64,000 bases of DNA, taken from NCBI GenBank assembly GCA_963737265.1, contig CAVTRY010000016.1, forward strand, positions 128,001-192,000. Direction: 5' to 3'. Both the position numbers and the translations under genes were made by a program. Each line of letters starts with the position of its first letter. Positions within the stretch are counted from its first letter, which is position 1. The notes beneath the pieces are model-generated. The model saw only the letters and a list, made by a program, of their open reading frames with translations, was not told where the DNA came from and made no database searches. Of the stretch, positions 1-64,000 are shown piece after piece. This stretch comes from an uncultured delta proteobacterium. GTDB taxonomy: Bacteria; Myxococcota_A; Polyangia; Fen-1088.

Positions 1-843
1 GAAAACGGGCTGACCGCCCGCAAGTTCATGCTGACCAAGCGCTTCGCGCAAGGTCCCCCACCCCCCGAAGCATCCGGCACCGCCGCCGCCCCCATCACCT
101 GGGTCTTCGAGCCCGAAAGCTTCGCTCCCCTCGCCAAGCTAACCGCCATCGCAAGGTTCGGCATCGTCACCGACCACCTCGGCACGCCCACCGCGATGAT
201 CGACGAGCGGGGGAAGACTGTGTGGGGTGCTGACATTGGCGTGTACGGCGACCTGCGGAACGAAGTCGGGGAGAAGGCGGCGTGCCCGTTTAGGTGGCCC
301 GGGCAGTACGAGGACGAAGAGACGGGCCTGTACTACAACCGATTCCGGTACTACGACCCGGAGGCGGGGGAGTACACAGGTCAGGATCCAATTAGGTCGA
401 AGGGCGGGCTCGCTCTCTACGGATACGTTGGGGATCCACTTGTCTGGAAGGACCCCTTTGGCCTGGCGGGGGGCTGCGGATCCGAGGATACCGAAGAAAC
501 ACGAACTGGCTACCACGCTACGTCACCAGAAGCAGCGGCAGCAATCCGAAAGACTGGCTTCCGTGAAGGCACAAAGCCAGGACGCCTCGGTAGCCATGGA
601 ACCTATGTCAACAATACTCCTGAAGGCGCTATCGCGGAGTTCTCTCACCATAACCCTGGTGTCACGCCTGAGGTGTTGACGGTCCAGTATAGGCCCGGCG
701 TCGAGGCAGTGGCAGACGTCTCGCCGCGTAATTACGTTTCGGAGCATCCTCTCAACGCAGACAGCATCTCAGCGCCATCGGTTCGCGCCCCTGGAACGGT
801 CAACACCAACGTACTCAATCGAAGCACACAGGTCGTCCAATGA
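1..843 (+). CDS. rhs: Rhs protein 1 (5'-partial): Rhs core plus C-terminal toxin with RES/ADP-ribosyltransferase-like motifs
   Basis: Frame open from base 1. Core motif CPFRWPGQYEDEETGLYYNRFRYYDP...DPFGL. Tip has YHAT..AI..GF, GTY..TPEGAIAE and APSVRAPGTVN. Confidence 0.9.
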   Translation, partial: ENGLTARKFMLTKRFAQGPPPPEASGTAAAPITWVFEPESFAPLAKLTAIARFGIVTDHLGTPTAMIDERGKTVWGADIGVYGDLRNEVGEKAACPFRWPGQYEDEETGLYYNRFRYYDPEAGEYTGQDPIRSKGGLALYGYVGDPLVWKDPFGLAGGCGSEDTEETRTGYHATSPEAAAAIRKTGFREGTKPGRLGSHGTYVNNTPEGAIAEFSHHNPGVTPEVLTVQYRPGVEAVADVSPRNYVSEHPLNADSISAPSVRAPGTVNTNVLNRSTQVVQ

Positions 844-1199
844 AGTCCGAGCCGGTGCGATGTTGGCCTATTTCGCTCATAGATTCCGCCGGACGACCGG
901 AAGACGGCCATTGGATCGCATACCCAGAGGACAATCAGGGACATGACTTGATCATTTGCACGAGCTGTGGACACCTTTATGCAGTCAATGTTGCCAGAAT
1001 GGTTTACCTAGGTCCTCCGCTAGAGGAGAAGCTGAAGGTGCTTCTCTGCATGCAGTGCGGCGCGCCACTGAGCCGCACAGCAAGTGCATACCCAGAGACT
1101 TTTCGAGATAGGACCGGTGCGCTAAAGACCTGCGCACGCCCCCGTGAAATGCCGGCCGATGATCAGAGTGTGGTTCGAGATTTTGATCAGCTTTACTGA
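840..1199 (+). CDS. Putative immunity protein for Rhs1, with two CxxC motifs (Zn-ribbon-like)
   Basis: ATGA overlap with the toxin stop, lower GC, CTSC and CMQC motifs. Confidence 0.7.
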   Translation: MKSEPVRCWPISLIDSAGRPEDGHWIAYPEDNQGHDLIICTSCGHLYAVNVARMVYLGPPLEEKLKVLLCMQCGAPLSRTASAYPETFRDRTGALKTCARPREMPADDQSVVRDFDQLY

Positions 1200-1309
1200 T
1201 GGCAGAGATCCATGTCTCTGACCCAAGGTGCCTCTATTGACGTGGCCATGCGAAAGCCGGACAACCTCCGCACCCTGAACATCCCGCTGGCGAGTCTCCG
1301 CATTCCCCT

Positions 1310-1692
1310 GCGCTTGGGTGGTGCGCTTGGGTGGTGCGCTTGGGTGGTGCCAGGGTCTTTCTAAAAACGGGACGAACGGCGTCCGAGATCGCCAGCGTTC
1401 GAGCGGATAGCGGACAAGGGCGGGGGTCAGGACGGCGGTTTTGTCGTGAAACCTGGCGATTTCGAGCTGTCCAGGGCCAAGAGCGAGGCGGCGGAAGAGT
1501 GAGCCTCCATGCGGTGCGCTTGGGTGGTGCCAGGGTCTTTCTTAAAACGGGACGAACGGCGTCCGAGATCGCCAGCGTTCGAGCGGATAGCGGACAAGGG
1601 CGAGGGTCAGGACGGCGGTTTTGTCGTGAAACCTGGCGGTTTCGAGCTGTCCAGGGCCAAGAGCGAGGCGGCGGAAGAGTGAGCCTCCATGC
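1310..1692 (+). repeat. Repeat array 1: GCGCTTGGGTGGT stutters plus a 180-bp tandem duplication starting at the GGTGCCAGGGTCTTT motif
   Basis: 1333-1512 is nearly identical to 1513-1692 (gtccgagatc at 1381 and 1561). Confidence 0.9.
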
Positions 1693-1769
1693 GCCGGCAC
1701 ACGCCGGACAGACCTGTTCCTTCTCTGCCGGCGATCCAGTCCAATCGCCACGAATCGAGACCAGCCCCG

Positions 1770-2774
1770 TCAGGCCGGTGCGTTGAACGGCAAGGCCGGC
1801 GGGAAAGCCCCGAGGGGAAACATCTCCCTGATCTCGCGGGCGCGGTCGCGCAGGCGCAGGGCTCCGGCGCGGAAAGCGTCGACGAAGGCACGGTAGCGGA
1901 CACGGAATTCCTGCTCCGTCGAGTCGTCGCTTGCGTGGACGAAAGGTGCCGGGCTGCGATGGGTGGTTGTGGGCTTTGCGTGCGGATCTTGGGCGAGGAT
2001 GGCGGCGACACCCATGGGAGACCGCCCCTTCTCCTTGTTTTCGGCCTCGGCCGTGGCCTGGATCTCGCCGACGATGCGGCGGCACTCGGCCTCACCACGT
2101 GGGGAGCCGGCCAGCTTTGCTGGCCGCGTACCATCGCGGGAAGGTTTGGAAACACTCCTAGGGTTTCCAAGTCAGAATCGGCCAGCCGTCAGGTGTTCCA
2201 GGCACGGCAATGGAGTGAGCTCGACGTCGAAGGTGGTCGCGAACTGCGACGGGAAAACGGTCTCGCCACGCTGGCGGGCAAGAAACTCGGCGCTCCGGTC
2301 GAACCAGGTGCCACGCAGAATCTCGCCGGTGGTGAGGGCCGCGACGCAATTGGGACCCGGCCACGCGCCAGCAGACCCGACCAGGCCCTCCTTCGCGCCG
2401 TGGGCCAAGATGTATCGAAGGCGCGCGTGCGTGGCCCTTTCGTCGGCGACGACGATGGAGCGGTAGCGGCGAGACCACAGGCGCTCGCGCCACAGATAGA
2501 GCCGCCCCGCCTCCTTGGCCACGTTGGCATTCACGAACTGCATGAAAAGCGCGAGTTGACCGGCGCTGGTGGGTGAAAGCAAAAAGTGCGCGTGGGTGCT
2601 CAAAAACACGAAGGCGTAGATGGTCATGCCGTAGAGAGACTGGGCCTTGCCGATGACGCCGAGGATGATGTCGGTAAGCTCGGGCGAGGGCTTGAGTAGC
2701 AGCCTTCCCTGCAACGTACGGGTGGTGATCTCGACGACGGAGCGCTCGGGGATGAAACGGAGTGGCCGCGGCAT
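1770..2774 (-). mobile_element. HUH/Y1 (IS200/RAYT-like) transposase copy 1. Catalytic 200 aa intact; C-terminal part separated by an in-frame insert carrying a TGA
   Basis: MPRPLR start, HUH motif AFVFLSTHAHFLL, LWSRRY, catalytic-Tyr region LRYILAHGAKEGLV. ORFs 2172-2774 and 1770-2015 are in the same frame. Confidence 0.85.
2091..2179. repeat. 89-bp multi-hairpin miniature element inside the transposase (second copy at 14510-14598)
   Basis: Absent from copy 2, which has tcggcggt here. Stems ggccagc/gctggcc and ttggaaac/gtttccaa. Confidence 0.8.
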
Positions 2775-2860
2775 ACCGGACTATCGGCAAGGGAAGGCAC
2801 AAAGTTGCCCCCGCTGACCTGACCCCGGACAACCTCCGCGTTCTGAAGTAGCATCTCGCC

Positions 2861-5800
2861 GTGCCTGTGGCGACGACCTCGATCCTGCTGCTCGTGGCGT
2901 TGAGCGCTGCTGCCCCGGCACGCCCCGAGAACGAAAGGACTGGCGCCGTCATGGGTCTCGTCGGAGCGGCCGCGGCACCCAATCCCCTGGCCGCCGGCAT
3001 GGCCGCGGCGCAGACCGCCGTCGATACCGCCAAGATGGCCGTCGCCGCCCTGATGGGAAAAGATCCGGGCACGCCCCCGTGCATCGGGGCGATCTTGATG
3101 GGCACGCCCACGGTTCTCATCGGCGGCATTCCGCTGCCGCCCATCGAGAACTACGCGCGCGCCTTCTTCATGAAGCTGAACGGGCCGCTGGCCAGGGCCC
3201 TCCACAGCATCATCGGCAAGGTGCTGGGCAAGGGACGCGCGGCCAATTTCTTCAACGCCCTGACCTGCCACTTCACCGGCCACCCGGTCGACGTGGCCTC
3301 TGGGCGCATGCTGACTTCGGAAGAAGAGCTGCGCCTGCCGGGGCCGATTCCCCTCGTGTGGAAGCGCCAGTACGCCACCAGTTGGTCGGAACGCAACGGT
3401 CCGCTCGGCTGGGGCTGGAGCCACAGCTACGACATGGCGGTGTGGGGCGAGGCCGGCAAGCTGGTGTACCAGGCCGAAGACGGCCGCGAGATCGAGTTCG
3501 ATCTCGAGCCCGAGGCGCGCGACCGCATGCCGTGGCTGAAAGCGAACGAGCGCTGGGATCGCTTCAATCACCTGATCCTGCGCGAGTTGCGCGACGGCAC
3601 GTGGGAGGTCGAGAGCCTGGATGGTCTGGTGCGCGTCTTCGCGCCCATGCAAGGCGACCGCATTCGCCCCGGCCGGGCGCGCCTGGTATCCATCCGCGAC
3701 CGCTTCGACCACAAGATGACGTTCGGCTACGACCCCATCGGCAACCTGGCCATCATCGTGGACAGCGCCGGCCGCACCATCCGCGTGGAAAGCGACCAGG
3801 CCGGCCGGGTCGCGCGTGTGCTGGTGCCCGCGCCCGAGGCCGAGGCCTTCGTCGAGTACCTGCGCTACGACTACTCGCCCGAGGGCGACCTTGTGGCCGC
3901 CACCGATGTTCTTGGGCGCGCCATGCGCATGGGCTACGAGCGCCACCTCATGGTCAAGGAAACCAAGCGCGGCGGTTTGTCCTTCCACTTCGCCTACGAA
4001 GGCCGCGGCAACGACGCCCGCTGCATAGCGACCTGGGGCGACGGCGGCATCTACAAGCGCAGGCTTATCTACGACACCAACAACCACACCACCATCGTCA
4101 CCGACTCGCGCGGCGCGGACACCATCTACCGGATGAACGCCGACAACGCGGTGGTGTCGGTCACCGACGCCCTGGGCGCCGTCACCAAGTACGAATTCGA
4201 CGACTGCTACAACAAGATCTCCGAAACCGATCCACTCGACCACACCACCAGGTGGGCGTTCGACGAGCGGGGCAATTGCACCAAGGTCGTGCATCCCGAC
4301 GGCGCCGAGATTTCGCTCTTCTACGACGAGCGCAATGCGGTGATTCGCGCCGTCGACGCCATCAAGGGCGAGTGGCATTGGGAATACGACCGCGGTGGGC
4401 GCTTGCTGGCGCGCATGGATCCCTTAAGACGGGTCAGTCGCTTCGATTGGAAGTCCGAGGCCGAGCTGATGGGGCAGACCGGGCGGGTCGGTGCCGGCCT
4501 CAGCGCGGCCAAGCGCATGGTTGGCTTCACCGATCCGGCCGGTGGACAGACGACGCTGGAATACGACCGCCAGGGGTTGCTGGTCGGGATGCGCATGCCG
4601 AACGGGGCGCAGACGCGCTGGCGCTACGACCGCCTCGGCCGCTGCATCGAGGTCGTCGATACCAAGGGCAACCGCGAGCGGCGCGAATTCGATCTGGCCG
4701 GTCACATCCTGCGCGTCGACGTCCCCGACGGCAACGTGCGCAAGCTCGGCTACGATGCCGAGGGCAACGTGGTGGCGGTCAAGGACCAGCACTACGACGT
4801 GAAGTTCGCATACCAGGGCATGGGCCGCCTGGCCTCGCGCACGCAAGAAGGCACCACGGTCGCGTTCGAGTACGACAGCGAAGAATCGCTGGTGGCCATC
4901 CGCAACGAAGCCGGCGCCGTGTACCGCTTCACCCTGGACAAGGCCGGCAACGTCAAAGAAGAGAGCGGCTTCGACGGACTTTTGCGCAAATACGGCCGCG
5001 ACAAGGCTGGCCGCGTGCTGACCGTCGAGCGGCCCGACGAGCGCGCGACTGAGTACAGCTACGACACCGGCGGCCGGGTGGTCGCGGTCAAGTACAGCGA
5101 CGGCACAAGTGAAGAGTACGGCTACCGCCCCGACGGTGCCTTGATGGCGGCGATCAATGCCGCCGCCGAGGTCAAATTCGAGCGCGATGCCCTGGGCCGC
5201 ATCGTGAAGGAAGTTCAAGGCGAAGACACCGTGGAAAGCGCCTTCGACCTGCTCGGCCTGCGCAGCCGCATGAAGACCAGCAAGGGGCACGTGCTGGAGA
5301 TCGAGCGCAACCTCGTCGGCGACGTAGTGGGCATGAAGGCCGGCGGCGGCCCGGTTGCATCAGGTAGCGCGCCCGCCGCGCAGGCCGCCCTGCCACCCTG
5401 GGAAGCCCGCTTCACCCGCGATCAGCTTGGCCTGGAGGTCGAGCGCACCTTGCCCGGTGGCGTGCGAGCCCGCTGGGAGCGCGACAGCGTCGGCCGCCCC
5501 GTCAAGCACGAGATCTGGTCTGGCGGCACCGTGGTGTCCGCCCAGTCCTACACCTGGGAGCCCAACGACCGCCTCAAGATGATCATCGATGCCCTCAAGG
5601 GTCCCGTGCAGTACCGCCACGATGGCCTGGGCAACCTGATCGGCGCAGCCTACGCCGACGACAAGATCGACCTGCGCATGCCCGACGCTGTCGGCAACCT
5701 GTTCAAGACCCCCGACAAGAAAGATCGCAAGTACGGCCCCGCCGGCCAGCTATTGGAATCGCGGGGCGCCGACGGCGTCACGAAGTACGAATACGACCCC

Positions 5801-6928
5801 GAAGGCAACCTGGCCAAGAAGATCCTGCCCGACGGCAGCGCGTGGAAATACGAGTGGAACGGCGCCGGCATGCTGGCCAAGGTCATCCGCCCCGACGGCA
5901 AGACGGTAGAATTCGGCTACGACGCCCTCGGCCGCCGGGTCTGGAAGAAATACGGCGCCAAGACCACCAAGTGGATCTGGGACGGCAACGTGCCCGTGCA
6001 CGAATGGGTCGAGGTGGATCCGTCCGTGGAAGCCCCGCCGTCGCAGCAAGAAGCCGTGGAGTGGGAAAACGGGCTGCCCGCCCGCAAGTTCATGCTGACC
6101 AAGCGCTTCGCGCAAGGTCCCCCCTTGTCCGATCCCCTCTCCCACTGGGAGAGGGCTAGGGTGAGGGAAAATGCGACGGGAACAGCCGCCGCCCCCATCA
6201 CCTGGGTCTTCGAGCCCGAGTCTTTCGCCCCCCTCGCCAAACTGACCGCCACCGCAAGGTTCGGCATCGTCACCGACCACCTCGGCACGCCCACCGCGAT
6301 GATCGACGAGCGGGGGAAGACGGTGTGGGGTGCGGACATCGGTGTGTACGGCGACTTGCGAAACGTCGTCGGTGAGAAGGCGGCGTGTCCGTTTAGGTGG
6401 CCGGGGCAGTACGAGGACGAGGAGACGGGGCTGTATTACAACCGATTCCGGTACTACGACCCGGGGGCGGGGGAGTATGTAAGCCAGGATCCGATTGGGT
6501 TGAAGGGCGGACTGCGCGCCCATGGATACGCACACGATCCGCTAGCCTGGCTTGATCCGCTTGGACTCACATGTGGACCAGCAGGAAAGGACGTGGAAGA
6601 GCCACCCCACGTGTTCTGGTCAGGAGGAGAGAAGGCGATGAAGGCTGCCCAAGCATGGGCTGAGAAGCACGGTGGGGTCACATTGGAAATGACGGCAGGT
6701 GGCAGGCGCGCTGTTCGACACACTCAGGGTCTGGACGATTGGGAAATGGCCCGACCAGTCTGGGCCAAGGAGTCGCGACTGTTTGCTAAGAAGTCACAAG
6801 GCGAGGTTCATGTCTTTGCGACAAAAGAAGCCATGAACGATCCCAATCGCATTTTGAATTCCGTGGAAATACCGGCGCTGAAGCAAAATCCCCAGGTGAC
6901 AACCATTGTCCCACACGAGGTGCCATGA
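2861..6928 (+). CDS. rhs: Rhs protein 2: element-derived leader, PAAR-like remnant, DUF6531, YD repeats, core, and ADP-ribosyl-cyclase-like (Tox-ARC) tip
   Basis: MGTPTVLIGG, GHPVDVASG..GPLGWGWSHSY, YD repeats, DPLGL. Tip FWSG..TLEMT..W..SRLFA..GEVHV..SVEIPAL resembles CD38/ARC motifs. Confidence 0.9.
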   Translation: MPVATTSILLLVALSAAAPARPENERTGAVMGLVGAAAAPNPLAAGMAAAQTAVDTAKMAVAALMGKDPGTPPCIGAILMGTPTVLIGGIPLPPIENYARAFFMKLNGPLARALHSIIGKVLGKGRAANFFNALTCHFTGHPVDVASGRMLTSEEELRLPGPIPLVWKRQYATSWSERNGPLGWGWSHSYDMAVWGEAGKLVYQAEDGREIEFDLEPEARDRMPWLKANERWDRFNHLILRELRDGTWEVESLDGLVRVFAPMQGDRIRPGRARLVSIRDRFDHKMTFGYDPIGNLAIIVDSAGRTIRVESDQAGRVARVLVPAPEAEAFVEYLRYDYSPEGDLVAATDVLGRAMRMGYERHLMVKETKRGGLSFHFAYEGRGNDARCIATWGDGGIYKRRLIYDTNNHTTIVTDSRGADTIYRMNADNAVVSVTDALGAVTKYEFDDCYNKISETDPLDHTTRWAFDERGNCTKVVHPDGAEISLFYDERNAVIRAVDAIKGEWHWEYDRGGRLLARMDPLRRVSRFDWKSEAELMGQTGRVGAGLSAAKRMVGFTDPAGGQTTLEYDRQGLLVGMRMPNGAQTRWRYDRLGRCIEVVDTKGNRERREFDLAGHILRVDVPDGNVRKLGYDAEGNVVAVKDQHYDVKFAYQGMGRLASRTQEGTTVAFEYDSEESLVAIRNEAGAVYRFTLDKAGNVKEESGFDGLLRKYGRDKAGRVLTVERPDERATEYSYDTGGRVVAVKYSDGTSEEYGYRPDGALMAAINAAAEVKFERDALGRIVKEVQGEDTVESAFDLLGLRSRMKTSKGHVLEIERNLVGDVVGMKAGGGPVASGSAPAAQAALPPWEARFTRDQLGLEVERTLPGGVRARWERDSVGRPVKHEIWSGGTVVSAQSYTWEPNDRLKMIIDALKGPVQYRHDGLGNLIGAAYADDKIDLRMPDAVGNLFKTPDKKDRKYGPAGQLLESRGADGVTKYEYDPEGNLAKKILPDGSAWKYEWNGAGMLAKVIRPDGKTVEFGYDALGRRVWKKYGAKTTKWIWDGNVPVHEWVEVDPSVEAPPSQQEAVEWENGLPARKFMLTKRFAQGPPLSDPLSHWERARVRENATGTAAAPITWVFEPESFAPLAKLTATARFGIVTDHLGTPTAMIDERGKTVWGADIGVYGDLRNVVGEKAACPFRWPGQYEDEETGLYYNRFRYYDPGAGEYVSQDPIGLKGGLRAHGYAHDPLAWLDPLGLTCGPAGKDVEEPPHVFWSGGEKAMKAAQAWAEKHGGVTLEMTAGGRRAVRHTQGLDDWEMARPVWAKESRLFAKKSQGEVHVFATKEAMNDPNRILNSVEIPALKQNPQVTTIVPHEVP
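6134..6167. repeat. boxC-like palindromic element inside the Rhs coding frame (also 12296-12329)
   Basis: cccctctcccactgggagagggctagggtgaggg, translated as PLSHWERARVR. Absent from Rhs1 (GPPPPEASGTAAAP). Confidence 0.7.
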
Positions 6929-7410
6929 GTGGAAAGAGGAAAAGGGTCGGTTCGGGAAGGCAAGAACCAAGCAAGCCATGGAACGGTGTCGAGCTTTTCA
7001 AAGAGATGGAAGGGAAAACCTCCGGGTACTTGGGCCACATAAAGGTGACTTTTGTTCGGGATGACCGCTCTGACGAGGAAATAGGGGCAGCTGACCGTGC
7101 GAGGTGGCAAGAGCATCGGATTTGGGAGATGCCTCTGGGCTTCAGTCTTGTACCCAACGGTCGCGCTGGTACCATCTACTTTCGTCGAGGCCAGAAGCTA
7201 GTCGAGTTGGACGCTGAGTTGGCGGGCAATCCGGCCCTCGACATCGTGCTGTCCGGTGGTGATTTGAGCAAATGGATCGATGTAGATACTCTCGGATCGG
7301 AGCCGGTTTCCGCCGAGGATCAAAGTGGAATCAGGGATTCCCTCATCGAATGGCTGACCAAGAAGGGACTTAAGTTCTCCATTGGGGGCGTTGTGATCGT
7401 TCGGCGGTAG
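6925..7410 (+). CDS. Immunity protein, Imm74-like
   Basis: ATGA coupling to the toxin. GRAG.IY..G....E...W.....VS..DQ..I...L...G pattern. Imm74 is the known partner family of Tox-ARC. Confidence 0.7.
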   Translation: MSGKRKRVGSGRQEPSKPWNGVELFKEMEGKTSGYLGHIKVTFVRDDRSDEEIGAADRARWQEHRIWEMPLGFSLVPNGRAGTIYFRRGQKLVELDAELAGNPALDIVLSGGDLSKWIDVDTLGSEPVSAEDQSGIRDSLIEWLTKKGLKFSIGGVVIVRR

Positions 7411-7416
7411 AAATGA

Positions 7417-8250
7417 GGGGTGGTGCCGCTTGGGTGGTGCCGCTTGGGTGGTGCGCTTGGGTGGTGCCAGGGTCTTTCTGAAAACGGGACGAACGGCGTC
7501 CGGTGCGCTTGGGTGGTGCCAGGGTCTTTCTGAAAACGGGACGAACGGCGTCCGAGATCGCCAGTATTCGAGCGGATAGCGGACAAATGCGAGGGTCAGG
7601 ACGGCGGTTTTGTCGTGAAACCTGGCGGTTTCGAGCTGTCCAGGGCCAAGAGCGAGGCGGCGGAAGAGTGAGCCTCCATGCGCCGGCACACGCCGGACAG
7701 ACCTGTTCCTTCTCTGCCGGCGGTCCAGTCCCGGTCCAGTCCAATCACCACGAATCGAGACCAGCCCCGTCAGGCCGGTGCGTTGAACGGCAAGGCGCCG
7801 CTTGGGTGCGCCGCTTGGGTGCCAGGGTCTTTCGCGCCGCTTGGGTGCCAGGGTCTTTCGCGAGACGCCGTGGGTGGTGCCCGTGGGTGGTGCCAGGGTT
7901 TTTCTGAAAACGACAAGGCCCGTGGGTGGTGCCAGGGTTTTTCTGAAAACGACAAGGCGGTGCGCGGGGGTGGTGCCAGGGTCTTTCTGAAAGCTGGAGG
8001 AACGCTTGGGTGGTGCCGGGGTCTTTCTGAAAACGGGACGAACGGCGCGGGGATGGTGCCGCGGGGGTGGTGCCAGGGTCTTTCTGAAAGCTGGAGGAAC
8101 GCTTGGGTGGTGCCAGGGTCTTTCTGAAAACGGGACGCACGGCGTCCGAGATCGCCAGTGTTCGAGCGGATAGCTGTCGCTTGGGTGGTGCCAGGGTCTT
8201 TCTGAGGAGCTAAAGGAACGCTTGGGTGGTGCCAGGGTCTTTCTGAAAAC
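7417..8250 (+). repeat. Repeat array 2: about 12 co-oriented GGTGCCAGGGTYTTTC copies, each followed by a variably truncated tail
   Basis: Copies near 7463, 7515, 7818, 7843, 7889, 7928, 7972, 8012, 8069, 8109, 8187, 8228. Confidence 0.9.
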
Positions 8251-9155
8251 GGGACGAACGGCGTCCGAGATCGCCAGCGTTCGAGCGGATAGCGGACAAG
8301 GGCGAGGGTCAGGACGGCGGTTTTGTCGTGAAACCTGGCGGTTTCGAGCTGTCCAGGGCCAAGAGCGAGGCGGCGGAAGAGTGAGCCTCCATGCGCCGGC
8401 ACACGCCGGACAGACCTGTTCCTTCTCTGCCGGCGGTCCAGTCCAATCACCACGAATCGAGACCTGCCCCGTCAGGCCGGTGCGTTGAACGGCAAGGCCG
8501 GCGGGAAAGCCCCGAGGGGAAACATCTCCCTGATCTCGCGGGCGCGGTCGCGCAGGCGCAGGGCTCCGGCGCGAAAAGCGTCGACGAAGGCACGGTAGCG
8601 GATACGGAATTCCTGCTCCGTCGAGTCGTCGCTTGCGTGGACGAAAGGTGCCGGGCTGCGATCGGTGGTTGTGGGCTTTGCGTGCGGATCTTGGGCGAGG
8701 ATGGCGGCGACACCCATGGGAGACCGCCCCTTCTCCTTGTTTTCGGCCTCGGCCGTGGCCTGGATCTCGCCGACGATGCGGCGGCACTCGGCTCGGCGGT
8801 GGTCAGCCGTCAGGTGTTCCAGGCACGGCAATGGAGTGAGCTCGAACGTCGAAGGTGGTCGCGAACTGCGACGGGAACACGGTCTCGCCACGCTGGCGGG
8901 CAAGAAACTCGGCGCTCCGGTCGAACCAGGTGTGAAGTGGACCCCTTTGGTAGGACCAGAAATGGCCCGAGCTAAGAGAGAGTCCGCGTGGGTTTGTTTG
9001 TAGATCCGGGTGAGCCTCGCCGGCAAGGAAATTGTTGAGAGCGGAGGCATGCTGATGGCTGCTGTCCACGGATGCAATGCGCGCACGGCCCCACAGAAGC
9101 AGGTGAACGCGTTGCAGTTGTGGGCAGCGTGCCATCAGCATGATGCAGCGGCGAT

Positions 9156-9992
9156 TTAGGCGGCCTCTTTCATCGCCGACTTCTTTAGTTCGAATTCGTA
9201 AAACGCTACGGGTGTCTGAAATCCAAGGGTTTGGTGAGGCCGCCTGTGGTTGTACTTGTCCAGGTAGATCGCGATGCCACTGCGGGCGTCGGCCACGTCT
9301 CGGTAGTCGTTCAAGTAGACCTCCTCGCATTTGACAGACCGCCATAGACGCTCGACGAAGATGTTGTCCATGAATCGGCCGCGACCGTCCATGCTGACCT
9401 TTACGCCCTTGTCCAGCAAAACCGATGTGAAGTTGTCGTCGGTAAACTGCGACCCCTGGTCGGTGTTGAAGATCTCCGGCAAGCCGAAGTTCGCAAGAGC
9501 TTCTTCCACGACCTCGATGCAAAAACGGCTGTCCATCGTGTTTGAAATGCGCCAGGACAGAACCCGGCGCGTGTACCAATCCATCACGGCGACCAGGTAG
9601 CAATGCCCCTGTCTCGTCGGGATGTACGTGATATCCGAGGCCCACACCTGATTGGGCCGAATGATCGCGAGATGGCGCAGCAAGTACGGGAATTTCGTAT
9701 GTTCCGGCGCGGGGACGGTCGTCCGTGGTTTGGGCGCCAGCGCTTCGATGCCCATGATTCGCATCAGTCTCTGCACCCGTTTGCGATTCACCGTCTGCCC
9801 CTGTGCCTTTAGCAACCGTGACAGCTTCCGGCTGCCGAATGCTGGCAATTCGAGATGCAGCTTGTCCAGCTCCTTGCAGATGGCCAGATCTTCCTCTGCC
9901 ATCGGCATCGGCTCCCAGTAGATGCCCGATCTCGCAAGATTCAGCAGCTCGCACTGCCGACGGACAGATAGGTCGTTGTGGGGCTCGATCAT
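9156..9992 (-). CDS. IS3 transposase OrfB (DDE integrase core)
   Basis: NQVWASDITY, NTDQGSQFT, DNIFVERLWRSVKCE. Confidence 0.95.
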   Translation of the reverse strand: MIEPHNDLSVRRQCELLNLARSGIYWEPMPMAEEDLAICKELDKLHLELPAFGSRKLSRLLKAQGQTVNRKRVQRLMRIMGIEALAPKPRTTVPAPEHTKFPYLLRHLAIIRPNQVWASDITYIPTRQGHCYLVAVMDWYTRRVLSWRISNTMDSRFCIEVVEEALANFGLPEIFNTDQGSQFTDDNFTSVLLDKGVKVSMDGRGRFMDNIFVERLWRSVKCEEVYLNDYRDVADARSGIAIYLDKYNHRRPHQTLGFQTPVAFYEFELKKSAMKEAA

Positions 9993-10006
9993 GGCGCGCT
10001 TCTCCG

Positions 10007-10300
10007 TCAGCGAATGCGCGCGAGCCCGCGTGCTAAAAAATCATTCTCCAGCGTCAGCTGCCCCACCTTGCGCAGCAATTCCGATTCGCGTTCGGCGTTC
10101 GCCGATTCCTCTGCATTTGCATGGCCTGGTTCGAAAACCATGGCCAGCCGTGTGACGGCTTCCTTCTTCCACTTGTGAACCAGGTTCGGGTTGATCTTGT
10201 ATCGGCGCCCGATCTCCACAACCGTTGCCTGCTCCCGCATGGCTTCGAGAGCTACCTGCGCCTTGAAGAGTGCTGTGTGCTTTTGGCGGTTCGTTTTCAT
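10007..10300 (-). CDS. IS3 transposase OrfA (HTH), joined to OrfB by a predicted -1 frameshift
   Basis: FKAQVALEA..KVGQLTLENDFL. T TTT TTA slippery site at 10034-10040; the -1 frame is open into OrfB. Confidence 0.9.
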   Translation of the reverse strand: MKTNRQKHTALFKAQVALEAMREQATVVEIGRRYKINPNLVHKWKKEAVTRLAMVFEPGHANAEESANAERESELLRKVGQLTLENDFLARGLARIR

Positions 10301-10921
10301 CGTGTCCTGCCTCGTTGTTGAGGCGGACTACACCTTAGCTCCTGGTCCCATTTTTGGGGTCCACTTCAGTGCCACGCAGAATCTCGCCGGTGGTGAGGGC
10401 CGCGACGCAATTGGGACCCGGCCACGCGCCAGCAGACCCGACCAGGCCCTCCTTCGCGCCGTGGGCCAAGATGTATCGAAGGCGCGCGTGCGCGGCCCTT
10501 TCGTCGGCGACGACGATGGAGCGGTAGCGGCGAGACCACAGGCGCTCGCGCCACAGATAGAGCCGCCCCGCCTCCTTGGCGACGTTGGCATTCACGAACT
10601 GCATGAAAAGCGCGAGTTGACCGGCGCTGGCCGGCGAGAGGAGAAAATGGGCATGCGTGGAAAGGAATACGAAGGCATGGATGGTCATGCCGTAGAGAGA
10701 CTGGGCCTTGCCGATCACGCCGAGGACGATGGCGGTAAGCTCGGGCGAGGGCTTGAGTAGCAGCCTTCCCTGCAACGTACGGGTGGTGATCTCGACGACG
10801 GAGCGCTCGGGGATGAAACGGAGTGGCCGCAGCATACCGGACTATCGGCAAGGAAAGGCGCAAAGTTGCCCCCGCTGACCTGACCCCGGACAACCTCCGC
10901 GTTCTGAAGTAGCATCTCGCC

Positions 10922-13102
10922 GTGGCTGCGGCGACAACCTCGATCTTGCTGCTCCTGGCTTTGAGCGGTGCCGCCCCATCATGCCCCAAGAATGAAAGGA
11001 CTGGCCGCGAGGCTGGTACCAGAATTTTTCTCGGCGGAGTCTATCGCGAGGCTGGTGCCAGAGTTTTTCTCGGCGGCGCCATCTATCGGTTCAAACTGGA
11101 TGCCGCTGGCGATGTCGCGGAAGAATGCGGCTTCGACGGACTTTTGCGCAAATACGAGCGCGACCTGGCCGGCCGAGTGAAGAAGGTTCTGCGCCCAGGG
11201 GCGAGATTCTCCGAATACGGTTACGATCCAGCCGGCCGAGTGGTCGCCGTCAAGCACAGCGACGGCAGCGAGGAGCAGTTCGCGTACCGCCCCGATGGCG
11301 CCATGATCCAAGCCGGGAACGCCAACGGCGTACTAGCGCTAGAGCGCGATCTGCTCGGCCGCCTGGTGCGGGAAGGCCAGGACGGCCACTTCGTCGAGAG
11401 CCAGTACGACCTGCGCGGCCTGCGCAGCCGCATGACTTCGTCGTTCGGACACGTGCAGGAAATCGAACGCAACGTGATGGGCGACGTGACCGCCATCCGC
11501 GCCGGGGGCGGCTACCTGGCGCCCAAGGACGCGGGCGAGGCGGCGAAGCCCGCGGACATGTTCGAAGCGCGCTTCACCCGCGATCAGCTGGGCCAAGAGC
11601 TGGAGCGCACCCTGCCCGGTGGTGTACGCAGCCGCTGGGAGCGCGACAAGCTGGGCCGCCCCGTGAAGCACGAAGTGTGGTCGGGAAACAAAGCCATCGC
11701 CGCTTGGGCCTACACCTGGGACGTGAACGACCGCCTGCGCATGGTCGTCGACGCGCTCAAGGGCCCCGTCAGCTACGAGCACGATGCTTTCGGCAACCTG
11801 GCCAAAGCCGTCTATGCCGACGGCCAAGTCGACCTGCGCATGCCCGACGCCGTCGGCAACCTGTTCAAGACCACCGACAAGAAAGACCGCAAGTACGGCC
11901 CCGCCGGCCAGCTATTGGAATCGCGGGGCGCCGACGGCGTCACGAAGTACGAATACGACCCCGAAGGCAATCTCGCCAAGAAGATCCTGCCCGACGGCAG
12001 CGAGTGGAAGTACGAGTGGAACGGCGCCGGCATGCTGGCCAAGGTCGTTCGCCCCGACGGCAAGACGGTAGAATTCGGCTACGACGCCCTCGGCCGCCGG
12101 GTCTGGAAGAAATACGGCGCCAAGACCACCAAGTGGATCTGGGACGGCAACGTCCCCGTCCACGAGTGGGTCGAGGTGGATCCGTCCGTGGAAGCTCCGC
12201 CGCCGCAGCAAGAAGCCGTGGAATGGGAAACCGGGCTGACCGCCCGCAAGTTCATGCTGACCAAGCGCTTCGCGCAAGGTCCCCCCTTGTCCGATCCCCT
12301 CTCCCACTGGGAGAGGGCTAGGGTGAGGGAAAATGCGACGGGAACAGCCGCCGCCCCCATCACCTGGGTCTTTGAGCCCGAAAGCTTCGCTCCCCTCGCC
12401 AAGCTAACCGCCATCGCAAGGTTCGTCATCGTCACCGACCACCTCGGCACGCCCACCGCCATGCTCGACGAGCGGGGGAAGGCGGTGTGGTCCGCCGACA
12501 TCGGCGTGTACGGCAACTTGCGAAACGTCGTCGGCGAGAAGGCGGCGTGTCCGTTTAGGTGGCCGGGGCAATACGAGGACGAAGAGACGGGGCTGTATTA
12601 CAACCGGTTCCGGTACTACGACCCGGGGGCGGGGGAGTATGTCAGTCAGGATCCGATTGGGCTCCGCGCAGGACTCCAATTTGCATCGTACGCCAGAGAT
12701 CCGTTGGCCCATATAGATCCGTTGGGCCTCAGCTGCGTGCCACCTGATCCTGAGGTTGCCGATGCAATTGCGTCTGGACGACCGATCGTAGTTGTCGGCC
12801 GCAGCATGGGACGGGTTGGGCCGGTTGCCGATGCGATTCGGGCAGCGGGAGGGGATGTGAAGACATACAATCCCAGAAACTTCCGTACTACGCCTGGCAA
12901 TATCGAGCCGAAGGACGTGGCGGCGAATCGGTCATGGCTCAAGTATTGGGCAAAGGATCGGAACGCATTGATTGTCGATATCGGATACGACCCCGCCAAA
13001 CCAGGAGTCGCGGGGCCGTTCTACGGCGTAGAACGGGCGTCCCTATACAAGAACTGGGCGTCCGATGGCGTCGACGTTGTTCCGTACAACCCCGGATTCT
13101 AA
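10922..13102 (+). CDS. rhs: Rhs protein 3 (internally truncated, fused to element leader) with C-terminal toxin of unassigned family
   Basis: Rhs homology starts at GAIYRFKLD, matching GAVYRFTLD of Rhs2. Core and DPLGL present. Tip VVGRSMGRV..NRSW..IVDIGYD..FYGVER. Confidence 0.85.
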   Translation: MAAATTSILLLLALSGAAPSCPKNERTGREAGTRIFLGGVYREAGARVFLGGAIYRFKLDAAGDVAEECGFDGLLRKYERDLAGRVKKVLRPGARFSEYGYDPAGRVVAVKHSDGSEEQFAYRPDGAMIQAGNANGVLALERDLLGRLVREGQDGHFVESQYDLRGLRSRMTSSFGHVQEIERNVMGDVTAIRAGGGYLAPKDAGEAAKPADMFEARFTRDQLGQELERTLPGGVRSRWERDKLGRPVKHEVWSGNKAIAAWAYTWDVNDRLRMVVDALKGPVSYEHDAFGNLAKAVYADGQVDLRMPDAVGNLFKTTDKKDRKYGPAGQLLESRGADGVTKYEYDPEGNLAKKILPDGSEWKYEWNGAGMLAKVVRPDGKTVEFGYDALGRRVWKKYGAKTTKWIWDGNVPVHEWVEVDPSVEAPPPQQEAVEWETGLTARKFMLTKRFAQGPPLSDPLSHWERARVRENATGTAAAPITWVFEPESFAPLAKLTAIARFVIVTDHLGTPTAMLDERGKAVWSADIGVYGNLRNVVGEKAACPFRWPGQYEDEETGLYYNRFRYYDPGAGEYVSQDPIGLRAGLQFASYARDPLAHIDPLGLSCVPPDPEVADAIASGRPIVVVGRSMGRVGPVADAIRAAGGDVKTYNPRNFRTTPGNIEPKDVAANRSWLKYWAKDRNALIVDIGYDPAKPGVAGPFYGVERASLYKNWASDGVDVVPYNPGF
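11006..11070 (+). repeat. Two variant motif copies at the leader/Rhs3 junction
   Basis: cgcgaggctggtaccagaatttttctcggcgg and cgcgaggctggtgccagagtttttctcggcgg. Confidence 0.8.
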
Positions 13103-13103
13103 A

Positions 13104-13608
13104 ATGGAAAAGCTGGTTTCTTCCTTCAATGAAATCTTCACCAAGACAGCGCTCGAACGCGTTCTCGTTCCTTGTCAAGAGAAGAGACTTTGAATTCTGC
13201 GACGTTTGGCATGATCGGAATGCCGACCCACGTGATCTTGAGACAAAGATCCGTTATCGGAGTCCACGAGTCTTCGTTGATATCGTCCTGACCGAGGTCG
13301 ATCTTGGACTCTTTGTCTTCGCATGGAGAATTCCAACGGGCGCTGCTCGCGGTGCGTGTTGGGCACTGCAGCCGACTGGTGTCGTGAACTTCGACCTATA
13401 CCTTCAAGATCACTTCGGGGATAGTCTTCCGCCGCTCTTCCTGGATTTGAAGAAGCCGATCTATTTGACAGAGATGTACAATCAACAGTCACGAAAATAC
13501 GCGCGACTCCTTGCGGCTCGACTGCCGGAGGCAATTCGAGGCACAGCAGGGCGTCTCGAGAAATACGGCAGGGAACTACTTGACGGCATCCCCTCTGCAT
13601 TCACGTAG
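13104..13608 (+). CDS. Putative immunity protein for Rhs3 (apparent +1 frameshift near 13156, or alternative start at 13129)
   Basis: ATG 1 bp after the toxin stop. Removing one A in ctcgaac gives MEKLVSSFNEIFTKTALDAFSFLVKRRDFEF, continuous to 13608. Confidence 0.65.
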
Positions 13609-13629
13609 AGTCTCGCTGTGGTCTTCATA

Positions 13630-13970
13630 GCGCTTGGGTGATGCGCTTGGGTGGTGCCAGGGTCTTTCGTGTCCTTCCGTGCTAGGTGCCCGTGCTAGGT
13701 GCCAGAGTCTTGATTAAGGCTTACGTCAGGACGGTGCGTGCTAGGTGCTGCGTGCTAGGTGCCAGAGTCTTGATTAAGGTTTGCGTCAGAACGGTCCCCC
13801 AAGTTCTGTACGGTCGAGTTGATTGAGACCTGATGGGAACTATCTGCCGCTTGGGTGGTGCCAGGGTCTTTCTGAAAACGCTTGGGTGGTGCGCTTGGGT
13901 GGTGCGCTTGGGTGGTGCCAGGGTCTTTCTGAAAACGCTTGGGTGGTGCCAGGGTCTTTCTGAAAACGGG
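13630..13970 (+). repeat. Repeat array 3: about 6 motif copies, including the variant CGTGCTAGGTGCCAGAGTCTTGATTAAGG
   Basis: Standard copies near 13653, 13857, 13914, 13945; variants near 13698 and 13758. Confidence 0.9.
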
Positions 13971-14188
13971 ACGAACGGCGTCCGAGATCGGCAGCGTTCG
14001 AGCGGATAGCGGACAAGGGCGAGGGTCAGGACGGCGGTTTTGTCGTGAAACCTGGCGGTTTCGAGCTGTCCAGGGCCAAGAGCGAGGCGGCGGAAGAGTG
14101 AGCCTCCATGCGCCGGTACACGCCGGACAGACCTGTTCCTTCTCTGCCGGCGGTCCAGTCCAATCACCACGAATCGAGACCAGCCCCG

Positions 14189-14762
14189 TCAGGCCGGTGC
14201 GTTGAACGGCAAGGCCGGCGGGAAAGCCCCGAGGGGAAACATCTCCCTGATCTCGCGGGCGCGGTCGCGCAGGCGCAGGGCTCCGGCGCGGAAAGCGTCG
14301 ACGAAGGCACGGTAGCGGACACGGAATTCCTGCTCCGTCGAGTCGTCGCTTGCGTGGACGAAAGGTGCCGGGCTGCGATGGGTGGTTGTGGGCTTTGCGT
14401 GCGGATCTTGGGCGAGGATGGCGGCGACACCCATGGGAGACCGCCCCTTCTCCTTGTTTTCGGCTTCGGCCGTGGCCTGGATCTCGCCGACGATGCGGCG
14501 GCACTCGGCCTCACCACGTGGGGAGCCGGCCAGCTTTGCTGGCCGCGTACCATCGCGGGAAGGTTTGGAAACACTCCTAGGGTTTCCAAGTCAGAATCGG
14601 TCAGCCGTCAAGTGTTGCAGGCACGGCAATGGAGTGAGCTCGACGTCGAAGGTGGTCGCGAACTGCGACGGGAACACGGTCTCGCCGCGCTGGCGGGCAA
14701 GAAACTCGGCGCTCCGGTCGAACCAGGTGCCACGCAGAATCTCGCCGGAGTGGCCGCGGCAT
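14189..14762 (-). pseudogene. HUH/Y1 transposase copy 3 with a ~431-bp deletion removing the catalytic domain
   Basis: Junction ctcgccgg|agtggccg joins the copy-1 equivalents of 2329 and 2761 through CGG microhomology. Carries the 89-bp insert. Confidence 0.85.
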
Positions 14763-14848
14763 GCCGGACTATCGGCAAGGGAAGGCACAAAGTTGCCCCC
14801 GCTGACCTGACCCCGGACAACCTCCGCGTTCTGAAGTAGCATCTCGCC

Positions 14849-15391
14849 GTGCCTGTGGCGACAACCTCGATCCTGCTGCTCGTGGCGTTGAGCGGTGCTG
14901 CCCCGGCATGCCCCGAGAACGAAAGGACTGGCGCCGTCATGGGGCTCGTGGGAACGGCCACGACACCCAATGCCCTGGCCGCCGGCATGGCCGCGGCGCA
15001 AACCGCCGTCGATACCGCCAAGATGGCCGTCGCCGCCCTGATCCGGGCACGCCCCCGTGTATCGGCGCCATCTTGATGGGCACGCCCACGGTGCTCATCG
15101 GCGGCATTCCGCTGCCGCCCCTCGAAAACTGCGCGCGCGCCTTCTACATGAATCGGACACCATCTACCAGATGAACGCCGACAACGCGGTGGTGTCGGTC
15201 ACCGACGCGTTGGGCGCCGTCACCAAATACGAATTCGACGACTGCTACAACAAGGTCGCCGAAACCGACCCGCTCGACCACACCACCCGGTGGGCGTTCG
15301 ACGAACGGGGCAATTGCACCCAGGTCATGCACCCCAACGGCGCCGAGACTTCGCTTTTCTACGACGAGCGCAATGCGGTGATTCGCGCCGT
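14849..15391 (+). pseudogene. Decayed duplicate of the Rhs2 5' region
   Basis: Same leader junction as Rhs2, a 10-bp deletion at ~15040, a ~0.9-kb deletion at ~15152; homology ends at NAVIRAV. Confidence 0.85.
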
Positions 15392-15536
15392 TATCGCCGT
15401 CACGGTGCCAACCGTCTTTCTGATGTTCGTCGCGTGGTTCATGCCGTGGGCAGCCATCTATGCCAACATCGACCTGAACGCCGACGTTCAGCAGCCTGTG
15501 CCAGCCGACGACCGAGCGCAGCCACCGCAAAAGTGA
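15392..15536 (+). pseudogene. Possible 3' remnant of a membrane-protein gene at the island edge
   Basis: Open frame IAVTVPTVFLMFVAWFMPWAAIYANIDLNAD...PQK*, unrelated to Rhs. Confidence 0.4.
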
Positions 15537-15644
15537 CCCGCGGCCCGATCGCACCAGCCGTTGCGCAAGTCGTTGCGCCAGGGGCCGGGGACGACTAGGC
15601 GCGAAGTTGGCCCGCTAAACTACCCGCACCGCATCGGCTCGGAA

Positions 15645-16535
15645 CTACGGCGGCATACCCATGGCAGCGCGGACGGCGATGAACTCCTCGCTCCGCCGTC
15701 CGCCTGGACCGCGCACCACGAGCGGAGGTTCCATGACGAGGGGTTCGGCGTGCTCGGCTTTGCGCATGGCGAACACGCACAGCAGCGGCTCTTTGCCGGT
15801 GCGAGGAACGATCTCACGCCAACGAACCAGGGCAAGGCCGGCAGCGCGTGCCGCCGGCTCGACGCGATCGCGCTGAGTCCAGGCTTGGCAAGCCACGAAC
15901 GGCGCATTGGGCGCCAAACGAGGCGTGGCCGCCGTGCAGTACGCTTCGATCCCACCGCGGTGCTCGAAACGGCAGGGGCCGCGCTGGATGCGGTCCGATT
16001 GCGGCCCGGCGTCGAGGGGGAAATAGGGAGGCGTGCCGGTCACGAGGTCGAAGGGCGCTTGCTGAGCAAGGTCGAGCGAGTCGCGAAGGTCGTGCACGAA
16101 AATCTGGGCACGATCCGCGATGCCGTTCCATGCGAGCGAACGGTTGGCCAGGCCAGCGGAGATCTCTTGCGCCTCGACGCCGAGGAGTCGCGCACCCGGG
16201 AAACGCCAAGCGAGAAACAACAGCACGCTGCCGATGCCGCAGCCAAGATCGAGGCAGCGCACCGGCGGCTTGTCCGCTACGAGCGACGCGGCCAGGTGAG
16301 CGGTCACGAGATCGTCGAGGGATGTCCGGTGCCCGTCGAGCCGCTGCAGGATGCGCCAGTTACCTGCAAGCCAGCACAGATCCTCCTGCAAATCCGGCCA
16401 CAAGGGATCGAGGTCGGCGGGAATCGCGGGAGTCGGTCCCGATGCGCTCCAGCCCACCGGTCGGCGGGCCGCGCGCAGCACGCCTCCGTGCGGCGAAACT
16501 TGATCGACGGGACCTGGCAACAAGGAGATCGGCAC
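15645..16535 (-). CDS. SAM-dependent methyltransferase, tRNA1(Val) A37-N6 (TrmN6/YfiC)-like
   Basis: ILQRLDGHRTSLDD, LDLGCGIGSV, GTPPYF, CRFEHRGG. Confidence 0.8.
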   Translation of the reverse strand: MPISLLPGPVDQVSPHGGVLRAARRPVGWSASGPTPAIPADLDPLWPDLQEDLCWLAGNWRILQRLDGHRTSLDDLVTAHLAASLVADKPPVRCLDLGCGIGSVLLFLAWRFPGARLLGVEAQEISAGLANRSLAWNGIADRAQIFVHDLRDSLDLAQQAPFDLVTGTPPYFPLDAGPQSDRIQRGPCRFEHRGGIEAYCTAATPRLAPNAPFVACQAWTQRDRVEPAARAAGLALVRWREIVPRTGKEPLLCVFAMRKAEHAEPLVMEPPLVVRGPGGRRSEEFIAVRAAMGMPP

Positions 16536-16683
16536 GGCCTGCGAATAGTATCAGACAGTTATTGAAGGGAGGGCCGCAGCCATCGCCTCGTCCGCGAAGC
16601 AAATTCGCGGACTTCACCCCACCTGCGGCCGAGCTCTTGGCTCGGCTGCTGGGGAACTATCCAATTCTTGGACGTTTTTCACT

Positions 16684-18189
16684 TCAGCCTCCGGCTTCGT
16701 CCATGTGGTAGCCCGCTTCGCCGTGGTCGAGGATGTCGAGGCCCTGCTCCTCGTTGTCGATGTCGGGACGCAAGCCGAGGACCGCCTTGAGCCCGTACGC
16801 CAGCACGGCGGTGCCAGCCAGCGCCATGGCAATGGTCACGCCCATGGCCTTCAGTTGCTCGATCCACAGCGTCTTGCCGACAATCTGAGCCAGGTTGGTA
16901 TTGAGGTTGCTGTTCACCTCGGGCGTCGCCAGGAAACCAGTCAGCAGCGCGCCCAATGTTCCGCCCACGCCATGAACCCCGAAGGTGTCGAGCGCGTCGT
17001 CATACTTGAAGATGTGCTTCAGCTTCGTGCAGGCGAAGTAGGGAACAATCGCGGCAAGCACGCCGATGATAACAGCGCCGGTGGGCGACACGAAGCCAGC
17101 GGCAGGAGTTATCACGACCAGGCCCGCCACCACGCCGGAACAGAAACCGAGGACGGTCGGCTTGCCACGCGTCAGCCACTCGATGAGCGGCCACACCGAG
17201 CCAGCCACGGCGGCGGCCAGCGTGGTGGCCAAAAACGCGCCCGCGGCGATGCCGTCTGCTGCTACCGCGCTGCCGGCATTGAAGCCGTACCAGCCGACCC
17301 ACAACATCCCGGTTCCCACCGCCGTGAGCACCATGCTGTGGGGCATGAAGGGCCGGTGGCCAAAGCCCTTGCGCGGACCGAGGATGATGGCCAGTAGCAG
17401 CGCCGACCAGCCCGAGGACATGTGCACCACCGTGCCCCCGGCGAAGTCGATGGCCTTGATGCCGGCTTTGGCGTTGCCGAGCCCGTTCATCATGCCGTCC
17501 ACACCCCACACCATGTGAGCGAGCGGGAAGTAGATCAGCAGCATCCAGCCCAAGATGAAGGCCATGACCGCCGAATATTTCATGCGCTCGGCGATGGCCC
17601 CCACGATCAGCGCCGGCGTGATGATGGCGAACATCATCTGATACATGGCGAAGACCGTCTGGGAAACCCACGGGCCGTAGTCGGCGTTGGGCGTGGCGCC
17701 CACGCCGCGCAGAAAGGCGTATTTCATCGAGCCCAAAACCGACGCACCGCTGGCCGATCCACTGCTGGCGAACACGGCGCTGTAGCCGAACGCCCACCAA
17801 AGAATCGTTACCAGTCCGGCACAGCCGAAACACTGGGCCACGACCGAAAGAATGTTCTTCCGCCGCACGAGGCCGCCATAAAACAAGGCCAACCCCGGCA
17901 GTGTCATGAAGAGCACGAGCGCGGCCGAGGTCATCATCCAGGCGTTGTGTCCGGGCCCCGGCGAGATCAGTGCCTTGGGCGCCGTGTTGGTGATGTAGGC
18001 TTCCAAGTCGGCAACCCGCGTGGCAAGGTCGGGTCCGGCAATCGCGGGCGCGGCGACGGGGACGACGACCGCGGCGGGCGCTGTCGCCGGCTGAGCGGGC
18101 TCCTGACCATAGGCCTGCCTGTGCGCGAAAAGCCCGAACAACAGGGCCGGAACGAGCAGCGAAACCAGCGCGATTTGCCTTGCTTGCAT
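16684..18189 (-). CDS. amtB: Ammonium transporter
   Basis: FMTLPGLALFYGGLVR, DFAGGTVVH, GWYGFNAGS, DDALDTFGVHGVGG. Start placed at MQARQ. Confidence 0.95.
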   Translation of the reverse strand: MQARQIALVSLLVPALLFGLFAHRQAYGQEPAQPATAPAAVVVPVAAPAIAGPDLATRVADLEAYITNTAPKALISPGPGHNAWMMTSAALVLFMTLPGLALFYGGLVRRKNILSVVAQCFGCAGLVTILWWAFGYSAVFASSGSASGASVLGSMKYAFLRGVGATPNADYGPWVSQTVFAMYQMMFAIITPALIVGAIAERMKYSAVMAFILGWMLLIYFPLAHMVWGVDGMMNGLGNAKAGIKAIDFAGGTVVHMSSGWSALLLAIILGPRKGFGHRPFMPHSMVLTAVGTGMLWVGWYGFNAGSAVAADGIAAGAFLATTLAAAVAGSVWPLIEWLTRGKPTVLGFCSGVVAGLVVITPAAGFVSPTGAVIIGVLAAIVPYFACTKLKHIFKYDDALDTFGVHGVGGTLGALLTGFLATPEVNSNLNTNLAQIVGKTLWIEQLKAMGVTIAMALAGTAVLAYGLKAVLGLRPDIDNEEQGLDILDHGEAGYHMDEAGG

Positions 18190-18375
18190 GACGTTTCTTC
18201 CTTCCGGCCGCAACGTAGATGCGCGCGCAGGATGTAGCAAGGTATTCTCGACTACTTGGTCTAGATTTAGCTGCGAAGAAACCGGAACAGTGCACAGAAG
18301 CAACTAGAAAGAAACGTATTAGAAACAGATGGTCCGAAAACGGCAGTTTTCGTTTGGGATGCTAGAACGAAGCTC

Positions 18376-19422
18376 ATGACAGTTCGCGAACAACTTGAAG
18401 CGGATGAAGACAAGATCCTTTCGCCCTATGCACAGAAGAGCAGTGCCAGCCTCGGTCGCAAGCGGCCCGAGCCGCTCGACGACGTGCGCCCCATCTTCCA
18501 GCACGACCGCGATCGCATCGTGCATTCCAAGGCTTTTCGCCGCCTGGCGGGCAAAACCCAGGTCTTTCTCGCGCCCGAGGGCGACCACTACCGAACCCGC
18601 CTGACCCACACCCTCGAGGTGTCGCAAATCGCCCGCACCATCGCGCGCTCGCTGCGGCTCAACGAATCGCTGACCGAGGCCGTGGTGATGGGCCACGACC
18701 TCGGCCACACGCCGTTCGGTCATGCCGGAGAGCGCGTGCTCGCCAAGCTCATTCCCGGCGGCTTCCACCACGGCCGGCAATCGATCCGCGTGGTCGACGT
18801 GCTGGAGCAAGACGGCCGAGGTCTCAATTTGACCGCCGAGGTGCGCGACGGAATCCTGCGCCATTCCAAGGGCAAGGGAAAGGTGCTGGCCAGCGAAGTC
18901 GATCACGAAGCCTCGACGCTTGAAGGCCAAATCGCGCGCGTGGCCGACATCGCAGCCTACGTCAATCACGACCTCGACGACGCCATCCGCGGCCACGTGA
19001 TCGAGCTTCCCGAAGTTCCCGAGCCCATCCTCAAGGTGCTGGGCAGGACGCACAGCGAACGCATCAGCCGCATGGTCATCGACGTCGTCACGGCCTCACG
19101 CCTCGATGAAAAACGCCACATCGAGATGAGCCCCGAAGTGCTGGGCGCGCTCATGGCCCTGCGCGACTTCCTGTACGAAAAGGTCTACGAGCGGCCCGAG
19201 ATCCACGCCGAGTTCGAGCGCGCGCAGCGCGTGGTGCGCGAGCTGTGGGAATACTTCAACGCCAACGGCGACGAATTCCGCGCCAAGCACTGGCCCAAAG
19301 GCTTGCCTGAAAGCGAAGAGCTGCCACGCGCCGTGGCCGACTTCATCACCGGCATGACCGACAGATACGCCATGCGCACCTACGAGGAATGCTACCTGCC
19401 GCGCCGCTGGATCGTGTTGTGA
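18376..19422 (+). CDS. dgt: dGTP triphosphohydrolase-like HD protein
   Basis: FQHDRDRIVHSKAFRRLAGKTQVF, RTRLTHTLEV, GHDLGHTPFGHAGE. Confidence 0.95.
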   Translation: MTVREQLEADEDKILSPYAQKSSASLGRKRPEPLDDVRPIFQHDRDRIVHSKAFRRLAGKTQVFLAPEGDHYRTRLTHTLEVSQIARTIARSLRLNESLTEAVVMGHDLGHTPFGHAGERVLAKLIPGGFHHGRQSIRVVDVLEQDGRGLNLTAEVRDGILRHSKGKGKVLASEVDHEASTLEGQIARVADIAAYVNHDLDDAIRGHVIELPEVPEPILKVLGRTHSERISRMVIDVVTASRLDEKRHIEMSPEVLGALMALRDFLYEKVYERPEIHAEFERAQRVVRELWEYFNANGDEFRAKHWPKGLPESEELPRAVADFITGMTDRYAMRTYEECYLPRRWIVL

Positions 19423-20328
19423 CTACTGTTGCAGGCCCAGATCCTTTCGAATTGCGACCACCATCTTGCAGTGATCGATGACATCCGCCTCGGATTTGAC
19501 CTCGGACGTGTAATTGAGACCATAGGGCCAGAAATGCTGCGTGTCGGCGGTGAGAACGTCGGTTGCGATGCCGGTGATCGCGCGCAATTGGGCAGTGGCG
19601 TTTCCGCCCGTGAACGGTCCAGACGTTCCACCGTCGGGAATCGCCACGAAGGAACGCCAATTGGACGCCGTACCAATGCCGACGGTGTGGGCAATCTCGT
19701 GCATGGCGGTGATGTATTCCATGTAGGCCGTTCCGCCGAACCGAATCGACCCATTGATGTTGCCGTCGGCGGTTGGCACCGACGCATTGTACGTGACATT
19801 CTCAGCTTTGGTGATGTTGGTGTAACAATTGTAATAGGAAATGGCCTTGTCCATGGCCGTCGTAATTAGGGCGTACGCGCTTTGTTCAGCGGCGGACGGG
19901 TTGGCGGTCTTGGCAAGCGTGTACGTGACGTGTCCAATGTAGGGACAGGACGAAGCGTCGCCGCTCGCATCGGGCGGCGGAAGGGAGGTCGCATCCCAGG
20001 TCGCATCGCTCCCACTGTCGGCGGCAGAATCCGGCTGCGCGTCGAGTTTTGCATCAACCTGTCCGTCCTTGGCGGCGTCGCGGCCAGCTTCCGGCTGCAT
20101 GTCCGTCGAACCGCCGGTTGCAATTCCACCGCCGGTTGCAATTCCACCGCCGGTGGCGATTCCACCGCCGGTTGCAATTCCACCGCCGGTGGCGATTCCG
20201 CCGCCGGTTCCGCTTCCACCGCCGGTGGCAGCAGCCGCGGCATCAGGCTGGGCCGCGATCTTTGAATTCTGACTTGAAGTGCACCCGCCCCAAACCACCG
20301 CCAGAACGAGCAAGCTTCGCTTGATCAT
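19423..20328 (-). CDS. Lipoprotein with GGGIAT repeats and a C-terminal HExxH (zincin-like) domain
   Basis: Signal MIKRSLLVLAVVWGGC, five GGGIAT repeats, AMHEIAHTVGIG. Confidence 0.75.
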   Translation of the reverse strand: MIKRSLLVLAVVWGGCTSSQNSKIAAQPDAAAAATGGGSGTGGGIATGGGIATGGGIATGGGIATGGGIATGGSTDMQPEAGRDAAKDGQVDAKLDAQPDSAADSGSDATWDATSLPPPDASGDASSCPYIGHVTYTLAKTANPSAAEQSAYALITTAMDKAISYYNCYTNITKAENVTYNASVPTADGNINGSIRFGGTAYMEYITAMHEIAHTVGIGTASNWRSFVAIPDGGTSGPFTGGNATAQLRAITGIATDVLTADTQHFWPYGLNYTSEVKSEADVIDHCKMVVAIRKDLGLQQ

Positions 20329-20412
20329 GGGCCCCTTCCGCTGGCCGAATTGAATGCGCTCGAATGTACGCGTCGCGCGCAGCAAATGCACGCGTGGATT
20401 GCGAAGGCAAAT

Positions 20413-20961
20413 CTAGGCGAAACTGCGCACGAAAAGAGCCTCAATGGCGGCCTGCCCGTTCGCCTCGAGGAACCGGGTGCCGGTGCCGCAAAAGAGGGGC
20501 TGCCGGATGCGCGGCTCGCCAGCATCTTGCCAGGCATCGCCGTTCCAGCGCAACCAAGCCGAGCGCACTTGATCGAACACGTACACCGGCTTGTTGAAAA
20601 GGCGAGCGTACTCGGCCGCGATTCCAGTGCCGCCGGTCACGGTATCGTCCGGGTTGATCTTTCCCACGACGAAGATCTCCTGCCCGTTCTGCACCTGGTG
20701 CCAGATGGTTTGCAGAACCTTGCGGAAAAGTGGCGTGTCGGGATATTTGCGGTGCATCAGCTTGGCGAGGTAGCCGAGGCTGACGTCACCGTGGCGCAGC
20801 TCCGCCTGGGTCAGGTCGCGCCGGCCGCGCTGGCGGGCAATGGCGTGCCCCTCGAATGTGAAATTCACCTCGTCGATGCCGTAGCGCTCCGCCGCCGCAC
20901 CAAACGCTGCCTCGGCGCCGTTGGCGGCCCCGCTGAAGCAAATGCAATCTTCACGTTTCAT
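20413..20961 (-). CDS. Conserved hypothetical protein, possible SLOG/DprA-like nucleotide-binding fold
   Basis: SGAANGAEAAF and GGTG motifs, coding-like composition. Confidence 0.65.
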   Translation of the reverse strand: MKREDCICFSGAANGAEAAFGAAAERYGIDEVNFTFEGHAIARQRGRRDLTQAELRHGDVSLGYLAKLMHRKYPDTPLFRKVLQTIWHQVQNGQEIFVVGKINPDDTVTGGTGIAAEYARLFNKPVYVFDQVRSAWLRWNGDAWQDAGEPRIRQPLFCGTGTRFLEANGQAAIEALFVRSFA

Positions 20962-21044
20962 GGTCGATCCTCGCTGAATGTGTCAGGTCGCGACGAATGT
21001 TGCGCAAGCGCGGGAGGATGTCCGACCGGAGCGCCCTCGTCAAC

Positions 21045-22094
21045 CTACCCTTTCACGAGCATGCGCACGGCGCTGACCAGATCCGAGCTGCCGACCTGCA
21101 CGGAAATCGAGGGATCGAGCTTGCGCAGGAACCAGCGGACCGTCCACTGCGAGCTGGTGCCCGGCGCGAGGCTAGCGTAGGCGCCCTGGTTCTCGACCTC
21201 GATGTAGGTGCGGGCCGCGTCAGTGTAAAGCTCGATTTCCGCCTCGCCGGGTGCGGCTTGCGCGGGTGGCGTATCGCTGAATGCCTTGACCAACAGTAAG
21301 TCGCTGTCGACGTGCGCGATCCAGCCTTCGTTGCCATCGGCAAAAACTTTCTGCTCGTTGGTGATGGTCGCTGCGTCGTAAGCGAACCAGGCCACACCCC
21401 CCGACATCTGCAAGGTGAGCAGGTCCTGCGGGCCCTTGGTCGGGGCGCCGTCGCCCATCGGGAAAAAAGTCAAGCCGCCGGCCGCGACCCGCGTGATTTC
21501 CCACGGCGCAACCGAGCGGGCCTGGGTTCCACGATTGACGAGCGCATAGTCGATGGTCACCACCCCAGCGGCGCTGTCGATGGAAAACGTCTTGGTCACG
21601 GAAAGCCCCAGCGCGCCGAACGTGGCGCTCGCCAGCGACAGCGTGTTACCCGCCAGCGAAGCCGTGTACGGACCGGAGTCGATTTCCGCCGGAGGTGGCC
21701 AATTCCAAGCACTCTGCGGGCTCGGCCAAAAGGTCGAGCCCCAATTGATGTCCTGGCTATTTTTTGCCGCCGTGAGGATGTTGCGTCCACCGAGCGAGAA
21801 CGTGACGATGCGTCCGCCGATCGCCGCGTCGATCGCGAACGCGGTGTCACCAAAGGCGTAGGTGTAAACGCTGCCTGCTACCGTCGGCGCTGATGGATCC
21901 TTCGTCATCGTGTCTCCTGGTGTGTTCGTGGCCACGTCGCCGCTGCATCCCGGCAGCACGCCGAGGCCACCCGCCAGCAGCGCCGCGACCCGTGCGACTG
22001 ACTGGCCGACGGTCTGGCCGAGAAGAGATCGTTCGGGCGATCGCTGCAGCGATCTTTGGGCTCGGGATGGATGGGTTGAACGGACGCGGGGCAT
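21045..22094 (-). CDS. DUF4380-like lipoprotein (true start probably downstream of 22094)
   Basis: Lipobox LPGC, GGRIVTFSLGGRNIL, GSTFWPSPQSAW, YIEVENQGAY. Confidence 0.7.
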   Translation of the reverse strand: MPRVRSTHPSRAQRSLQRSPERSLLGQTVGQSVARVAALLAGGLGVLPGCSGDVATNTPGDTMTKDPSAPTVAGSVYTYAFGDTAFAIDAAIGGRIVTFSLGGRNILTAAKNSQDINWGSTFWPSPQSAWNWPPPAEIDSGPYTASLAGNTLSLASATFGALGLSVTKTFSIDSAAGVVTIDYALVNRGTQARSVAPWEITRVAAGGLTFFPMGDGAPTKGPQDLLTLQMSGGVAWFAYDAATITNEQKVFADGNEGWIAHVDSDLLLVKAFSDTPPAQAAPGEAEIELYTDAARTYIEVENQGAYASLAPGTSSQWTVRWFLRKLDPSISVQVGSSDLVSAVRMLVKG

Positions 22095-22118
22095 GCGGGT
22101 CTATGGCCGGACATCTTG

Positions 22119-22409
22119 TCACAGCTCACGCCCCCTGACACCTGCTCCGTTCGCTGCGTAATCGCGCGACAAGCGCAGCGACGTCGCGGAGGCGGCAGAA
22201 GAAGGGCGCCTTTCCAGGATGGACGCGCCACCCAGTTGGAGTGATGAATGGTGGTCGTAGACGTCGTCGTCGTCGTGGTCGTCGAGGACGCGAGCGTAGC
22301 GAGCGGGGGTGGTGGTGGGAGGGCAGGTCCCGAAGCTCCCGAAGGGAGGGCCGACGAAGGTCACTCCGGCCACGGCCAAGACCACGACTGCGGCCACGAC
22401 GTTCTGCAC
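22119..22409 (-). CDS. Small hypothetical protein
   Basis: Hydrophobic N-terminus and an Asp/His tract; fills the gap between co-oriented genes. Confidence 0.3.
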   Translation of the reverse strand: MQNVVAAVVVLAVAGVTFVGPPFGSFGTCPPTTTPARYARVLDDHDDDDVYDHHSSLQLGGASILERRPSSAASATSLRLSRDYAANGAGVRGREL

Positions 22410-22437
22410 CTATCGCGGGATTACGTCCGCCTTCGTT

Positions 22438-23691
22438 CTATTGCGCCTGTCCCGCCAGACGAACCAGTGTGTTGGCCAGAGCAGCCGCCACGTATTCCAT
22501 GCGATGGACGGCGAATTCTTCCACGTGGCCGCCTTTGCGCCCCTGAGCGTAGAGCAGAAGCACCGTCTGTCCGGAGGCTATGACGGGAGCCACCAACACC
22601 TCACGTGGAGGCTCGCTGCCAAGAGCGAGCCACAGCGACCTATGCACGTTCTGGCCATCGGGAGGCGGCGGTCCATGAAAAATCGCGCCCTGCGTGTTGG
22701 CCGCGCGAAAACACGAAGGCAGAGACAGTGAAAAGACGATGCTCTCGACCCCCGGGCATTCCGCGCCGTGGTTGTAGCCGAAGCGTCCCTCGGCGAAGAC
22801 GCCGTTGACGGCGAACATGGCGCCCGCGCCAAAACAGGATCGCATGAAGGCGAACAAGCTGTCGGCAGCGCTCTGGCGATCCGGGGCGGAGGCGATATGC
22901 TCGACTGCGGCGTCCGGGCCGGTAACCGCGACCATGGGTGGAACAGGCGTTTGTGCGAGCGCCTCCTCGGCGTAATTCGATGGCGCGTAAGGATCGCGCC
23001 CCGGCGCCGCGGGCGTGAACATCGGCATGTCGTTCATCGCCGAAAGGTAGGACTGCGTCTGCTTCACGGAACGCGCCGCCACCGGTCTGGCCGCCCCGAT
23101 CGGACGACGAGGGAACGCGGACGGATGCGGCGTATACGCCTCGTCGTTGACCGCGCTAGGAACGATGTCTGGGCGGTTGTCATAAGCGACGGGCGTTCGG
23201 TCCGACCAATTGGCAGACGTGCCGGGCACGCCAACGATGGGGTTAAAACCAGTGGTCCGGCGGCGGGGCATGGCGTAGAGAAGCTCCAGCTGCCGGGCCA
23301 GCACCATCTCGGGCACGACCATGGGTTCGATGCTTGAGCCGAGGACGAAGGCGAGCTCCTCGACGATCTTGAGGTTGCCGGGATTGACCATAGCCACGGC
23401 CACGCGCCTGGTTTGGGTCGCAAAGAGTGGAATAGACTGGAAATTCGCCGCCTGGTGCGCCCGCAAGCGCTTGCGCAAGATCGGGTCGGCGCGGGCAAAG
23501 TCGCGCTCCAGAGCGGGAGGAACCCCGTGCTGCACACCCAGCGCCTGGGCAAGCTCATCGGTCGTAATCGCGCCGCTGTTCACAAGATCGGCGGCCAGCT
23601 GATCGTCGGAAAGATTCGCCGGGCCGACCAACGAACGGAGCTGATTCAAGGTAACGAGACCGCGCTCACACAGAATCTCCACCAGCCTCAT
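22438..23691 (-). CDS. GspE/PilB N-terminal-domain protein (MshEN/T2SSE_N-like), no ATPase
   Basis: MRLVEIL..GLVT, LAQALGVQHGVP, VAVAMVNP..VEELAFVLG. No Walker A motif. Confidence 0.75.
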   Translation of the reverse strand: MRLVEILCERGLVTLNQLRSLVGPANLSDDQLAADLVNSGAITTDELAQALGVQHGVPPALERDFARADPILRKRLRAHQAANFQSIPLFATQTRRVAVAMVNPGNLKIVEELAFVLGSSIEPMVVPEMVLARQLELLYAMPRRRTTGFNPIVGVPGTSANWSDRTPVAYDNRPDIVPSAVNDEAYTPHPSAFPRRPIGAARPVAARSVKQTQSYLSAMNDMPMFTPAAPGRDPYAPSNYAEEALAQTPVPPMVAVTGPDAAVEHIASAPDRQSAADSLFAFMRSCFGAGAMFAVNGVFAEGRFGYNHGAECPGVESIVFSLSLPSCFRAANTQGAIFHGPPPPDGQNVHRSLWLALGSEPPREVLVAPVIASGQTVLLLYAQGRKGGHVEEFAVHRMEYVAAALANTLVRLAGQAQ

Positions 23692-23873
23692 CGCGGCCCC
23701 CAAAAACGACTAGCGCTACGCTGTTTCATGGCTCTCCTTGGGGTCAGCAAAGATCCCCAAGGTTCAAATTCTCGGCAGGCCGACCGGATTCCTGGAGCCG
23801 CGAAACTCCGGCGCGCGCAGGTCGCTAATTACACACGTCAAATTCGGAAATCGCAAATACGAAGGGCCGGGTG

Positions 23874-24434
23874 TCAGCCCACGATCCAACGCACGACAAA
23901 GACGGCCGTGGCCGCGCCGCCTGCCAACATGGAAGCAAGCCAGAGCCTGCGACTTTCGATGAGCGCACCGATCGCCGAAAGGCCGATTGACACCTGCAGC
24001 AAGGTCACCGTGCTGGCGAACCATTCATGCCGGGCCAACTCCTCCTTGGATTCTTTCTCGAGACGGCCGGCCTCCGTGCGAATCTCTTCCTGTTCGTGCA
24101 GGTACTTTTCCACGTCGCCGCGTAGGGCGCCGATGCGCGCCGGGTCGGCATGCAACTCGCCTAGAATCTCCAGCTCCGCCGTGCGCGTCGCCGCCTTGTT
24201 CCCCTTGGCTTGGTAGTAGGCCCACTGATCCGTCGCCAGGGACTGCTTGAGCAACGCCTCGTTCGCGCAGCGACCCGACTTCAGCGACGCCACCGCCGCG
24301 ATCACCGCCAGGCACGCCGACGACACCGCCAGGCCACGCAACCACGGCACGCGATGCTTTTCCTCTTGCGCCTTCTCGTGCGCCGCCTCGGCCGGCTTGT
24401 CGACACCGACTTCTCCGATTTCGGTCTCTTCCAT
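23874..24434 (-). CDS. DUF4337-family membrane protein
   Basis: ATDQWAYYQAKG, LLQVSIGLSAI. Confidence 0.8.
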   Translation of the reverse strand: MEETEIGEVGVDKPAEAAHEKAQEEKHRVPWLRGLAVSSACLAVIAAVASLKSGRCANEALLKQSLATDQWAYYQAKGNKAATRTAELEILGELHADPARIGALRGDVEKYLHEQEEIRTEAGRLEKESKEELARHEWFASTVTLLQVSIGLSAIGALIESRRLWLASMLAGGAATAVFVVRWIVG

Positions 24435-24566
24435 GGCACTCCATCCAGTTGTTTCGAGGCGGCCATCCTACCGTGAAGCGGCGGGATGGACTGCTGGATT
24501 TGGCGCGTGCCTGCCCCGATGCGCGCCCCCGCAGGTCGAGGCGTGGCGAAGCGGCACGCAGCCAAA

Positions 24567-27500
24567 CTACTGCGCGGGCACGGTCATTGGATTGGGAAAA
24601 TTGCCGGTCAGGAAGAGGTCAGAGTACACGCCAAGCGATTCCTGGAAGTAGCGATCATTTTCAATCGTTGTCGAGATGGCCTCCTCGATGGCCTCGCGGC
24701 GGATGTCGCTGGTCGTTGCATTGCCATCGTTGAACAGGCTGACGTAGTTGCACATGGCCATATTGACCGTGTACGAATTGTGTCCCTGGCCTGGGTCGCA
24801 ATTGGCTACCGTGCCATCACCGTGAAGATTGTCGCAGATCGATGAGAAGCGATTGGCGTTGGCCTCCACCGGATTGTTCTTGTAGAAGTTGTTGAAGAAC
24901 TGCTGCGTATTGTCGATCTTGGCCTGCATGCGCGACTTGGGCCCAAAGTGCGGTGAAGAATTGGCCGCGTTTTCCGGCAACACCGCATTGCCGAACCAAG
25001 CCGCGTCGATGCCCACGCGCCAGAGCGAGCGCAGCCCTTCGTAGGTTCCCAAGTTGACGTCCGCGCAGGGCGTCTTTGCGTCCCCCGTGTCACCCACGAG
25101 CCCGGGGTTCAACCCGGGCTGGTCGTAGCACTCCTCCAGCATCTGATAGACGGTCTCGGCGACCTTGTACCAGAAGTCGTGGTGCGATTGTCCATTCGCC
25201 GCCGTCTGGCCGGCGGGCACGTTGGCGGCCAGGTAGTCGCCGAACACCCTGAAATACCCGGGCGGATAGTAGTCCATGTAGATCTTGTTGGGAAATCCGG
25301 GCGTGTAGGAACAGGGTTGCCCAGGGTAATTCTGACAATTCTTGCCGTCCGTATCGCCCGACGACGGATAGTTCCAGACCCCGTCGTACTTCGTATTGAT
25401 TTCGCACTCCATCTTGGTCAGCCAGTCAATGGCCGCCTGCTTGTAGTCGGCGGGCCACTGCAACGCCGCGTACACGAGGCCGATGCCGATATCCACGTCG
25501 CCATCAAAGGCACTGTCATCGTTGCCGCCGCAGCCTTCGTGGTCGGGATCGCAGGGCGTGTCGAGGGGCCGGCAATTCTGCGCGCTTTGCCACATCCAAC
25601 CCATCAGCCCGCCACAGTATTTCTTCGCGTTCTGCGACATATAGGCACGCGCGAACATCCACAGCCTACCGACCAGATCCTTATCGCCGATAGCTGCCGC
25701 GATGGCCATGCCGTAACCTTGGCCTTCGCTGACGGTTTCCGGCGGGTCGGTGTGAACGCGGGCATCACCCTTGTTGCAGGCGTCGTCGACAATGTAGTTC
25801 TGCTTCCAAATTCCGTAGCGCTCCCACACGAAGGCGTTGAAGAGATCCTGAACCGTGGACGTTTGTGGATAGATGTACGCGAGCGAGCCGCCGTAGGGAT
25901 AGGCGTACTGCGTCCGGTTGTACGGGAACCAGGCCCCGTTGTTAAAGCCGACCGTCACCGGCGTGGCCGGCGGCTTGGGCGCGCACATGCTGTCATTCCA
26001 ATTGCCGGTCGCCGACCAGTCGCCGTTGGTGCCGTCCGGATAGTAGTTGAAGAACATGAAGTTCGGCGGATCGACCGTTCGGGGAATGTCCGGCTTGCCG
26101 TAGTACCAGCGCAGCCAGTAGTCGGCGGCCGTGGTGGGGAGTGGTCTCGCCGTGACTGTATTCCACTCTGGGTTGTGGGTCTTGTCGACCGCGCGCCAGG
26201 TCGCCCCCGCGACGAAATAGGCGTCCGGAACCGGACAATTGAACCACGGACGATCCTGTTCGCGATAACAAATGACCTCAAGCGTATTGCCGGCGGTCAC
26301 TTCCATTTCGATCCACTGGGGCATGAGCTCCGGCTTGGGGAAGAAGGTGAAGGTCTTCTGCCCGGCCCAGATATAGCGAAAATGGAGCGAGTGATAGTTG
26401 GGCGGCTGGGGCGGATTGCATGGATCCACGGTCACGGTGCTGCCGCCGCAACCCGGTCCGGGGTCAGCCGTGTAGACGAAGTAGGTGTTCGATTGCAGCG
26501 ACCAGTCCTGACACATGGGGATCGAGGCCGAGGTGTTGTCGGGCGCTCCGGTGTAGGCAATCCAGTACTCTTTCGCTGTGCGCGGTGGCAGCGTGATGCC
26601 GGGCGTGTAGAGGCCGACCGACTCATCGGGGTAACGGAAAGTAATCTGCGGTTCGGTGCCGGTGGTCGGCCAAACGCTATTGGGAACCATCACGTAATAC
26701 CAGGGACATTGGCCATCCTGGAACTCCAGCACCGCGGCCATCGTGCAGCCGAAGCCCTTGACGGCAATGCTGCCCGGGTAGGGCGGCGGACTGAAGCCGA
26801 GCTTGGCGTCCCCGCAACCCGATCCGGGATAGCCGGTCTTGACCGGATCGCTCCACGGCCAGCGGAAGTGGATCTTGGTGTAGCCGGTCGGTATCGTTTC
26901 GTCCGGGGGCGTCCCGATCTTGCACGCTAGCGCCGCGAGCGTGCTGCTGTCGGAGGTGACGTGGAACTTGCCGCTGCCGATCGGCACGTTGGGATAGGCA
27001 CTGTAATCGCCGGTCAGCGAGCTACTCGGCCCGGTGTACTCGATCCAGAACTCCTTGCTCTGGTTCACCGACGTGATGTCGAAGGCACCCGAGGCATTGC
27101 TCGCCGCACACGCATCGGCGCCGATGGGCTCGATCTGAATCTTCGTGACCTTGCTCGGGATGCAAACCGAATAGTAGGTGCACGGCGGGTTGCCGTTGAT
27201 ATCGGTCGAGCCGTCGAGGCGAGCGGCGTAAGTGCTATAGCTGCCGCTCGGGTCGATGATCACGACGCCGAGCGGCGGCGAGGCCATCGTGTTCATGGTC
27301 GGAGTCACGCCCGCGGACCACAGGTCGCGCACATGGACGCGCACCTGGCCGGGCGGACAGGTCAGCGTTTCGACGGGCGGTGTGGTGTCCGGTGAACCGG
27401 TGCCGCCGTCCGGCTTCAGGTTGACCGGGGGAAAGAGGCTGGGCAACCCCGCGTCGGAAAGGCCTACCGGAGGCGGGGCCGCGACCGTCGTCTCGTCGGT

Positions 27501-27626
27501 GACGCCGACCGAGCCAGGCTGGGCGACCGACACGAGCAGGAGGTGCGAGTTGCAGCTGATCGACGCGCCGACCAGGGCCACTGCCGTGAACCCGATGCGC
27601 AGGTACTTCCAGACGGAGGAATTCAT
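24567..27626 (-). CDS. Secreted or lipid-anchored glycoside hydrolase family 8 with a long repeated N-terminal region
   Basis: TVSEGQGYGMAIAA, GLMGW, SAFDGDVDIGIGL; signal with lipobox SISC. Confidence 0.85.
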   Translation of the reverse strand: MNSSVWKYLRIGFTAVALVGASISCNSHLLLVSVAQPGSVGVTDETTVAAPPPVGLSDAGLPSLFPPVNLKPDGGTGSPDTTPPVETLTCPPGQVRVHVRDLWSAGVTPTMNTMASPPLGVVIIDPSGSYSTYAARLDGSTDINGNPPCTYYSVCIPSKVTKIQIEPIGADACAASNASGAFDITSVNQSKEFWIEYTGPSSSLTGDYSAYPNVPIGSGKFHVTSDSSTLAALACKIGTPPDETIPTGYTKIHFRWPWSDPVKTGYPGSGCGDAKLGFSPPPYPGSIAVKGFGCTMAAVLEFQDGQCPWYYVMVPNSVWPTTGTEPQITFRYPDESVGLYTPGITLPPRTAKEYWIAYTGAPDNTSASIPMCQDWSLQSNTYFVYTADPGPGCGGSTVTVDPCNPPQPPNYHSLHFRYIWAGQKTFTFFPKPELMPQWIEMEVTAGNTLEVICYREQDRPWFNCPVPDAYFVAGATWRAVDKTHNPEWNTVTARPLPTTAADYWLRWYYGKPDIPRTVDPPNFMFFNYYPDGTNGDWSATGNWNDSMCAPKPPATPVTVGFNNGAWFPYNRTQYAYPYGGSLAYIYPQTSTVQDLFNAFVWERYGIWKQNYIVDDACNKGDARVHTDPPETVSEGQGYGMAIAAAIGDKDLVGRLWMFARAYMSQNAKKYCGGLMGWMWQSAQNCRPLDTPCDPDHEGCGGNDDSAFDGDVDIGIGLVYAALQWPADYKQAAIDWLTKMECEINTKYDGVWNYPSSGDTDGKNCQNYPGQPCSYTPGFPNKIYMDYYPPGYFRVFGDYLAANVPAGQTAANGQSHHDFWYKVAETVYQMLEECYDQPGLNPGLVGDTGDAKTPCADVNLGTYEGLRSLWRVGIDAAWFGNAVLPENAANSSPHFGPKSRMQAKIDNTQQFFNNFYKNNPVEANANRFSSICDNLHGDGTVANCDPGQGHNSYTVNMAMCNYVSLFNDGNATTSDIRREAIEEAISTTIENDRYFQESLGVYSDLFLTGNFPNPMTVPAQ

Positions 27627-27856
27627 GAATATCACCCGATATAGATAACATCGGTTCCGGGGCGATTGGGAATAAGCCGATGGCAAGCAACCCAACCCAC
27701 CTTTCCGTGCGGTCTTACCGTGCGGTCTTGGCGCCCGAAAAGATGCGAATGCCGCCGGTCGACCGCTCCTTTTCGCTTCCACTGCCTGGCAATGGTGCAT
27801 ACCGCCAGGTACTGTGGGTTGGGCGCGCAAATTCGTCCAAAACGCCGACAGTCTCG

Positions 27857-29218
27857 ATGAAGCCAGGCAACGAAAAGCTGAGCGCACCGCGCGAGGAGCT
27901 ACGCGTGTTGCTGCGGCTATCGTTGCCTCTTATGGCATCCCAGGTCGGGATGATGTTGCTTGGGGTCGTGGAGACGATCATCGTGGGGCGGGCGGGGACC
28001 ACGGCGCTGGCGGCCGTGTCGCTTGGCAACGTGTGGAGCCAGGGCACGATTCTGGTGGCGATGGGCGTGGTGATGGGTGCGGATCCGCTTCTCAGTCAGG
28101 CCTACGGAGCGGGCGATAACCGGACTGCGGCCCTGACCTTTCAGCGCGGCCTGGTCTTGTCCATGCTTCTCGGCGTGCCGCTGTCGGTGCTGTGGCTGTT
28201 CACGCAGCCGGTGCTGTCCGGCCTGGGCCAGGAGCCCGGCCTGTCTCGCCTGGCGGCCACCTTCGTCGCGGTGCAAGCCCCCACCGCCTTCGGCTTCCTG
28301 GTCTTCACCCTGACTCGGCAGTACCTAGCGGCCCGCGGCGTCGTGGCTCCCGCGCTGTGGGTCGTGTTGGTGGTGAACGTGCTCAACGCCGGTCTCACCT
28401 GGTGGCTGGTGTTTGGCGGAACCGGGCTGCCGGCCGTGGTCGGCGCGGGCTTGGCGGGCGGAGGCGTGCGCCTGATCCTGCCCGCCATGTTGCTCGGGCT
28501 GATCTTCTGGTCCGGCCTGCACCGTCCGGCGTGGACCGCCTGGGGCCGCGAGTCATTCGACTGGCGCCGCATCGGCCGCATCGCCTGGCTCGGCCTGCCC
28601 ATCGGCGTGCAGTTCGGCCTCGAAGTGTGGGCCTTCCAGATTTCCACCCTGGTAGCCGGGAAACTGGGCGAGGTGCCGCTCGGCGCGCAGGCCATCGTGC
28701 TCAACCTGGCGTCGTTCAGCTTCATGTTTCCGCTCGGCATCTCCACCGCGGCCAGCGTGCGCGTGGGCAATTTGATCGGGGCGGGCGACGAGGTCGGCGC
28801 CCGGCGAGCCGCACGCCTGGCCCTGCTGCTAGGCGCGGGCGTCATGTCGCTGTTCGGCGCCGCCTTCCTTCTGCTGCGCTGGCAGTTGCCCCACCTGTAC
28901 GGCGCCGAGCCGGCCGTGACCGCCCTGTGCGCCCGCGTCCTGCCCATCGTGGCCGCGTTTCAAATGCTCAACGGCACGCAAGTCGTGGCCAGCGGCATCC
29001 TACGCGGCCTCGGCCGCACCAAGCCCGCCGCGGTGATGAACTTCGGCGGCTACTACGTTCTGGCCCTGCCGCTGGCCTACTACCTTAGCCTCCGCCGCGG
29101 CTTGGGATTGCAAGGCGTGTGGTGGGGCCTGGCCGCAGGTTTGCTGTTCGTCACGACCGGCCTACTGACCCTGGTCCTGCGCGAGCGCGCCTACCACGCC
29201 CGGCGCACGCGGACGTGA
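27857..29218 (+). CDS. MATE-family efflux transporter
   Basis: Multiple TM helices, LSQAYGAG, SVRVGNLIGAG, GILRGLG. Confidence 0.92.
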   Translation: MKPGNEKLSAPREELRVLLRLSLPLMASQVGMMLLGVVETIIVGRAGTTALAAVSLGNVWSQGTILVAMGVVMGADPLLSQAYGAGDNRTAALTFQRGLVLSMLLGVPLSVLWLFTQPVLSGLGQEPGLSRLAATFVAVQAPTAFGFLVFTLTRQYLAARGVVAPALWVVLVVNVLNAGLTWWLVFGGTGLPAVVGAGLAGGGVRLILPAMLLGLIFWSGLHRPAWTAWGRESFDWRRIGRIAWLGLPIGVQFGLEVWAFQISTLVAGKLGEVPLGAQAIVLNLASFSFMFPLGISTAASVRVGNLIGAGDEVGARRAARLALLLGAGVMSLFGAAFLLLRWQLPHLYGAEPAVTALCARVLPIVAAFQMLNGTQVVASGILRGLGRTKPAAVMNFGGYYVLALPLAYYLSLRRGLGLQGVWWGLAAGLLFVTTGLLTLVLRERAYHARRTRT

Positions 29219-29565
29219 TCCGAAACATGGCCGATCTTCTGACGGGCGGAACTAGGGCCGCGCCTTTTTTTCAAATCCATCAATCCCACGCTTCCCACAT
29301 CCGCGTATTTTAGTATTGTAGTGGCAGATAGCTTTAACCCGGAAGCCCGTTAGTTGTTTTGCGGGACCGAGGCCGAGTTCAGGTAAGCGGAATTTCGGGG
29401 TTCCTAGCCGTCTTCTGAAAAACCACGAAAATTGTCCCTTCCGCGACCAGGGCTCGTGCCCTGAGCGCACGCCGCCCGACGCGCGGCCTTCTCCGCGCGA
29501 ACCGGCTATGTGTGCCCGGTGCATGGCTAACGGTCGCATGCCCAACCCAAGACTGGAGATCCGCC

Positions 29566-31758
29566 GTGAAATATCGCCCCCTTTGGAAGCATCTCGTACT
29601 TGCGCTTGCCCTGATTGGCGCCTGCGCGGGCAACAACACAGGCTCGAAGAAGGCCAACGCCGGCGGAGCCACGGCCGGCTCTGGCGGAAGCCAAGGCAGC
29701 GGCGGCCGAACCAGCCCGTCGGGTTCGGGCGGCACAACGACCAGATCCTCCAACACGGTCACCGTGGTCCTGACCGCCACCTCGTCGCAAACCGCGACGG
29801 GAACCATCACCAACTCGACCACGGCTACCGGCACCGCGACGGCCGCCACCACCGCCACGATCACGACGACCAGCACCTCGGGGACATCGGGCACGGCCAC
29901 TGTCACCAGCATCGCCACCGTGACCACGACCACGACGCAAACCGGCACCTCGACTGGAATCGTCACCACCATCAGCAGCGGGACGTCGACTGCGAGCCTC
30001 GGTCCCGCGCCAACCTACGTGCCGCCCACCTACACCACCAATCCCATTCCCACCGGCAGCGCGCCGGTGCTCGTGGACAACACCGGCAAATGGCACACCT
30101 TCGTGGATCCCGCCACCGGCCGCTACAGTTTCGTGGATCCCAAGGGTTACGTCCGCGTGCTTCGCGGGGTCTCGATGACCGGCATGGAGTCCGGCACGCC
30201 GGGCGATGCCTCGGGCGGCGGCTACTGGATGTACGATCCCAAGGGCAATGGCACGGCCCAGGGAATCATGGAGAACGTGGTCACCGCGCTCGACCAGACC
30301 TGGAATCCAGCGATCATCCGCGTTCCCATCTGCGGCTCGGCCTGGAACACGCCGTACATGGTGCACGATTGGAGCGGCAATGACCTAATGAACTATCGTG
30401 ACTGGGTCGACGTGGTCGTGAAGAAGGAACGCGCTCTCGGCCGGGTGGTCATCATCGATCTACACCTGTGGCAGATCGCACCGCTGTCGAGCGCGGGCAA
30501 AGGAACCACGCGCATCAACGACCAGACCGGCCAGCCCTACACCGGTCGCGTGGACGGCTGCATCGGCTACCAAAAGCTGAACAAAAAGGACACCTGCGCC
30601 ACCGCCGACTGGGATCAGACCGATGCCCACAACTGGACCTGCACGGTGGCCAACGCCGAAGGCATCACCCTGCAAAACGCCCACTACAATCGCGAAAAGA
30701 TCGCCAAGATGTGGTCGCAAATCGCCGCACGCTACAAGGGCGACAGCGGCGTGTTCTTCGAGCTGTTCAACGAACCCTACGAACAGGTGGACACCGGCGC
30801 CGCCTTCGGCACCGACGCCATCGCGGTGAACAAAACCTTCCCGGCCGAGGGAAGCTACGACTGGGACATGTGGACCACGGTCATGAACCGCTGGCTCACC
30901 GCCGTGCGCGACGAGGGCGGCGCGGACAACGTCGTGCTCATCAACGGCCTCATGTGGGGTTACGCCTTCCACGGTCCAATTGCAAACCCGGACAAATACC
31001 TGCCCTGGGTCGCGAAGGGCTACAAGAACATCGCCTACGGCTTCCACCCGTACCAACACGGCACTTGCTGCGGCGACGTGGGCGTGGACCAGGACCTCAG
31101 CAAGACCGATCCCTACCATCTCACCATGTGCCGCTACTTCAAGAACGGCACGGTCCAATCGCCGGCGCCGCTCGTCAGCTATCTTCCGTCGAGCCAGCCC
31201 AGCCTCCCGATGTACTGCGGAACCATCGGCTACGAGCCCACGCGTCCCATGGGCATGCCGCCGTGCCACTGGATCGACGGCGCCTACAACCCGAACGGCG
31301 GCACCGGTATGTGCGTAGGCCAGCCGGACGTGTGCGAGCCGTTAACCAAGGATCAGTGCAACGCGGTCGATCGTTCCTCGCCCAGCGCGGGCGGCTGGTC
31401 GCGCTACGTCTTGCCCATGACGAAGTTCGGTCCCGTCATCGCCACCGAATTCGGCTCGTTCGACTGCAGCTCTCCGTTCGTGACCGAGTTCATGAACTAC
31501 TCGGATACCTACGGTGTGTCGTACACGGCATGGGCGCTGTGGCCGCAAAATAACGGCGGTACGTTAAACATGGGCTCGTGTTCGTACCCGTCCATCAACG
31601 AGGCCTTCCCGAATCTGAACACGCCATACGATACCGATTTCAAGGCTTGCCGAGATTCTTCGGCCTGCACCAAGGCGATGGCGCTGCCCATGCGCTGGGC
31701 GGGCCAGGTCGTGTTCGAAAACATCCGCAAGCACGCCAACGAACGCGCCTCGAACTAG
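29566..31758 (+). CDS. Glycoside hydrolase family 5 lipoprotein with a Thr-rich linker
   Basis: GTG start with GGAG RBS, lipobox IGAC, IIDLH, FELFNEP (acid/base), GFHPY, IATEFG (nucleophile), YTAW. Confidence 0.88.
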   Translation: MKYRPLWKHLVLALALIGACAGNNTGSKKANAGGATAGSGGSQGSGGRTSPSGSGGTTTRSSNTVTVVLTATSSQTATGTITNSTTATGTATAATTATITTTSTSGTSGTATVTSIATVTTTTTQTGTSTGIVTTISSGTSTASLGPAPTYVPPTYTTNPIPTGSAPVLVDNTGKWHTFVDPATGRYSFVDPKGYVRVLRGVSMTGMESGTPGDASGGGYWMYDPKGNGTAQGIMENVVTALDQTWNPAIIRVPICGSAWNTPYMVHDWSGNDLMNYRDWVDVVVKKERALGRVVIIDLHLWQIAPLSSAGKGTTRINDQTGQPYTGRVDGCIGYQKLNKKDTCATADWDQTDAHNWTCTVANAEGITLQNAHYNREKIAKMWSQIAARYKGDSGVFFELFNEPYEQVDTGAAFGTDAIAVNKTFPAEGSYDWDMWTTVMNRWLTAVRDEGGADNVVLINGLMWGYAFHGPIANPDKYLPWVAKGYKNIAYGFHPYQHGTCCGDVGVDQDLSKTDPYHLTMCRYFKNGTVQSPAPLVSYLPSSQPSLPMYCGTIGYEPTRPMGMPPCHWIDGAYNPNGGTGMCVGQPDVCEPLTKDQCNAVDRSSPSAGGWSRYVLPMTKFGPVIATEFGSFDCSSPFVTEFMNYSDTYGVSYTAWALWPQNNGGTLNMGSCSYPSINEAFPNLNTPYDTDFKACRDSSACTKAMALPMRWAGQVVFENIRKHANERASN

Positions 31759-31955
31759 CGTTGTAACCTGCCAGGGAGGATCGTTAAGCAAGGTTAGACC
31801 GTCAAAACGCGGTCGGCGTGGGTGCGTGCGAGCAGCATGTGTTTTTCACCACTGGGTGCTCTGTGACTTTGTGGTGAAAACCAGGCGCGTCACGGCCACC
31901 CTGGCCAGGCCCGATGGCGTTGCGGACTCCGCCGGTCTGCTAAAGTTGGCGTGAC

Positions 31956-32186
31956 GTGCTCACACTCACCAACACAATCACCAGGGTCATCGTCCCTCCG
32001 ACGCAGACCCTTACCGATATCCTCACCGCCACCCTGATAGACACATCCACGGCGGTCGACACCAGCACCGGCATTCTCACCCGAACGAGCACCGCGATCT
32101 TGACCGACACCGGCGTGCTAACCGCGACCCAAGTGATCCCGCCTCCCGTCACGACCCCGATGGGGCCCGTGGTGGGAATCCAGTAG
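31956..32186 (+). CDS. Short Thr-rich ORF or gene fragment
   Basis: ACC-rich frame resembling the Thr linkers nearby; no clear RBS. Confidence 0.3.
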   Translation: MLTLTNTITRVIVPPTQTLTDILTATLIDTSTAVDTSTGILTRTSTAILTDTGVLTATQVIPPPVTTPMGPVVGIQ

Positions 32187-32195
32187 CCGCGCTAG

Positions 32196-32945
32196 CTAAT
32201 GCGGATGGTGGTGGCGCAGGATGTGCGGCCGTTCCAGGCCGTGGGCGAGCATGAGCGGCTCGTCGTTCAGCACGTCCAGCGTCGGGCCGTCCGCGACAAC
32301 GGCGCCACCATCCAGCACGATCACGCGCGTGCACAGCTCGACCACCCATTCGAGGTCGTGGGTCGCGATGAGCTTGGTTGCGGGGATGCCTTGCAAGAGG
32401 GTCTTGAATTCACGGCGTCCGCGCGGATCGAGGCCGCTGGTGGGTTCGTCGAGCACGAGCACTGCCGGTTCGCAGGCCAGCACGCCGGCCAGGCACACGC
32501 GCCGCTTTTCGCCGTGGCTCAGGTGGTGGGTGGCACGATGACCGTATCCCGAAAGGCCGACCAGCGCGAGCGCCCGCTCGACCCGCGCCGCAAGCTCGCG
32601 ATCGCGCGGACCGAGCTGTCGCGGACCAAAAGCGACGTCTTCCTCGACGGTGGAGCAGAACAGCTGGTCGTCGGGATCTTGAAAAAGCAAACCGACCTGG
32701 CGGCGGATCGAGTCGAGGTTCTCGGCCGTGATGGCCTCGCCCAAGATCCGCACGGCGCCGTCGGCGGTCGGCTTTTCGGGCAAGATACCATTGAGGTGCA
32801 GAAGCAGGGTCGACTTGCCCGAACCGTTGGGACCAAGCAGGCCGACGCACTCGCCGGGTGGGATGCTGAAGCTCACACCGCGCAAAGCCAGAGTGCCGTC
32901 GTGATAGCCGTAGCGCAGACGATCGATGCTAATGGCCGGGTTCAT
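32196..32945 (-). CDS. cbiO: ECF Ni/Co transporter ATPase
   Basis: GPNGSGKST, FQDPDDQLF, LSHGEKRR, LDEPT; C-terminal HHHPH. Confidence 0.92.
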   Translation of the reverse strand: MNPAISIDRLRYGYHDGTLALRGVSFSIPPGECVGLLGPNGSGKSTLLLHLNGILPEKPTADGAVRILGEAITAENLDSIRRQVGLLFQDPDDQLFCSTVEEDVAFGPRQLGPRDRELAARVERALALVGLSGYGHRATHHLSHGEKRRVCLAGVLACEPAVLVLDEPTSGLDPRGRREFKTLLQGIPATKLIATHDLEWVVELCTRVIVLDGGAVVADGPTLDVLNDEPLMLAHGLERPHILRHHHPH

Positions 32946-33556
32946 TTCCAACCTCGCGCGCACATGGCAGCGTAGATGCGCTCGGCGCGCTCGGATGCGC
33001 GCACGAACAGTTGTCCAACCAGGGTGCCGAGCGTGTGCCAGCGCAGGCGCCGCCGCGCAATCAAGGTGCGGCTCGCGCGCGCACGACGCATGCGTTCGGA
33101 TTCGTCGACCAGCACGAACAAATAGCGGTGCATGAGCGCAAGCGTGGTGATGAGCAAGGCCGGCACGCGCACGATTCTCAAGACGCCGAGAATCTGGCTG
33201 AACGACGTGGTGTTTGAAACCAGGACCACGGTGAAGAGACAAATCGCGCTGCGAGCCGCGAAGCCCAGCCACGATCCACGCAAAGCGGGTTGAAGGGCGT
33301 TCACCAGCAGCACGCCGAGCACGAACGGCGACAGCAGGGCCAGGCGCTTCAGCAGGAACAGCAGGGAGATTCGGCTGAAAAGCGCCGCCAAGGCCAACAA
33401 CGACGGCACGGCGATGAACCACCCGTGCCAGTGCCAAGGAACCAGCACCGTCCCCATGATGATAGCCAGCGCCACGCCCAGCTTCAAAGCCGCGGGCAAG
33501 CGGTGCGCGCGACTTGGGTGGTGCCCATGGTGATGACCGAGCCAGTCTTTCAGCAT
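32942..33556 (-). CDS. cbiQ: ECF transmembrane T component (CbiQ/NikQ)
   Basis: RYLFVLVDESERMRRARASR, ERAERIYAAMCARGW. Confidence 0.9.
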   Translation of the reverse strand: MLKDWLGHHHGHHPSRAHRLPAALKLGVALAIIMGTVLVPWHWHGWFIAVPSLLALAALFSRISLLFLLKRLALLSPFVLGVLLVNALQPALRGSWLGFAARSAICLFTVVLVSNTTSFSQILGVLRIVRVPALLITTLALMHRYLFVLVDESERMRRARASRTLIARRRLRWHTLGTLVGQLFVRASERAERIYAAMCARGWK

Positions 33557-34521
33557 GTCGGATCCTTGCACGATCCCGCGACTGTCTTGCGGACCAGCAC
33601 GTGTCCGAGCAAGACGGCAAGGCCAAAGACCACCACCGTGCCAAGCGCACCCGCGAGCGCTGTCGCCCCGGCCGCCGAATGAATGCCTGTCATTCGATAG
33701 TCGGGCGCCACGCCGTGGAACGCGGTGCCGGCACTTCGTTGGTCGAAGCCCAGCCTGGCCGCCACGACTTCCAACCCGTCGGGCAGCGGGCAGGCAAAGG
33801 GGGCCACGAAGACCGCAATCGCCAGCGCCACGAGCAGGCCATACCCGAGAAGCTCGCCGCGGCGCCCCGGCACCGCCTGATTGTCCGATTTCGCCAATTC
33901 CGGAATCAGGTCGGGTCGCGTGCGCTGGATGGCAAGATAAGCCAGCGCGCTGATCGTGCCTTCGCCGATGCCGATAAGCATGTGCGTGCCCGTCATCATG
34001 GTGAAGCCTGCCGACCAGGAAACGGTATGCGACCAGGCAAGCTCGCCCGCGCAGCCGACGGACGCCAGCACCGTCGAGCACCAGCCGGCGAACGCAATCG
34101 CCGTGACCCGTCCGCGCGCACCCTTCATGCGCCTGGCGACCAGGCTGAAGACCAGAAAGCCGCCGCCCGCTCCCAAGATTCCCATGTTGAGCACATTGGC
34201 GCCCAGGGCGGAGACGCCGCCGTCGGCGAACAAGAAGCATTGAACGATAAGAACGGTCGTCAGGACCACGACAGCGGCGCTCGGCCCGAGCAGGGTCGCC
34301 ACCAGCACGCCGCCCATCAGGTGCCCCGACGTTCCGCCGGCCACCGGAAAATTCACCATCTGCGCGGCGAACAGGAACGCCGCGGCTAGCCCCAGCAGCG
34401 GCATGCGCCGGGCCGGTAAATCCCGTCGGACTTGTCGCAAAGCTAGTCCGACCCCAGCCACGGAGATCGCCGCGGCCGTCAGTGCGGTCTTTCCATCGAT
34501 AAATCCGTCGGGAATGTGCAT
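33550..34521 (-). CDS. cbiM: ECF substrate component CbiM/NikMN with a PDGLE domain
   Basis: MHIPDGF N-terminus, GGTSGHL, PDGLE. Confidence 0.93.
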   Translation of the reverse strand: MHIPDGFIDGKTALTAAAISVAGVGLALRQVRRDLPARRMPLLGLAAAFLFAAQMVNFPVAGGTSGHLMGGVLVATLLGPSAAVVVLTTVLIVQCFLFADGGVSALGANVLNMGILGAGGGFLVFSLVARRMKGARGRVTAIAFAGWCSTVLASVGCAGELAWSHTVSWSAGFTMMTGTHMLIGIGEGTISALAYLAIQRTRPDLIPELAKSDNQAVPGRRGELLGYGLLVALAIAVFVAPFACPLPDGLEVVAARLGFDQRSAGTAFHGVAPDYRMTGIHSAAGATALAGALGTVVVFGLAVLLGHVLVRKTVAGSCKDPTC

Positions 34522-34547
34522 GAGCTCGCGTGTCCCAGCCCAACTAA

Positions 34548-34628
34548 TAGCACGTATTTGCCAAACCGTGCCACCATCCTAAAACGCAAAACAGAATTTC
34601 GTGGCACCTAATTTACCTTTCGTGCTAC
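34548..34628. promoter_or_regulatory. Candidate NikR half-sites in an AT-rich divergent promoter
   Basis: TAGCAC ~34548, GTGCCA ~34568, TGGCAC ~34602, GTGCTA ~34622. Confidence 0.35.
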
Positions 34629-34688
34629 TACGGAAAACAAAAGCATCATGCACATCACCCAACACATTCTTGCGTTTACGTTGTTTGT

Positions 34689-34838
34689 GACCTGCAGGCC
34701 GTCATCGCCGCGGACAAGGTGGTTCCGCACGACAGCGTGGTCCACGTCATCGATCTGGTAAAGCGCGCTGGTGTACGCAAGTTCGCCATCAACGCGGATA
34801 GCGCAGCCTCGCCCGCCCCGCCCGCGGGAAAACCCTGA
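34689..34838 (+). pseudogene. exbD: C-terminal remnant of ExbD/TolR
   Basis: DLQAVIAADKVVPHDSVVHVIDLVKRAGVRKFAINAD...*; no nearby in-frame start and no TM segment. Confidence 0.75.
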
Positions 34839-34903
34839 GGCCGCGCGGCATCTATTTTTGCCGTCGTGTTACCCGGATTCCCGTGGTTGAAGGAGAAGAA
34901 GAG

Positions 34904-37111
34904 ATGCGGACAAATTCGAAGCGTCGTGGCAGCCGGCTCCCGCGCGAATGCGTGGCATTCGTGGTGGCGATGATCGCCCTGACCGTAGGTCCGCCCCTGT
35001 GGGCGCAAGCCGGCGGCCAAGTTGACGCCGAGGCGCCGCCGACCGATGCGGTGATCATCGAAGCCGGAATCGCGAACTCACAGCCCCCTGCCCTGCCCGC
35101 CGAAGCCACCAGCGCTGCCGTGACCAGCACCCCCACCGAGATGCCCGAGGTCGTGGTGCATGGCCGCGCGGAAGATATTCTCGGAGTCGCGGTTGGCGCG
35201 TCGGCGGGTGCCATCGGCGAGGAGGATCTCAAGGATCTGCCGCTGCTTCGCCGCGGCGAAATCATGGAAACCGTGCCTGGCCTGGTGGTCACGCAGCACT
35301 CCGGCGACGGCAAGGCCAACCAGTACTTCCTGCGCGGGTTCAACCTGGACCATGGAACCGACTTTGCCTTTTCGGTGGACGACGTGCCGGTGAATCTGCC
35401 CTCGCATGCACATGGTCAGGGATATTCCGACCTCAACTTTATGATTCCCGAGTTGGTGAATTTCATCGAATACAGCAAGGGCCCGTTCTATTCGCAAATC
35501 GGAGATTTCTCCGGCTCGGGCGCGGCCAATGTTCATCTCGTAAACAGCCTTCCGCAAGGCACCCTCAACCTCCAGGGCGGCATGTTCGGCTTCGTGCGCG
35601 GCTTGGTGGCGGCCTCGCCGACCGTCGGACCAGGAACCTTGCTCTACGCCCTCGAATACAACCACTACGACGGACCGTGGGTCGTACCGGAAGGTTCCAA
35701 TCGCTTCAATGGATTTCTGCGCTATCACTGGAGCAATCCACAAGACCAGTACACCTTCAGCGCCAGTTTGTACGCGGCCCCGGACTGGCATGCCACGGAT
35801 CACGTCGCGCTGCGGGCGATTGATGATGGCCTCATCACCCGCTTTGGCGCGCTCGATCCTTCCGATGGCGGCAACACGGGCCGTGGCGCCCTGACGTTCA
35901 ATTGGACGCGAAAACACGACGATGGCCAGACCACTCTAACAATGTACGGTTTCTATTACAGACTGAATCTGTGGTCCAATTTCACCTACTATCTGTACGA
36001 TCAGACGAACGGCGATCAATTCGAGCAGATCGACCGCCGCTATGTCGCCGGCGCCAATCTGAAGCGAACTTGGAACCAGACATGGTTCGGCAGGGATGTC
36101 GAGAACATTGTCGGCGTGCAAATTCGCAACGACTACCTTCCGCTCTCGGGCCTCGACCATACCCACCAACGACAGGTGATCGGGGTGTATATCGACGACC
36201 GAATCGAGGAATTCACCACCGGCGCGTACGGCAACAATCAGATACAGTGGACCGACTGGTTCAGAACCAATATCGGCCTTCGTGCGGACGTATTCTCAGT
36301 CGACGTCACCAGCAACGATCCCGCCAATTCCGGCGGCAAGACCGACGCCATCGTAAGTCCCAAGGCGAGCTTGATCTTTGGACCATGGCAGAAGACCGAA
36401 TTCTATTTCAACCTCGGCTCGGGTTTTCACAGCAACGACGCGCGCGGCGTGGTTGCTACGGTCGCCGCCTCGGACGGGCTGTCTCCCGTGACGAGAGCGC
36501 CGCTCCTCGTCCGCACCAAGGGCGCCGAGGTCGGAACCCGAACGTCCATCCTGCCAGGTCTGGTCAGCACGCTTTCGTTCTGGTACCTGCAGTCGGATTT
36601 GGAGCAGACGTTTTCTGGCGACGCCGGGGACACCGAGACCAGCTACGCAAGCCGCAAGTACGGCGTGGAGTGGACGAATTTCTACAAGCCAACATCTTGG
36701 CTCACCCTCGTGGCCGACGTTGCGCTCACGCACGCTCGTTATGTCAACGATCCCGATGGTGCGTACATTCCCAATTCCATCCCGATCGTGGTATCGGGCA
36801 TCGCGACCGTTGAGTCACCGATGGGGATCTTCGCCAGCGCGCGCCTGCGCTATTTCGGCTCGCAGCCGCTCATCGAGGACAACAGCGTACGCGAACCGGA
36901 TTCGCTCATCATCGATGCCAAGCTCGGCTATCGTCACGGTCGCTACGAGATCGCCGCCGACGTGCTCAACCTGCTAGATTCGAAGTCGGATGATATTGCC
37001 TACTACTACACATCTCGCTTGCCGGGCGACCCGACTGACGGCGTGCCCGGGATCCACGTTCACCCAGTCGAACCCTTCGAGGTGCGGGCGGGCGTGACGG
37101 TCCACTATTGA
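34904..37111 (+). CDS. TonB-dependent receptor, probably for Ni/Co or another metal
   Basis: EVVVHG TonB box, QHSGDGKANQYFLRGFNLDHGTDF, GFHSNDARG, C-terminal HPVEP..HY. Confidence 0.92.
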   Translation: MRTNSKRRGSRLPRECVAFVVAMIALTVGPPLWAQAGGQVDAEAPPTDAVIIEAGIANSQPPALPAEATSAAVTSTPTEMPEVVVHGRAEDILGVAVGASAGAIGEEDLKDLPLLRRGEIMETVPGLVVTQHSGDGKANQYFLRGFNLDHGTDFAFSVDDVPVNLPSHAHGQGYSDLNFMIPELVNFIEYSKGPFYSQIGDFSGSGAANVHLVNSLPQGTLNLQGGMFGFVRGLVAASPTVGPGTLLYALEYNHYDGPWVVPEGSNRFNGFLRYHWSNPQDQYTFSASLYAAPDWHATDHVALRAIDDGLITRFGALDPSDGGNTGRGALTFNWTRKHDDGQTTLTMYGFYYRLNLWSNFTYYLYDQTNGDQFEQIDRRYVAGANLKRTWNQTWFGRDVENIVGVQIRNDYLPLSGLDHTHQRQVIGVYIDDRIEEFTTGAYGNNQIQWTDWFRTNIGLRADVFSVDVTSNDPANSGGKTDAIVSPKASLIFGPWQKTEFYFNLGSGFHSNDARGVVATVAASDGLSPVTRAPLLVRTKGAEVGTRTSILPGLVSTLSFWYLQSDLEQTFSGDAGDTETSYASRKYGVEWTNFYKPTSWLTLVADVALTHARYVNDPDGAYIPNSIPIVVSGIATVESPMGIFASARLRYFGSQPLIEDNSVREPDSLIIDAKLGYRHGRYEIAADVLNLLDSKSDDIAYYYTSRLPGDPTDGVPGIHVHPVEPFEVRAGVTVHY

Positions 37112-37121
37112 CGCGTGACCG

Positions 37122-37862
37122 ATGCCTGGCGTAAGCGCTGCCTTTGCCGTACGTAGACGAAACGCCGTCGGCCTCGCTACATCCGCGATTTGCCATGCCC
37201 TGATATTCGGGCTGGGCGCGCTCCTGCTGGCCGGCCCTATAGGCAAAACAGCCACCGCGGAAAGTGTCGTGGTGGATCTTGTGGAAGCCAAGCCGGACCC
37301 GATCCGCGACATCGCGCCCGCGACTCGGGACGAGCGGCCGGCTCCCGCCGCGACTGTGGCGCCCAAAACATCCGTCGCACGGATGCATCCCAAGGCCCAG
37401 GCGCGACCGAAAAACGCAGTGCCCGAGATGACGGTCAGTCCGTCGACCGAAGTAGCGACCGCTGGCGACGTCGCGCTTCCCGTTGCCGCCAAACCAGCGT
37501 CACGCAAGGACGAGATCGTCCCGAGCTCCGGTTTGCCGAGCGCCGCCGCGACGCCAGCCCGCCCCGGCCTTGGGCCAATCACCGTCCTCGCGACTCCTCG
37601 TTACCGCAGCAATCCCCGCCCCGAATACCCCATCCCCTCCCGGCGCAGACACGAAGAGGGCGAAGTGCGATTGATCGTCACCGTCAGCTCTGACGGCCAG
37701 CCGCTGCAGGTTTCGTTATTGAAGGGCAGCGGCCACCCGTTGCTGGACCAGGCCGCCATCGCCGCCGTCCGCGGCTGGAGCTTCGAGCCGGGGCGCGCGG
37801 CCGGGGTGCCCGTCACAAGTCAAGTGGTGGTGCCGATTCGCTGGGCGTTGTCCCAAGACTAG
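37122..37862 (+). CDS. tonB: Energy transducer TonB
   Basis: N-terminal TM, Pro-rich linker, PEYP..EEGEV..SGHPLLDQAAIAAVRGWSFEP. Confidence 0.9.
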   Translation: MPGVSAAFAVRRRNAVGLATSAICHALIFGLGALLLAGPIGKTATAESVVVDLVEAKPDPIRDIAPATRDERPAPAATVAPKTSVARMHPKAQARPKNAVPEMTVSPSTEVATAGDVALPVAAKPASRKDEIVPSSGLPSAAATPARPGLGPITVLATPRYRSNPRPEYPIPSRRRHEEGEVRLIVTVSSDGQPLQVSLLKGSGHPLLDQAAIAAVRGWSFEPGRAAGVPVTSQVVVPIRWALSQD

Positions 37863-37865
37863 CGG

Positions 37866-38360
37866 CTAGGTCTTGGTCCGCTTCCCCATGCGAGAATCCA
37901 GGTACCAGATGCCGCCGCCCTGGTCGCCGACTGCTTTGAGGTGGGCTAGGGTCTCGCTCACCCTTGCCTCCTCTTCCACCTGCTCGGTGACGTACCACTG
38001 AAGAGCGATCTCGCTGGCGTGATCCGTCTCGGCACGGGCCTGGGCGAACAACGAGTTGATTCGCAGGGTGATCCCCTTCTCATGCTCCAAAACCTTCTCG
38101 AAGACCTGGATGATGCCGCCGAAACCGGCGGGAGGCGCGGAAATCGGTTTCAGATCCAACGTGCCCTGCCGGCTGAGCAGGAATGAGACGAGACGCATGG
38201 CATGGGCCGTTTCTTCCTCGGCCTGGATTCTGAGCCAGTGCGCAAATCCCATGAAGCTCTTCGACTCGCAGTGCGCACTCATGGCGAGGTAGAGTTGTGC
38301 CGAGTACTGTTCTAGGTTGATCTGGGTGTTGAGTGCTTCCTGCATCGTCGAGCTAATCAT
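37866..38360 (-). CDS. ftnA: Non-heme ferritin
   Basis: LNTQINLEQYSAQLYLAMS, QAEEETAHA, LQWYVTEQVEEE. Confidence 0.92.
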   Translation of the reverse strand: MISSTMQEALNTQINLEQYSAQLYLAMSAHCESKSFMGFAHWLRIQAEEETAHAMRLVSFLLSRQGTLDLKPISAPPAGFGGIIQVFEKVLEHEKGITLRINSLFAQARAETDHASEIALQWYVTEQVEEEARVSETLAHLKAVGDQGGGIWYLDSRMGKRTKT

Positions 38361-38543
38361 GGGCCTCCCTCGAAGTTCAAAAAACATGCCGGTAAGTACC
38401 GCGATCTCCCTGATAGATGCGAGATTCGGTCGAACGTTACGTTCCGCGCATTCCGAATATCGGGGTTGCCGCAAAGAAGGCGCTGCCGAACATTTGGGGC
38501 GACGACCGCTTGACCTCGGTGCCACTGCATGCATACTCCTCAT

Positions 38544-38561
38544 ATGCGACTTAGTCGCAAT
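38544..38561. promoter_or_regulatory. Fur-box-like palindrome between ftnA and fur
   Basis: TGCGAC-TTA-GTCGCA. Confidence 0.55.
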
Positions 38562-38588
38562 AATGTTGGCACGCAAGCGGCTCTCGCA

Positions 38589-39035
38589 ATGCAATCGGTC
38601 GAAAGATTCCGAACCTTCCTCCGTGGAAAATCTCTCCGGGCGACCACGGTTCGCGAGGCCATCGTCAGGGCGGTGGTGACCCGCGAGGGTCATTTTCACA
38701 TCGACGAGCTGGTGCGGGACCTGCGCGTTCGGGGAGTTAACGCCTCCCGGGCAACGGTCTATCGAGTGCTGCCGCTTTTGGTCGAGGCTGGCTTGATTCA
38801 ACCGACGATTCTCTCGGGAAATGGGCACTACTATGAAACAGCGGTCGGCCACGAGCACCACGATCATCTGGTCTGCTCCGAATGCGACAAGGTGGTGGAG
38901 TTCCAGTTCGAGGCGTTCGAGATCCTGCAGCGCGAGGTTGCCGCCAAGTACGGCTTCGAGCTGACCAGTCACGTTCATGAGCTCATCGGAATCTGTCCGG
39001 ATTGCCGGCGACTTCGACAGACCCCGAGATCCTAG
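38589..39035 (+). CDS. fur: Fur-family regulator
   Basis: SRATVYR, HHDHLVCSEC, GICPDC. Confidence 0.92.
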   Translation: MQSVERFRTFLRGKSLRATTVREAIVRAVVTREGHFHIDELVRDLRVRGVNASRATVYRVLPLLVEAGLIQPTILSGNGHYYETAVGHEHHDHLVCSECDKVVEFQFEAFEILQREVAAKYGFELTSHVHELIGICPDCRRLRQTPRS

Positions 39036-39080
39036 ACGTTCGATGTTTGTTTCTTAGGCCGATCATTTTCTCCCGCTAAT

Positions 39081-39095
39081 TGCGATACGATCTCA
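39081..39095. promoter_or_regulatory. Fur-box-like site upstream of the porin operon
   Basis: TGCGATACGATCTCA in an AT-rich context, same TGCGA-N5-TCKCA pattern as the site at 38545. Confidence 0.55.
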
Positions 39096-39129
39096 TTATT
39101 GACCCAGACGCGCAGAAACGGTTCACCAT

Positions 39130-40437
39130 GTGAAACAGCAGGAGCTCACCGTGCGAATAGGAGTAACTCGAAAGATCGAGGTTCGGCCGGCGGTCGCGCT
39201 TGCGATCATAGCGATAGCTGGATGGTCTCGCCCAGCTGTTGCGTCCGACCAGCAGACAGTGGAAGTCCGTGCTTCCGGGCCCGCGCAGCCGCTAGGAGCT
39301 GCCGGCCACGAGGAAATGCCACCGGAGACCGAGCTTCCGCGCGAAAGCGCGGTGGAGAATCCATTGGGCCGCGCCCCGGCCATCTCGGGAAGTGCCTTCG
39401 GAGGCTACGGCGAGCTGACACTGAACGTACCCAGCAACGGCCCGGGCGTGGTGGACCTGCGGCGCCTGGTGCTCTTTTTCGGCCACAATTTCACGGACAG
39501 GATCCGCTTCTACTCGGAATTCGAGGTGGAGCACGCGGTGGCGTCGTCCACCGACCAAGGCGAAGCCGAGGTGGAGCAAGCCTATCTGGACGGGCTGCTT
39601 TCCCCACACGTCAACCTGCGCGGCGGGCTCATTCTCATGCCGATGGGTATCGTCAACGTGTACCACGAGCCACCCAGCTTCAATGGCGTCGATCGGCCGG
39701 ACGTCGATCAGTTCGTCATTCCGAGCACGTGGCGCGAGCCGGGCGTGGGGATCTTCGGCGAAATCGCCGAGGGCCTGCGCTACCAGCTCTATTTCGTCAA
39801 CGGATTCAACGCGAACAATTTCACGGCCGAGTCCGCCATTCGCGAAGGACACCAGGAAGCGCAGCTCGCCCACGCCGGCGATTTCGGTGCCATCGCGCGA
39901 GTCGACTACGAGCCACGTCTCGGCACCGTGGTCGGCGCATCCGCGTACGGCGCAACCTCCGGGAACACCTTGACGTCCACTGTCGGGCATGTGCCGGTGG
40001 GTTTGTTCGATATCGACGCTCGCTTTCACAAGAACGGCTTTGCCGCGCGGGCGGAGGTTGCGCTCCTTCTTATTGGCGACACCGAAAAGCTCGATCAGGC
40101 TCTTGCAGTGGGCACGCTGGATCAGCAAGCGGCGGGGCCCGTCGCATCCCAATCGCGCGGTGGTTATGTCGAGATCAGCTACGACGTTTTGCGGATCTTG
40201 GCGCCCAGCACGGATCACGCCCTGAACGTCTTCACGCGCTTCGATTACGCGGATACGCAGGCCAGGATGCCATCAGGATTTGCGCCGCGCCTGGAATTTC
40301 GGCGCTATTCGCAAATTGGTGGAATCGTCTACAAGCCGATTCCGCAAATCGCCCTGAAGATGGACTACAGACGCTATTGGCTGGGCGATAACGTCGCCTT
40401 CAACGAATTCGCCTCGGCCATCACCTGGCTCTTCTGA
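39130..40437 (+). CDS. Outer-membrane porin-like beta-barrel
   Basis: GGYGEL, RFYSEFEVEHA, HEPPSFNGV.RP, C-terminal WLF. Confidence 0.8.
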   Translation: MKQQELTVRIGVTRKIEVRPAVALAIIAIAGWSRPAVASDQQTVEVRASGPAQPLGAAGHEEMPPETELPRESAVENPLGRAPAISGSAFGGYGELTLNVPSNGPGVVDLRRLVLFFGHNFTDRIRFYSEFEVEHAVASSTDQGEAEVEQAYLDGLLSPHVNLRGGLILMPMGIVNVYHEPPSFNGVDRPDVDQFVIPSTWREPGVGIFGEIAEGLRYQLYFVNGFNANNFTAESAIREGHQEAQLAHAGDFGAIARVDYEPRLGTVVGASAYGATSGNTLTSTVGHVPVGLFDIDARFHKNGFAARAEVALLLIGDTEKLDQALAVGTLDQQAAGPVASQSRGGYVEISYDVLRILAPSTDHALNVFTRFDYADTQARMPSGFAPRLEFRRYSQIGGIVYKPIPQIALKMDYRRYWLGDNVAFNEFASAITWLF

Positions 40438-40457
40438 TTTCGAAAGAGGAAACCACG

Positions 40458-40991
40458 ATGCAGGCATTCGCTCGACGAGGATTTCAACTTCGCACCGCTT
40501 CTCTTGAGACCAGAGTCGCATACACCGGCTTTCTGCTCCTCATGCTTCCGGGCGTGGCGACCCTCATCGCCCTGTCCGTCGGCCGCATGGGACTCGATGC
40601 TCGCGCCATCGCGGCGTACTACCGAGGCGGGGACAGCGAGATGAGCTTTCCAAAAACCTTCTGGCAGCTGACAGAGGTGAGCCACTTTCACCTTTTTACG
40701 GTTCCGGTCGTCGTGCTCATTCTTTCCCACCTTCTCTACGGGACGCCCGCGTCCGCTCGGCTGCGCCTCTGGCTGACGTCGGTCACATTTTCGGGCGCGC
40801 TTCTCTCTGCGGTCGGGCCGTGGGCGATTCGCTACCTAGCCGCGGGTTGCGCCTACCTATTGATGATTGGCTGGACTCTCCTAGCGACCGGAATTGTTCT
40901 GATGGTCGCGCTGACGCTGGCTGCGATGTGGGGACCCAAACCGCGGGGGGAGCGCATCGCTTCGCCTCCTCGTCCGGATGGAGAAGACTGA
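40458..40991 (+). CDS. Inner-membrane protein with His residues in TM segments
   Basis: About 4 TM segments, EVSHFHLF and LSHLL. Confidence 0.7.
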   Translation: MQAFARRGFQLRTASLETRVAYTGFLLLMLPGVATLIALSVGRMGLDARAIAAYYRGGDSEMSFPKTFWQLTEVSHFHLFTVPVVVLILSHLLYGTPASARLRLWLTSVTFSGALLSAVGPWAIRYLAAGCAYLLMIGWTLLATGIVLMVALTLAAMWGPKPRGERIASPPRPDGED

Positions 40992-40993
40992 CC

Positions 40994-41554
40994 ATGCGAC
41001 GCTCGCTCCTCGCCGTTCCTGCAATCGTCATGATTGTGCCTGCGCCGGTTCGCGGGGCTCAGACGTACTTGCGTGAAGAGGATGCAGCCCGCGCCATGTT
41101 CCCGCAGAGCACTTCGTCCGCGCGAAAAGCTCTCGACCTCTCCGACGGGGATGTGGCGGCACTTTCAAAGTCCCTCGGTCGGCGCGTGGCGACCCGCCGC
41201 TACGCCTACCTGGAGGTGGAATCCGCCAAAGGAATAGCTGGGGTGGTTCTTTTCTTGGATGTCATCGGCGAAAGCCAGCCCATCACGTTCGCCGTCGGTG
41301 TGACCGCGGACGGGGCGTTGCAGGACATCCAGGTGATGGTCTATCGCGAACCGCAAGGCGAGGCGATTCAGGAGAAGCGATTTCGCAAACAGTTCGTGGG
41401 CAAGCGTGCGAAGGATCCAATTACGCTGGACAAGGACATCGACGCCATCAGCGGGGCGACCATCTCATCTCGTTCGGCAACCTTCGCGGCTCGCAAGGGA
41501 CTGCTGCTCGCCGAGGTGCTGCGCCGCCGCGTGCCCGCGAGCGGCAAGCCATGA
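40994..41554 (+). CDS. FMN-binding (flavinylated) extracytoplasmic protein
   Basis: Flavinylation motif DAISGATISS, YREPQG, signal peptide. Confidence 0.88.
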   Translation: MRRSLLAVPAIVMIVPAPVRGAQTYLREEDAARAMFPQSTSSARKALDLSDGDVAALSKSLGRRVATRRYAYLEVESAKGIAGVVLFLDVIGESQPITFAVGVTADGALQDIQVMVYREPQGEAIQEKRFRKQFVGKRAKDPITLDKDIDAISGATISSRSATFAARKGLLLAEVLRRRVPASGKP

Positions 41555-42540
41555 ATGTCCTCGACGCTCGCCCGCGCCACGCTTCGCAGAATAGGCTTGT
41601 CCGGCGCGCCCGGCCGCTCATGGGAACCCTCGTAGGCATCGCCATGAGAGGCGACGACGCCGACCAGCTTGAGACACTCATCCGGGAGATGTTCGCAGAG
41701 ATGGAGCGCCTCGAGGCCATTCTTTCGGAGTGGCGATCCGATAGTGCGGTGTCAGGCGTGAATCGAGCCGCGGGTGTTGCGCCCGTCCGCATGCCAGTCG
41801 CGCTGGCGAGGGTCATGGAAGTCGCTGGCAAGGTATCTTCTGCGACCCAAGGTGCTTTCGACAGTACCTGGGCGGCGTTGTCGAATCTGTGGAGGGTGGA
41901 CGACCCCGGTTTCCGCCCGCCGTCAGCCGAAGCCATCGCGAAGGCGCGCGAGCTCGTCAACTATCGGGATGTGGCGATCGATGCCAAAGCCGGGACGATG
42001 TATCTGCGCCGGCGCGGAATGCGCCTTGGCCTGGGTGGAATCGCCAAGACCTACATCGCCGAGTGCGCGGCCGACTTCGCCGTCGCAAGCGGGGCAAGCC
42101 ACGTGCTCATCGACGCTGGTGGGGATGTGGTCGCGCGCGGTCGCAACGGTAATCGTCCCTGGACCGTCGGCATTCGCGACCCGCGGGTCGCGGCAAGGAT
42201 CCTCGCCACCGTCGAGCTTCACGACGAGGCCATCGTCACCAGCGGCGACTATGAACATTTTGTCGACGTGGAAGGGCATCGCTACCATCATCTGCTCGAC
42301 CCGCGGACTGGCGTCCCGGCCTGTGAAAGCCGGAGCGCGACGGTGGTAGCTCCGCGAGGCGCGCTGGCGGACGCGCTGGCCACCGGGCTGTTCGTCCTGG
42401 GCGCACGTGGACTCGACGTCGTGCGGAGGTTCGCGGGCGTTGCGGCGCTGGTGATCGACGGGAACGGTGCTGCCCACCTATCCGCGCACGGAGCGACGCG
42501 ATTCCGTCCGTCTCGTTCGGCGGCCGTCCCGCGCGCTTGA
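41551..42540 (+). CDS. apbE: FAD:protein FMN transferase
   Basis: MGT, LGGIAK, AGGD, TSGDYE, YHHLLDPRTG, ADALAT. Confidence 0.93.
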   Translation: MNVLDARPRHASQNRLVRRARPLMGTLVGIAMRGDDADQLETLIREMFAEMERLEAILSEWRSDSAVSGVNRAAGVAPVRMPVALARVMEVAGKVSSATQGAFDSTWAALSNLWRVDDPGFRPPSAEAIAKARELVNYRDVAIDAKAGTMYLRRRGMRLGLGGIAKTYIAECAADFAVASGASHVLIDAGGDVVARGRNGNRPWTVGIRDPRVAARILATVELHDEAIVTSGDYEHFVDVEGHRYHHLLDPRTGVPACESRSATVVAPRGALADALATGLFVLGARGLDVVRRFAGVAALVIDGNGAAHLSAHGATRFRPSRSAAVPRA

Positions 42541-43005
42541 AGATGTTCCGGAGGGTTCAGCTCCACCGTCGCTGGGTGGCGAATGCGAGTGGGCTGGCTC
42601 GCCGAGGCCGGTGACGATCTCGATTCCACCCTGTTTCACACCTCGCAGCGCCAATAGGCGGTCGGCGATGTCTTGCAAGCGATCGGATCTGCCATGAATG
42701 ACGATGACCTCGAGGCACAGATCGTGGTTGATGTGAACGTGCAGTGTCGCACGCACCTGTTCGCCCAACTGGTGCTGAAGCTCGTTCAGTCGTTCGCTGA
42801 GGTCGCGCACGTGGTGGTCGTAGACCAGCGTCAGCGTGCCGACCGCCTCGACCGCCTCGCGCACCTTGGCTCGCCCAACCTCGGCGCGCGACAGGTCGCG
42901 CAACAGCTCGGATCGGGTGCACCCGCGTTCGCGCACGACCGCGTCGAGCTCGCGCAACAACGAACCTTCGAGCGCAACGCCAAAACGAACCAGCGGATCC
43001 TTCAT
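42478..43005 (-). CDS. nikR: Nickel-responsive regulator
   Basis: RFGVAL..RSELLRDL, YDHH, QH, HVHINHDLCLEV. Confidence 0.93.
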   Translation of the reverse strand: MKDPLVRFGVALEGSLLRELDAVVRERGCTRSELLRDLSRAEVGRAKVREAVEAVGTLTLVYDHHVRDLSERLNELQHQLGEQVRATLHVHINHDLCLEVIVIHGRSDRLQDIADRLLALRGVKQGGIEIVTGLGEPAHSHSPPSDGGAEPSGTSSSARDGRRTRRTESRRSVRG

Positions 43006-43071
43006 GGCGGCGAGACTACCGCGGGGTGAGCGGCAAGGGAACGTCGATAGATACGTCGATAGCGACGCCGG

Positions 43072-43641
43072 CTATACTGGCTCGTTGCCGGGCTTCCACT
43101 TGATGTTGCAACCGATGCTGGCCCTCTGATTCGCCGCGGGCTGTTGGCCGACAAGCAGCGCAGCGACGGCAGCACGCGCGTCGCGACCGGTGACGGGAAT
43201 TGCATTGCTCGGGCGGGCGTCGTCGAACTGGCCGCGGTAGGCAAGCTTCCCGTCTCCACCGAAGATGAACAGGTCGGGCGTGCAACGGGCGTCGAAGGCT
43301 TGGGCGACCGTCTGCGATTCGTCGTAGAGGTAGGGAAAGACGTAGCCGGCCTGCTTGGCCTCGACGGCCATCGCCGCCGGGGCATCATCGGGGTAGCGGT
43401 CGGCATCGTTGGCGCTGATGGCCACCATACCCACGCCCTGGTCGCGGCAGGTGCGGCCGAAGTCGGCCAGGCCGGCGCGAATGTGTTTCACAAACGGGCA
43501 ATGGTTGCAGATGAAAATGACGACGCTTGGTTTTCCGGCCAAGGACGACGACGCAACGATTTGCCCATGGACCACGTCGGGCAGCGAAAAGCTCGGCATC
43601 GGCGTGCCGAGCGAAACCATGCAGGAGGGCGTACTGGACAT
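43072..43641 (-). CDS. Thioredoxin-like (AhpC/TSA) protein
   Basis: FICNHCPFV, ARCTPD, SIGCNIKW. Confidence 0.9.
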   Translation of the reverse strand: MSSTPSCMVSLGTPMPSFSLPDVVHGQIVASSSLAGKPSVVIFICNHCPFVKHIRAGLADFGRTCRDQGVGMVAISANDADRYPDDAPAAMAVEAKQAGYVFPYLYDESQTVAQAFDARCTPDLFIFGGDGKLAYRGQFDDARPSNAIPVTGRDARAAVAALLVGQQPAANQRASIGCNIKWKPGNEPV

Positions 43642-43655
43642 GATGCAAGTCCTTG

Positions 43656-45041
43656 TTAAAGCAACAATCGCTTGATATCCGAAAGCAACTCGCGCAAATA
43701 GGTGGTGAAGCGCGCAGCCTCGGCGCCATCGTTCACGCGGTGGTCGTAGGACAGCGACAACGGCAACATCAGACGCGGCACGAAGCTTCCGTTTTCGTAG
43801 ACGGGTTTCATGCTGGCGCGCGAGACGCCGAGAATCGCGACCTCCGGCGTATTCACGATGGGCGTGAACGCGGTGCCACCGATTCCACCCAAGCTTGAGA
43901 CGGTGAAGCTCGCACCCTGCATATCGCCCGGCAAAAGCTTGTGAGCCCTCGCCTTCTCGCTGACCACGGCGAGCTCGACCGCGAGATCGTAGACGCCTTT
44001 GTGGTCGATGTCGCGAATCACCGGCACCAGCAGCCCGTCGGGCGTGTCCACGGCGACGCCCAAATGAAAGTAACGCTTGAGAATCAGGTTCTCGCCCTGC
44101 GGATCCAGGGACGCGTTGAAGGTCGGAAACGCCTTCAGCGTCGCCACCACGGCCTTCATGATGAAGGGCAACATGGTCAGGCGCACGTTGCGCTTTTTCG
44201 CGTGCTCGGTCTCGGACTTGCGGAAGGCATCGAGGTCGGTGATATCGGCCTCGTCGTGTTGGGTGACGTGCACGACACGCAGCCAGGCCCGGTGCAGGTT
44301 GGTCGCGGTCACGCGCTTGATGCGCGAGAGCGGTTGCGATTCGATGAGGCCGAAGCGGCCAAAATCGACGTAGGGTGCCTCGGGCAGCATGAATCCACCG
44401 CCGGTGGACTGGAGCTTGCCGACGTTGTCCTTGACGTACCTCTTGACGTCGAGATCGAGGATCCTGCCGTTGCGCCCGGTACCCTTCACCAAGGCAAGAT
44501 CCACGCCCAGCTCGCGACCCAAGCGGCGTATCGACGGCGTGGCGTGAGACTTGGTCTTGACCACGGTCAAGGGCGGCGGCGGAGTGACCTTGGATAGCTC
44601 CTCGGGCGCGGGTGTCGCGTGCGAGGACGGCTTGCGCGCAACAACCTCGAAATCTGGCGCCATTTCCACGTCGGCATCGACTTGGGGCTCGTCAGCGCGC
44701 GCAGCGGCGACCGCCGCCAGCGGCGCCGAGGCTCGCACCGGGGCGACCGCAGCCGTCTTTTCCGGAAGGCGCGCCACCGGCGTTGCCACCGCGCCGCCGT
44801 CCAGGAGCTCCAGGGTTGCGATGCGCGAACCCTTGGAAACCTTGGCGCCGATGGCGACCAATATCTCCTTGATCACCCCTGCGTTGGGCGACGGCAAATC
44901 CATGGTCGCCTTGTCGGTTTCAAGCGTGAGAAGCGGTTGATCTTTCTTGACTGCATCGCCCGCCTTCACTGCGATTTCGATGACGGCGACGTCGTGAAAG
45001 TCGCCCAGGTCGGGCACGGTCACTTCGGCTATCTTGGCCAC
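43656..45041 (-). CDS. aceF: Pyruvate dehydrogenase E2
   Basis: Lipoyl motif ETDKATM, HATPSIRRL, DHRVNDG; GTG start with RBS. Confidence 0.95.
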   Translation of the reverse strand: MAKIAEVTVPDLGDFHDVAVIEIAVKAGDAVKKDQPLLTLETDKATMDLPSPNAGVIKEILVAIGAKVSKGSRIATLELLDGGAVATPVARLPEKTAAVAPVRASAPLAAVAAARADEPQVDADVEMAPDFEVVARKPSSHATPAPEELSKVTPPPPLTVVKTKSHATPSIRRLGRELGVDLALVKGTGRNGRILDLDVKRYVKDNVGKLQSTGGGFMLPEAPYVDFGRFGLIESQPLSRIKRVTATNLHRAWLRVVHVTQHDEADITDLDAFRKSETEHAKKRNVRLTMLPFIMKAVVATLKAFPTFNASLDPQGENLILKRYFHLGVAVDTPDGLLVPVIRDIDHKGVYDLAVELAVVSEKARAHKLLPGDMQGASFTVSSLGGIGGTAFTPIVNTPEVAILGVSRASMKPVYENGSFVPRLMLPLSLSYDHRVNDGAEAARFTTYLRELLSDIKRLLL

Positions 45042-45070
45042 GTTGTACCTTCCTCCGGATTTTGGCGAAG

Positions 45071-47782
45071 CTAGACGGTCACGGGATTCGGCTTCTCGGG
45101 ATCTATCGCATACTTTTCCATGGCCTCGCGAACTTTGCCGAGCGGCAGTGCGCCCTGGTCGACAAGCGCCTTGAGCGCGGCCACGACGACATAACGACGA
45201 TCCACCTCGAAGAAGTGGCGCAGCTTCTTGCGCGTGTCGCTGCGCCCGAATCCGTCGGTACCGAGAACGACGAAGTGCTTGCCTGGAAGGTAGGGACGAA
45301 TCTGGTCGGCATACAGGCGCATGTAGTCGGTTGCCGCCACGATGGGCCCCGGCCGGTCGGCCAAACAAGTCTCGACGTAACTTTGCCGCCGTGGCTCTTG
45401 CGAGTGAAACATGGACCAGCGCTCGGCATCCAGACCATCGCGGCGAAGTTGGTTGAAGCTGGTGGCGCTCCAGATGTCCGCCGCAACACCAAAGTCCTGT
45501 TCAAGCATCTCCGCCGCCGCGATCACCTCGCGCAAGATGGCGCCGGAGCCAAGGAGCTGCACGCGCGTCTTGGCCTCTTTCGCCGTCCCCTCGCGCAGTA
45601 GATACATGCCCTTGAGAATGCCGTCGCGCGCGCCCTCGGGCATGGCCGGGTGACGGTAGTTCTCGTTCATCATGGTGACGTAATAGAAGACGTCCTCTTG
45701 GTCATGGTACATACGACGAACGCCGTCCTGAATGATCACCGCCATCTCGTAGGCAAAGGTGGGATCGTAGGAAAGGCAGGTGGGGATGCTGGAGGCGAAG
45801 AGCAGGTTGTGGCCATCCTGGTGCTGCAGACCCTCGCCCGACAACGTCGTCCGTCCCGCCGTGCCGCCCATGAGAAAGCCACGCGCGCGCATGTCGCCCG
45901 CCGCCCACGCAAAGTCGCCGATGCGCTGAAACCCGAACATGGAATAGAAGCAGTAGAACGGAATCATGTTCACGCCATGGTTGCTGTGAGCCATGCCCGC
46001 GGCGATGAACGACGACATCGATCCTGCTTCGTTGATACCTTCTTCGAGAATCTGGCCGTTCTTCATCTCCTTGTAGGACATGAGCTGCTCGGAATCGACC
46101 GGCTCGTAAAGCTGCCCTACCGACGAGTAAATGCCGATCTGGCGGAAAAGACCTTCCATGCCGAAGGTGCGCGCCTCGTCGGGAACGATGGGCACGATGA
46201 ATTTGCCGACGTTCCGGTCGCGCACAAGCTGGGTCAGGATGCGCACGAACGCCATGGTGGTCGACATCTCGTGCTCGCCGCTGCCCTTGATCTGCGTCTC
46301 GAACGCGTCGAGGGTCGGCACTTCGAGCGGCGTGGCGGCTCGCCGGCGCGACGGCAAAAAGCCACCCAAGGCCTTGCGCCGCTCCAGCATGTACTGAATC
46401 TCCTTGCTGCCATCCGCGGGCCGATAGAACGGCGCCGCGCCGATCTTGTCGTCGCTGATGGGAATGTTAAAACGATCGCGGAACGCCTTGAGCGCCTCTT
46501 CGCCCATTTTCTTCTGCTGATGGGTCGGGTTGAGCCCTTCGCCCGCCTCGCCCATGCCGTAGCCCTTGACCGTCTTGGCCAGGATGATGGTGGGTTGGCC
46601 TTTGTGCTCCATGGCGGCGCGGTAGGCGGCGTAAACTTTGTTGGGATCGTGGCCGCCGCGGTTGAGCCACCAGATCTCCTCGTCGCTCATGTTGGAGACC
46701 ATGGCCGCAAGCTCGGGGTACTTGCCGAAGAAGTGTTCGCGGGTAAAGGCGCCGCCCTTGGCTTTGTAAGCCTGGTACTCGCCGTCCACGCATTCCATCA
46801 TGCGCTTGCGCAGAATTCCTTTGGTGTCGCGCTGGAGCAAGGGATCCCAGTACGAGCCCCACAGCACCTTGATGACGTTCCAGCCGGCGCCGCGGAAAAG
46901 CGCCTCTAGCTCTTGGACGATTTTTCCATCGCCGCGCACCGGACCGTCCAGGCGCTGCAGGTTGCAGTTGACGACGAAAACCAGGTTGTCGAGCCGTTCG
47001 CGCGCCGGCAGGGAAATCGCGCCCAGCGACTCGGGCTCGTCCATTTCGCCGTCGCCCAGGAAGGCCCACACTTTGCGGCCGCTGGTGTCGAGGATGCCCC
47101 GATGTTCGAGATAACGCATGAAGCGCGCCTGGTAGATCGCCATCATCGACGTGAGCCCCATGGACACGGTCGAGAACTGCCAAAAATCCGGCATCAAATA
47201 GGGATGCGGGTACGACGAAAGGCCCTTACCGTCAACTTCCTGACGGAACGCCCGCAGCTGGTCTTCGCTGATGCGACCTTCGAGAAATGCCCGCGCGTAG
47301 ATGCCGGGCGCCGAATGGCCCTGAAAGTAGACCAGATCGCCCCCGTTTTCCGCCTCTGGCCCGCGAAAAAAATGGTTAAACCCCACGTCGTAAAGCGTGG
47401 CCGCCGACGCGAAGCTGGCGATGTGCCCGCCCAGCTCCGACGAGCTGCGGTTGGCGTTGACCACCATGGCCAGCGCGTTCCAGCGAATCAGCGAGCGGAT
47501 GCGCCGTTCAAGCCCAGGGTCGCCGGGAACCCGCGGCTGCTGCGTCACCGGGATGGTGTTGACGTAGGCCGTGGTCGCGTCGAACGGCAGGTGCGCCCCC
47601 GAGCGACGTGCGTGGTCGACCAGCTTTTCCAGCAGAAAATGGGCCCGCTCGATTCCCTCGTGTTCGAGCGTCGAGGCTAGGGATTCGATCCATTCGCGTG
47701 TTTCCTCGGGGTCGATGTCCGCGATATCTTCGATGTCGTTGGCGGCTTCCGCGAGCTCGGGACGGTGGGTTGGTGTAGCCAT
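45071..47782 (-). CDS. aceE: Pyruvate dehydrogenase E1, homodimeric type
   Basis: DPEETREW, GGHIASF, GDGEMDEPES, GTDGFGRSD. Confidence 0.97.
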   Translation of the reverse strand: MATPTHRPELAEAANDIEDIADIDPEETREWIESLASTLEHEGIERAHFLLEKLVDHARRSGAHLPFDATTAYVNTIPVTQQPRVPGDPGLERRIRSLIRWNALAMVVNANRSSSELGGHIASFASAATLYDVGFNHFFRGPEAENGGDLVYFQGHSAPGIYARAFLEGRISEDQLRAFRQEVDGKGLSSYPHPYLMPDFWQFSTVSMGLTSMMAIYQARFMRYLEHRGILDTSGRKVWAFLGDGEMDEPESLGAISLPARERLDNLVFVVNCNLQRLDGPVRGDGKIVQELEALFRGAGWNVIKVLWGSYWDPLLQRDTKGILRKRMMECVDGEYQAYKAKGGAFTREHFFGKYPELAAMVSNMSDEEIWWLNRGGHDPNKVYAAYRAAMEHKGQPTIILAKTVKGYGMGEAGEGLNPTHQQKKMGEEALKAFRDRFNIPISDDKIGAAPFYRPADGSKEIQYMLERRKALGGFLPSRRRAATPLEVPTLDAFETQIKGSGEHEMSTTMAFVRILTQLVRDRNVGKFIVPIVPDEARTFGMEGLFRQIGIYSSVGQLYEPVDSEQLMSYKEMKNGQILEEGINEAGSMSSFIAAGMAHSNHGVNMIPFYCFYSMFGFQRIGDFAWAAGDMRARGFLMGGTAGRTTLSGEGLQHQDGHNLLFASSIPTCLSYDPTFAYEMAVIIQDGVRRMYHDQEDVFYYVTMMNENYRHPAMPEGARDGILKGMYLLREGTAKEAKTRVQLLGSGAILREVIAAAEMLEQDFGVAADIWSATSFNQLRRDGLDAERWSMFHSQEPRRQSYVETCLADRPGPIVAATDYMRLYADQIRPYLPGKHFVVLGTDGFGRSDTRKKLRHFFEVDRRYVVVAALKALVDQGALPLGKVREAMEKYAIDPEKPNPVTV

Positions 47783-47992
47783 TATTTCTCTTGGTTGGTG
47801 GCGATGCGTGAGTATCCCCGCAGGCGGACACGACTGCCATGGTTGGGGCGCTTTATTGGATGCACGAAGGCTCTCCACGTCACAAGCCCTTTGTCTCCAG
47901 GCTTCAGGCCACAGCGCAGGAGCGCGAGTCGAGGTCCAATCGGTCCCGAGCACTGGCACGCCCAAAATGGGCGACCGCGTTGCGCTGCGGAC

Positions 47993-48030
47993 AAAAAAAG
48001 GGCCGGCCGCGTTTCGGCGGCCGGCCTTTT
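47993..48030 (-). terminator. Intrinsic terminator, possibly bidirectional
   Basis: GGCCGGCCGC-6 nt-GCGGCCGGCC flanked by A7 and T4. Confidence 0.8.
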
Positions 48031-48044
48031 CCTGCACTAGCTGT

Positions 48045-51035
48045 CTACTGCAGGCAGGATGGGCTAAGGTAGGTCTCGGAGCCGTTCAGGCTGATGAAGC
48101 CGTTGGCGGCAGCCGTCCCGCAGTCGATGACGCCCTTGAAACCATCGCTGTTGTCGATGTACGTCCCGAGCGCTCCACTCACGATGGTGTTGACGCCAGC
48201 ACCACCATACATTTGGCAGGCCGCGGAGCTGGTGATGGTGTCGTCGCCCCCTTCACCGAGGAGGGTGTCCATGCCGCCACCGCCCACGATCAGGTCGTCG
48301 CCAAGGCCGCCCCAGATCATGTTGGGATTCGTATCCCCGGTCAGGGTGTCGTCGCCGGAGCCGCCACGAATGCTGGCGATGGAGTTGGCGGTGACGATGT
48401 CGTGCTCGACGGGGTTGCCGCCTTCGCCGACTTGAGTGCCGCCACCGGTCAGTGCCCCAAGATTGACAACCACGGGATTGGCGCGGTCGCTGTAGTCGAG
48501 GACGTTGACGCCGACGCTTGTGGAGGGTGCATTGCCCGAGGTGCACAGCGACGCCGGAGAGCTTGCGACGACACAGTTCAGCCCGCCACCGTCGATGACG
48601 TCATTTCCCAGGCCGCCTTGAAGCGTGTCATTGCCGTCGCCGCCGTACAGATTGTCGGCGTTCGGGCCACCGATGAGAAGGTCGTTGCCCTTTCCGCCGT
48701 ACAAGGTATTGACGGAGCTACCGCCGCCACCGATCAGGGTGTCGTTGCCATCCATGCCTTGTAGCGTGTGATTGCAGGTCGCCCGTGACGCATCGATGTA
48801 GTCGTTGCCACTTCCACCAATCACGTTTTCGATGGTGTTGTCGAGGGAGTCATGTTCGGCCGCCTCGCCATCGTTCGCGCCCGGCGCCAGGGAGCCAGCC
48901 GTGAAGTCAACGACGGTGAACCTACCGCCAGCCTTCTCCGTGAGCGAAGCGCCTGCCGGCTTGACACCGGGGAAGGAAACGGTCACTACCGGTCCCTTCG
49001 CCGTTGCCGTAAGGTGAGTCGCTGCCGGTGAGGCATCCCATCCCGCGCCAGCTATCGCCGCCGCAGTCGCCACGGCCACGGAACCCGCGTCGTTGTGCAC
49101 AGCAGAAAGGTCAATTTCAACAGTGTTGACCGTCGGGACGAAAGCGGAAACCGAACTGGTCATACCCTGTACAGCGAGAGCGCTGCCAGTCGATGTGATG
49201 GCCGTTCCGGTAACCAAGGCAGTCGCCAACAGCGCGACGGTGTCTTGCGGCGCCGGGACTGGCTGGATGGCCGCGGTGATGTTTAGACTGGCACCAGTGA
49301 TGGCGGCGGCGGTGGCTGTGGCGATGTCGGCGTTGGTCAAGACGTAGCTTGGATCGCTCGTCGAGATCTTCTTCGCGGCGAGCAGGGTAAACAGATCGAT
49401 GATCGTATTCCCATCGGCACCGGCGTCCGTGCCGGTACCGGCATCGACGACGGCGCTTTGCCAATCGCTCGCACTCATGCTGACCGCGTACTCGAACGTC
49501 ACCGCGGTGCTGTGATCGGAAATGGTGAGCTTGTCCCCGTCCACCGGGGTGGACTTCACCTGAATCGAGCCACTGCCATACCCTGCGCCAGTGGTCGTGT
49601 ACTCGAAGACCTTGGTATTGCCCGACGTCTTATCCGTGATGGTGAAGCCGTCATGGTCAGCAATTTCGACGGTGCCCGCCGCCGAATTGCCCCCAGTCAC
49701 GGAGACCGAGCTTGCGCCGGCCGTAGCAACCTTCTTCACGCAGGTAATCGTGGCCTTGGACGGGCTGACGACCAGGTCGTCGCCCATGGTGATGGTCAGC
49801 GGATTCGTCCGGCCGCTGTAGTCGACGGTGTCGACATCAGGCGTGGTGTCGTCGGAGCCACTGATGTAGTCGTGGGCCAACGCTGCTTGCTGCTGGAACA
49901 GGTCGTTGCCCTTGTTGCCAAACAGGTGATTGACCGCGGTGCTGACGACAGTTGTCGTGGCAGTGCTGGTGAGCGTGGTCGTGGTGGTATTCGTAGCGGT
50001 GGTGGTCCCGGTGGTCGTGGTAGAGGCTGTGCCCGTTCCAATGACAGTGACGCTGGTAGTAAGCGTGCTGGTGCCAATGGCGGTGGTGGCAGCGGTGGAG
50101 GTGGCGGTGGCGGTGCCAGTGTGAGTGTTGGTGGCAGTCGTCGTGCCAGTCGTCGTCGTCGTGTTCGTGGCTGTAACAGCTCCAATTACGGTCACCGTGA
50201 GAGTGGAGGTGCTAGTGGTCGTCACTGGGACCGTGCCCGGCATGCTGCCGGCGCCGCTGGTGATGGTGTCATCCCCGTCGCCGCCGTACACCGTCAAATT
50301 GATACTTCCAACCAGTTGGCTCGTGAGAGCCGCGCCACCAATGGGTGCTCCACCCTGGCCGGTGATGACGTCGTTACCCGGACCGGTGCTGACGAGGATG
50401 TCCGTGACACCGACCATGCTCAGATCGGGATAGGTTCGCGCGGCGGCCAGTGTCGTGGGGGCACTGCCAAACCCGAAAGAACCGTACGAGGTCGTGGCAA
50501 AACCAGTGCCACTTCCCGTCGAAATACTTCCAAACGTAAAGGTATCCGCATTCAGGGTTCCGCGAATCAAGACCTCGTTGATGACGCCTGAACCCGCGGC
50601 CATGTTGACGACGATGTTTGGCGAGTTGGCGGCCGTTGCGACGCTAAATGTTCCGAAGTAGTAATCGAGAAACACCTTGCGAGTGCCGGCCCCTGAATCG
50701 CTGCTCTTGGAGTTGATGGTGATCTTACTGGTGCTCGCAAACGAGCACTCGGCTCCGGTAGAGTCCACCGTGTTGGCGACGACCACGCCGTCGGTGGCCC
50801 GCTTGAAGAGGTAGAGAGATTCGCCCAAGCCCACGGGAATCGTCGCGGTACCCGTCCCGAGGACGCAGGGTGAGCTCAACAGGTCGAAGTGCGTTGGGAT
50901 GAAGCCTTCAAAGCCAGCCGGATCGAAGTTCGTGCCGCTGCCGCCGGCCTGCTGGCCCTGTTGTCCACAGGCACACGCCCCGCAAATAAGCAGTCCCAAT
51001 CCAAGATTTCGTAATCCTCGCCTCTTGTCGAACAT
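48045..51035 (-). CDS. Lipoprotein with RTX/hemolysin-type Ca-binding repeats and a Thr-rich segment
   Basis: Lipobox ACAC, GGxGxD repeats, DTVDYS..IENVIGGSGND. Confidence 0.85.
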   Translation of the reverse strand: MFDKRRGLRNLGLGLLICGACACGQQGQQAGGSGTNFDPAGFEGFIPTHFDLLSSPCVLGTGTATIPVGLGESLYLFKRATDGVVVANTVDSTGAECSFASTSKITINSKSSDSGAGTRKVFLDYYFGTFSVATAANSPNIVVNMAAGSGVINEVLIRGTLNADTFTFGSISTGSGTGFATTSYGSFGFGSAPTTLAAARTYPDLSMVGVTDILVSTGPGNDVITGQGGAPIGGAALTSQLVGSINLTVYGGDGDDTITSGAGSMPGTVPVTTTSTSTLTVTVIGAVTATNTTTTTGTTTATNTHTGTATATSTAATTAIGTSTLTTSVTVIGTGTASTTTTGTTTATNTTTTTLTSTATTTVVSTAVNHLFGNKGNDLFQQQAALAHDYISGSDDTTPDVDTVDYSGRTNPLTITMGDDLVVSPSKATITCVKKVATAGASSVSVTGGNSAAGTVEIADHDGFTITDKTSGNTKVFEYTTTGAGYGSGSIQVKSTPVDGDKLTISDHSTAVTFEYAVSMSASDWQSAVVDAGTGTDAGADGNTIIDLFTLLAAKKISTSDPSYVLTNADIATATAAAITGASLNITAAIQPVPAPQDTVALLATALVTGTAITSTGSALAVQGMTSSVSAFVPTVNTVEIDLSAVHNDAGSVAVATAAAIAGAGWDASPAATHLTATAKGPVVTVSFPGVKPAGASLTEKAGGRFTVVDFTAGSLAPGANDGEAAEHDSLDNTIENVIGGSGNDYIDASRATCNHTLQGMDGNDTLIGGGGSSVNTLYGGKGNDLLIGGPNADNLYGGDGNDTLQGGLGNDVIDGGGLNCVVASSPASLCTSGNAPSTSVGVNVLDYSDRANPVVVNLGALTGGGTQVGEGGNPVEHDIVTANSIASIRGGSGDDTLTGDTNPNMIWGGLGDDLIVGGGGMDTLLGEGGDDTITSSAACQMYGGAGVNTIVSGALGTYIDNSDGFKGVIDCGTAAANGFISLNGSETYLSPSCLQ

Positions 51036-51398
51036 GACGTGACCTCCTTGAGCATCGACGGAAATAGTCAGGGCGTTCATTCGCACGTCCTATCGCAACA
51101 AGCATTGCCGTCCCAGCGCCCGTTGCCACTGCACACCAAAGTCATTGGCCATCTTCTCTTCGACTCGCGGTCGCCATCCGTTAAGGCCGAGAAGCAATAA
51201 TCTCCCCAATTGACCGAAAATTCTCGCTGTCAAGGAGGCCAATGGTGAACAGTCATCGCACTCGAAAACACATCGACATCCACATGTGCCGAGCGGCTAC
51301 CTTGCGATGTCGGTTTTCCGCCACTCGCCCGGCCCGACGGCGACCACAGCGACGAGCGGCAACGACGGCAACGAGCGGCCGACCTCTAGCTAGCCGAG

Positions 51399-53042
51399 TC
51401 ACCTTGTGGGTCGGTACGAACGGCCCGTCCATTTCAGCGCCAGACCGTCTGCGGTCGCAATCGCAATGCCGACCCGGTAGTCATCGACGGGAATGTCGAA
51501 CAGGGCCGGAAACGCCTCGAATCCCGCCATATCGTAATCGAACTGAACGTTTTGCGAGAGCGAAGCCTCCGGCCGACGCGTCTTCATCGTTGGAATCCAA
51601 TACGACCGTTGCGGGCTTGGCGACAGGATAAGATAGGTCTGCCATTTCGTGGGGATTCTTCCGACTATCAGAGCCCATCCCTGAAGTCGCGAGCCGTCGA
51701 AAAAATCGATTTGGCTCGTCATTCCGAGGCTGGGTCCCAATACCCCGCGATGAACTTCCGTCTTTCGCCCAGGTCCGATGGCCGTGACATAGTCGAAGAC
51801 GCCCAACTCCTTTGACCGGAGAAGAATCGGCTCGCACCTCTCGGACGGCCCGTCGCAGTACAGAGTAATGCGGGAATGGGGAAGGTAGCCGGCCATGCCA
51901 TTCGACCGTTCCGAGTATTCCCGGGAAAGGTCGCCGAACACGTCGGCCTTGGCCGTCATCGCAAAACTGTACGTCATGGCCAGCACCGCCGACAGCGCCA
52001 GCACCCTGAGCGCTCGACGCGGGTTTTCCGTAGAATCTTGAACGAGCAGATAGACGGCGACCCCAGCCACCATCGACACTGTCGCGAATCGTGAAGCGAC
52101 GCAGGCCGCCTCATAGCGGTCGCCGCCGTAACCTCCCCTTCCGATGGCGATGGCCGCCGCTTGGGAAAGTGACAGGAACGACAGCGCCACCGCCCAGGGC
52201 GAAGTCTTGCGTAGAAAAATGAAGTACAGCATGGCCGCAACCGAGACCAGACCGAGGGTGATGGAATAGCCGGCAAAGCGCAGCTCGCTCCCCACCACCG
52301 CCAGGCCGTAGGCGAGTGTCGCCTCGAAATCAAGCACTGCCACGGACAGCACGGGGTGCCCCGAGGTCGGTGTGTAGCGATGAAAATACAGAAGGGCCAG
52401 AAGGATGGTTGTCCCGGCAAGCGCACCCGACAGCCGCCACGCTCGTCGCGCCACTGCGATTCCGATACACACCACGAAGAGCGGCCAGCAAACCATCGAC
52501 GTCAGGACGCCCGCCACGCACGAAAGACATGTGGCCACAATTCGGCCGGTTGCTAGGTACCTCAGAGCAACAATACTGAAAAACGTCGCACCATAGTTTT
52601 GCAGGCTGGCCATGGCCCAAAAGGTATTCTCGCGATGGACGAACGAAAACCACAGATAGGCTAACGGAACGTAGAAAAGCAGCGGCAGCTTTGCTTTCTT
52701 GCGATGCTCGCGCACGATCAATACGAAACTTGCGGTCCAGGCCAGGCTGCCGACAAAGCTTAGCTGGCGAAAGTTGATGTGCCCCCAAAGGTAGTACTGG
52801 ACCAAAGCCACAATACGCGGCAAGACCAGTCGGTGCTCGTTGTGCTGAGCCCAGAGCACGGCCACCTTTCGAGATAAGCCGGACGCCCCGAGAAAGCGGT
52901 TGGTGGAATCGAGAATCACGTCGTAATCGTCGAGAACTGGAACATTCGCGGCGAAGACGAACAAGTGAATCCAGTAACTCGCGATGGGCAGGCCGAGGAG
53001 GAGCAGGGCGAACAGATGCATCTTTCCAGAAGTCAGCCCCAT
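51399..53042 (-). CDS. Polytopic membrane protein, possible GT-C glycosyltransferase
   Basis: PVLDDY, WAQHNEHRLVLPR, about 12 TM segments plus a soluble C-terminus; AAGGAG RBS. Confidence 0.65.
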   Translation of the reverse strand: MGLTSGKMHLFALLLLGLPIASYWIHLFVFAANVPVLDDYDVILDSTNRFLGASGLSRKVAVLWAQHNEHRLVLPRIVALVQYYLWGHINFRQLSFVGSLAWTASFVLIVREHRKKAKLPLLFYVPLAYLWFSFVHRENTFWAMASLQNYGATFFSIVALRYLATGRIVATCLSCVAGVLTSMVCWPLFVVCIGIAVARRAWRLSGALAGTTILLALLYFHRYTPTSGHPVLSVAVLDFEATLAYGLAVVGSELRFAGYSITLGLVSVAAMLYFIFLRKTSPWAVALSFLSLSQAAAIAIGRGGYGGDRYEAACVASRFATVSMVAGVAVYLLVQDSTENPRRALRVLALSAVLAMTYSFAMTAKADVFGDLSREYSERSNGMAGYLPHSRITLYCDGPSERCEPILLRSKELGVFDYVTAIGPGRKTEVHRGVLGPSLGMTSQIDFFDGSRLQGWALIVGRIPTKWQTYLILSPSPQRSYWIPTMKTRRPEASLSQNVQFDYDMAGFEAFPALFDIPVDDYRVGIAIATADGLALKWTGRSYRPTR

Positions 53043-53185
53043 CTCCTTCGCCCAGCCCTGGGTCGGTGATGGCTGCCCAGGATCTGTCGGAGAAAGCAGT
53101 TTGCGGACGTATTGGCGAAGTCGCCGACCTGATGTGGGGCGCGTTAGGTCTCGGTGCGCGCCAAAGCAGCTTGCGGACATGTCTA

Positions 53186-54304
53186 TCAGGGCAGATTGTA
53201 AGTGAGGGTGTAGTCCCCCATGCTGGCGCCCACGCTGCCCCCCACCGCCAAGACCTGAATCCCGGCGCCGGGTGGTACATTGGTGCTGAGGGTCGACAGA
53301 ATGCCGCAGGCCGGGTCGTCGTCGTTGCATTCCACGTCGTCGGTTCGTGGAATTTGCAGCGATAAGACCGTATCCCAATCGGCGCCCCCGCAGGTGGACG
53401 CAAGGAGCGGACCGCCAGTGTAGTCGGGACAACTCGACCACCAGTAGCTGTTCTTTGGGCCGACCGCCTGACATTGTCCAGCGAAGTCGACGCCACTGGT
53501 GGTTCCTTGCACTGACCCCGGTCCGGGGGCCAACGCGGCGAACGGTCCAGTGCCCAGGAGTGCGTGTTGAAAGTGCACAGTAACATCGCCGCTCTCGTCA
53601 TTGACGCCGCTGACGATGAGATAATGAAAACCTAGGTTCAGCATCGCCAACGCCTGCGATTGGCTGGCGCCGCAAGCATCATCATTGCAAGCCGCCAGGT
53701 CGTCGTTGCCGGGCGGCGGTACGGATGTGTCGCAGGAATCGCTGAACAAAAGGGCCGTGTTCCAAGCTGCCCCGAAGGTATCCGCGTAAACCAGTTGGGG
53801 CGTCTCCGTGGTTACCTCGAACCTGAGAACCACGTCGGCGCCGTTGCTGGCACAGGGAAAGTCGACAAGATGGGTTGCCTGGCCGGTTTTGACCACGATG
53901 TCCGCATGATTCAAGCCGAGGGAAATGTCGATGGGAGACGCGCAGGTGCCGTTGCCCACCCGGGCAACGTCGGCAGCCGTGTCCGCTGCGCCATTCTTCG
54001 CGTCGCTGCCTTTCGCGACGTCAGTGCGGCCGACGGCACTGTCCTTGGTCCCCGCAAGATCCAGTACCGCCGAGTCGAAACGACCATCTCGCGCGCCCAC
54101 GGCATCGCGTGCGGCACCTGCATCTAGACCCGCAAGGCCGACGCCCCCCGCGTCGCGTCGCCCGCCGTCCGGGGCTCGCCCGGAGTCGATTCCCTTGCCC
54201 GTCTCCTGGTTTCCAACCGAACCATCCCCGACAGCCTTTCCAGATTTCGAGGAACAGGCCAGTCCCAAGAGGAGCACGGCAAGCGTGGGAACCTTGTACT
54301 TCAT
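53186..54304 (-). CDS. Cys-rich lipoprotein (tandem paralog A)
   Basis: Lipobox GLAC, Asp/Ala/Gly linker, YADTFGA.WNT..CNDDACG domain. Confidence 0.8.
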   Translation of the reverse strand: MKYKVPTLAVLLLGLACSSKSGKAVGDGSVGNQETGKGIDSGRAPDGGRRDAGGVGLAGLDAGAARDAVGARDGRFDSAVLDLAGTKDSAVGRTDVAKGSDAKNGAADTAADVARVGNGTCASPIDISLGLNHADIVVKTGQATHLVDFPCASNGADVVLRFEVTTETPQLVYADTFGAAWNTALLFSDSCDTSVPPPGNDDLAACNDDACGASQSQALAMLNLGFHYLIVSGVNDESGDVTVHFQHALLGTGPFAALAPGPGSVQGTTSGVDFAGQCQAVGPKNSYWWSSCPDYTGGPLLASTCGGADWDTVLSLQIPRTDDVECNDDDPACGILSTLSTNVPPGAGIQVLAVGGSVGASMGDYTLTYNLP

Positions 54305-54395
54305 AGAACGCATGCCCTGGAGGCTATCGGCGCATCGCGGTCGATCTTGAGCGACCGGTCGTCCGAACCGAGAGCGATGTTGGCATCTTTCCATC

Positions 54396-55544
54396 CTACG
54401 GGCGTGTGTAGGTAATCGTGTATTTCCCAAATGAATTGGGAACGTTGCCAAATATCGAGAGTATTTGCAGTCCCGCGCCTGCGGGCACGGGTGCCGCCAC
54501 GGTGGCACACGAATCCTCGCTGCCGTTGCAAGAGCTGATTGCCCCTCGCCCAACCTGCTCGACGAGCAGGCTCTTGAAGGTCGTGCCTGGGCACGTCGCT
54601 GCCGAGAACGCCCCTCCCGCGAAATCCGGACAGGTCGTCCACCAGTAGGTGTTTTCGGGGCCGTCCGCCTCACAGATTGCGGTACCGCTGTCGCCGCTTG
54701 TGGTTCCCGTGAGCGAGCCAACGCCAGCCGGAAACGGCAGCAGAGCTCCATACCCCGTCACCAATCGATCGAGGTGGATAGTCGCATCGCCCGACTCGCC
54801 GTTGGCCCCACTCAAGATTAGATAGTACGTACCCAGGGAGAGCAGCGCCGTGGCTTGCGACTGGGTAGTGCCGCAAGCATCGTCGTTGCACATGGAGAGG
54901 CCGGAATTGGTAACCGGGATGCTGGCGCGAGGTGGGCAAGTGTCGCTAAAGAGCAGAATTGTGTTCCAGGACGCCCCGAAGGTGTCCGCATAGACGACTT
55001 GCGGACTGGTGACCGTAAGCGAAAAGATTGTGTCACCGCCGTTCTTGGCACAGGGAATGTTGACTTGGTGGGCGGCTCCGACATTGGTAGTGAGGATGTT
55101 TGCGCGCATGCTGTTGAAGGGGATGGGAATTGGCGAGGCGCACGTTCCGCCCGATATGGGTAGCGCGTCGTCATTCACGGCATCGTCGTCGGCATCAATT
55201 GTCACGCCGCCATCCGCCGAGCCCACGCCAGGATCCGAGTCGATGTTCGATGGCGCATCTTTTCCGTCGTTCGTTCTGGCGGCGTCGCGCGAGTCGGGTC
55301 CTGCCTCCGAAATTCCGGCTTCAGCCGCGCGGCTGTCGGAATTCCGCGAGTCGACGCTGACTCCGTCGTCTTTCCGCGCGTCGCCGGCGTCGGAAACCCG
55401 CGCATCCACGGTTGCGCCCGCTTCGGCGACATGGTCGGCGGCATCGAGCGCACTGGCCCCGGTGTGAGAAGAGCAGCCGAGCAGCAGGAGCAGCGGAGCG
55501 AGTGCGAGTGTAAATGTAAGTGTAGTTTGCTTGCCAACACACAT
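54396..55544 (-). CDS. Cys-rich lipoprotein (tandem paralog B)
   Basis: Lipobox LLGC, same YADTFGASWNT..CNDDACG..YWWT.CPD domain. Confidence 0.8.
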   Translation of the reverse strand: MCVGKQTTLTFTLALAPLLLLLGCSSHTGASALDAADHVAEAGATVDARVSDAGDARKDDGVSVDSRNSDSRAAEAGISEAGPDSRDAARTNDGKDAPSNIDSDPGVGSADGGVTIDADDDAVNDDALPISGGTCASPIPIPFNSMRANILTTNVGAAHQVNIPCAKNGGDTIFSLTVTSPQVVYADTFGASWNTILLFSDTCPPRASIPVTNSGLSMCNDDACGTTQSQATALLSLGTYYLILSGANGESGDATIHLDRLVTGYGALLPFPAGVGSLTGTTSGDSGTAICEADGPENTYWWTTCPDFAGGAFSAATCPGTTFKSLLVEQVGRGAISSCNGSEDSCATVAAPVPAGAGLQILSIFGNVPNSFGKYTITYTRP

Positions 55545-55743
55545 GATGGGGAAGGTATCGGCCTGGCAACGTCGATTCTTTAGCTAACCCCCTTAACGGA
55601 TCGGGCGGCCGAGACGAAGACCTTCGTGAACAGGATTCTTGGTAACCCGTGCGACGCGTGATGAGACGGAAATCCTCGTCGCCCCAAGGCGTGCTGAACG
55701 CAGGCCAAAAAATGCTCCGTCGGTAGGTTAAGGAGGTCTCGTC

Positions 55744-58650
55744 ATGCGCCACAAGATTCGAGAATTTGGAAGTTTGGGATTGGGAGTGCTCTTGACTGGA
55801 GCCCTCGCCTGCAGCGGGCAGCCGAAGGGCAGCGGAGTCGACTTCAATAGCAACGGCTATGAAGGATTTACCGATACGCACTTCGATCTACTCTCGGCGT
55901 CTTGTACGATCACGAGCGGAAACCTTGCCCTGTCGGTCGGGGCCAACGAGACTGCCTACCTATTCAAACGGCCAGGCGATGGCATGGTGGTGGCCAACGC
56001 AACCAACCAGGCCGGCACCGAGTGTGACTGGGCTCCGGTTGTCGCGGGCGTCGCCAAGACTCTGACGATTACCTCGTCCGGGGCTGGCAACACCGTTCTG
56101 TTGGACTTCATGAACGGCCAATTCGGCGTGGGAAGCAAGACCGGCGCGGCTATCTCCATTACTCTTGGTGGTACCACCAGCGACACCCTCATGATTCGCG
56201 GAAGCGCCAACGCCGACATCGTCACCTTGGGCACGGCGACGACGGGCAGCACGCCAACCCTGATTTCCTACAACCCCGGCACGAGCACCACCAAGGCGCC
56301 CGCGGCCAAAACCTTTCCGGATATCAGCGTGACGGGTGCGCTCAACATCATCGTCAGCGCCGGTCCGGGCAATGACATCATCACCGGTCAAGGTGGCGCG
56401 GCCGTTGGCGGGGCTGGCTTGCTCGATGGGAAAATTAGCCTGACCGTCTATGGTGGCGTCGGCGACGACACGATTACCAGCGGCGCTGCCAGCACTGGCG
56501 GCGCGTTCAACACGCTCCAGGGCAACGACGGAAGCGACCTCTTCATCGAGCCGTGCTCCGCCACCAAACCGTATCCTGGCATTCTGGCCAGCGACAGCAT
56601 CTACGGCGGTCCCGATACGCAGAGTACGCCCGCCACGGATGTGGACACCGTCGACTATAGCTGCCGGACCAACGACCTGACCATCACGCTGGGAGAACCC
56701 GCCGTGGCGGCGACGGGAAGCGTAACAGTGCCAGCAAGGGCGAATTTCGCGGCTGGCGATTTCTTCACTCTCAACGATGGCACTAATCCGGTCGTCAGCT
56801 TCGCGTATGAGTCGGCGTCGAAGGGCACGGTAACGATTACGCCGTGGGCAGGCAGCCCAACCAAGGTGTCGCAGATCAACGACCACGACACGCTCTTAGT
56901 AAACGACGGAGTTGCTCCGGCGCAAACCTATGAATTCAAGACGACCCAGGGTGATATCAATAGCATAGCGTCCGGGATCCCGGCGGCTTCGGGCATCCAT
57001 TGGGTGCAGACTAACGACGCATACACCACGATTGACGTGTCGCTTGACGCCGCCTCGCCCATCACGAGCGAGAGCGACGAAGCCGAGGTAACCCTCGCCG
57101 CGTTGACGACCGGAATCTTCGATTCTGCCACGGGAACAATCAAGCCCACGCGCGCTGGCAACGTCATCACCTTCGCGAACAATCTCGGACTCAATTCGGG
57201 CACGGCGGCCATCACGTACACCAAGGCCGGCGCCAACACGGCCATGACCGCGTCGGATTTCGCGGGTGGTGTTGACCCCAGTCTAGTTTACAACACCGGG
57301 ACCGTTGTAAACATCGACATCTCCAACGCTTCAACCCCGGCAGCGGTGGCGGCCCTGACCGCGGTTGCCATCAATAGCTATGGCGCGCTTCTTACCCTAT
57401 CAGCTGTGTCCGATATTAACGGCAAGATCACTCTGACGAATCTGGTGCCTGACACGACTCTCACCACAGGAAATCTCCTGGGCGTGGCAGGATCCGCCAA
57501 TTTCACCACCCCCATTGCCATGACCGGCGGGGCGGCCGCATCCGCACCCGCCGCGAATGACGGTGAATCCGGCGAAAAGGACAACATCCATGCCGACATC
57601 GAAAACATCATCGGCGGCGCTGGCAACGATACGATCGATGCTTCGCTGGCGCCTTTGAAGCACGTTCTCATGGGCATGGCGGGCAACGACACCCTGATCG
57701 GCGGCGTCGACAAGGACACGCTCTACGGCGGCCCGGGCGACGACACTCTCATCGGCGGCGGCGGCAACGACTACCTTATCGGTGGCGACGGCAACGACGT
57801 GCTCCAAGGTGGGCTCGGCGATGACACCCTCGACGGCGGCGGTCAGAACTGTATCGTCACGGCGGTAGCCTCCCCCACCAGCGGATGGGCGCCGATCACG
57901 ACCATCTCCAAGACCAATCCGTTCATCATGTTGTCGCCAACCCCGGCGGTATCCTCGGTGTGCTCGGCGAGCTTCGCCAAGGCATCGACCACGACCAACC
58001 CGGGCAACAATACCATCGACTTCAGCGACCGCTGGTCTGCCGTCACGGTGGACCTGTCGCTGGTGAGTGCAGCGGTGATTGCCAATCCGACCATCAGCAT
58101 CGTGCAGCCGGCAGGCGCCTACGTGGGCGAAAGCGACACCCTCATCCTCACCACGACGGTGGGGGGAACTGCAAAACTGCCCACGTACACGTTCCAGAAC
58201 ACGATTCAGAACATCCGCGGCGGTGCGGGCGACGACGCTCTGACCGGCGACATCCTCTCCAACGTCATCTGGGGCGGTAATGGCAACGACACAATTGTTG
58301 GCAACGCCGGCGACGACTTCCTGTACGGAGAAGGCGGCTCCGACATCATCTACGGCAACAGCGGAAACGACTATATTTCGGGCGGTCCAGGTGTGGACTT
58401 CCTGTTTGGGGACAATGACACGAACTGTGCCTTCGCAACCACGGTAGGTTGCACCGGCGTCGGCATCGGCAACTACGACTACACGGCTCCCGGCGCCGAT
58501 GTGCCCGGCGTCGACTTCATCGATGCGCAAGCCAATGATGTCGACAGCGCCATCGATTGCGGTCCCTACTCGCTCGGGGACATTGCAGTTAGGGACAAGT
58601 ACACCCTCGCGGGCGCCGATCCGGCCGGCAACAACTGCCAGGGCCTCTAG
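55744..58650 (+). CDS. Lipoprotein with RTX Ca-binding repeats, paralog of 48045-51035
   Basis: Lipobox ALAC, shared EGF..THFDLLS..C N-terminal domain, GGxGxD repeats. Confidence 0.87.
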
Positions 58651-58674
58651 CCAAACAACCTAGCTTCGCAAAGA

Positions 58675-58710
58675 GCGCCGGTCGCGATAACGCGGCCGGC
58701 GTTTTGCTTT
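58675..58710 (+). terminator. Intrinsic terminator
   Basis: gcgccggtcgcg-ataa-cgcggccggcgt followed by tttgcttt. Confidence 0.7.
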
Positions 58711-58864
58711 GGAGCCCAGGGCTCAAGATTTCTGCGGAACCAGGCGACTCTTTCTTACGCTGGCCGCCACTTGCTGGCGCGTTAGTCGTGACGGTATGGC
58801 CGGCACGGCCTCGCAGAAAACTTACGGAGGAAACCACGCACGCACGGGCCGGATGACCGCAGCC

Positions 58865-60215
58865 ATGAAAGCGCAATGGATACTCATGCCGCTGGCTTTG
58901 CTTGGGTTGCCGGGCTGCCTGGATCCGATTGCCGGAATCCAGTGCGCGCCAGGGTATTCCCAATGCGCGGGAACCTGCGTGGCGATGGGGGCATGTCAGC
59001 TGCTCGAACGGGGGCGAAGATGCGGGCGACGGTACTTCGGGCGAAGACAGCTCTTCCGATAGCTCGCCAGCCGCCGACGATGCGGACCAGACCGAAGCTC
59101 CGTCGGCGTCAGAGGGCGGCGTGTCCGAAGGTGGCGACAACGAAAGCGAGGCTGGCCAAGTGGACGCGCAATGGCGAGACGCTCCCCGACCAGCCGATGC
59201 AATCGGCGATGCTGCCACGCGCGCGGCGGACGTGCGGCCCGAGGTAGGTCCACGTCTCGACGCAGGCGTCGATGTCCCGCTCGACACGTCGCTCATTTCA
59301 GTCGGCGACGCCCCCAATTCCGACGCCGCCGACGCCAAAGCCGGTGCCCGCAGCGACACCGTGGACGTGCCTGCCTCGGACGATCAGCGGATTGGCTACG
59401 ACGGCAAGCCCGACGTCGCTTCGCCAGATATTCGCGTGGGTGATGCGGGACTGCCTTGTGTGGGATGCCTGGACGCAAGCGATGCCCAAAGTGGGGAAGT
59501 CGCATGGCCGCTGCTAGACGGCGGTGGGCTCGATGTCTCCCCCTTCGTGGATGCCGGCGAAAGAGATATTGGCGAACCAATAGTCAAGGTGGGACGGGTG
59601 ATTCTTATCGGCCACGACTATCTTGCCAGTCAGCCGGCCATGAACGGCATTCTCGGCAACGCCATCTTCCGCTCGCCCGCCAATCCAGTCCGCCTCGTGG
59701 CCTACATAGGCGTCGCGGACCCGACGGCCATGGCGAACGCGGACGGGGCGATCGCCCAGGTGTCCGCCGCCAACGGTCGCCTAGTCCAACGTGTGACCGC
59801 GACCGCCAGCGAGATCCCGGCCCACCTGCCCCAAGCCGACGTCCTTCTCGTCTACGGTCAGGAGCGCGCCAACGATGCAACCCTTCTCCAACTCGGGCAG
59901 AACTGGTCGGCGGCGCTTACCCTCTTCGTGAGCTCGGGCGGAACCGTGGTCGTGCTCGATGGCTATTACTACACCACGAACGCGGGCACATGTCAGATCC
60001 TGGCCCAAGCCGGACTGTTTGCCATCTATCGTAACGACACGGTCACCTACGACCAGTGCAGGGTCGTCGCTCCAGCGGATCCATTGGTCGCCGGTCTTGC
60101 CAAAAGCTACCTCTGTCCTAGCAATAGCGTCGACTTCGTCACGACTGAGACGAGCCCGGCCATCACGACCGTGGTGAGCTATGGAAAACCTGTCGTGATC
60201 TACAAGACCTTCTGA
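58865..60215 (+). CDS. Lipoprotein with an acidic linker and C-terminal alpha/beta domain; apparent +1 frameshift near 59007
   Basis: MKAQWILMPLALLGLPGC...CQLL joins DGGEDAG... if one A in ctcgaac is removed. C-terminal GRVILIGHDY domain. Confidence 0.7.
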
Positions 60216-60312
60216 GCGCCCTGTCGTCCCGGTCGAGATTGGCGGAAATTGGCGTAAGGCTGGCAACTCAAGTATCGGCTCGCTTGGCCGATAACCTTAA
60301 GGGTACGTGCCC

Positions 60313-60888
60313 ATGAAGCGACTCCCTCTTGTCCAGTTTCTGCTCATCGCGGGCATCGTGGCAACGACGAGCGCTCCTCAAGCGTCCATGTTGCGCACCA
60401 TGAGCCTTGCCGAGCTGGTGACAGCGGCGGACCAGATCGTGGTCGGCAGGATCGTCTCGGTGAATGCAGCCTGGGATCCTGCGCATAGAAAGATATTTTC
60501 CACTATCGAGGTCAAGGTCGAAGAAAGCTGGAAGGGCTCCGCCAACGGACTCGTCACCATTGTCCAACCCGGCGGCACGGTTGGCGAAATCGAGATGACC
60601 GTGCATGGAATGCCGAAGTTCACGGTTGGCGAAAGGTCGCTGCTCTTCCTGCAAGGCCGGGCTCGCTTCCAGGTCGTGGGCATGTCCGAGGGCGAGCGTC
60701 CATTGTCGTGGGATGCAAGCAGCCAACAATGGCTGGTGGAATCCGCCGATGTCGCCGAGGTCGTCGAGGTCGGCCGCAACGGAAAATTTCATCAAGCCAG
60801 GCCTGCGGCAAAAGTCGCACTGGATGAGTTTCGCGATCGGGTGCGCAATCGGGTGCACAATCGGGTGCAGATGATGAACGGGCAGTAA
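60313..60888 (+). CDS. Secreted hypothetical protein upstream of the matrixin
   Basis: Signal peptide, SLAELVTAADQIVVG, PGGTVG..GMPKF..GE..LLFL. Confidence 0.75.
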   Translation: MKRLPLVQFLLIAGIVATTSAPQASMLRTMSLAELVTAADQIVVGRIVSVNAAWDPAHRKIFSTIEVKVEESWKGSANGLVTIVQPGGTVGEIEMTVHGMPKFTVGERSLLFLQGRARFQVVGMSEGERPLSWDASSQQWLVESADVAEVVEVGRNGKFHQARPAAKVALDEFRDRVRNRVHNRVQMMNGQ

Positions 60889-60891
60889 GCC

Positions 60892-61818
60892 ATGGTGAAG
60901 CTGCACCCTGGTGTACTCATGGCGACTGTCGTTGGTGGCCTCGTTCTATCGGCCCCACGCGCTCAAGCGTACGTCCGCGCGGTCACGGAAGCCGGCGTTC
61001 CAACGTGGTGGCGAAATCCGTGCGTCACGATGGAGCTCTTTCTCGGTGGAGATCCGCCTCCGCCGACCATGACCGCGGACCAGTATCTCGACGCGACTCG
61101 ACTGGCAGGACGGGCTTGGAGCTACCCCGCCCTGACCTGCACCGATCTGTCGATCAGCGTCCAAAAAGAATCCCAGGCGACCGCTGAGGTCGGCCTCGAC
61201 CTCAAGAACGTTATCGTTTTCCGTCGGGACACTTGGTGCGAAAATTCCGACGCGACCGAGGGCCCTTGCTATCCGGCCAACGCTCTCGCGGTCACCACGG
61301 TCTTCAAAAGCACGACGACGGGCGAGATCGTCGACGCCGACATCGAGCTCAATGCGGTCAGCATTTCCTGGGCCGACCTCGTCGCCAACCCCGCCCTGGC
61401 GGAAAATCCCGACACCGCCGACCTGCAAAACACGCTAACCCATGAATTCGGCCACGTCATCGGGCTTGCCCACCCCTGTTACAGTCCGAACGATGGGCCT
61501 ACTGTCCTCGATGACAACACCGGAAACCCAGAGCCCGACTGTTCAAGCCCCAATTTGCCGCTATCGGTGACCGAGGCGACCATGTACCCCGTCGTTCCCA
61601 TGTCCGATACCCAGCGACGCACGCTATCGCCCGACGATCAGGCCGGCATCTGCGATATCTATCCCTACACCTTCGCCACGTGCCCGTCCGGTGCGGCTCA
61701 GGGCTGCGCCGTGGTTGCCCCTGCCGCCAATCATCGAAGCCGAAACTGGTCACCTGGTCTCGTCGCGGGCACGGCAGGCCTACTGCTCGCGTTCGTCTTC
61801 CGCCGTTCGCGTCTTTGA
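60892..61818 (+). CDS. Matrixin-family (M10-like) metalloprotease with a MYXO-CTERM-like tail
   Basis: DADIELN, THEFGHVIGLAH, Met-turn ATMYP, C-terminal GC..hydrophobic..RRSR. Confidence 0.88.
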   Translation: MVKLHPGVLMATVVGGLVLSAPRAQAYVRAVTEAGVPTWWRNPCVTMELFLGGDPPPPTMTADQYLDATRLAGRAWSYPALTCTDLSISVQKESQATAEVGLDLKNVIVFRRDTWCENSDATEGPCYPANALAVTTVFKSTTTGEIVDADIELNAVSISWADLVANPALAENPDTADLQNTLTHEFGHVIGLAHPCYSPNDGPTVLDDNTGNPEPDCSSPNLPLSVTEATMYPVVPMSDTQRRTLSPDDQAGICDIYPYTFATCPSGAAQGCAVVAPAANHRSRNWSPGLVAGTAGLLLAFVFRRSRL

Positions 61819-61859
61819 GGATCCCTCGCCCACGGGCGGCGGTGTAACCTGCGCCTGAC

Positions 61860-62933
61860 GTGCCACTCGACATCCGCCCATTCGTTCCGCTGGCCCCGTA
61901 CACGACCCTCGGGTTGGGCGGCGCCGCGCGCTATTTCGCGGACGGCGTCGATGCCGCCCGCTTGCTCGAAGCCCTGCGCTGGGCGAAGGAGCGAGCCGTC
62001 CCGGTCTTCATCCTGGGCGGCGGGTCGAATTTAGTGGTGGCCGACGATGGTTTCCCCGGGCTGGTGTTGTGCATGCGCATGCGCGGACGCGCGTGGAGTC
62101 AGCGGGCGGGCGAAACGTGGGTTGACGTGCAGGCCGGCGAGGCCTGGGACGATGTCGTGGCCGAAGCAGTCGGCCGCGGCGCCGCGGGCATCGAGTGTTT
62201 GTCGGGCATTCCTGGCAGCGCGGGCGCCGCGCCGGTGCAGAACATCGGCGCCTACGGTCAGGAGGTTGGCGAGACAATTCGCCGCGTGCGCGTTCTCGAT
62301 CGCCGCACACTCGAAGCTCGCGATATCGACGCCAGTCGATGCGTTTTCGGCTATCGCGACAGCATTTTCAAGCGCGAGCCGGACTCGTTCGTCATCTTGT
62401 CGGTGACGCTCGGGCTGGCCACCGGTGGCGCGGGCGCCATTCGCTATGGTGAGCTTGCTTCGGCATTCGCCGGCCCCGCCCACCCCACGCTGGCCGAGAT
62501 TCGCGACGCCGTGCTGGATTTGCGGCGCAAGAAATCCATGGTGCTGGAGAAGGCAGATGAAAACCGACGCAGCGCCGGTTCGTTTTTCACCAATCCCATT
62601 GTCTCGGCCCACCTGGCGGACGACATCGCCCTGCGCGCGGTCGCTGCCGGCCTCGTCAACGCACCGGAAGAAATGCCGCGCTTCCCGCTTGCCGACGGCC
62701 GAGTGAAGCTGGCCGCTGGCTGGCTCATCGAGCGCGCCGGCGTGACCAAGGGTTTTCGCATGGGCGCGGTGGGAATTTCCTCGCGCCACGCGCTCGCGCT
62801 CGTGCACCACGGCGGAGGAACGACCGCCGATCTCGTGCGGCTGGCGCTGCACGTGCGCGCCGCGGTGAAGGATCGCTTCGGCGTCGCGCTCGTCCCCGAG
62901 CCGGTATTTCTCGGTCTGACGTGGCCGACGTAA
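61860..62933 (+). CDS. murB: UDP-N-acetylenolpyruvoylglucosamine reductase
   Basis: LGGGSN, GIPGSAGAAPVQNIGAYG, SAGSFFTNP, HALAL, EP. Confidence 0.96.
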   Translation: MPLDIRPFVPLAPYTTLGLGGAARYFADGVDAARLLEALRWAKERAVPVFILGGGSNLVVADDGFPGLVLCMRMRGRAWSQRAGETWVDVQAGEAWDDVVAEAVGRGAAGIECLSGIPGSAGAAPVQNIGAYGQEVGETIRRVRVLDRRTLEARDIDASRCVFGYRDSIFKREPDSFVILSVTLGLATGGAGAIRYGELASAFAGPAHPTLAEIRDAVLDLRRKKSMVLEKADENRRSAGSFFTNPIVSAHLADDIALRAVAAGLVNAPEEMPRFPLADGRVKLAAGWLIERAGVTKGFRMGAVGISSRHALALVHHGGGTTADLVRLALHVRAAVKDRFGVALVPEPVFLGLTWPT

Positions 62934-63006
62934 CCCGCGCGCCGCCCCCGTCGCGGACCACAAGGTGCGTGCTCCGTCCGCGAAAGTGGTGCTAGGATGG
63001 CCGGCC

Positions 63007-63555
63007 ATGAAGCCAAGCCGCATGCTCATCACCAGTTCGACGCTGTTTGCTGCTCTCGCGATGGCAGCGTTCGTCCACCCATCGACGACGCAAGCTGCAC
63101 CGCCAACGGCGCCGGCCGCCGCACCCGCCGGAAATTGCAAGACCTACGGCGCAGGCAAGTGTTGTAGTCCGGACGTTACCCTGCACCTCAACAAGGAAGC
63201 CATCTACGCCGCCTGCGGCGAGTCCGACGCCACCTTCTTGGGCGAGGAAGCGTCGAAGGAAACCTGCAATTTCCACTTCAAGGTCGCGGGCGAGAACGCC
63301 GACGACACCACCGTTCAGGTCTACTCTCCGGTCGTCAAGGAAGTGCTCGACAAGCCCACCGACCCCTTCATGAGCTTCAAAAAGGTCGGCAAGGTGTGGG
63401 TGACCGACAAGGCAAAGTCGCCCAAGGCCGCCGCGCAGGTCGTTGCCCGAACCGGCCTGTACATGGCGGGCCGTGGCTTCTTCGTCAGCGTTTCGGCGTC
63501 GACCAAGGTCTGCACCAAGAACGAAGCCATCACCCTTTCCAAGTCGATCAAGTAG
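63007..63555 (+). CDS. Secreted Cys-containing hypothetical protein
   Basis: Signal peptide, strong GC3 bias. Confidence 0.75.
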   Translation: MKPSRMLITSSTLFAALAMAAFVHPSTTQAAPPTAPAAAPAGNCKTYGAGKCCSPDVTLHLNKEAIYAACGESDATFLGEEASKETCNFHFKVAGENADDTTVQVYSPVVKEVLDKPTDPFMSFKKVGKVWVTDKAKSPKAAAQVVARTGLYMAGRGFFVSVSASTKVCTKNEAITLSKSIK

Positions 63556-63564
63556 TCGGCGACC

Positions 63565-64000
63565 ATGGCCCTGGCCGGGCTGCTGGTGTTCGTCGCGGGC
63601 CTGTGCCTGGGTCCCGTGCAAGAAACGGATCTGTTTTTTCGCCTGGCGGCCGGCGGGGAATTTCTGCGCACCGGCACGCTCGTTCACAGCAACTTGTTTT
63701 CCTTCACGTTCCCGAACCAGCCCTACCTCGACAGCGCCTGGCTCTTCGACGTCGCCACGGCGATGCTCTACCGGCTGGGCGGTTTTCCCGCCATCGTCAT
63801 CGCGAAAACGACGATCGTCCTCGCCATCGTGCTCGTCGCCTACCGGCTTTGCCGCCGCCGAGGAGCCGGGACGATCGCCTCCGCCGTGGTCTTGGCGCTG
63901 GCCTTTGCGTGCATGCGCGAACGTCTGGTCGAGCGGCCGCACATTTTCTCTCTTCTGGGTGAAGTCGCCGTGCTCGCTTTTCTTCCCGCCCTCGCGTGCG
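63565..64000 (+). CDS. Membrane protein, GT-C-like (3'-partial)
   Basis: Open to the window end: ETDLFFRLAAG..NLFSFT..WLFD..ERPHIFS. Confidence 0.7.
   Translation, partial: MALAGLLVFVAGLCLGPVQETDLFFRLAAGGEFLRTGTLVHSNLFSFTFPNQPYLDSAWLFDVATAMLYRLGGFPAIVIAKTTIVLAIVLVAYRLCRRRGAGTIASAVVLALAFACMRERLVERPHIFSLLGEVAVLAFLPALAC

Follow-up and report, generated by a model that had tools for sequence, protein, structure and literature searches.

The cluster examined here, in which Rhs toxin genes alternate with copies of a Y1/HUH transposase and with arrays of short co-oriented motifs, raises the question of whether enzyme and motif form an integron-like platform for toxin-immunity modules, as the original prediction proposed, or whether a transposon has been carried along in an Rhs array. 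All coordinates refer to the window, the whole 64,000-nt stretch of DNA that was analysed, unless a contig or locus is named.

The cluster is an Rhs polymorphic-toxin array with orphan modules, in which the immunity function is putative, from position. It follows the pattern of a full-length Rhs gene (repeats, core, variable tip), a small ORF and then 5'-truncated Rhs genes with other tips:

1..843, + strand: 3' end of an Rhs gene, core and C-terminal tip (Pfam RHS, E=2.8e-11; TIGR03696 Rhs_assc_core, E=7.9e-22).
840..1199, + strand: candidate immunity gene 0, 119 aa, an ORF overlapping the Rhs stop; role from position.
2775..2950, no strand assigned: leader, made up of the 5' region of Y1, whose left end is degenerate, and that of Rhs.
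2861..6928, + strand: Rhs1, full length, 1355 aa, with DUF6531, RHS repeats, RHS core and a unique tip.
6925..7410, + strand: candidate immunity gene 1, 161 aa; role from position.
10922..13102, + strand: 5'-truncated Rhs, 726 aa.
13105..13608, + strand: candidate immunity gene 2, 167 aa; role from position.
14763..15405, + strand: leader 3 with remnants of Rhs, corresponding to window 2758-3174 and 4116-4367.

The Rhs sequence at 1..843 belongs to a full-length gene that starts upstream of the window and is continuous with C16:124791-128498, and a further 10.5 kb or so of the cluster, with two or more additional units, lies upstream of the window. The tip of Rhs1 is unique from about 6502 on, and a tip and immunity module homologous to Rhs1 and immunity gene 1 is present in L023. 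The Rhs genes had been described as 5'-truncated, which is correct for the ORF at 10922 (726 aa), whereas the gene at 2861-6928 is complete; of the third Rhs a remnant is left, with its end near 15405. Candidate immunity gene 0 matched no Pfam or NCBIfam family above cut-off, gene 1 gave no family in the Pfam search and gene 2 had no family match.

The intact Y1 gene, represented by the copy at C23 (L010:7311-8234), encodes 307 aa, and its product belongs to the Y1 HUH nuclease superfamily (TnpA_Y1), with an HUH motif and a single Tyr on a Y1 fold. The HUH motif reads THAH (residues 60-63, H61 being invariant in 68 sequences), Y121 is nearly invariant among family sequences, and the family consensus of the Tyr region is RLRYxLxHGxKEGLV, without NP. 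NCBIfam REP_Tyr_transpos matched with E=2e-12, under its cut-off. The score for the NCBIfam equivalog NF047646 was 47.2 bits (cut-off 80) and that for Pfam Y1_Tnp 19-21 bits (cut-off 23). Searched against the PDB, the family profile matched ISDra2 TnpA (3.6e-5) and TnpAREP 4ER8 (3.3e-4), and the best Foldseek match of an AF2 model of the protein (pLDDT 95.5) was 4ER8 (E=1.2e-6, TM 0.71), followed by ISDra2 and IS608. For the C-terminal half, a Pfam search gave no HTH match.

The co-oriented repeated motif that had been predicted is real: GGTGCCAGGGTCTTT, at two mismatches or fewer, has 21 matches in the window, every one of them on the + strand, whereas shuffles predict 0.11. The arrays start 111, 7 and about 22 bp past the immunity stops at 1199, 7410 and 13608, in line with the offsets first given. 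They are nested copies of the terminus of the Y1 element, in which every unit starts at a common outer base and extends inward by 10 to 222 nt:

1310..1545, + strand: array 1, 4 nested right-terminus copies of the Y1 element, three of them of 10, 10 and 173 nt and, after these, the true end.
7417..8260, + strand: array 2, 14 nested terminus copies of 10-222 nt.
13630..13960, + strand: array 3, 7 nested terminus copies.

Arrays with 4, 14, 7 and 29 units have one start in common and 12 distinct inner end-points. In array 2, a longer partial copy (window 7501-7796) begins with the 222-nt match and reaches the last Y1 codons, and orphan termini from a third subfamily (CGTGCTAGGTGCCAGAGTCTTG...) interrupt array 3 at about 13680-13850. 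Moreover, the two variant motifs reported for the junction of leader and Rhs in the ORF at 10922 are present in the same orientation (window 11016-11075), where they are terminus units of another subfamily that join the leader to the Rhs body. The cluster spacers hold at least four different terminus subfamilies, and Y1 elements have therefore visited the cluster repeatedly.

The pairing of enzyme and motif suggested at the outset gained support, in that the motif is the probable cognate site of the Y1/HUH protein because it is confined to Y1 copies, co-varies with the protein subfamily and has a fixed inverted geometry in relatives, and because the nested arrays look like marks left at the terminus by a site-specific process. 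Scanning the host genome placed the motif only beside Y1 copies, bar one degenerate-pattern singleton: 40 exact or one-mismatch matches occur, only at the C16 Rhs cluster and C23, and a degenerate pattern gives 56 matches at nine places genome-wide, eight of which belong to the C16 cluster or adjoin the Y1 copies at C22 and C23. The C22 copy is 83% identical, ends in GGTGCCAGAGTTTTC / GGTGCCAGCGTTTTC and has five cores upstream and seven downstream, in inverted orientation. A metagenomic survey covered 73 full-length loci, 68 with enough upstream and 60 with enough downstream DNA. Upstream flanks carried the forward core in 55 of the 68 loci (reverse core in 9) and downstream flanks the reverse core in 54 of the 60 (forward core in 10), with two or more cores in 33/68 upstream and 39/60 downstream flanks. 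The description of the motifs as direct and non-palindromic thus fits this cluster, whereas elsewhere the same core flanks the gene inverted on both sides. The spacing from stop to first terminal core is 210-274 nt in 14 of the 16 related loci in which a core was found and 396 nt in L017, and for neither strand of 16 right ends did RNAalifold give a consensus hairpin. Four unrelated contigs (L040, L046, L071 and L098) likewise carry, at both termini, nested units with a common outer end. Furthermore, the Y1 family is mobile and patchy, being present in 17 of 61 related genomes at one to five places each, with many fragments and without synteny.

The host genome holds two intact and four broken Y1 copies. 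All four copies in the cluster are disrupted, and an intact copy with the same terminus is found only at C23. The parts within the window are as follows:

1541..1769, - strand: non-coding subterminal tail of about 230 bp, from the Y1 stop to the terminal motif.
1770..2774, - strand: Y1/HUH copy 1, 335 codons, interrupted in frame by a TGA at 2172-2174; the Tyr lies within RLRYILAHGAKEGLV.
8472..8932, - strand: 3' part of Y1 copy 2, without the 84-bp insertion.
8933..10365, - strand: IS3-type insertion sequence, 1433 bp, splitting Y1 copy 2, with a 3-bp duplication GTG.
10366..10835, - strand: 5' part of Y1 copy 2, beyond the IS.
14189..14762, - strand: Y1 copy 3, with the 84-bp insertion and an internal deletion equivalent to window 2329-2758.

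The TGA of copy 1 sits inside an in-frame 84-bp insertion, a dispersed repeat (about 2090-2180), and this stop-carrying insertion is common to copies 1, 3 and 0, the last lying upstream of the window; copies 0 and 3 also have the deletion equivalent to 2329-2758 in common. The IS3-type element encodes an rve integrase-core transposase (Pfam rve, E=1.4e-25) and has 20 full-length copies in the genome at 99.7-100% identity. These structures correct the original prediction in several respects. The Y1 ORF at 2172-2774 on the minus strand is present, but the length of 200 aa was wrong and the true gene has about 307 codons; the tail of about 260 bp is conserved, but about 325 bp past the ORF is Y1 coding sequence and only the 230 bp or so at 1541-1769 is non-coding. 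Similarly, the unit said to occur three times does recur as a block of tail, Y1, leader and Rhs at 94-98% identity, but its Y1 copies are not equivalent, one being split by an IS and another carrying a deletion. Broken copies have lesions in common, and therefore it was host recombination that multiplied the units, once the Y1 genes had been inactivated.

That the repeats and arrays are collapsed or chimeric products of assembly is scarcely credible: the assembly is of metagenome type (25 contigs, 7.6% contamination) and a large number of metagenomic contigs end a few hundred bases or less from the Y1 gene, yet every unit can be told apart by lesions of its own and by its unique tip and immunity genes, the same architecture is found in the independent assemblies L023 and L029, and nested arrays occur in the four unrelated contigs.

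If the element served toxin capture, its homologs might be expected beside Rhs genes. An Rhs-like neighbour was found at 1 of 80 metagenomic loci, and that one is weak, while among 26 genome loci two are clear (L023 and L029) and one is weak (L012). Both clear cases belong to the same genus, within which Rhs clusters without Y1 (G002:C30, G012, G007:C86, G008 and G005) and Y1 copies without Rhs both occur; homologs and motif are thus scattered without toxin association, with no recurring link in independent relatives, which is largely the outcome that the original prediction had itself named as a refutation. The Y1-Rhs composite is present in three genomes of the genus. The Rhs-linked Y1 copy of G007 is likewise broken and lacks recognisable ends, and in G002 only one of at least four Rhs modules has a Y1 neighbour. 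At C23, the intact Y1 with the same termini is accompanied by 577 bp from the 5' end of Rhs (97% identical), and the breakpoint there shows no end-like motif.

An integron-like or one-ended (read-through) transposition platform that captures, duplicates and reorders Rhs tip-immunity units, which was the central claim of the original prediction, is very improbable in the light of these data. It would account for the co-oriented termini that bound every unit, for the composite with part of Rhs at C23 and for the degenerate left end of the Y1 element in the leader (about 2805-2845), which has lost the GTGCCAG core of canonical left ends, as have the Rhs-linked copies generally and as read-through requires. 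However, the cluster lacks a resident functional recombinase, the lesions in common prove host-mediated duplication, the G007 composite is dead, Rhs neighbours are rare, the C23 breakpoint is without an end-like motif and orphan Rhs modules arise without Y1 in G002.

We consider it probable instead that what is reiterated in the arrays is the right terminus of a Y1 transposon, RAYT-like and of the TIRtron/TIRYT type, and that the cluster copies are decaying passengers of the Rhs array. The element is a 307-aa gene between inverted terminal repeats with the core GGTGCCAG. In an ancestral member of the lineage, one copy with a degenerate left end would have landed head-to-head just upstream of an Rhs gene; the block of right terminus, tail, Y1, leader and Rhs core would then have multiplied via ordinary homologous recombination in the Rhs array, and tips and immunity genes would have turned over as in any Rhs orphan array. 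For the arrays themselves, we infer that they are scars of Y1 action. Y1 would nick the outer terminus on the strand reading from terminus to interior and stay bound to the 5' end of the element, the 3'-OH of the flank would be extended inward over a variable distance and the displaced end religated, each nick-extension event adding one copy that begins at the nick.

Passive duplication alone, however, does not make new terminus-precise junctions, which counts against a passenger-only explanation. At all six junctions examined (arrays -1, 0, 1, 2, 3 and C23) an unrelated flank meets the outer terminus within about 3 nt, with the start GCTTGGG in four and GGGGTGGTGCC in two, whereas the left junction to Rhs is a single common one. 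The terminus units at 11016-11075 are partial, about 27 nt like the common array units, and are joined to foreign DNA; copies 0 and 3 have different right flanks despite their common catalytic-domain deletion, and C23 carries an intact Y1 copy with identical termini. These observations would suit a hot-spot, in which Y1, acting in trans from C23 or from earlier intact copies, would nick the right terminus and the breaks would promote terminus-exact illegitimate joining or adjacent deletions as a by-product; the element would then have repeatedly shaped the adjoining immunity gene and sped cassette turnover without a dedicated capture system. We regard this as unlikely, since the flanks may have come by homologous exchange with relatives of the same architecture, Y1 adjoins just the one module in G002, and a search for a clean empty-site/filled-site pair found none. 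Still, each immunity gene adjoins an exact element terminus, and nicking there may have favoured cassette junctions.

The Y1 at C23 could supply the enzyme in trans. A stronger version, that the right terminus is a live strand-specific nick site served from C23 and that the loss of the left end lets processing run through Rhs, tip and immunity gene to the next co-oriented terminus, is quite improbable. Were it true, whole toxin units would be excised, duplicated or re-inserted as terminus-bounded modules, and this myxobacterial lineage would have a system that shuffles its polymorphic toxins by means of an HUH enzyme.

Among known systems, the rhs elements of E. coli form orphan arrays with resident H-rpt/ISAs1-type IS, and a C-terminal displacement model describes them. 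The present cluster resembles them in its full-length rhs followed by 5'-truncated pieces that each bring a separate tip and immunity gene, and in the mobile elements carried along between modules; it differs in that the resident element is a Y1/HUH TIRtron and not a DDE IS, located at the same place in every unit with its terminus adjoining each immunity gene.

With IS200/IS605 TnpA the Y1 protein shares the Y1 HUH fold and profile similarity to ISDra2 and IS608 TnpA. Membership in this family was rejected: the Y---Q motif, one-strand subterminal hairpins and absence of TIRs that mark it are not seen here, where the ends are inverted repeats, and tnpB is missing. REPtrons (RAYT/TnpAREP with REP/BIME) are closer, in that the E. 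coli TnpAREP structure 4ER8 is the best structural match, cognate inverted repeats flank the gene, and repeats and protein co-vary. In contrast to REPtrons, the repeats here lie only beside the gene and are not dispersed at high copy number, no conserved hairpin and no GTAG tag were found, the protein is twice as long, and the family is multi-copy, patchy and often fragmented instead of single-copy and vertical. Assignment to RAYT/TnpAREP (class 2 in the text of Quentin et al. 2018, PMC6006769) was likewise rejected, the Y---NP motif being absent from the family consensus, dispersed REP palindromes and single-copy vertical inheritance being lacking, and NF047646 falling below cut-off.

The best comparison is with TIRtrons/TIRYT, the TIR-associated tyrosine transposases (Di Nocera et al. 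2013, PMC3733652; discussed in Quentin et al. 2018, PMC6006769). According to the text of these papers, majority-type TIRs contain GGGGWSAS and subclass 2.1 has a C-terminal HTH domain. The termini here (GGGGAGGT, GGGTGGTG) match that consensus only in the first positions, and the HuH motif (NHxH in the family, here THAH) and Y motif (YxLxHG, not Y---NP) fit no subclass in Table 1 of PMC6006769. TIRs may be 'organized ... in dimers or clusters' (PMC3733652), and nested reiteration sharing the outer end at both termini goes beyond what the text of the two papers describes. As in TIRtrons/TIRYT there described, several different copies occur per genome and the family is found in soil phyla without classical REPs. 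The Y1 element also has the arrangement by which TIRtrons/TIRYT are recognised, namely a RAYT-like Y1 gene between terminal inverted repeats and not REP hairpins.

The 15-mer GGTGCCAGGGTCTTT has 21 matches in the window at up to two mismatches, all on the plus strand between 1346 and 13959, against a shuffle expectation of 0.11, which bears out the repeated motif that the original prediction had described in the arrays. At up to one mismatch, the 6.55-Mb assembly contains 40 matches, 20 of them at C16:123846-141959 (C16 being CAVTRY010000016.1), i.e., in the Rhs cluster, which reaches upstream beyond the window start, and 20 at 171480-172167 of another contig, C23. With the degenerate pattern GGTGCCAGNGTYTT, searched assembly-wide, new matches appeared only at the flanks of a gene copy on contig C22, as a few variants in the C16 cluster and as one singleton. 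Since the sites are restricted in this way, the motif is real and non-random, yet not dispersed like REPs: the proposed genome-wide scan recovered it only in the neighborhood of Y1 copies, apart from the singleton.

The minus-strand ORF at 2172-2774 (200 aa) carries the HUH motif THAH and a Tyr within RLRYILAHGAKEGLV, and matches NCBIfam REP_Tyr_transpos (E=2e-12, 47 bits, cut-off 80) and, likewise under the cut-off, Pfam Y1_Tnp (E=4e-4). In the same genome, tblastn revealed an unbroken 307-codon gene on C23 (L010:7311-8234, L010 being the C23 locus) and a further version with 83-85% identity on C22, and compared with these two all Y1 genes of the Rhs cluster are damaged.

Y1 gene copies of the Rhs cluster and positions of the 84-bp insert
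Y1 copy 1: window 1770-2774, minus strand; in-frame 84-bp insertion, TGA at 2172-2174
Y1 copy 2: split at 8932/10366; 1433-bp IS3-type element inside, GTG duplication
Y1 copy 3: 14189-14762; lacks the stretch equivalent to 2329-2758, carries the 84-bp insert
Y1 copy 0: directly upstream of the window; lacks the stretch equivalent to 2329-2758, carries the 84-bp insert
84-bp insert: window ~2090-2180; window ~14510-14600; C16:124445-124541

The comparison with the intact 307-codon versions also showed that a large part of the supposed tail is Y1 coding sequence; the tail is conserved as predicted, but much of it corresponds to the C-terminal third of the gene. The 84-bp insert of three Y1 copies is a member of a small dispersed repeat family, with copies also on C11, C15, C7 and C9 and tandem arrays at C21:168661-168872 and C14:157047-157204; a piece resembling it lies near 16900-16960 of L023, a locus in the related genome G002. 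The 1433-bp IS3-type element (window 8933-10365) occurs in 20 full-length genome copies of 99.7-100% identity, plus four partial ones, and looks recently active.

Outside the cluster, the C22 gene is preceded by five GGTGCCAGAGTTTTC units and followed by seven GGTGCCAGCGTTTTC units in reverse complement, so it has inverted terminal repeats. The same arrangement was found among 80 metagenomic loci, 73 of them with a full-length gene: where at least 150 nt of upstream flank was available (n=68), the forward core was present in 55 loci, twice or more in 33, and the reverse core in only nine, approximately the chance rate, while downstream (at least 330 nt, n=60) the reverse core was present in 54 loci, twice or more in 39, and the forward core in ten. 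On at least one side of the Y1 gene, many of these metagenomic contigs (L038-L117) stop within a few hundred bases; short-read assembly may break at the reiterated termini. In the genome collection, the downstream core was not found in two of the 18 loci examined, and the distance from the stop codon to the first core is 210-274 nt in 14 of the 16 loci having one, the exceptions being L017 (396 nt) and L027 (233 nt after a 312-codon ORF). RNAalifold detected no consensus structure on either strand of 16 aligned right ends (3' of the gene), a weak result given the gappy alignment.

The 307-aa protein is not isolated. A word-indexed search returned 977 relatives at E<=1e-3, of which the best 120 share 78-100% identity, are in the majority exactly 307 aa long and are annotated, where a name is given, as hypothetical, "REP element-mobilizing transposase RayT" or "transposase [Polyangia bacterium]"; an exhaustive search yielded 3984 cluster representatives at the same threshold, 492 of which, most of them 300-320 aa long, also pass E<=1e-30. 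H61, Y121 and a KEGLV block are conserved in an alignment of 68 sequences, whose profile matches ISDra2 TnpA (3.6e-5) and E. coli TnpAREP 4ER8 (3.3e-4). The confident AlphaFold model (pLDDT 95.5, pTM 0.92) has 4ER8 as its top PDB match (E=1.2e-6, TM 0.71 on target, 2.4 A rmsd). The element is part of a large uncharacterized branch of the TnpA_Y1 superfamily.

Within the cluster, array, tail, Y1 gene, leader and Rhs body form a conserved block with 94-98% identity among units, ending at the core/tip boundary near 6502-6530, whereas the tips (variable Rhs C-termini) and the small downstream ORFs, candidate immunity genes by position, differ. The leader holds a degenerate left end (5' of the gene), GGTTGTCCGGGGTC in place of the canonical GGTGCCAG..., 60 nt before the ATG. 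The junction of this left end with the Rhs 5' region is common to all cluster copies, C23 and L023 and therefore arose once. Moreover, Y1 copies 0, 1 and 3 have lesions in common, which shows that the gene was already damaged when host recombination duplicated the units.

No family was found for the candidate immunity ORFs and tips in Pfam and NCBIfam, an Rfam scan of window 1-16000 (E<=1) returned nothing, and a tRNA/tmRNA scan of 1-20000 gave zero hits. Several tip C-termini resemble each other (…NNW.GD.DV…PGF*; L009 9200-10400 and 13250-13775, window 13040-13102), and two of the small ORFs that follow them are mutually related (…HFDEAF.YLA.RA…TP.FL*). Between modules there is also a short remnant of a tip that has its own small ORF and no Y1 element, resembling classical orphan modules. 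The sequence at 16568-16674 (~87-107 bp), which is not a tRNA, matches many places in related genomes, among them head-to-tail 87-bp arrays at G002:C3:192975-193516 and G008:C23:1842-2384. Four public runs of one study contain parts of the stretch, all as short contigs, and no joints were observed in them.

An enrichment of Rhs and immunity neighbors among Y1 homologs, as anticipated, did not emerge. Rhs lies near Y1 at two of 26 genome loci (L023 and L029), with one weak match (L012), and at one of 80 metagenomic loci, again weakly (98 aa, 31% identity). Across 12 other genomes of the genus, one query detected Y1 in ten and the other Rhs in seven, the two adjoining only at G002:C23 and G007:C250, and several Rhs clusters have no Y1; in G007 the HUH region of the Rhs-linked copy is gone, and its ends could not be recognized. 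The downstream flank of the cluster has orthologs in all five genus members tested, none directly adjoining an Rhs gene: same-contig Rhs genes are ~16 kb (G012) and ~28 kb (G008) away, and the remaining three contigs gave no Rhs match. For the upstream flank, no clear ortholog was found in the genus comparison, and the search for an empty site revealed a homolog of tip 1 and immunity 1 in G002 followed by other DNA, no clean empty site. The Y1-Rhs association vanishes outside the source lineage. With this, and with every cluster Y1 copy damaged, we regard a dedicated system for capturing or shuffling cassettes as very improbable. Nor did the literature searched, as far as its accessible parts go, link Y1/RAYT enzymes to Rhs cassettes, or mention REP-associated tyrosine transposases together with myxococcal taxa.

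Instead, the repeat architecture probably stems from a transposon relic that was moved along by recombination within the Rhs array. A purely passive reading does not fit entirely, because the junctions are terminus-precise. At six of them, unrelated flank reaches the terminus within ~3 nt; in five cases this flank lies 3' of a candidate immunity gene, and in the sixth it is a different gene, on C23. In addition, at least four terminus subfamilies exist in the C16 cluster.

Terminus subfamilies
Subfamily 1: main type; C16 cluster
Subfamily 2: ...CCAGAGTTTTCCTGGTG; upstream unit, whole gene gone, right-end units abutting a left-end remnant
Subfamily 3: CGTGCTAGGTGCCAGAGTCTTG; inside array 3
Subfamily 4: GAGGCTGGTGCCAGAGTTTTTCTCGG; 11016-11075, truncated Rhs ORF reads through

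C23, finally, combines the intact Y1 gene and identical termini with 577 bp of Rhs 5' end (97% identity, 1-nt gap); no end-like motif was found at the breakpoint of this remnant (equivalent to window 3351). These three observations suggest that the terminus has been an active site of breakage and joining, and that such elements accumulate in the spacers of this island. We consider it unlikely, however, that the element contributed to the junctions as a by-product of its activity; the exact abutment of immunity gene and terminus leaves a modest role in cassette turnover possible. In its surroundings (L010 6373-7224, 9228-9965), the C23 Y1 gene sits between the Rhs 5' remnant, which adjoins NADH-dehydrogenase-type genes, and a pair of small ORFs, the second with a DUF3368 domain, which may belong to a toxin-antitoxin-like pair.

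Alignment of the array units, one by one, with the innermost copy, which runs on into the Y1 gene, showed that all share an outer start, (GC)T-TGGGTGGTGC, and match inward for variable lengths (10, 11, 21, 23, 24, 26, 29, 41, 45, 71, 173 or 222 nt). Window arrays 1-3 comprise 4, 14 and 7 units and that of C23 29; the 222-nt match of array 2 is the head of a longer partial copy (7501-7796) covering the last Y1 codons. The C22 copy shows nested units with a common outer start at its two termini, as do four unrelated metagenomic copies; in one of these, L098, some left-end units reach into the beginning of the gene's coding region. This pattern, in which all units begin at one outer position, differ in where they stop inward and look alike at the two inverted termini, is consistent with HUH chemistry. 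The enzyme would nick the terminus, at a predicted site immediately 5' of (GC)TTGGGTGGTGCC on the strand reading from terminus to interior, and remain on the 5' end of the element as a covalent 5'-phosphotyrosine; the 3'-OH of the flank would be extended inward over a variable distance, and the displaced end would be religated. Existing units were probably amplified by replication slippage, and independent events would therefore be fewer than units. If the arrays are scars of nicking, short extension and religation, the genome sequence itself shows where, and on which strand, this unstudied HUH enzyme cleaves. At window 1258-1282, outside the right terminus and between immunity ORF 0 and array 1, the outer leader and left-end sequence is found again (CCGGACAACCTCCGC), perhaps as the remains of a second element that has been reduced.

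Taken together, the decayed cluster genes, the duplication by host recombination and the rarity of Rhs neighbors speak against the interpretation as a capture machine, and for Rhs biology the outcome is mostly deflationary. The structure is real and unusual-looking and can be broken down into an Rhs orphan array plus a TIRtron-like Y1 element, both of a known kind, the latter mostly dead within the C16 cluster. What is new is the uncharacterized 307-aa subclass, together with the reiteration of nested units at either terminus, although figures or supplements of PMC3733652 and PMC6006769 may already contain clustered TIRs of this kind. In the 307-aa family, HuH motif and Y motif fall outside all subclasses in the tabulated part of Quentin et al. 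(PMC6006769). As far as the description by Di Nocera et al. (PMC3733652) of the TIRtron/TIRYT arrangement goes, the Y1 gene with its inverted terminal cores matches it, and differs from a REPtron.

Follow-up and report, generated by a model that had tools for sequence, protein, structure and literature searches.

Fixed-start, ragged-end repeat arrays at the ends of a Y1/HUH transposase element in an rhs cluster

The nested repeats at 7417-8250 belong to a real, recurrent and transposase-linked structure, an array of partial copies of an element's end, which recurs at both ends of related elements in 16 genomes. We consider the chances somewhat better than even that the array was left behind by the Y1/HUH transposase of the element itself, through copying in place with occasional capture of other ends. 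The window is the whole stretch of 64,000 nucleotides that was analysed, and its features are collected in Table 1.

The first 15 kb of the window are occupied by an rhs cluster that holds three copies of one transposase element. Each copy lies behind an rhs C-terminus with its probable immunity gene and before the 5′ region of the next rhs gene, and array 2 starts 6 nt past the stop of the first rhs/immunity module; the immunity label of both modules is a probable one, taken from position. All three transposase copies are broken (Table 1). An insert of about 90 bp is common to copies 1 and 3 (2091-2179 and 14510-14598) and missing from copy 2, and inside it there are a short inverted repeat and an in-frame stop. 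The core of the innermost end of copy 2 is at 8229, 243 nt from the stop codon of the transposase. The tandem repeats at 57682-57842 and 20110-20230 (27-bp and 18-bp units, respectively) are coding and unrelated to the element. Neither an Rfam match nor a tRNA was found in the window.

Table 1. Features of the rhs cluster and its element copies (window positions).
Feature	Position	Strand	Remarks
Array 1	1311..1530	+	Two 13-nt units, one 180-nt unit, a stub and the innermost end of copy 1
Transposase copy 1	1770..2774	-	Contains an in-frame insert, with a stop, near residue 198
rhs gene (DUF6531, RHS repeats, core) and probable immunity gene	2861..7410	+	
Array 2	7417..8250	+	Units (tag+core) from the downstream end of the element, with starts fixed and ends ragged; 4 or more tag types; short stubs
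Longest unit of array 2	7506..7796	+	Covers the last 9 codons of the transposase gene
Innermost downstream end and non-coding tail of element copy 2	8219..8471	+	No significant hairpin
Y1/HUH RAYT-like transposase copy 2	8472..10835	-	Broken by IS3 insertion and frameshift
IS3-family element inside transposase copy 2	8933..10368	-	3-bp target duplication
Second rhs gene, internally deleted, and probable immunity gene	10922..13608	+	Array 3 next
Two-unit mini-array of a foreign end	11006..11085	+	Same strand as the arrays
Array 3	13631..13960	+	Own-tag units and units of a foreign end
Transposase copy 3	14189..14762	-	Most of the catalytic half deleted

Between 7411 and 8240 we counted 21 hits of the core, which come down to 18 tag+core units once an interior site (7778) and two 5-nt stubs (7503 and 7960) are set aside. 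The full motif is present in 12 of them, and this is probably the figure behind the "about 12 copies" of the earlier note. The element's own tag was found in eight units (7427, 7441, 7454, 7506, 8003, 8100, 8178, and 8219), a shortened tag in three (7799, 7812, and 7838), a second tag in three (about 7868, 7881, and 7920) and a third one also in three (7963, 8046, and 8060); the outermost unit (7417) is cut. The claim of a common start sequence had therefore to be given up, since just 8 of the 18 units carry the own tag and what is fixed is the position of the starting C, placed 7-10 nt 5′ of the GT[GTA]CC core in the 17 uncut units. The rest of the anatomy described earlier was borne out: the fixed-start, ragged-end array lies where it had been placed, and the copies with a known donor end at +3/+4, +35, +39, +65, and +270 (offsets from the core). 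The long copy of about 290 bp, at 7506-7796, does reach the transposase and goes past its stop codon (offset +243 to +245). Within its first 176 nt this copy differs from the innermost end at four positions, and it has an internal duplication of 11 nt. It also shares with the 8100 copy a substitution at +49 that is absent from the innermost end, from which it follows that the copies have ages and lineages. Compound tandem duplications of several units were also seen (blocks of 26, 60, 97, and 119 bp), and, given that the blocks of 97, 60, and 26 bp are of this kind, the units outnumber the events. Unit lengths go from 13 to 293 nt, the variable part being element-end DNA.

The pattern is repeated in the two other places where it had been proposed, namely, array 1 with its 180-bp duplication, whose copy with a known donor ends at +167, and array 3, with ends at +15 and +23. 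The foreign end of array 3 best resembles the upstream ends of relatives (30/41 nt with locus L004). It is followed at 13790-13847 by about 60 nt of unexplained DNA, which may be the interior of a sister element. The mini-array lies where the second rhs gene lacks about 2 kb in comparison with the first, right at the junction. Before array 1, a 23-nt stretch (1257-1279) has a weak match of 87% to 2825-2847, upstream of the transposase (E 0.25).

Relatives of the element were collected in one scan of species-representative genomes, which gave 41 loci, mostly from Myxococcota and Thermoanaerobaculia assemblies, with two peptide patterns that favoured the close clade. An inward-pointing core was anchored on 54 of the 88 sides examined (82 from the loci and 6 from the window). 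Six of these anchors came from a looser scan (L005D, L028D, L027U, L035U, L036U, and L037U), L034U was mis-anchored despite its visible array, and the downstream repeats of L026, L028, and L029 were left uncounted. These last, and also the upstream side of L034, belong to more distant relatives, in which the repeats are tandem or nested and their cores diverge. The end motif covers about 14 nt, with the core GT[GTA]CC usually followed by AG and a pair of T, and it points inward at both ends of the element. In the 17 loci where both ends were anchored, the two share 8-13 of the 14 core nucleotides and only 2-8 of the 12 tag nucleotides. In 27 of the 28 anchored loci the distance between the downstream core and the end of the gene match is 236-284 nt, and in L005 it is 415 nt. 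A C at offset -10 is present in 25 of 31 downstream ends (three of them from the window copies) and in 13 of 22 upstream ends.

Outward copies were found at 29 of the 51 anchored ends, which correspond to 23 loci in 16 assemblies other than the window, and were absent at the other 22. Under the same tiling rule, none of the 69 core-like control sites on both strands of the window from 16001 to 64000 had an outward anchored copy, and the strict motif was not found in that region. For the tiling, outward DNA was compared with an inner master of 434 nt and segments of at least 10 nt were kept. The start of 144 of the 164 tiled segments (122 of 141 when the window is taken out) falls in the 15-nt zone between -14 and 0, and their ends extend to +295; the other 20 begin outside this tag zone. 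Internal stutters that do not begin at the tag were seen in L004, L005, L012, and L015, and at many unit junctions there are 1-7 additional nt. These stray starts, stutters, and additional nucleotides, like the 22 ends with no copy, speak against the simplest form of a fixed-start mechanism. In L011 the gene is entered at its 3′ end by a downstream unit and at its 5′ end by an upstream unit, the latter mirroring the longest unit of array 2. The upstream array of this locus (900-5000) also has a unit with unrelated DNA, and its transposase gene is split by an element with an rve integrase and an AAA ATPase. Lone ends or mini-arrays away from any transposase are present in L001, L006, L015, L020, and L033; two of these mini-arrays, from different genomes, have the same 18-nt sequence after a core-like motif (L006, 3625-3642; L020, 2610-2627). 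It is also noted that L017 has no downstream end and that its end motifs on the upstream side of the gene (4860-4914) are turned outward. The arrays adjoin unrelated genes, on either strand. No empty site was found among the 41 loci; the one paralogous stretch, in L013, loses its likeness at the C-run where the tag begins. Target-site duplications were not evident by eye in 15 loci, whose outer edges are blurred by the arrays.

The intact relatives of the transposase have 307 aa, and the best 120 of 620 matches are 79-96% identical. Among 125 aligned relatives, H61 and H63 of the HUH motif are kept in 124 and 108, respectively, and Tyr121 in 124. The tyrosine lies in the motif Y-[LIV]-L-[AS]-[HQN]-G-x-KE, which departs from Y---NP in that the position of P is occupied by G in 111/125 and by S in 11/125. 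The fold model (mean pLDDT 74.7), with a C-terminal half made mostly of long helices, had its best match in E. coli TnpA_REP (4er8, E 3.3e-5), followed by ISDra2 TnpA (2xo6), and the PDB gave no significant sequence match. In each of the 12 proteins analysed, PF01797 was the sole Pfam family, no HTH family was found at E 0.01, and the NCBIfam model NF047646 (RAYT) scored 37-58 bits, below its cut-off of 80 bits; NF033573 (IS200/IS605) scored 19-21 bits in three of them, against a cut-off of 55. By its HUH motif, its single Tyr about 58-67 aa later and its Y1 fold, the protein is placed in the TnpA_Y1 (HUH/Y1) superfamily, and as such it would cleave and rejoin single strands through a 5′ phosphotyrosine. 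The wider family comprises 680 clusters at 50% identity (E up to 1e-30), and searches of plasmid and phage collections gave no match at E 1e-8. The presence of 2-4 divergent copies beside unrelated genes in 9 genomes suggests that the element may still move as a unit. Pfam was run on 91 of the 114 picked flanking ORFs, and no TnpB appeared among the flanking ORFs scanned.

A hairpin or REP structure was rejected for the ends, which give no fold signal across the family: 53 ends fold no better than shuffles (mean z +0.28 and +0.33, with 1 and 0 of 53 below -2). In the window, one of ten folds was significant (z -2.5), in the stretch of the mini-array. The four nucleotides ahead of the core are variable, the commonest being GGTG (10/53 ends), and no conserved GT[AG]G guide was found. 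The consensus GGGGWSAS is present in 0/54 anchored ends; upstream of the window copies there is one unpaired match, at 2819-2826 on the minus strand. To our knowledge, known Y1 enzymes need a hairpin, and its absence from these ends counts against the mechanism proposed below.

In the mechanism that we propose, the element would consist of a gene for a transposase of about 307 aa, bounded at both ends by the inward motif of about 14 nt. The transposase would bind the motif on single-stranded DNA with no hairpin, nick at a C placed some 8-11 nt to the 5′ side of the core and stay linked to the 5′ end, giving the fixed start. HUH enzymes leave a 5′ phosphotyrosine and a 3′-OH, according to the available text of PMC8266576, and by this chemistry the fixed 5′ start on the inward-reading strand would be the nick. 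The freed 3′-OH of the flank would prime host synthesis into the element; a second nick would follow at a downstream C, from a few to about 300 nt away and most often in the CC of the core, and its 3′-OH would attack the phosphotyrosine, so that the old end would gain one more partial end on its outer side. Every complete copy could fire again, with nested and compound units as the result, while the same chemistry between two loci would bring the ends of sister elements into an array and leave lone mini-arrays elsewhere. Since all three window copies are broken, we infer that an intact copy elsewhere supplied the enzyme. Nick, extension, second nick, and rejoining are the steps of the amplification model for E. 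coli BIMEs, which in the part of PMC3333891 available is backed by in vitro half-reactions only; there, TnpA_REP cuts at C^T up to more than 400 nt from its binding site and performs strand transfer in vitro.

Most units in the related loci bear the tag of the end that they adjoin. The units with other tags or interiors cannot have been copied from the present local end, and for those that match it at only 13-25 of 31 nt either transfer from another locus or survival of older ends would be needed; capture in trans may be implied by these foreign units. The tags themselves probably derive from the flank beside the core after insertion. The anatomy, its polarity and its recurrence across the family, the HUH/Y residues and fold, and the lack of a hairpin are observed; the nick sites, the priming step, the capture in trans, and the intact donor copy are conjectured from the sequence, which would fit both nick-primed copying and the excision and re-insertion of single-strand circles.

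The points where copies stop were analysed by asking whether the donor match ends at C or CG, the null being nearby random breakpoints joined to a C-starting tag. In a first test, C came next in 3/6 long junctions, which are too few to be informative. Across the family, 42/67 junctions were at C/CG (null 35.3, P 0.056), with 27/45 in a second family-wide version (null 22.1, P 0.088), neither result being significant, and in the window only they were 7/7 (null 4.4, P 0.036). The strongest test, which was designed last, after the earlier results, and takes anchored segments only with a narrower jitter, gave 64/93 (null 43.1), 33/47 for segments that go beyond +12 (null 22.3, P 0.0006), and 52/78 without the window (P 0.0004). 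Among 146 anchored segments, 57 end at +4/+5, the CC of the core. The four usable tests lean the same way, and termination at C is likely, short of being established; the ragged ends are probably second cuts at C rather than random stalls.

The same enzyme and nick sites could also have given the arrays with no priming, if pieces running from the starting C to a variable C were excised as single-strand circles and re-inserted at any end already present, local or remote, or if whole elements inserted abortively at such ends. We regard this as unlikely, though less so than the other alternatives. Foreign tags and interiors, as in the units that match the local end at 13-25/31 nt, would be explained directly, and so would the lone mini-arrays far from a transposase (11006-11085 and those of L006, L020, L033, L001, and L015); moreover, an excision-integration model has been published for BIMEs (PMC3333891, in the text available). 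On the other hand, many units measure 13-14 nt and the frequent ends at +4/+5 leave most of the motif missing, which is very small for circles, and the prevalence of the neighbouring end's tag in related loci also speaks against it.

Slippage during host replication with unequal recombination in a G-rich stretch, the transposase being uninvolved, is a poor candidate for the arrays as a whole. Secondary events of this type are probably included among the compound blocks and the stutters that do not begin at the tag, but the overlaps at the junctions between units, of only 1-2 nt, are too short for ordinary slippage, the starts keep one offset from the core across unrelated tags and on both strands, the control sites had no copies, and slippage cannot bring in foreign ends. 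The preference of the earlier note for nick and strand transfer over slippage is thus supported in part and by inference, from the fixed starts and ragged ends, the short overlaps, and the recurrence in 16 genomes; to be added to it are the probable second cuts at C, the units that cannot derive from the present local end, and the compound blocks.

Still less probable is selection for a function, whether the repeats would act behind the rhs-immunity operon as terminators or RNA stabilisers of the REP type or would serve as a store in the manner of CRISPR. Each array of the window lies directly behind a probable immunity gene and nine terminator-like sites were found on the + strand versus 1.6 expected, but six of these repeat one and the same weak 5-bp stem, neither a conserved fold nor an Rfam match supports a structured RNA, and arrays stand beside unrelated genes on either strand. 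A CRISPR array was rejected on the lengths of the units and on the DNA after the repeat, nearly always of element-end origin and not foreign spacers, and no Cas family was found among the 91 flanking ORFs scanned. Function alone, besides, would not produce the anatomy. A sequencing or assembly artefact is hardly credible. Ns in a few related arrays (L003, L022, and L033) would favour it, but the anatomy is present in 16 independent assemblies, from several assemblers to judge by contig names, and the copies have diverged, with the +49 substitution shared by two of them.

The downstream end lies behind an rhs module also in L013, L015, and L024, and homologues of the window's toxin-tip and immunity pairs are present in L013 and L015. 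A single origin of this link was rejected: 4 of the 39 rows of the tree, which left out L037, L039, L040, and L041 as too short, are rhs-linked and need 4 changes, at least 3 of them forced by well-supported branches, so that the link arose or was lost repeatedly. The upstream motif is absent from 3/3 window copies and from 3/3 rhs-linked loci and is kept in 19/27 other Myxococcota-clade loci, several of the remaining 8 being truncated. The unit duplicated in the window starts with the array, spans the gene and extends into the rhs 5′ region, an extent that would fit one-ended read-through and also ordinary recombination in a tolerant region. A wider proposal, speculative and in our opinion improbable as a whole, is that of a large undescribed family of Y1 transposons in which each of two inverted, hairpin-less ends would be both rolling-circle origin and landing pad, and whose arrays would log the firings and the sister elements; in the rhs copies, devoid of the upstream end, read-through would duplicate kilobase units of end, transposase, rhs, and immunity gene and seed deletions. 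If this were true, the element would be a generator of diversity of rhs toxin modules.

The arrays look like frozen products of the model in the available text of PMC3333891, with a start, an end, and a donor that can be read for each event. The enzyme would be predicted to nick at a C some 10 nt ahead of the core, to terminate at C, and to need no hairpin. Recognition of a short motif devoid of structure, with joining at almost any C, would be new for a Y1 enzyme and could, possibly, provide a tool for joining single-strand DNA.

Neither this family nor nested arrays of ends were found described in the literature searched, which was mostly open-access. By hairpins, guide, tyrosine motif, TIR consensus, and HTH, the family falls outside REPtrons and TIRtrons, the nearest systems, and by other features outside IS200/IS605 and IS91. 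IS91/ISCR elements, known for one-ended transposition, resemble it, in the text available of PMC13181058, in the HUH enzyme, the fixed origin, and the imprecise termination. They make no target duplication; here none was evident by eye at outer edges that are blurred by arrays. IS91 is described there with distinct oriIS and terIS, subterminal palindromes, and a tetranucleotide target, whereas our family has the same origin-like motif at both ends on opposite strands, no palindromes, an IS200/RAYT-like fold, and copying that stops early instead of running past a terminator. IS200/IS605 elements (TnpA of subclass 1.1) share the Y1 fold, the multiple copies, and mobility as a unit, which the varied flanks suggest here, but the family lacks subterminal hairpins and Y---Q, and its end motifs are on opposite strands, while IS200/IS605 elements have both ends processed on one strand. 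The class motifs are Y---NP for class 2 and Y---Q for class 1 in the portion of PMC6006769 available. TnpA_REP genes beside prochlorosin genes (bioRxiv 10.1101/2020.03.09.984088) offer a parallel for RAYT-like copies and fragments within a diversifying cluster, here of rhs modules; they belong to a different subclass, and the preprint, in the text available, finds no strong evidence of causation.

In layout, the nearest systems are the TIRtrons (TIRYT; PMC3733652), which correspond to about subclass 2.1 of PMC6006769 and, in the available text, have a RAYT-like gene with inverted terminal motifs, as here. Inverted ends were anchored in 17 of our loci, the inverted match being of only about 14 nt; unlike in TIRtrons, GGGGWSAS was found in none of the ends and a C-terminal HTH in none of the 12 proteins. 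Some TIRs occur as dispersed or clustered repeats according to the text of PMC3733652, which does not describe nested ragged arrays, and its figures may bear on the comparison. In mechanism, the nearest are the REPtrons, which in the available parts of PMC3333891 and PMC8266576 share with the family the Y1/HUH fold, tandem arrays beside the gene, and cutting of low specificity at a site that contains C and lies 5′ or 3′ of the bound motif, and whose amplification model predicts the fixed start and variable end seen here. Unlike them, the family has no hairpin, no conserved GTAG guide, and no Y---NP, its protein is twice as long, several divergent copies occur per genome in unrelated contexts, and nested partial copies that enter the gene take the place of REP/iREP pairs. 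A REPtron/RAYT gene is low-copy and non-mobile, with hundreds of dispersed repeats, and the multiple copies found here argue for mobility; the family may link IS200-like transposons and domesticated REPtrons.
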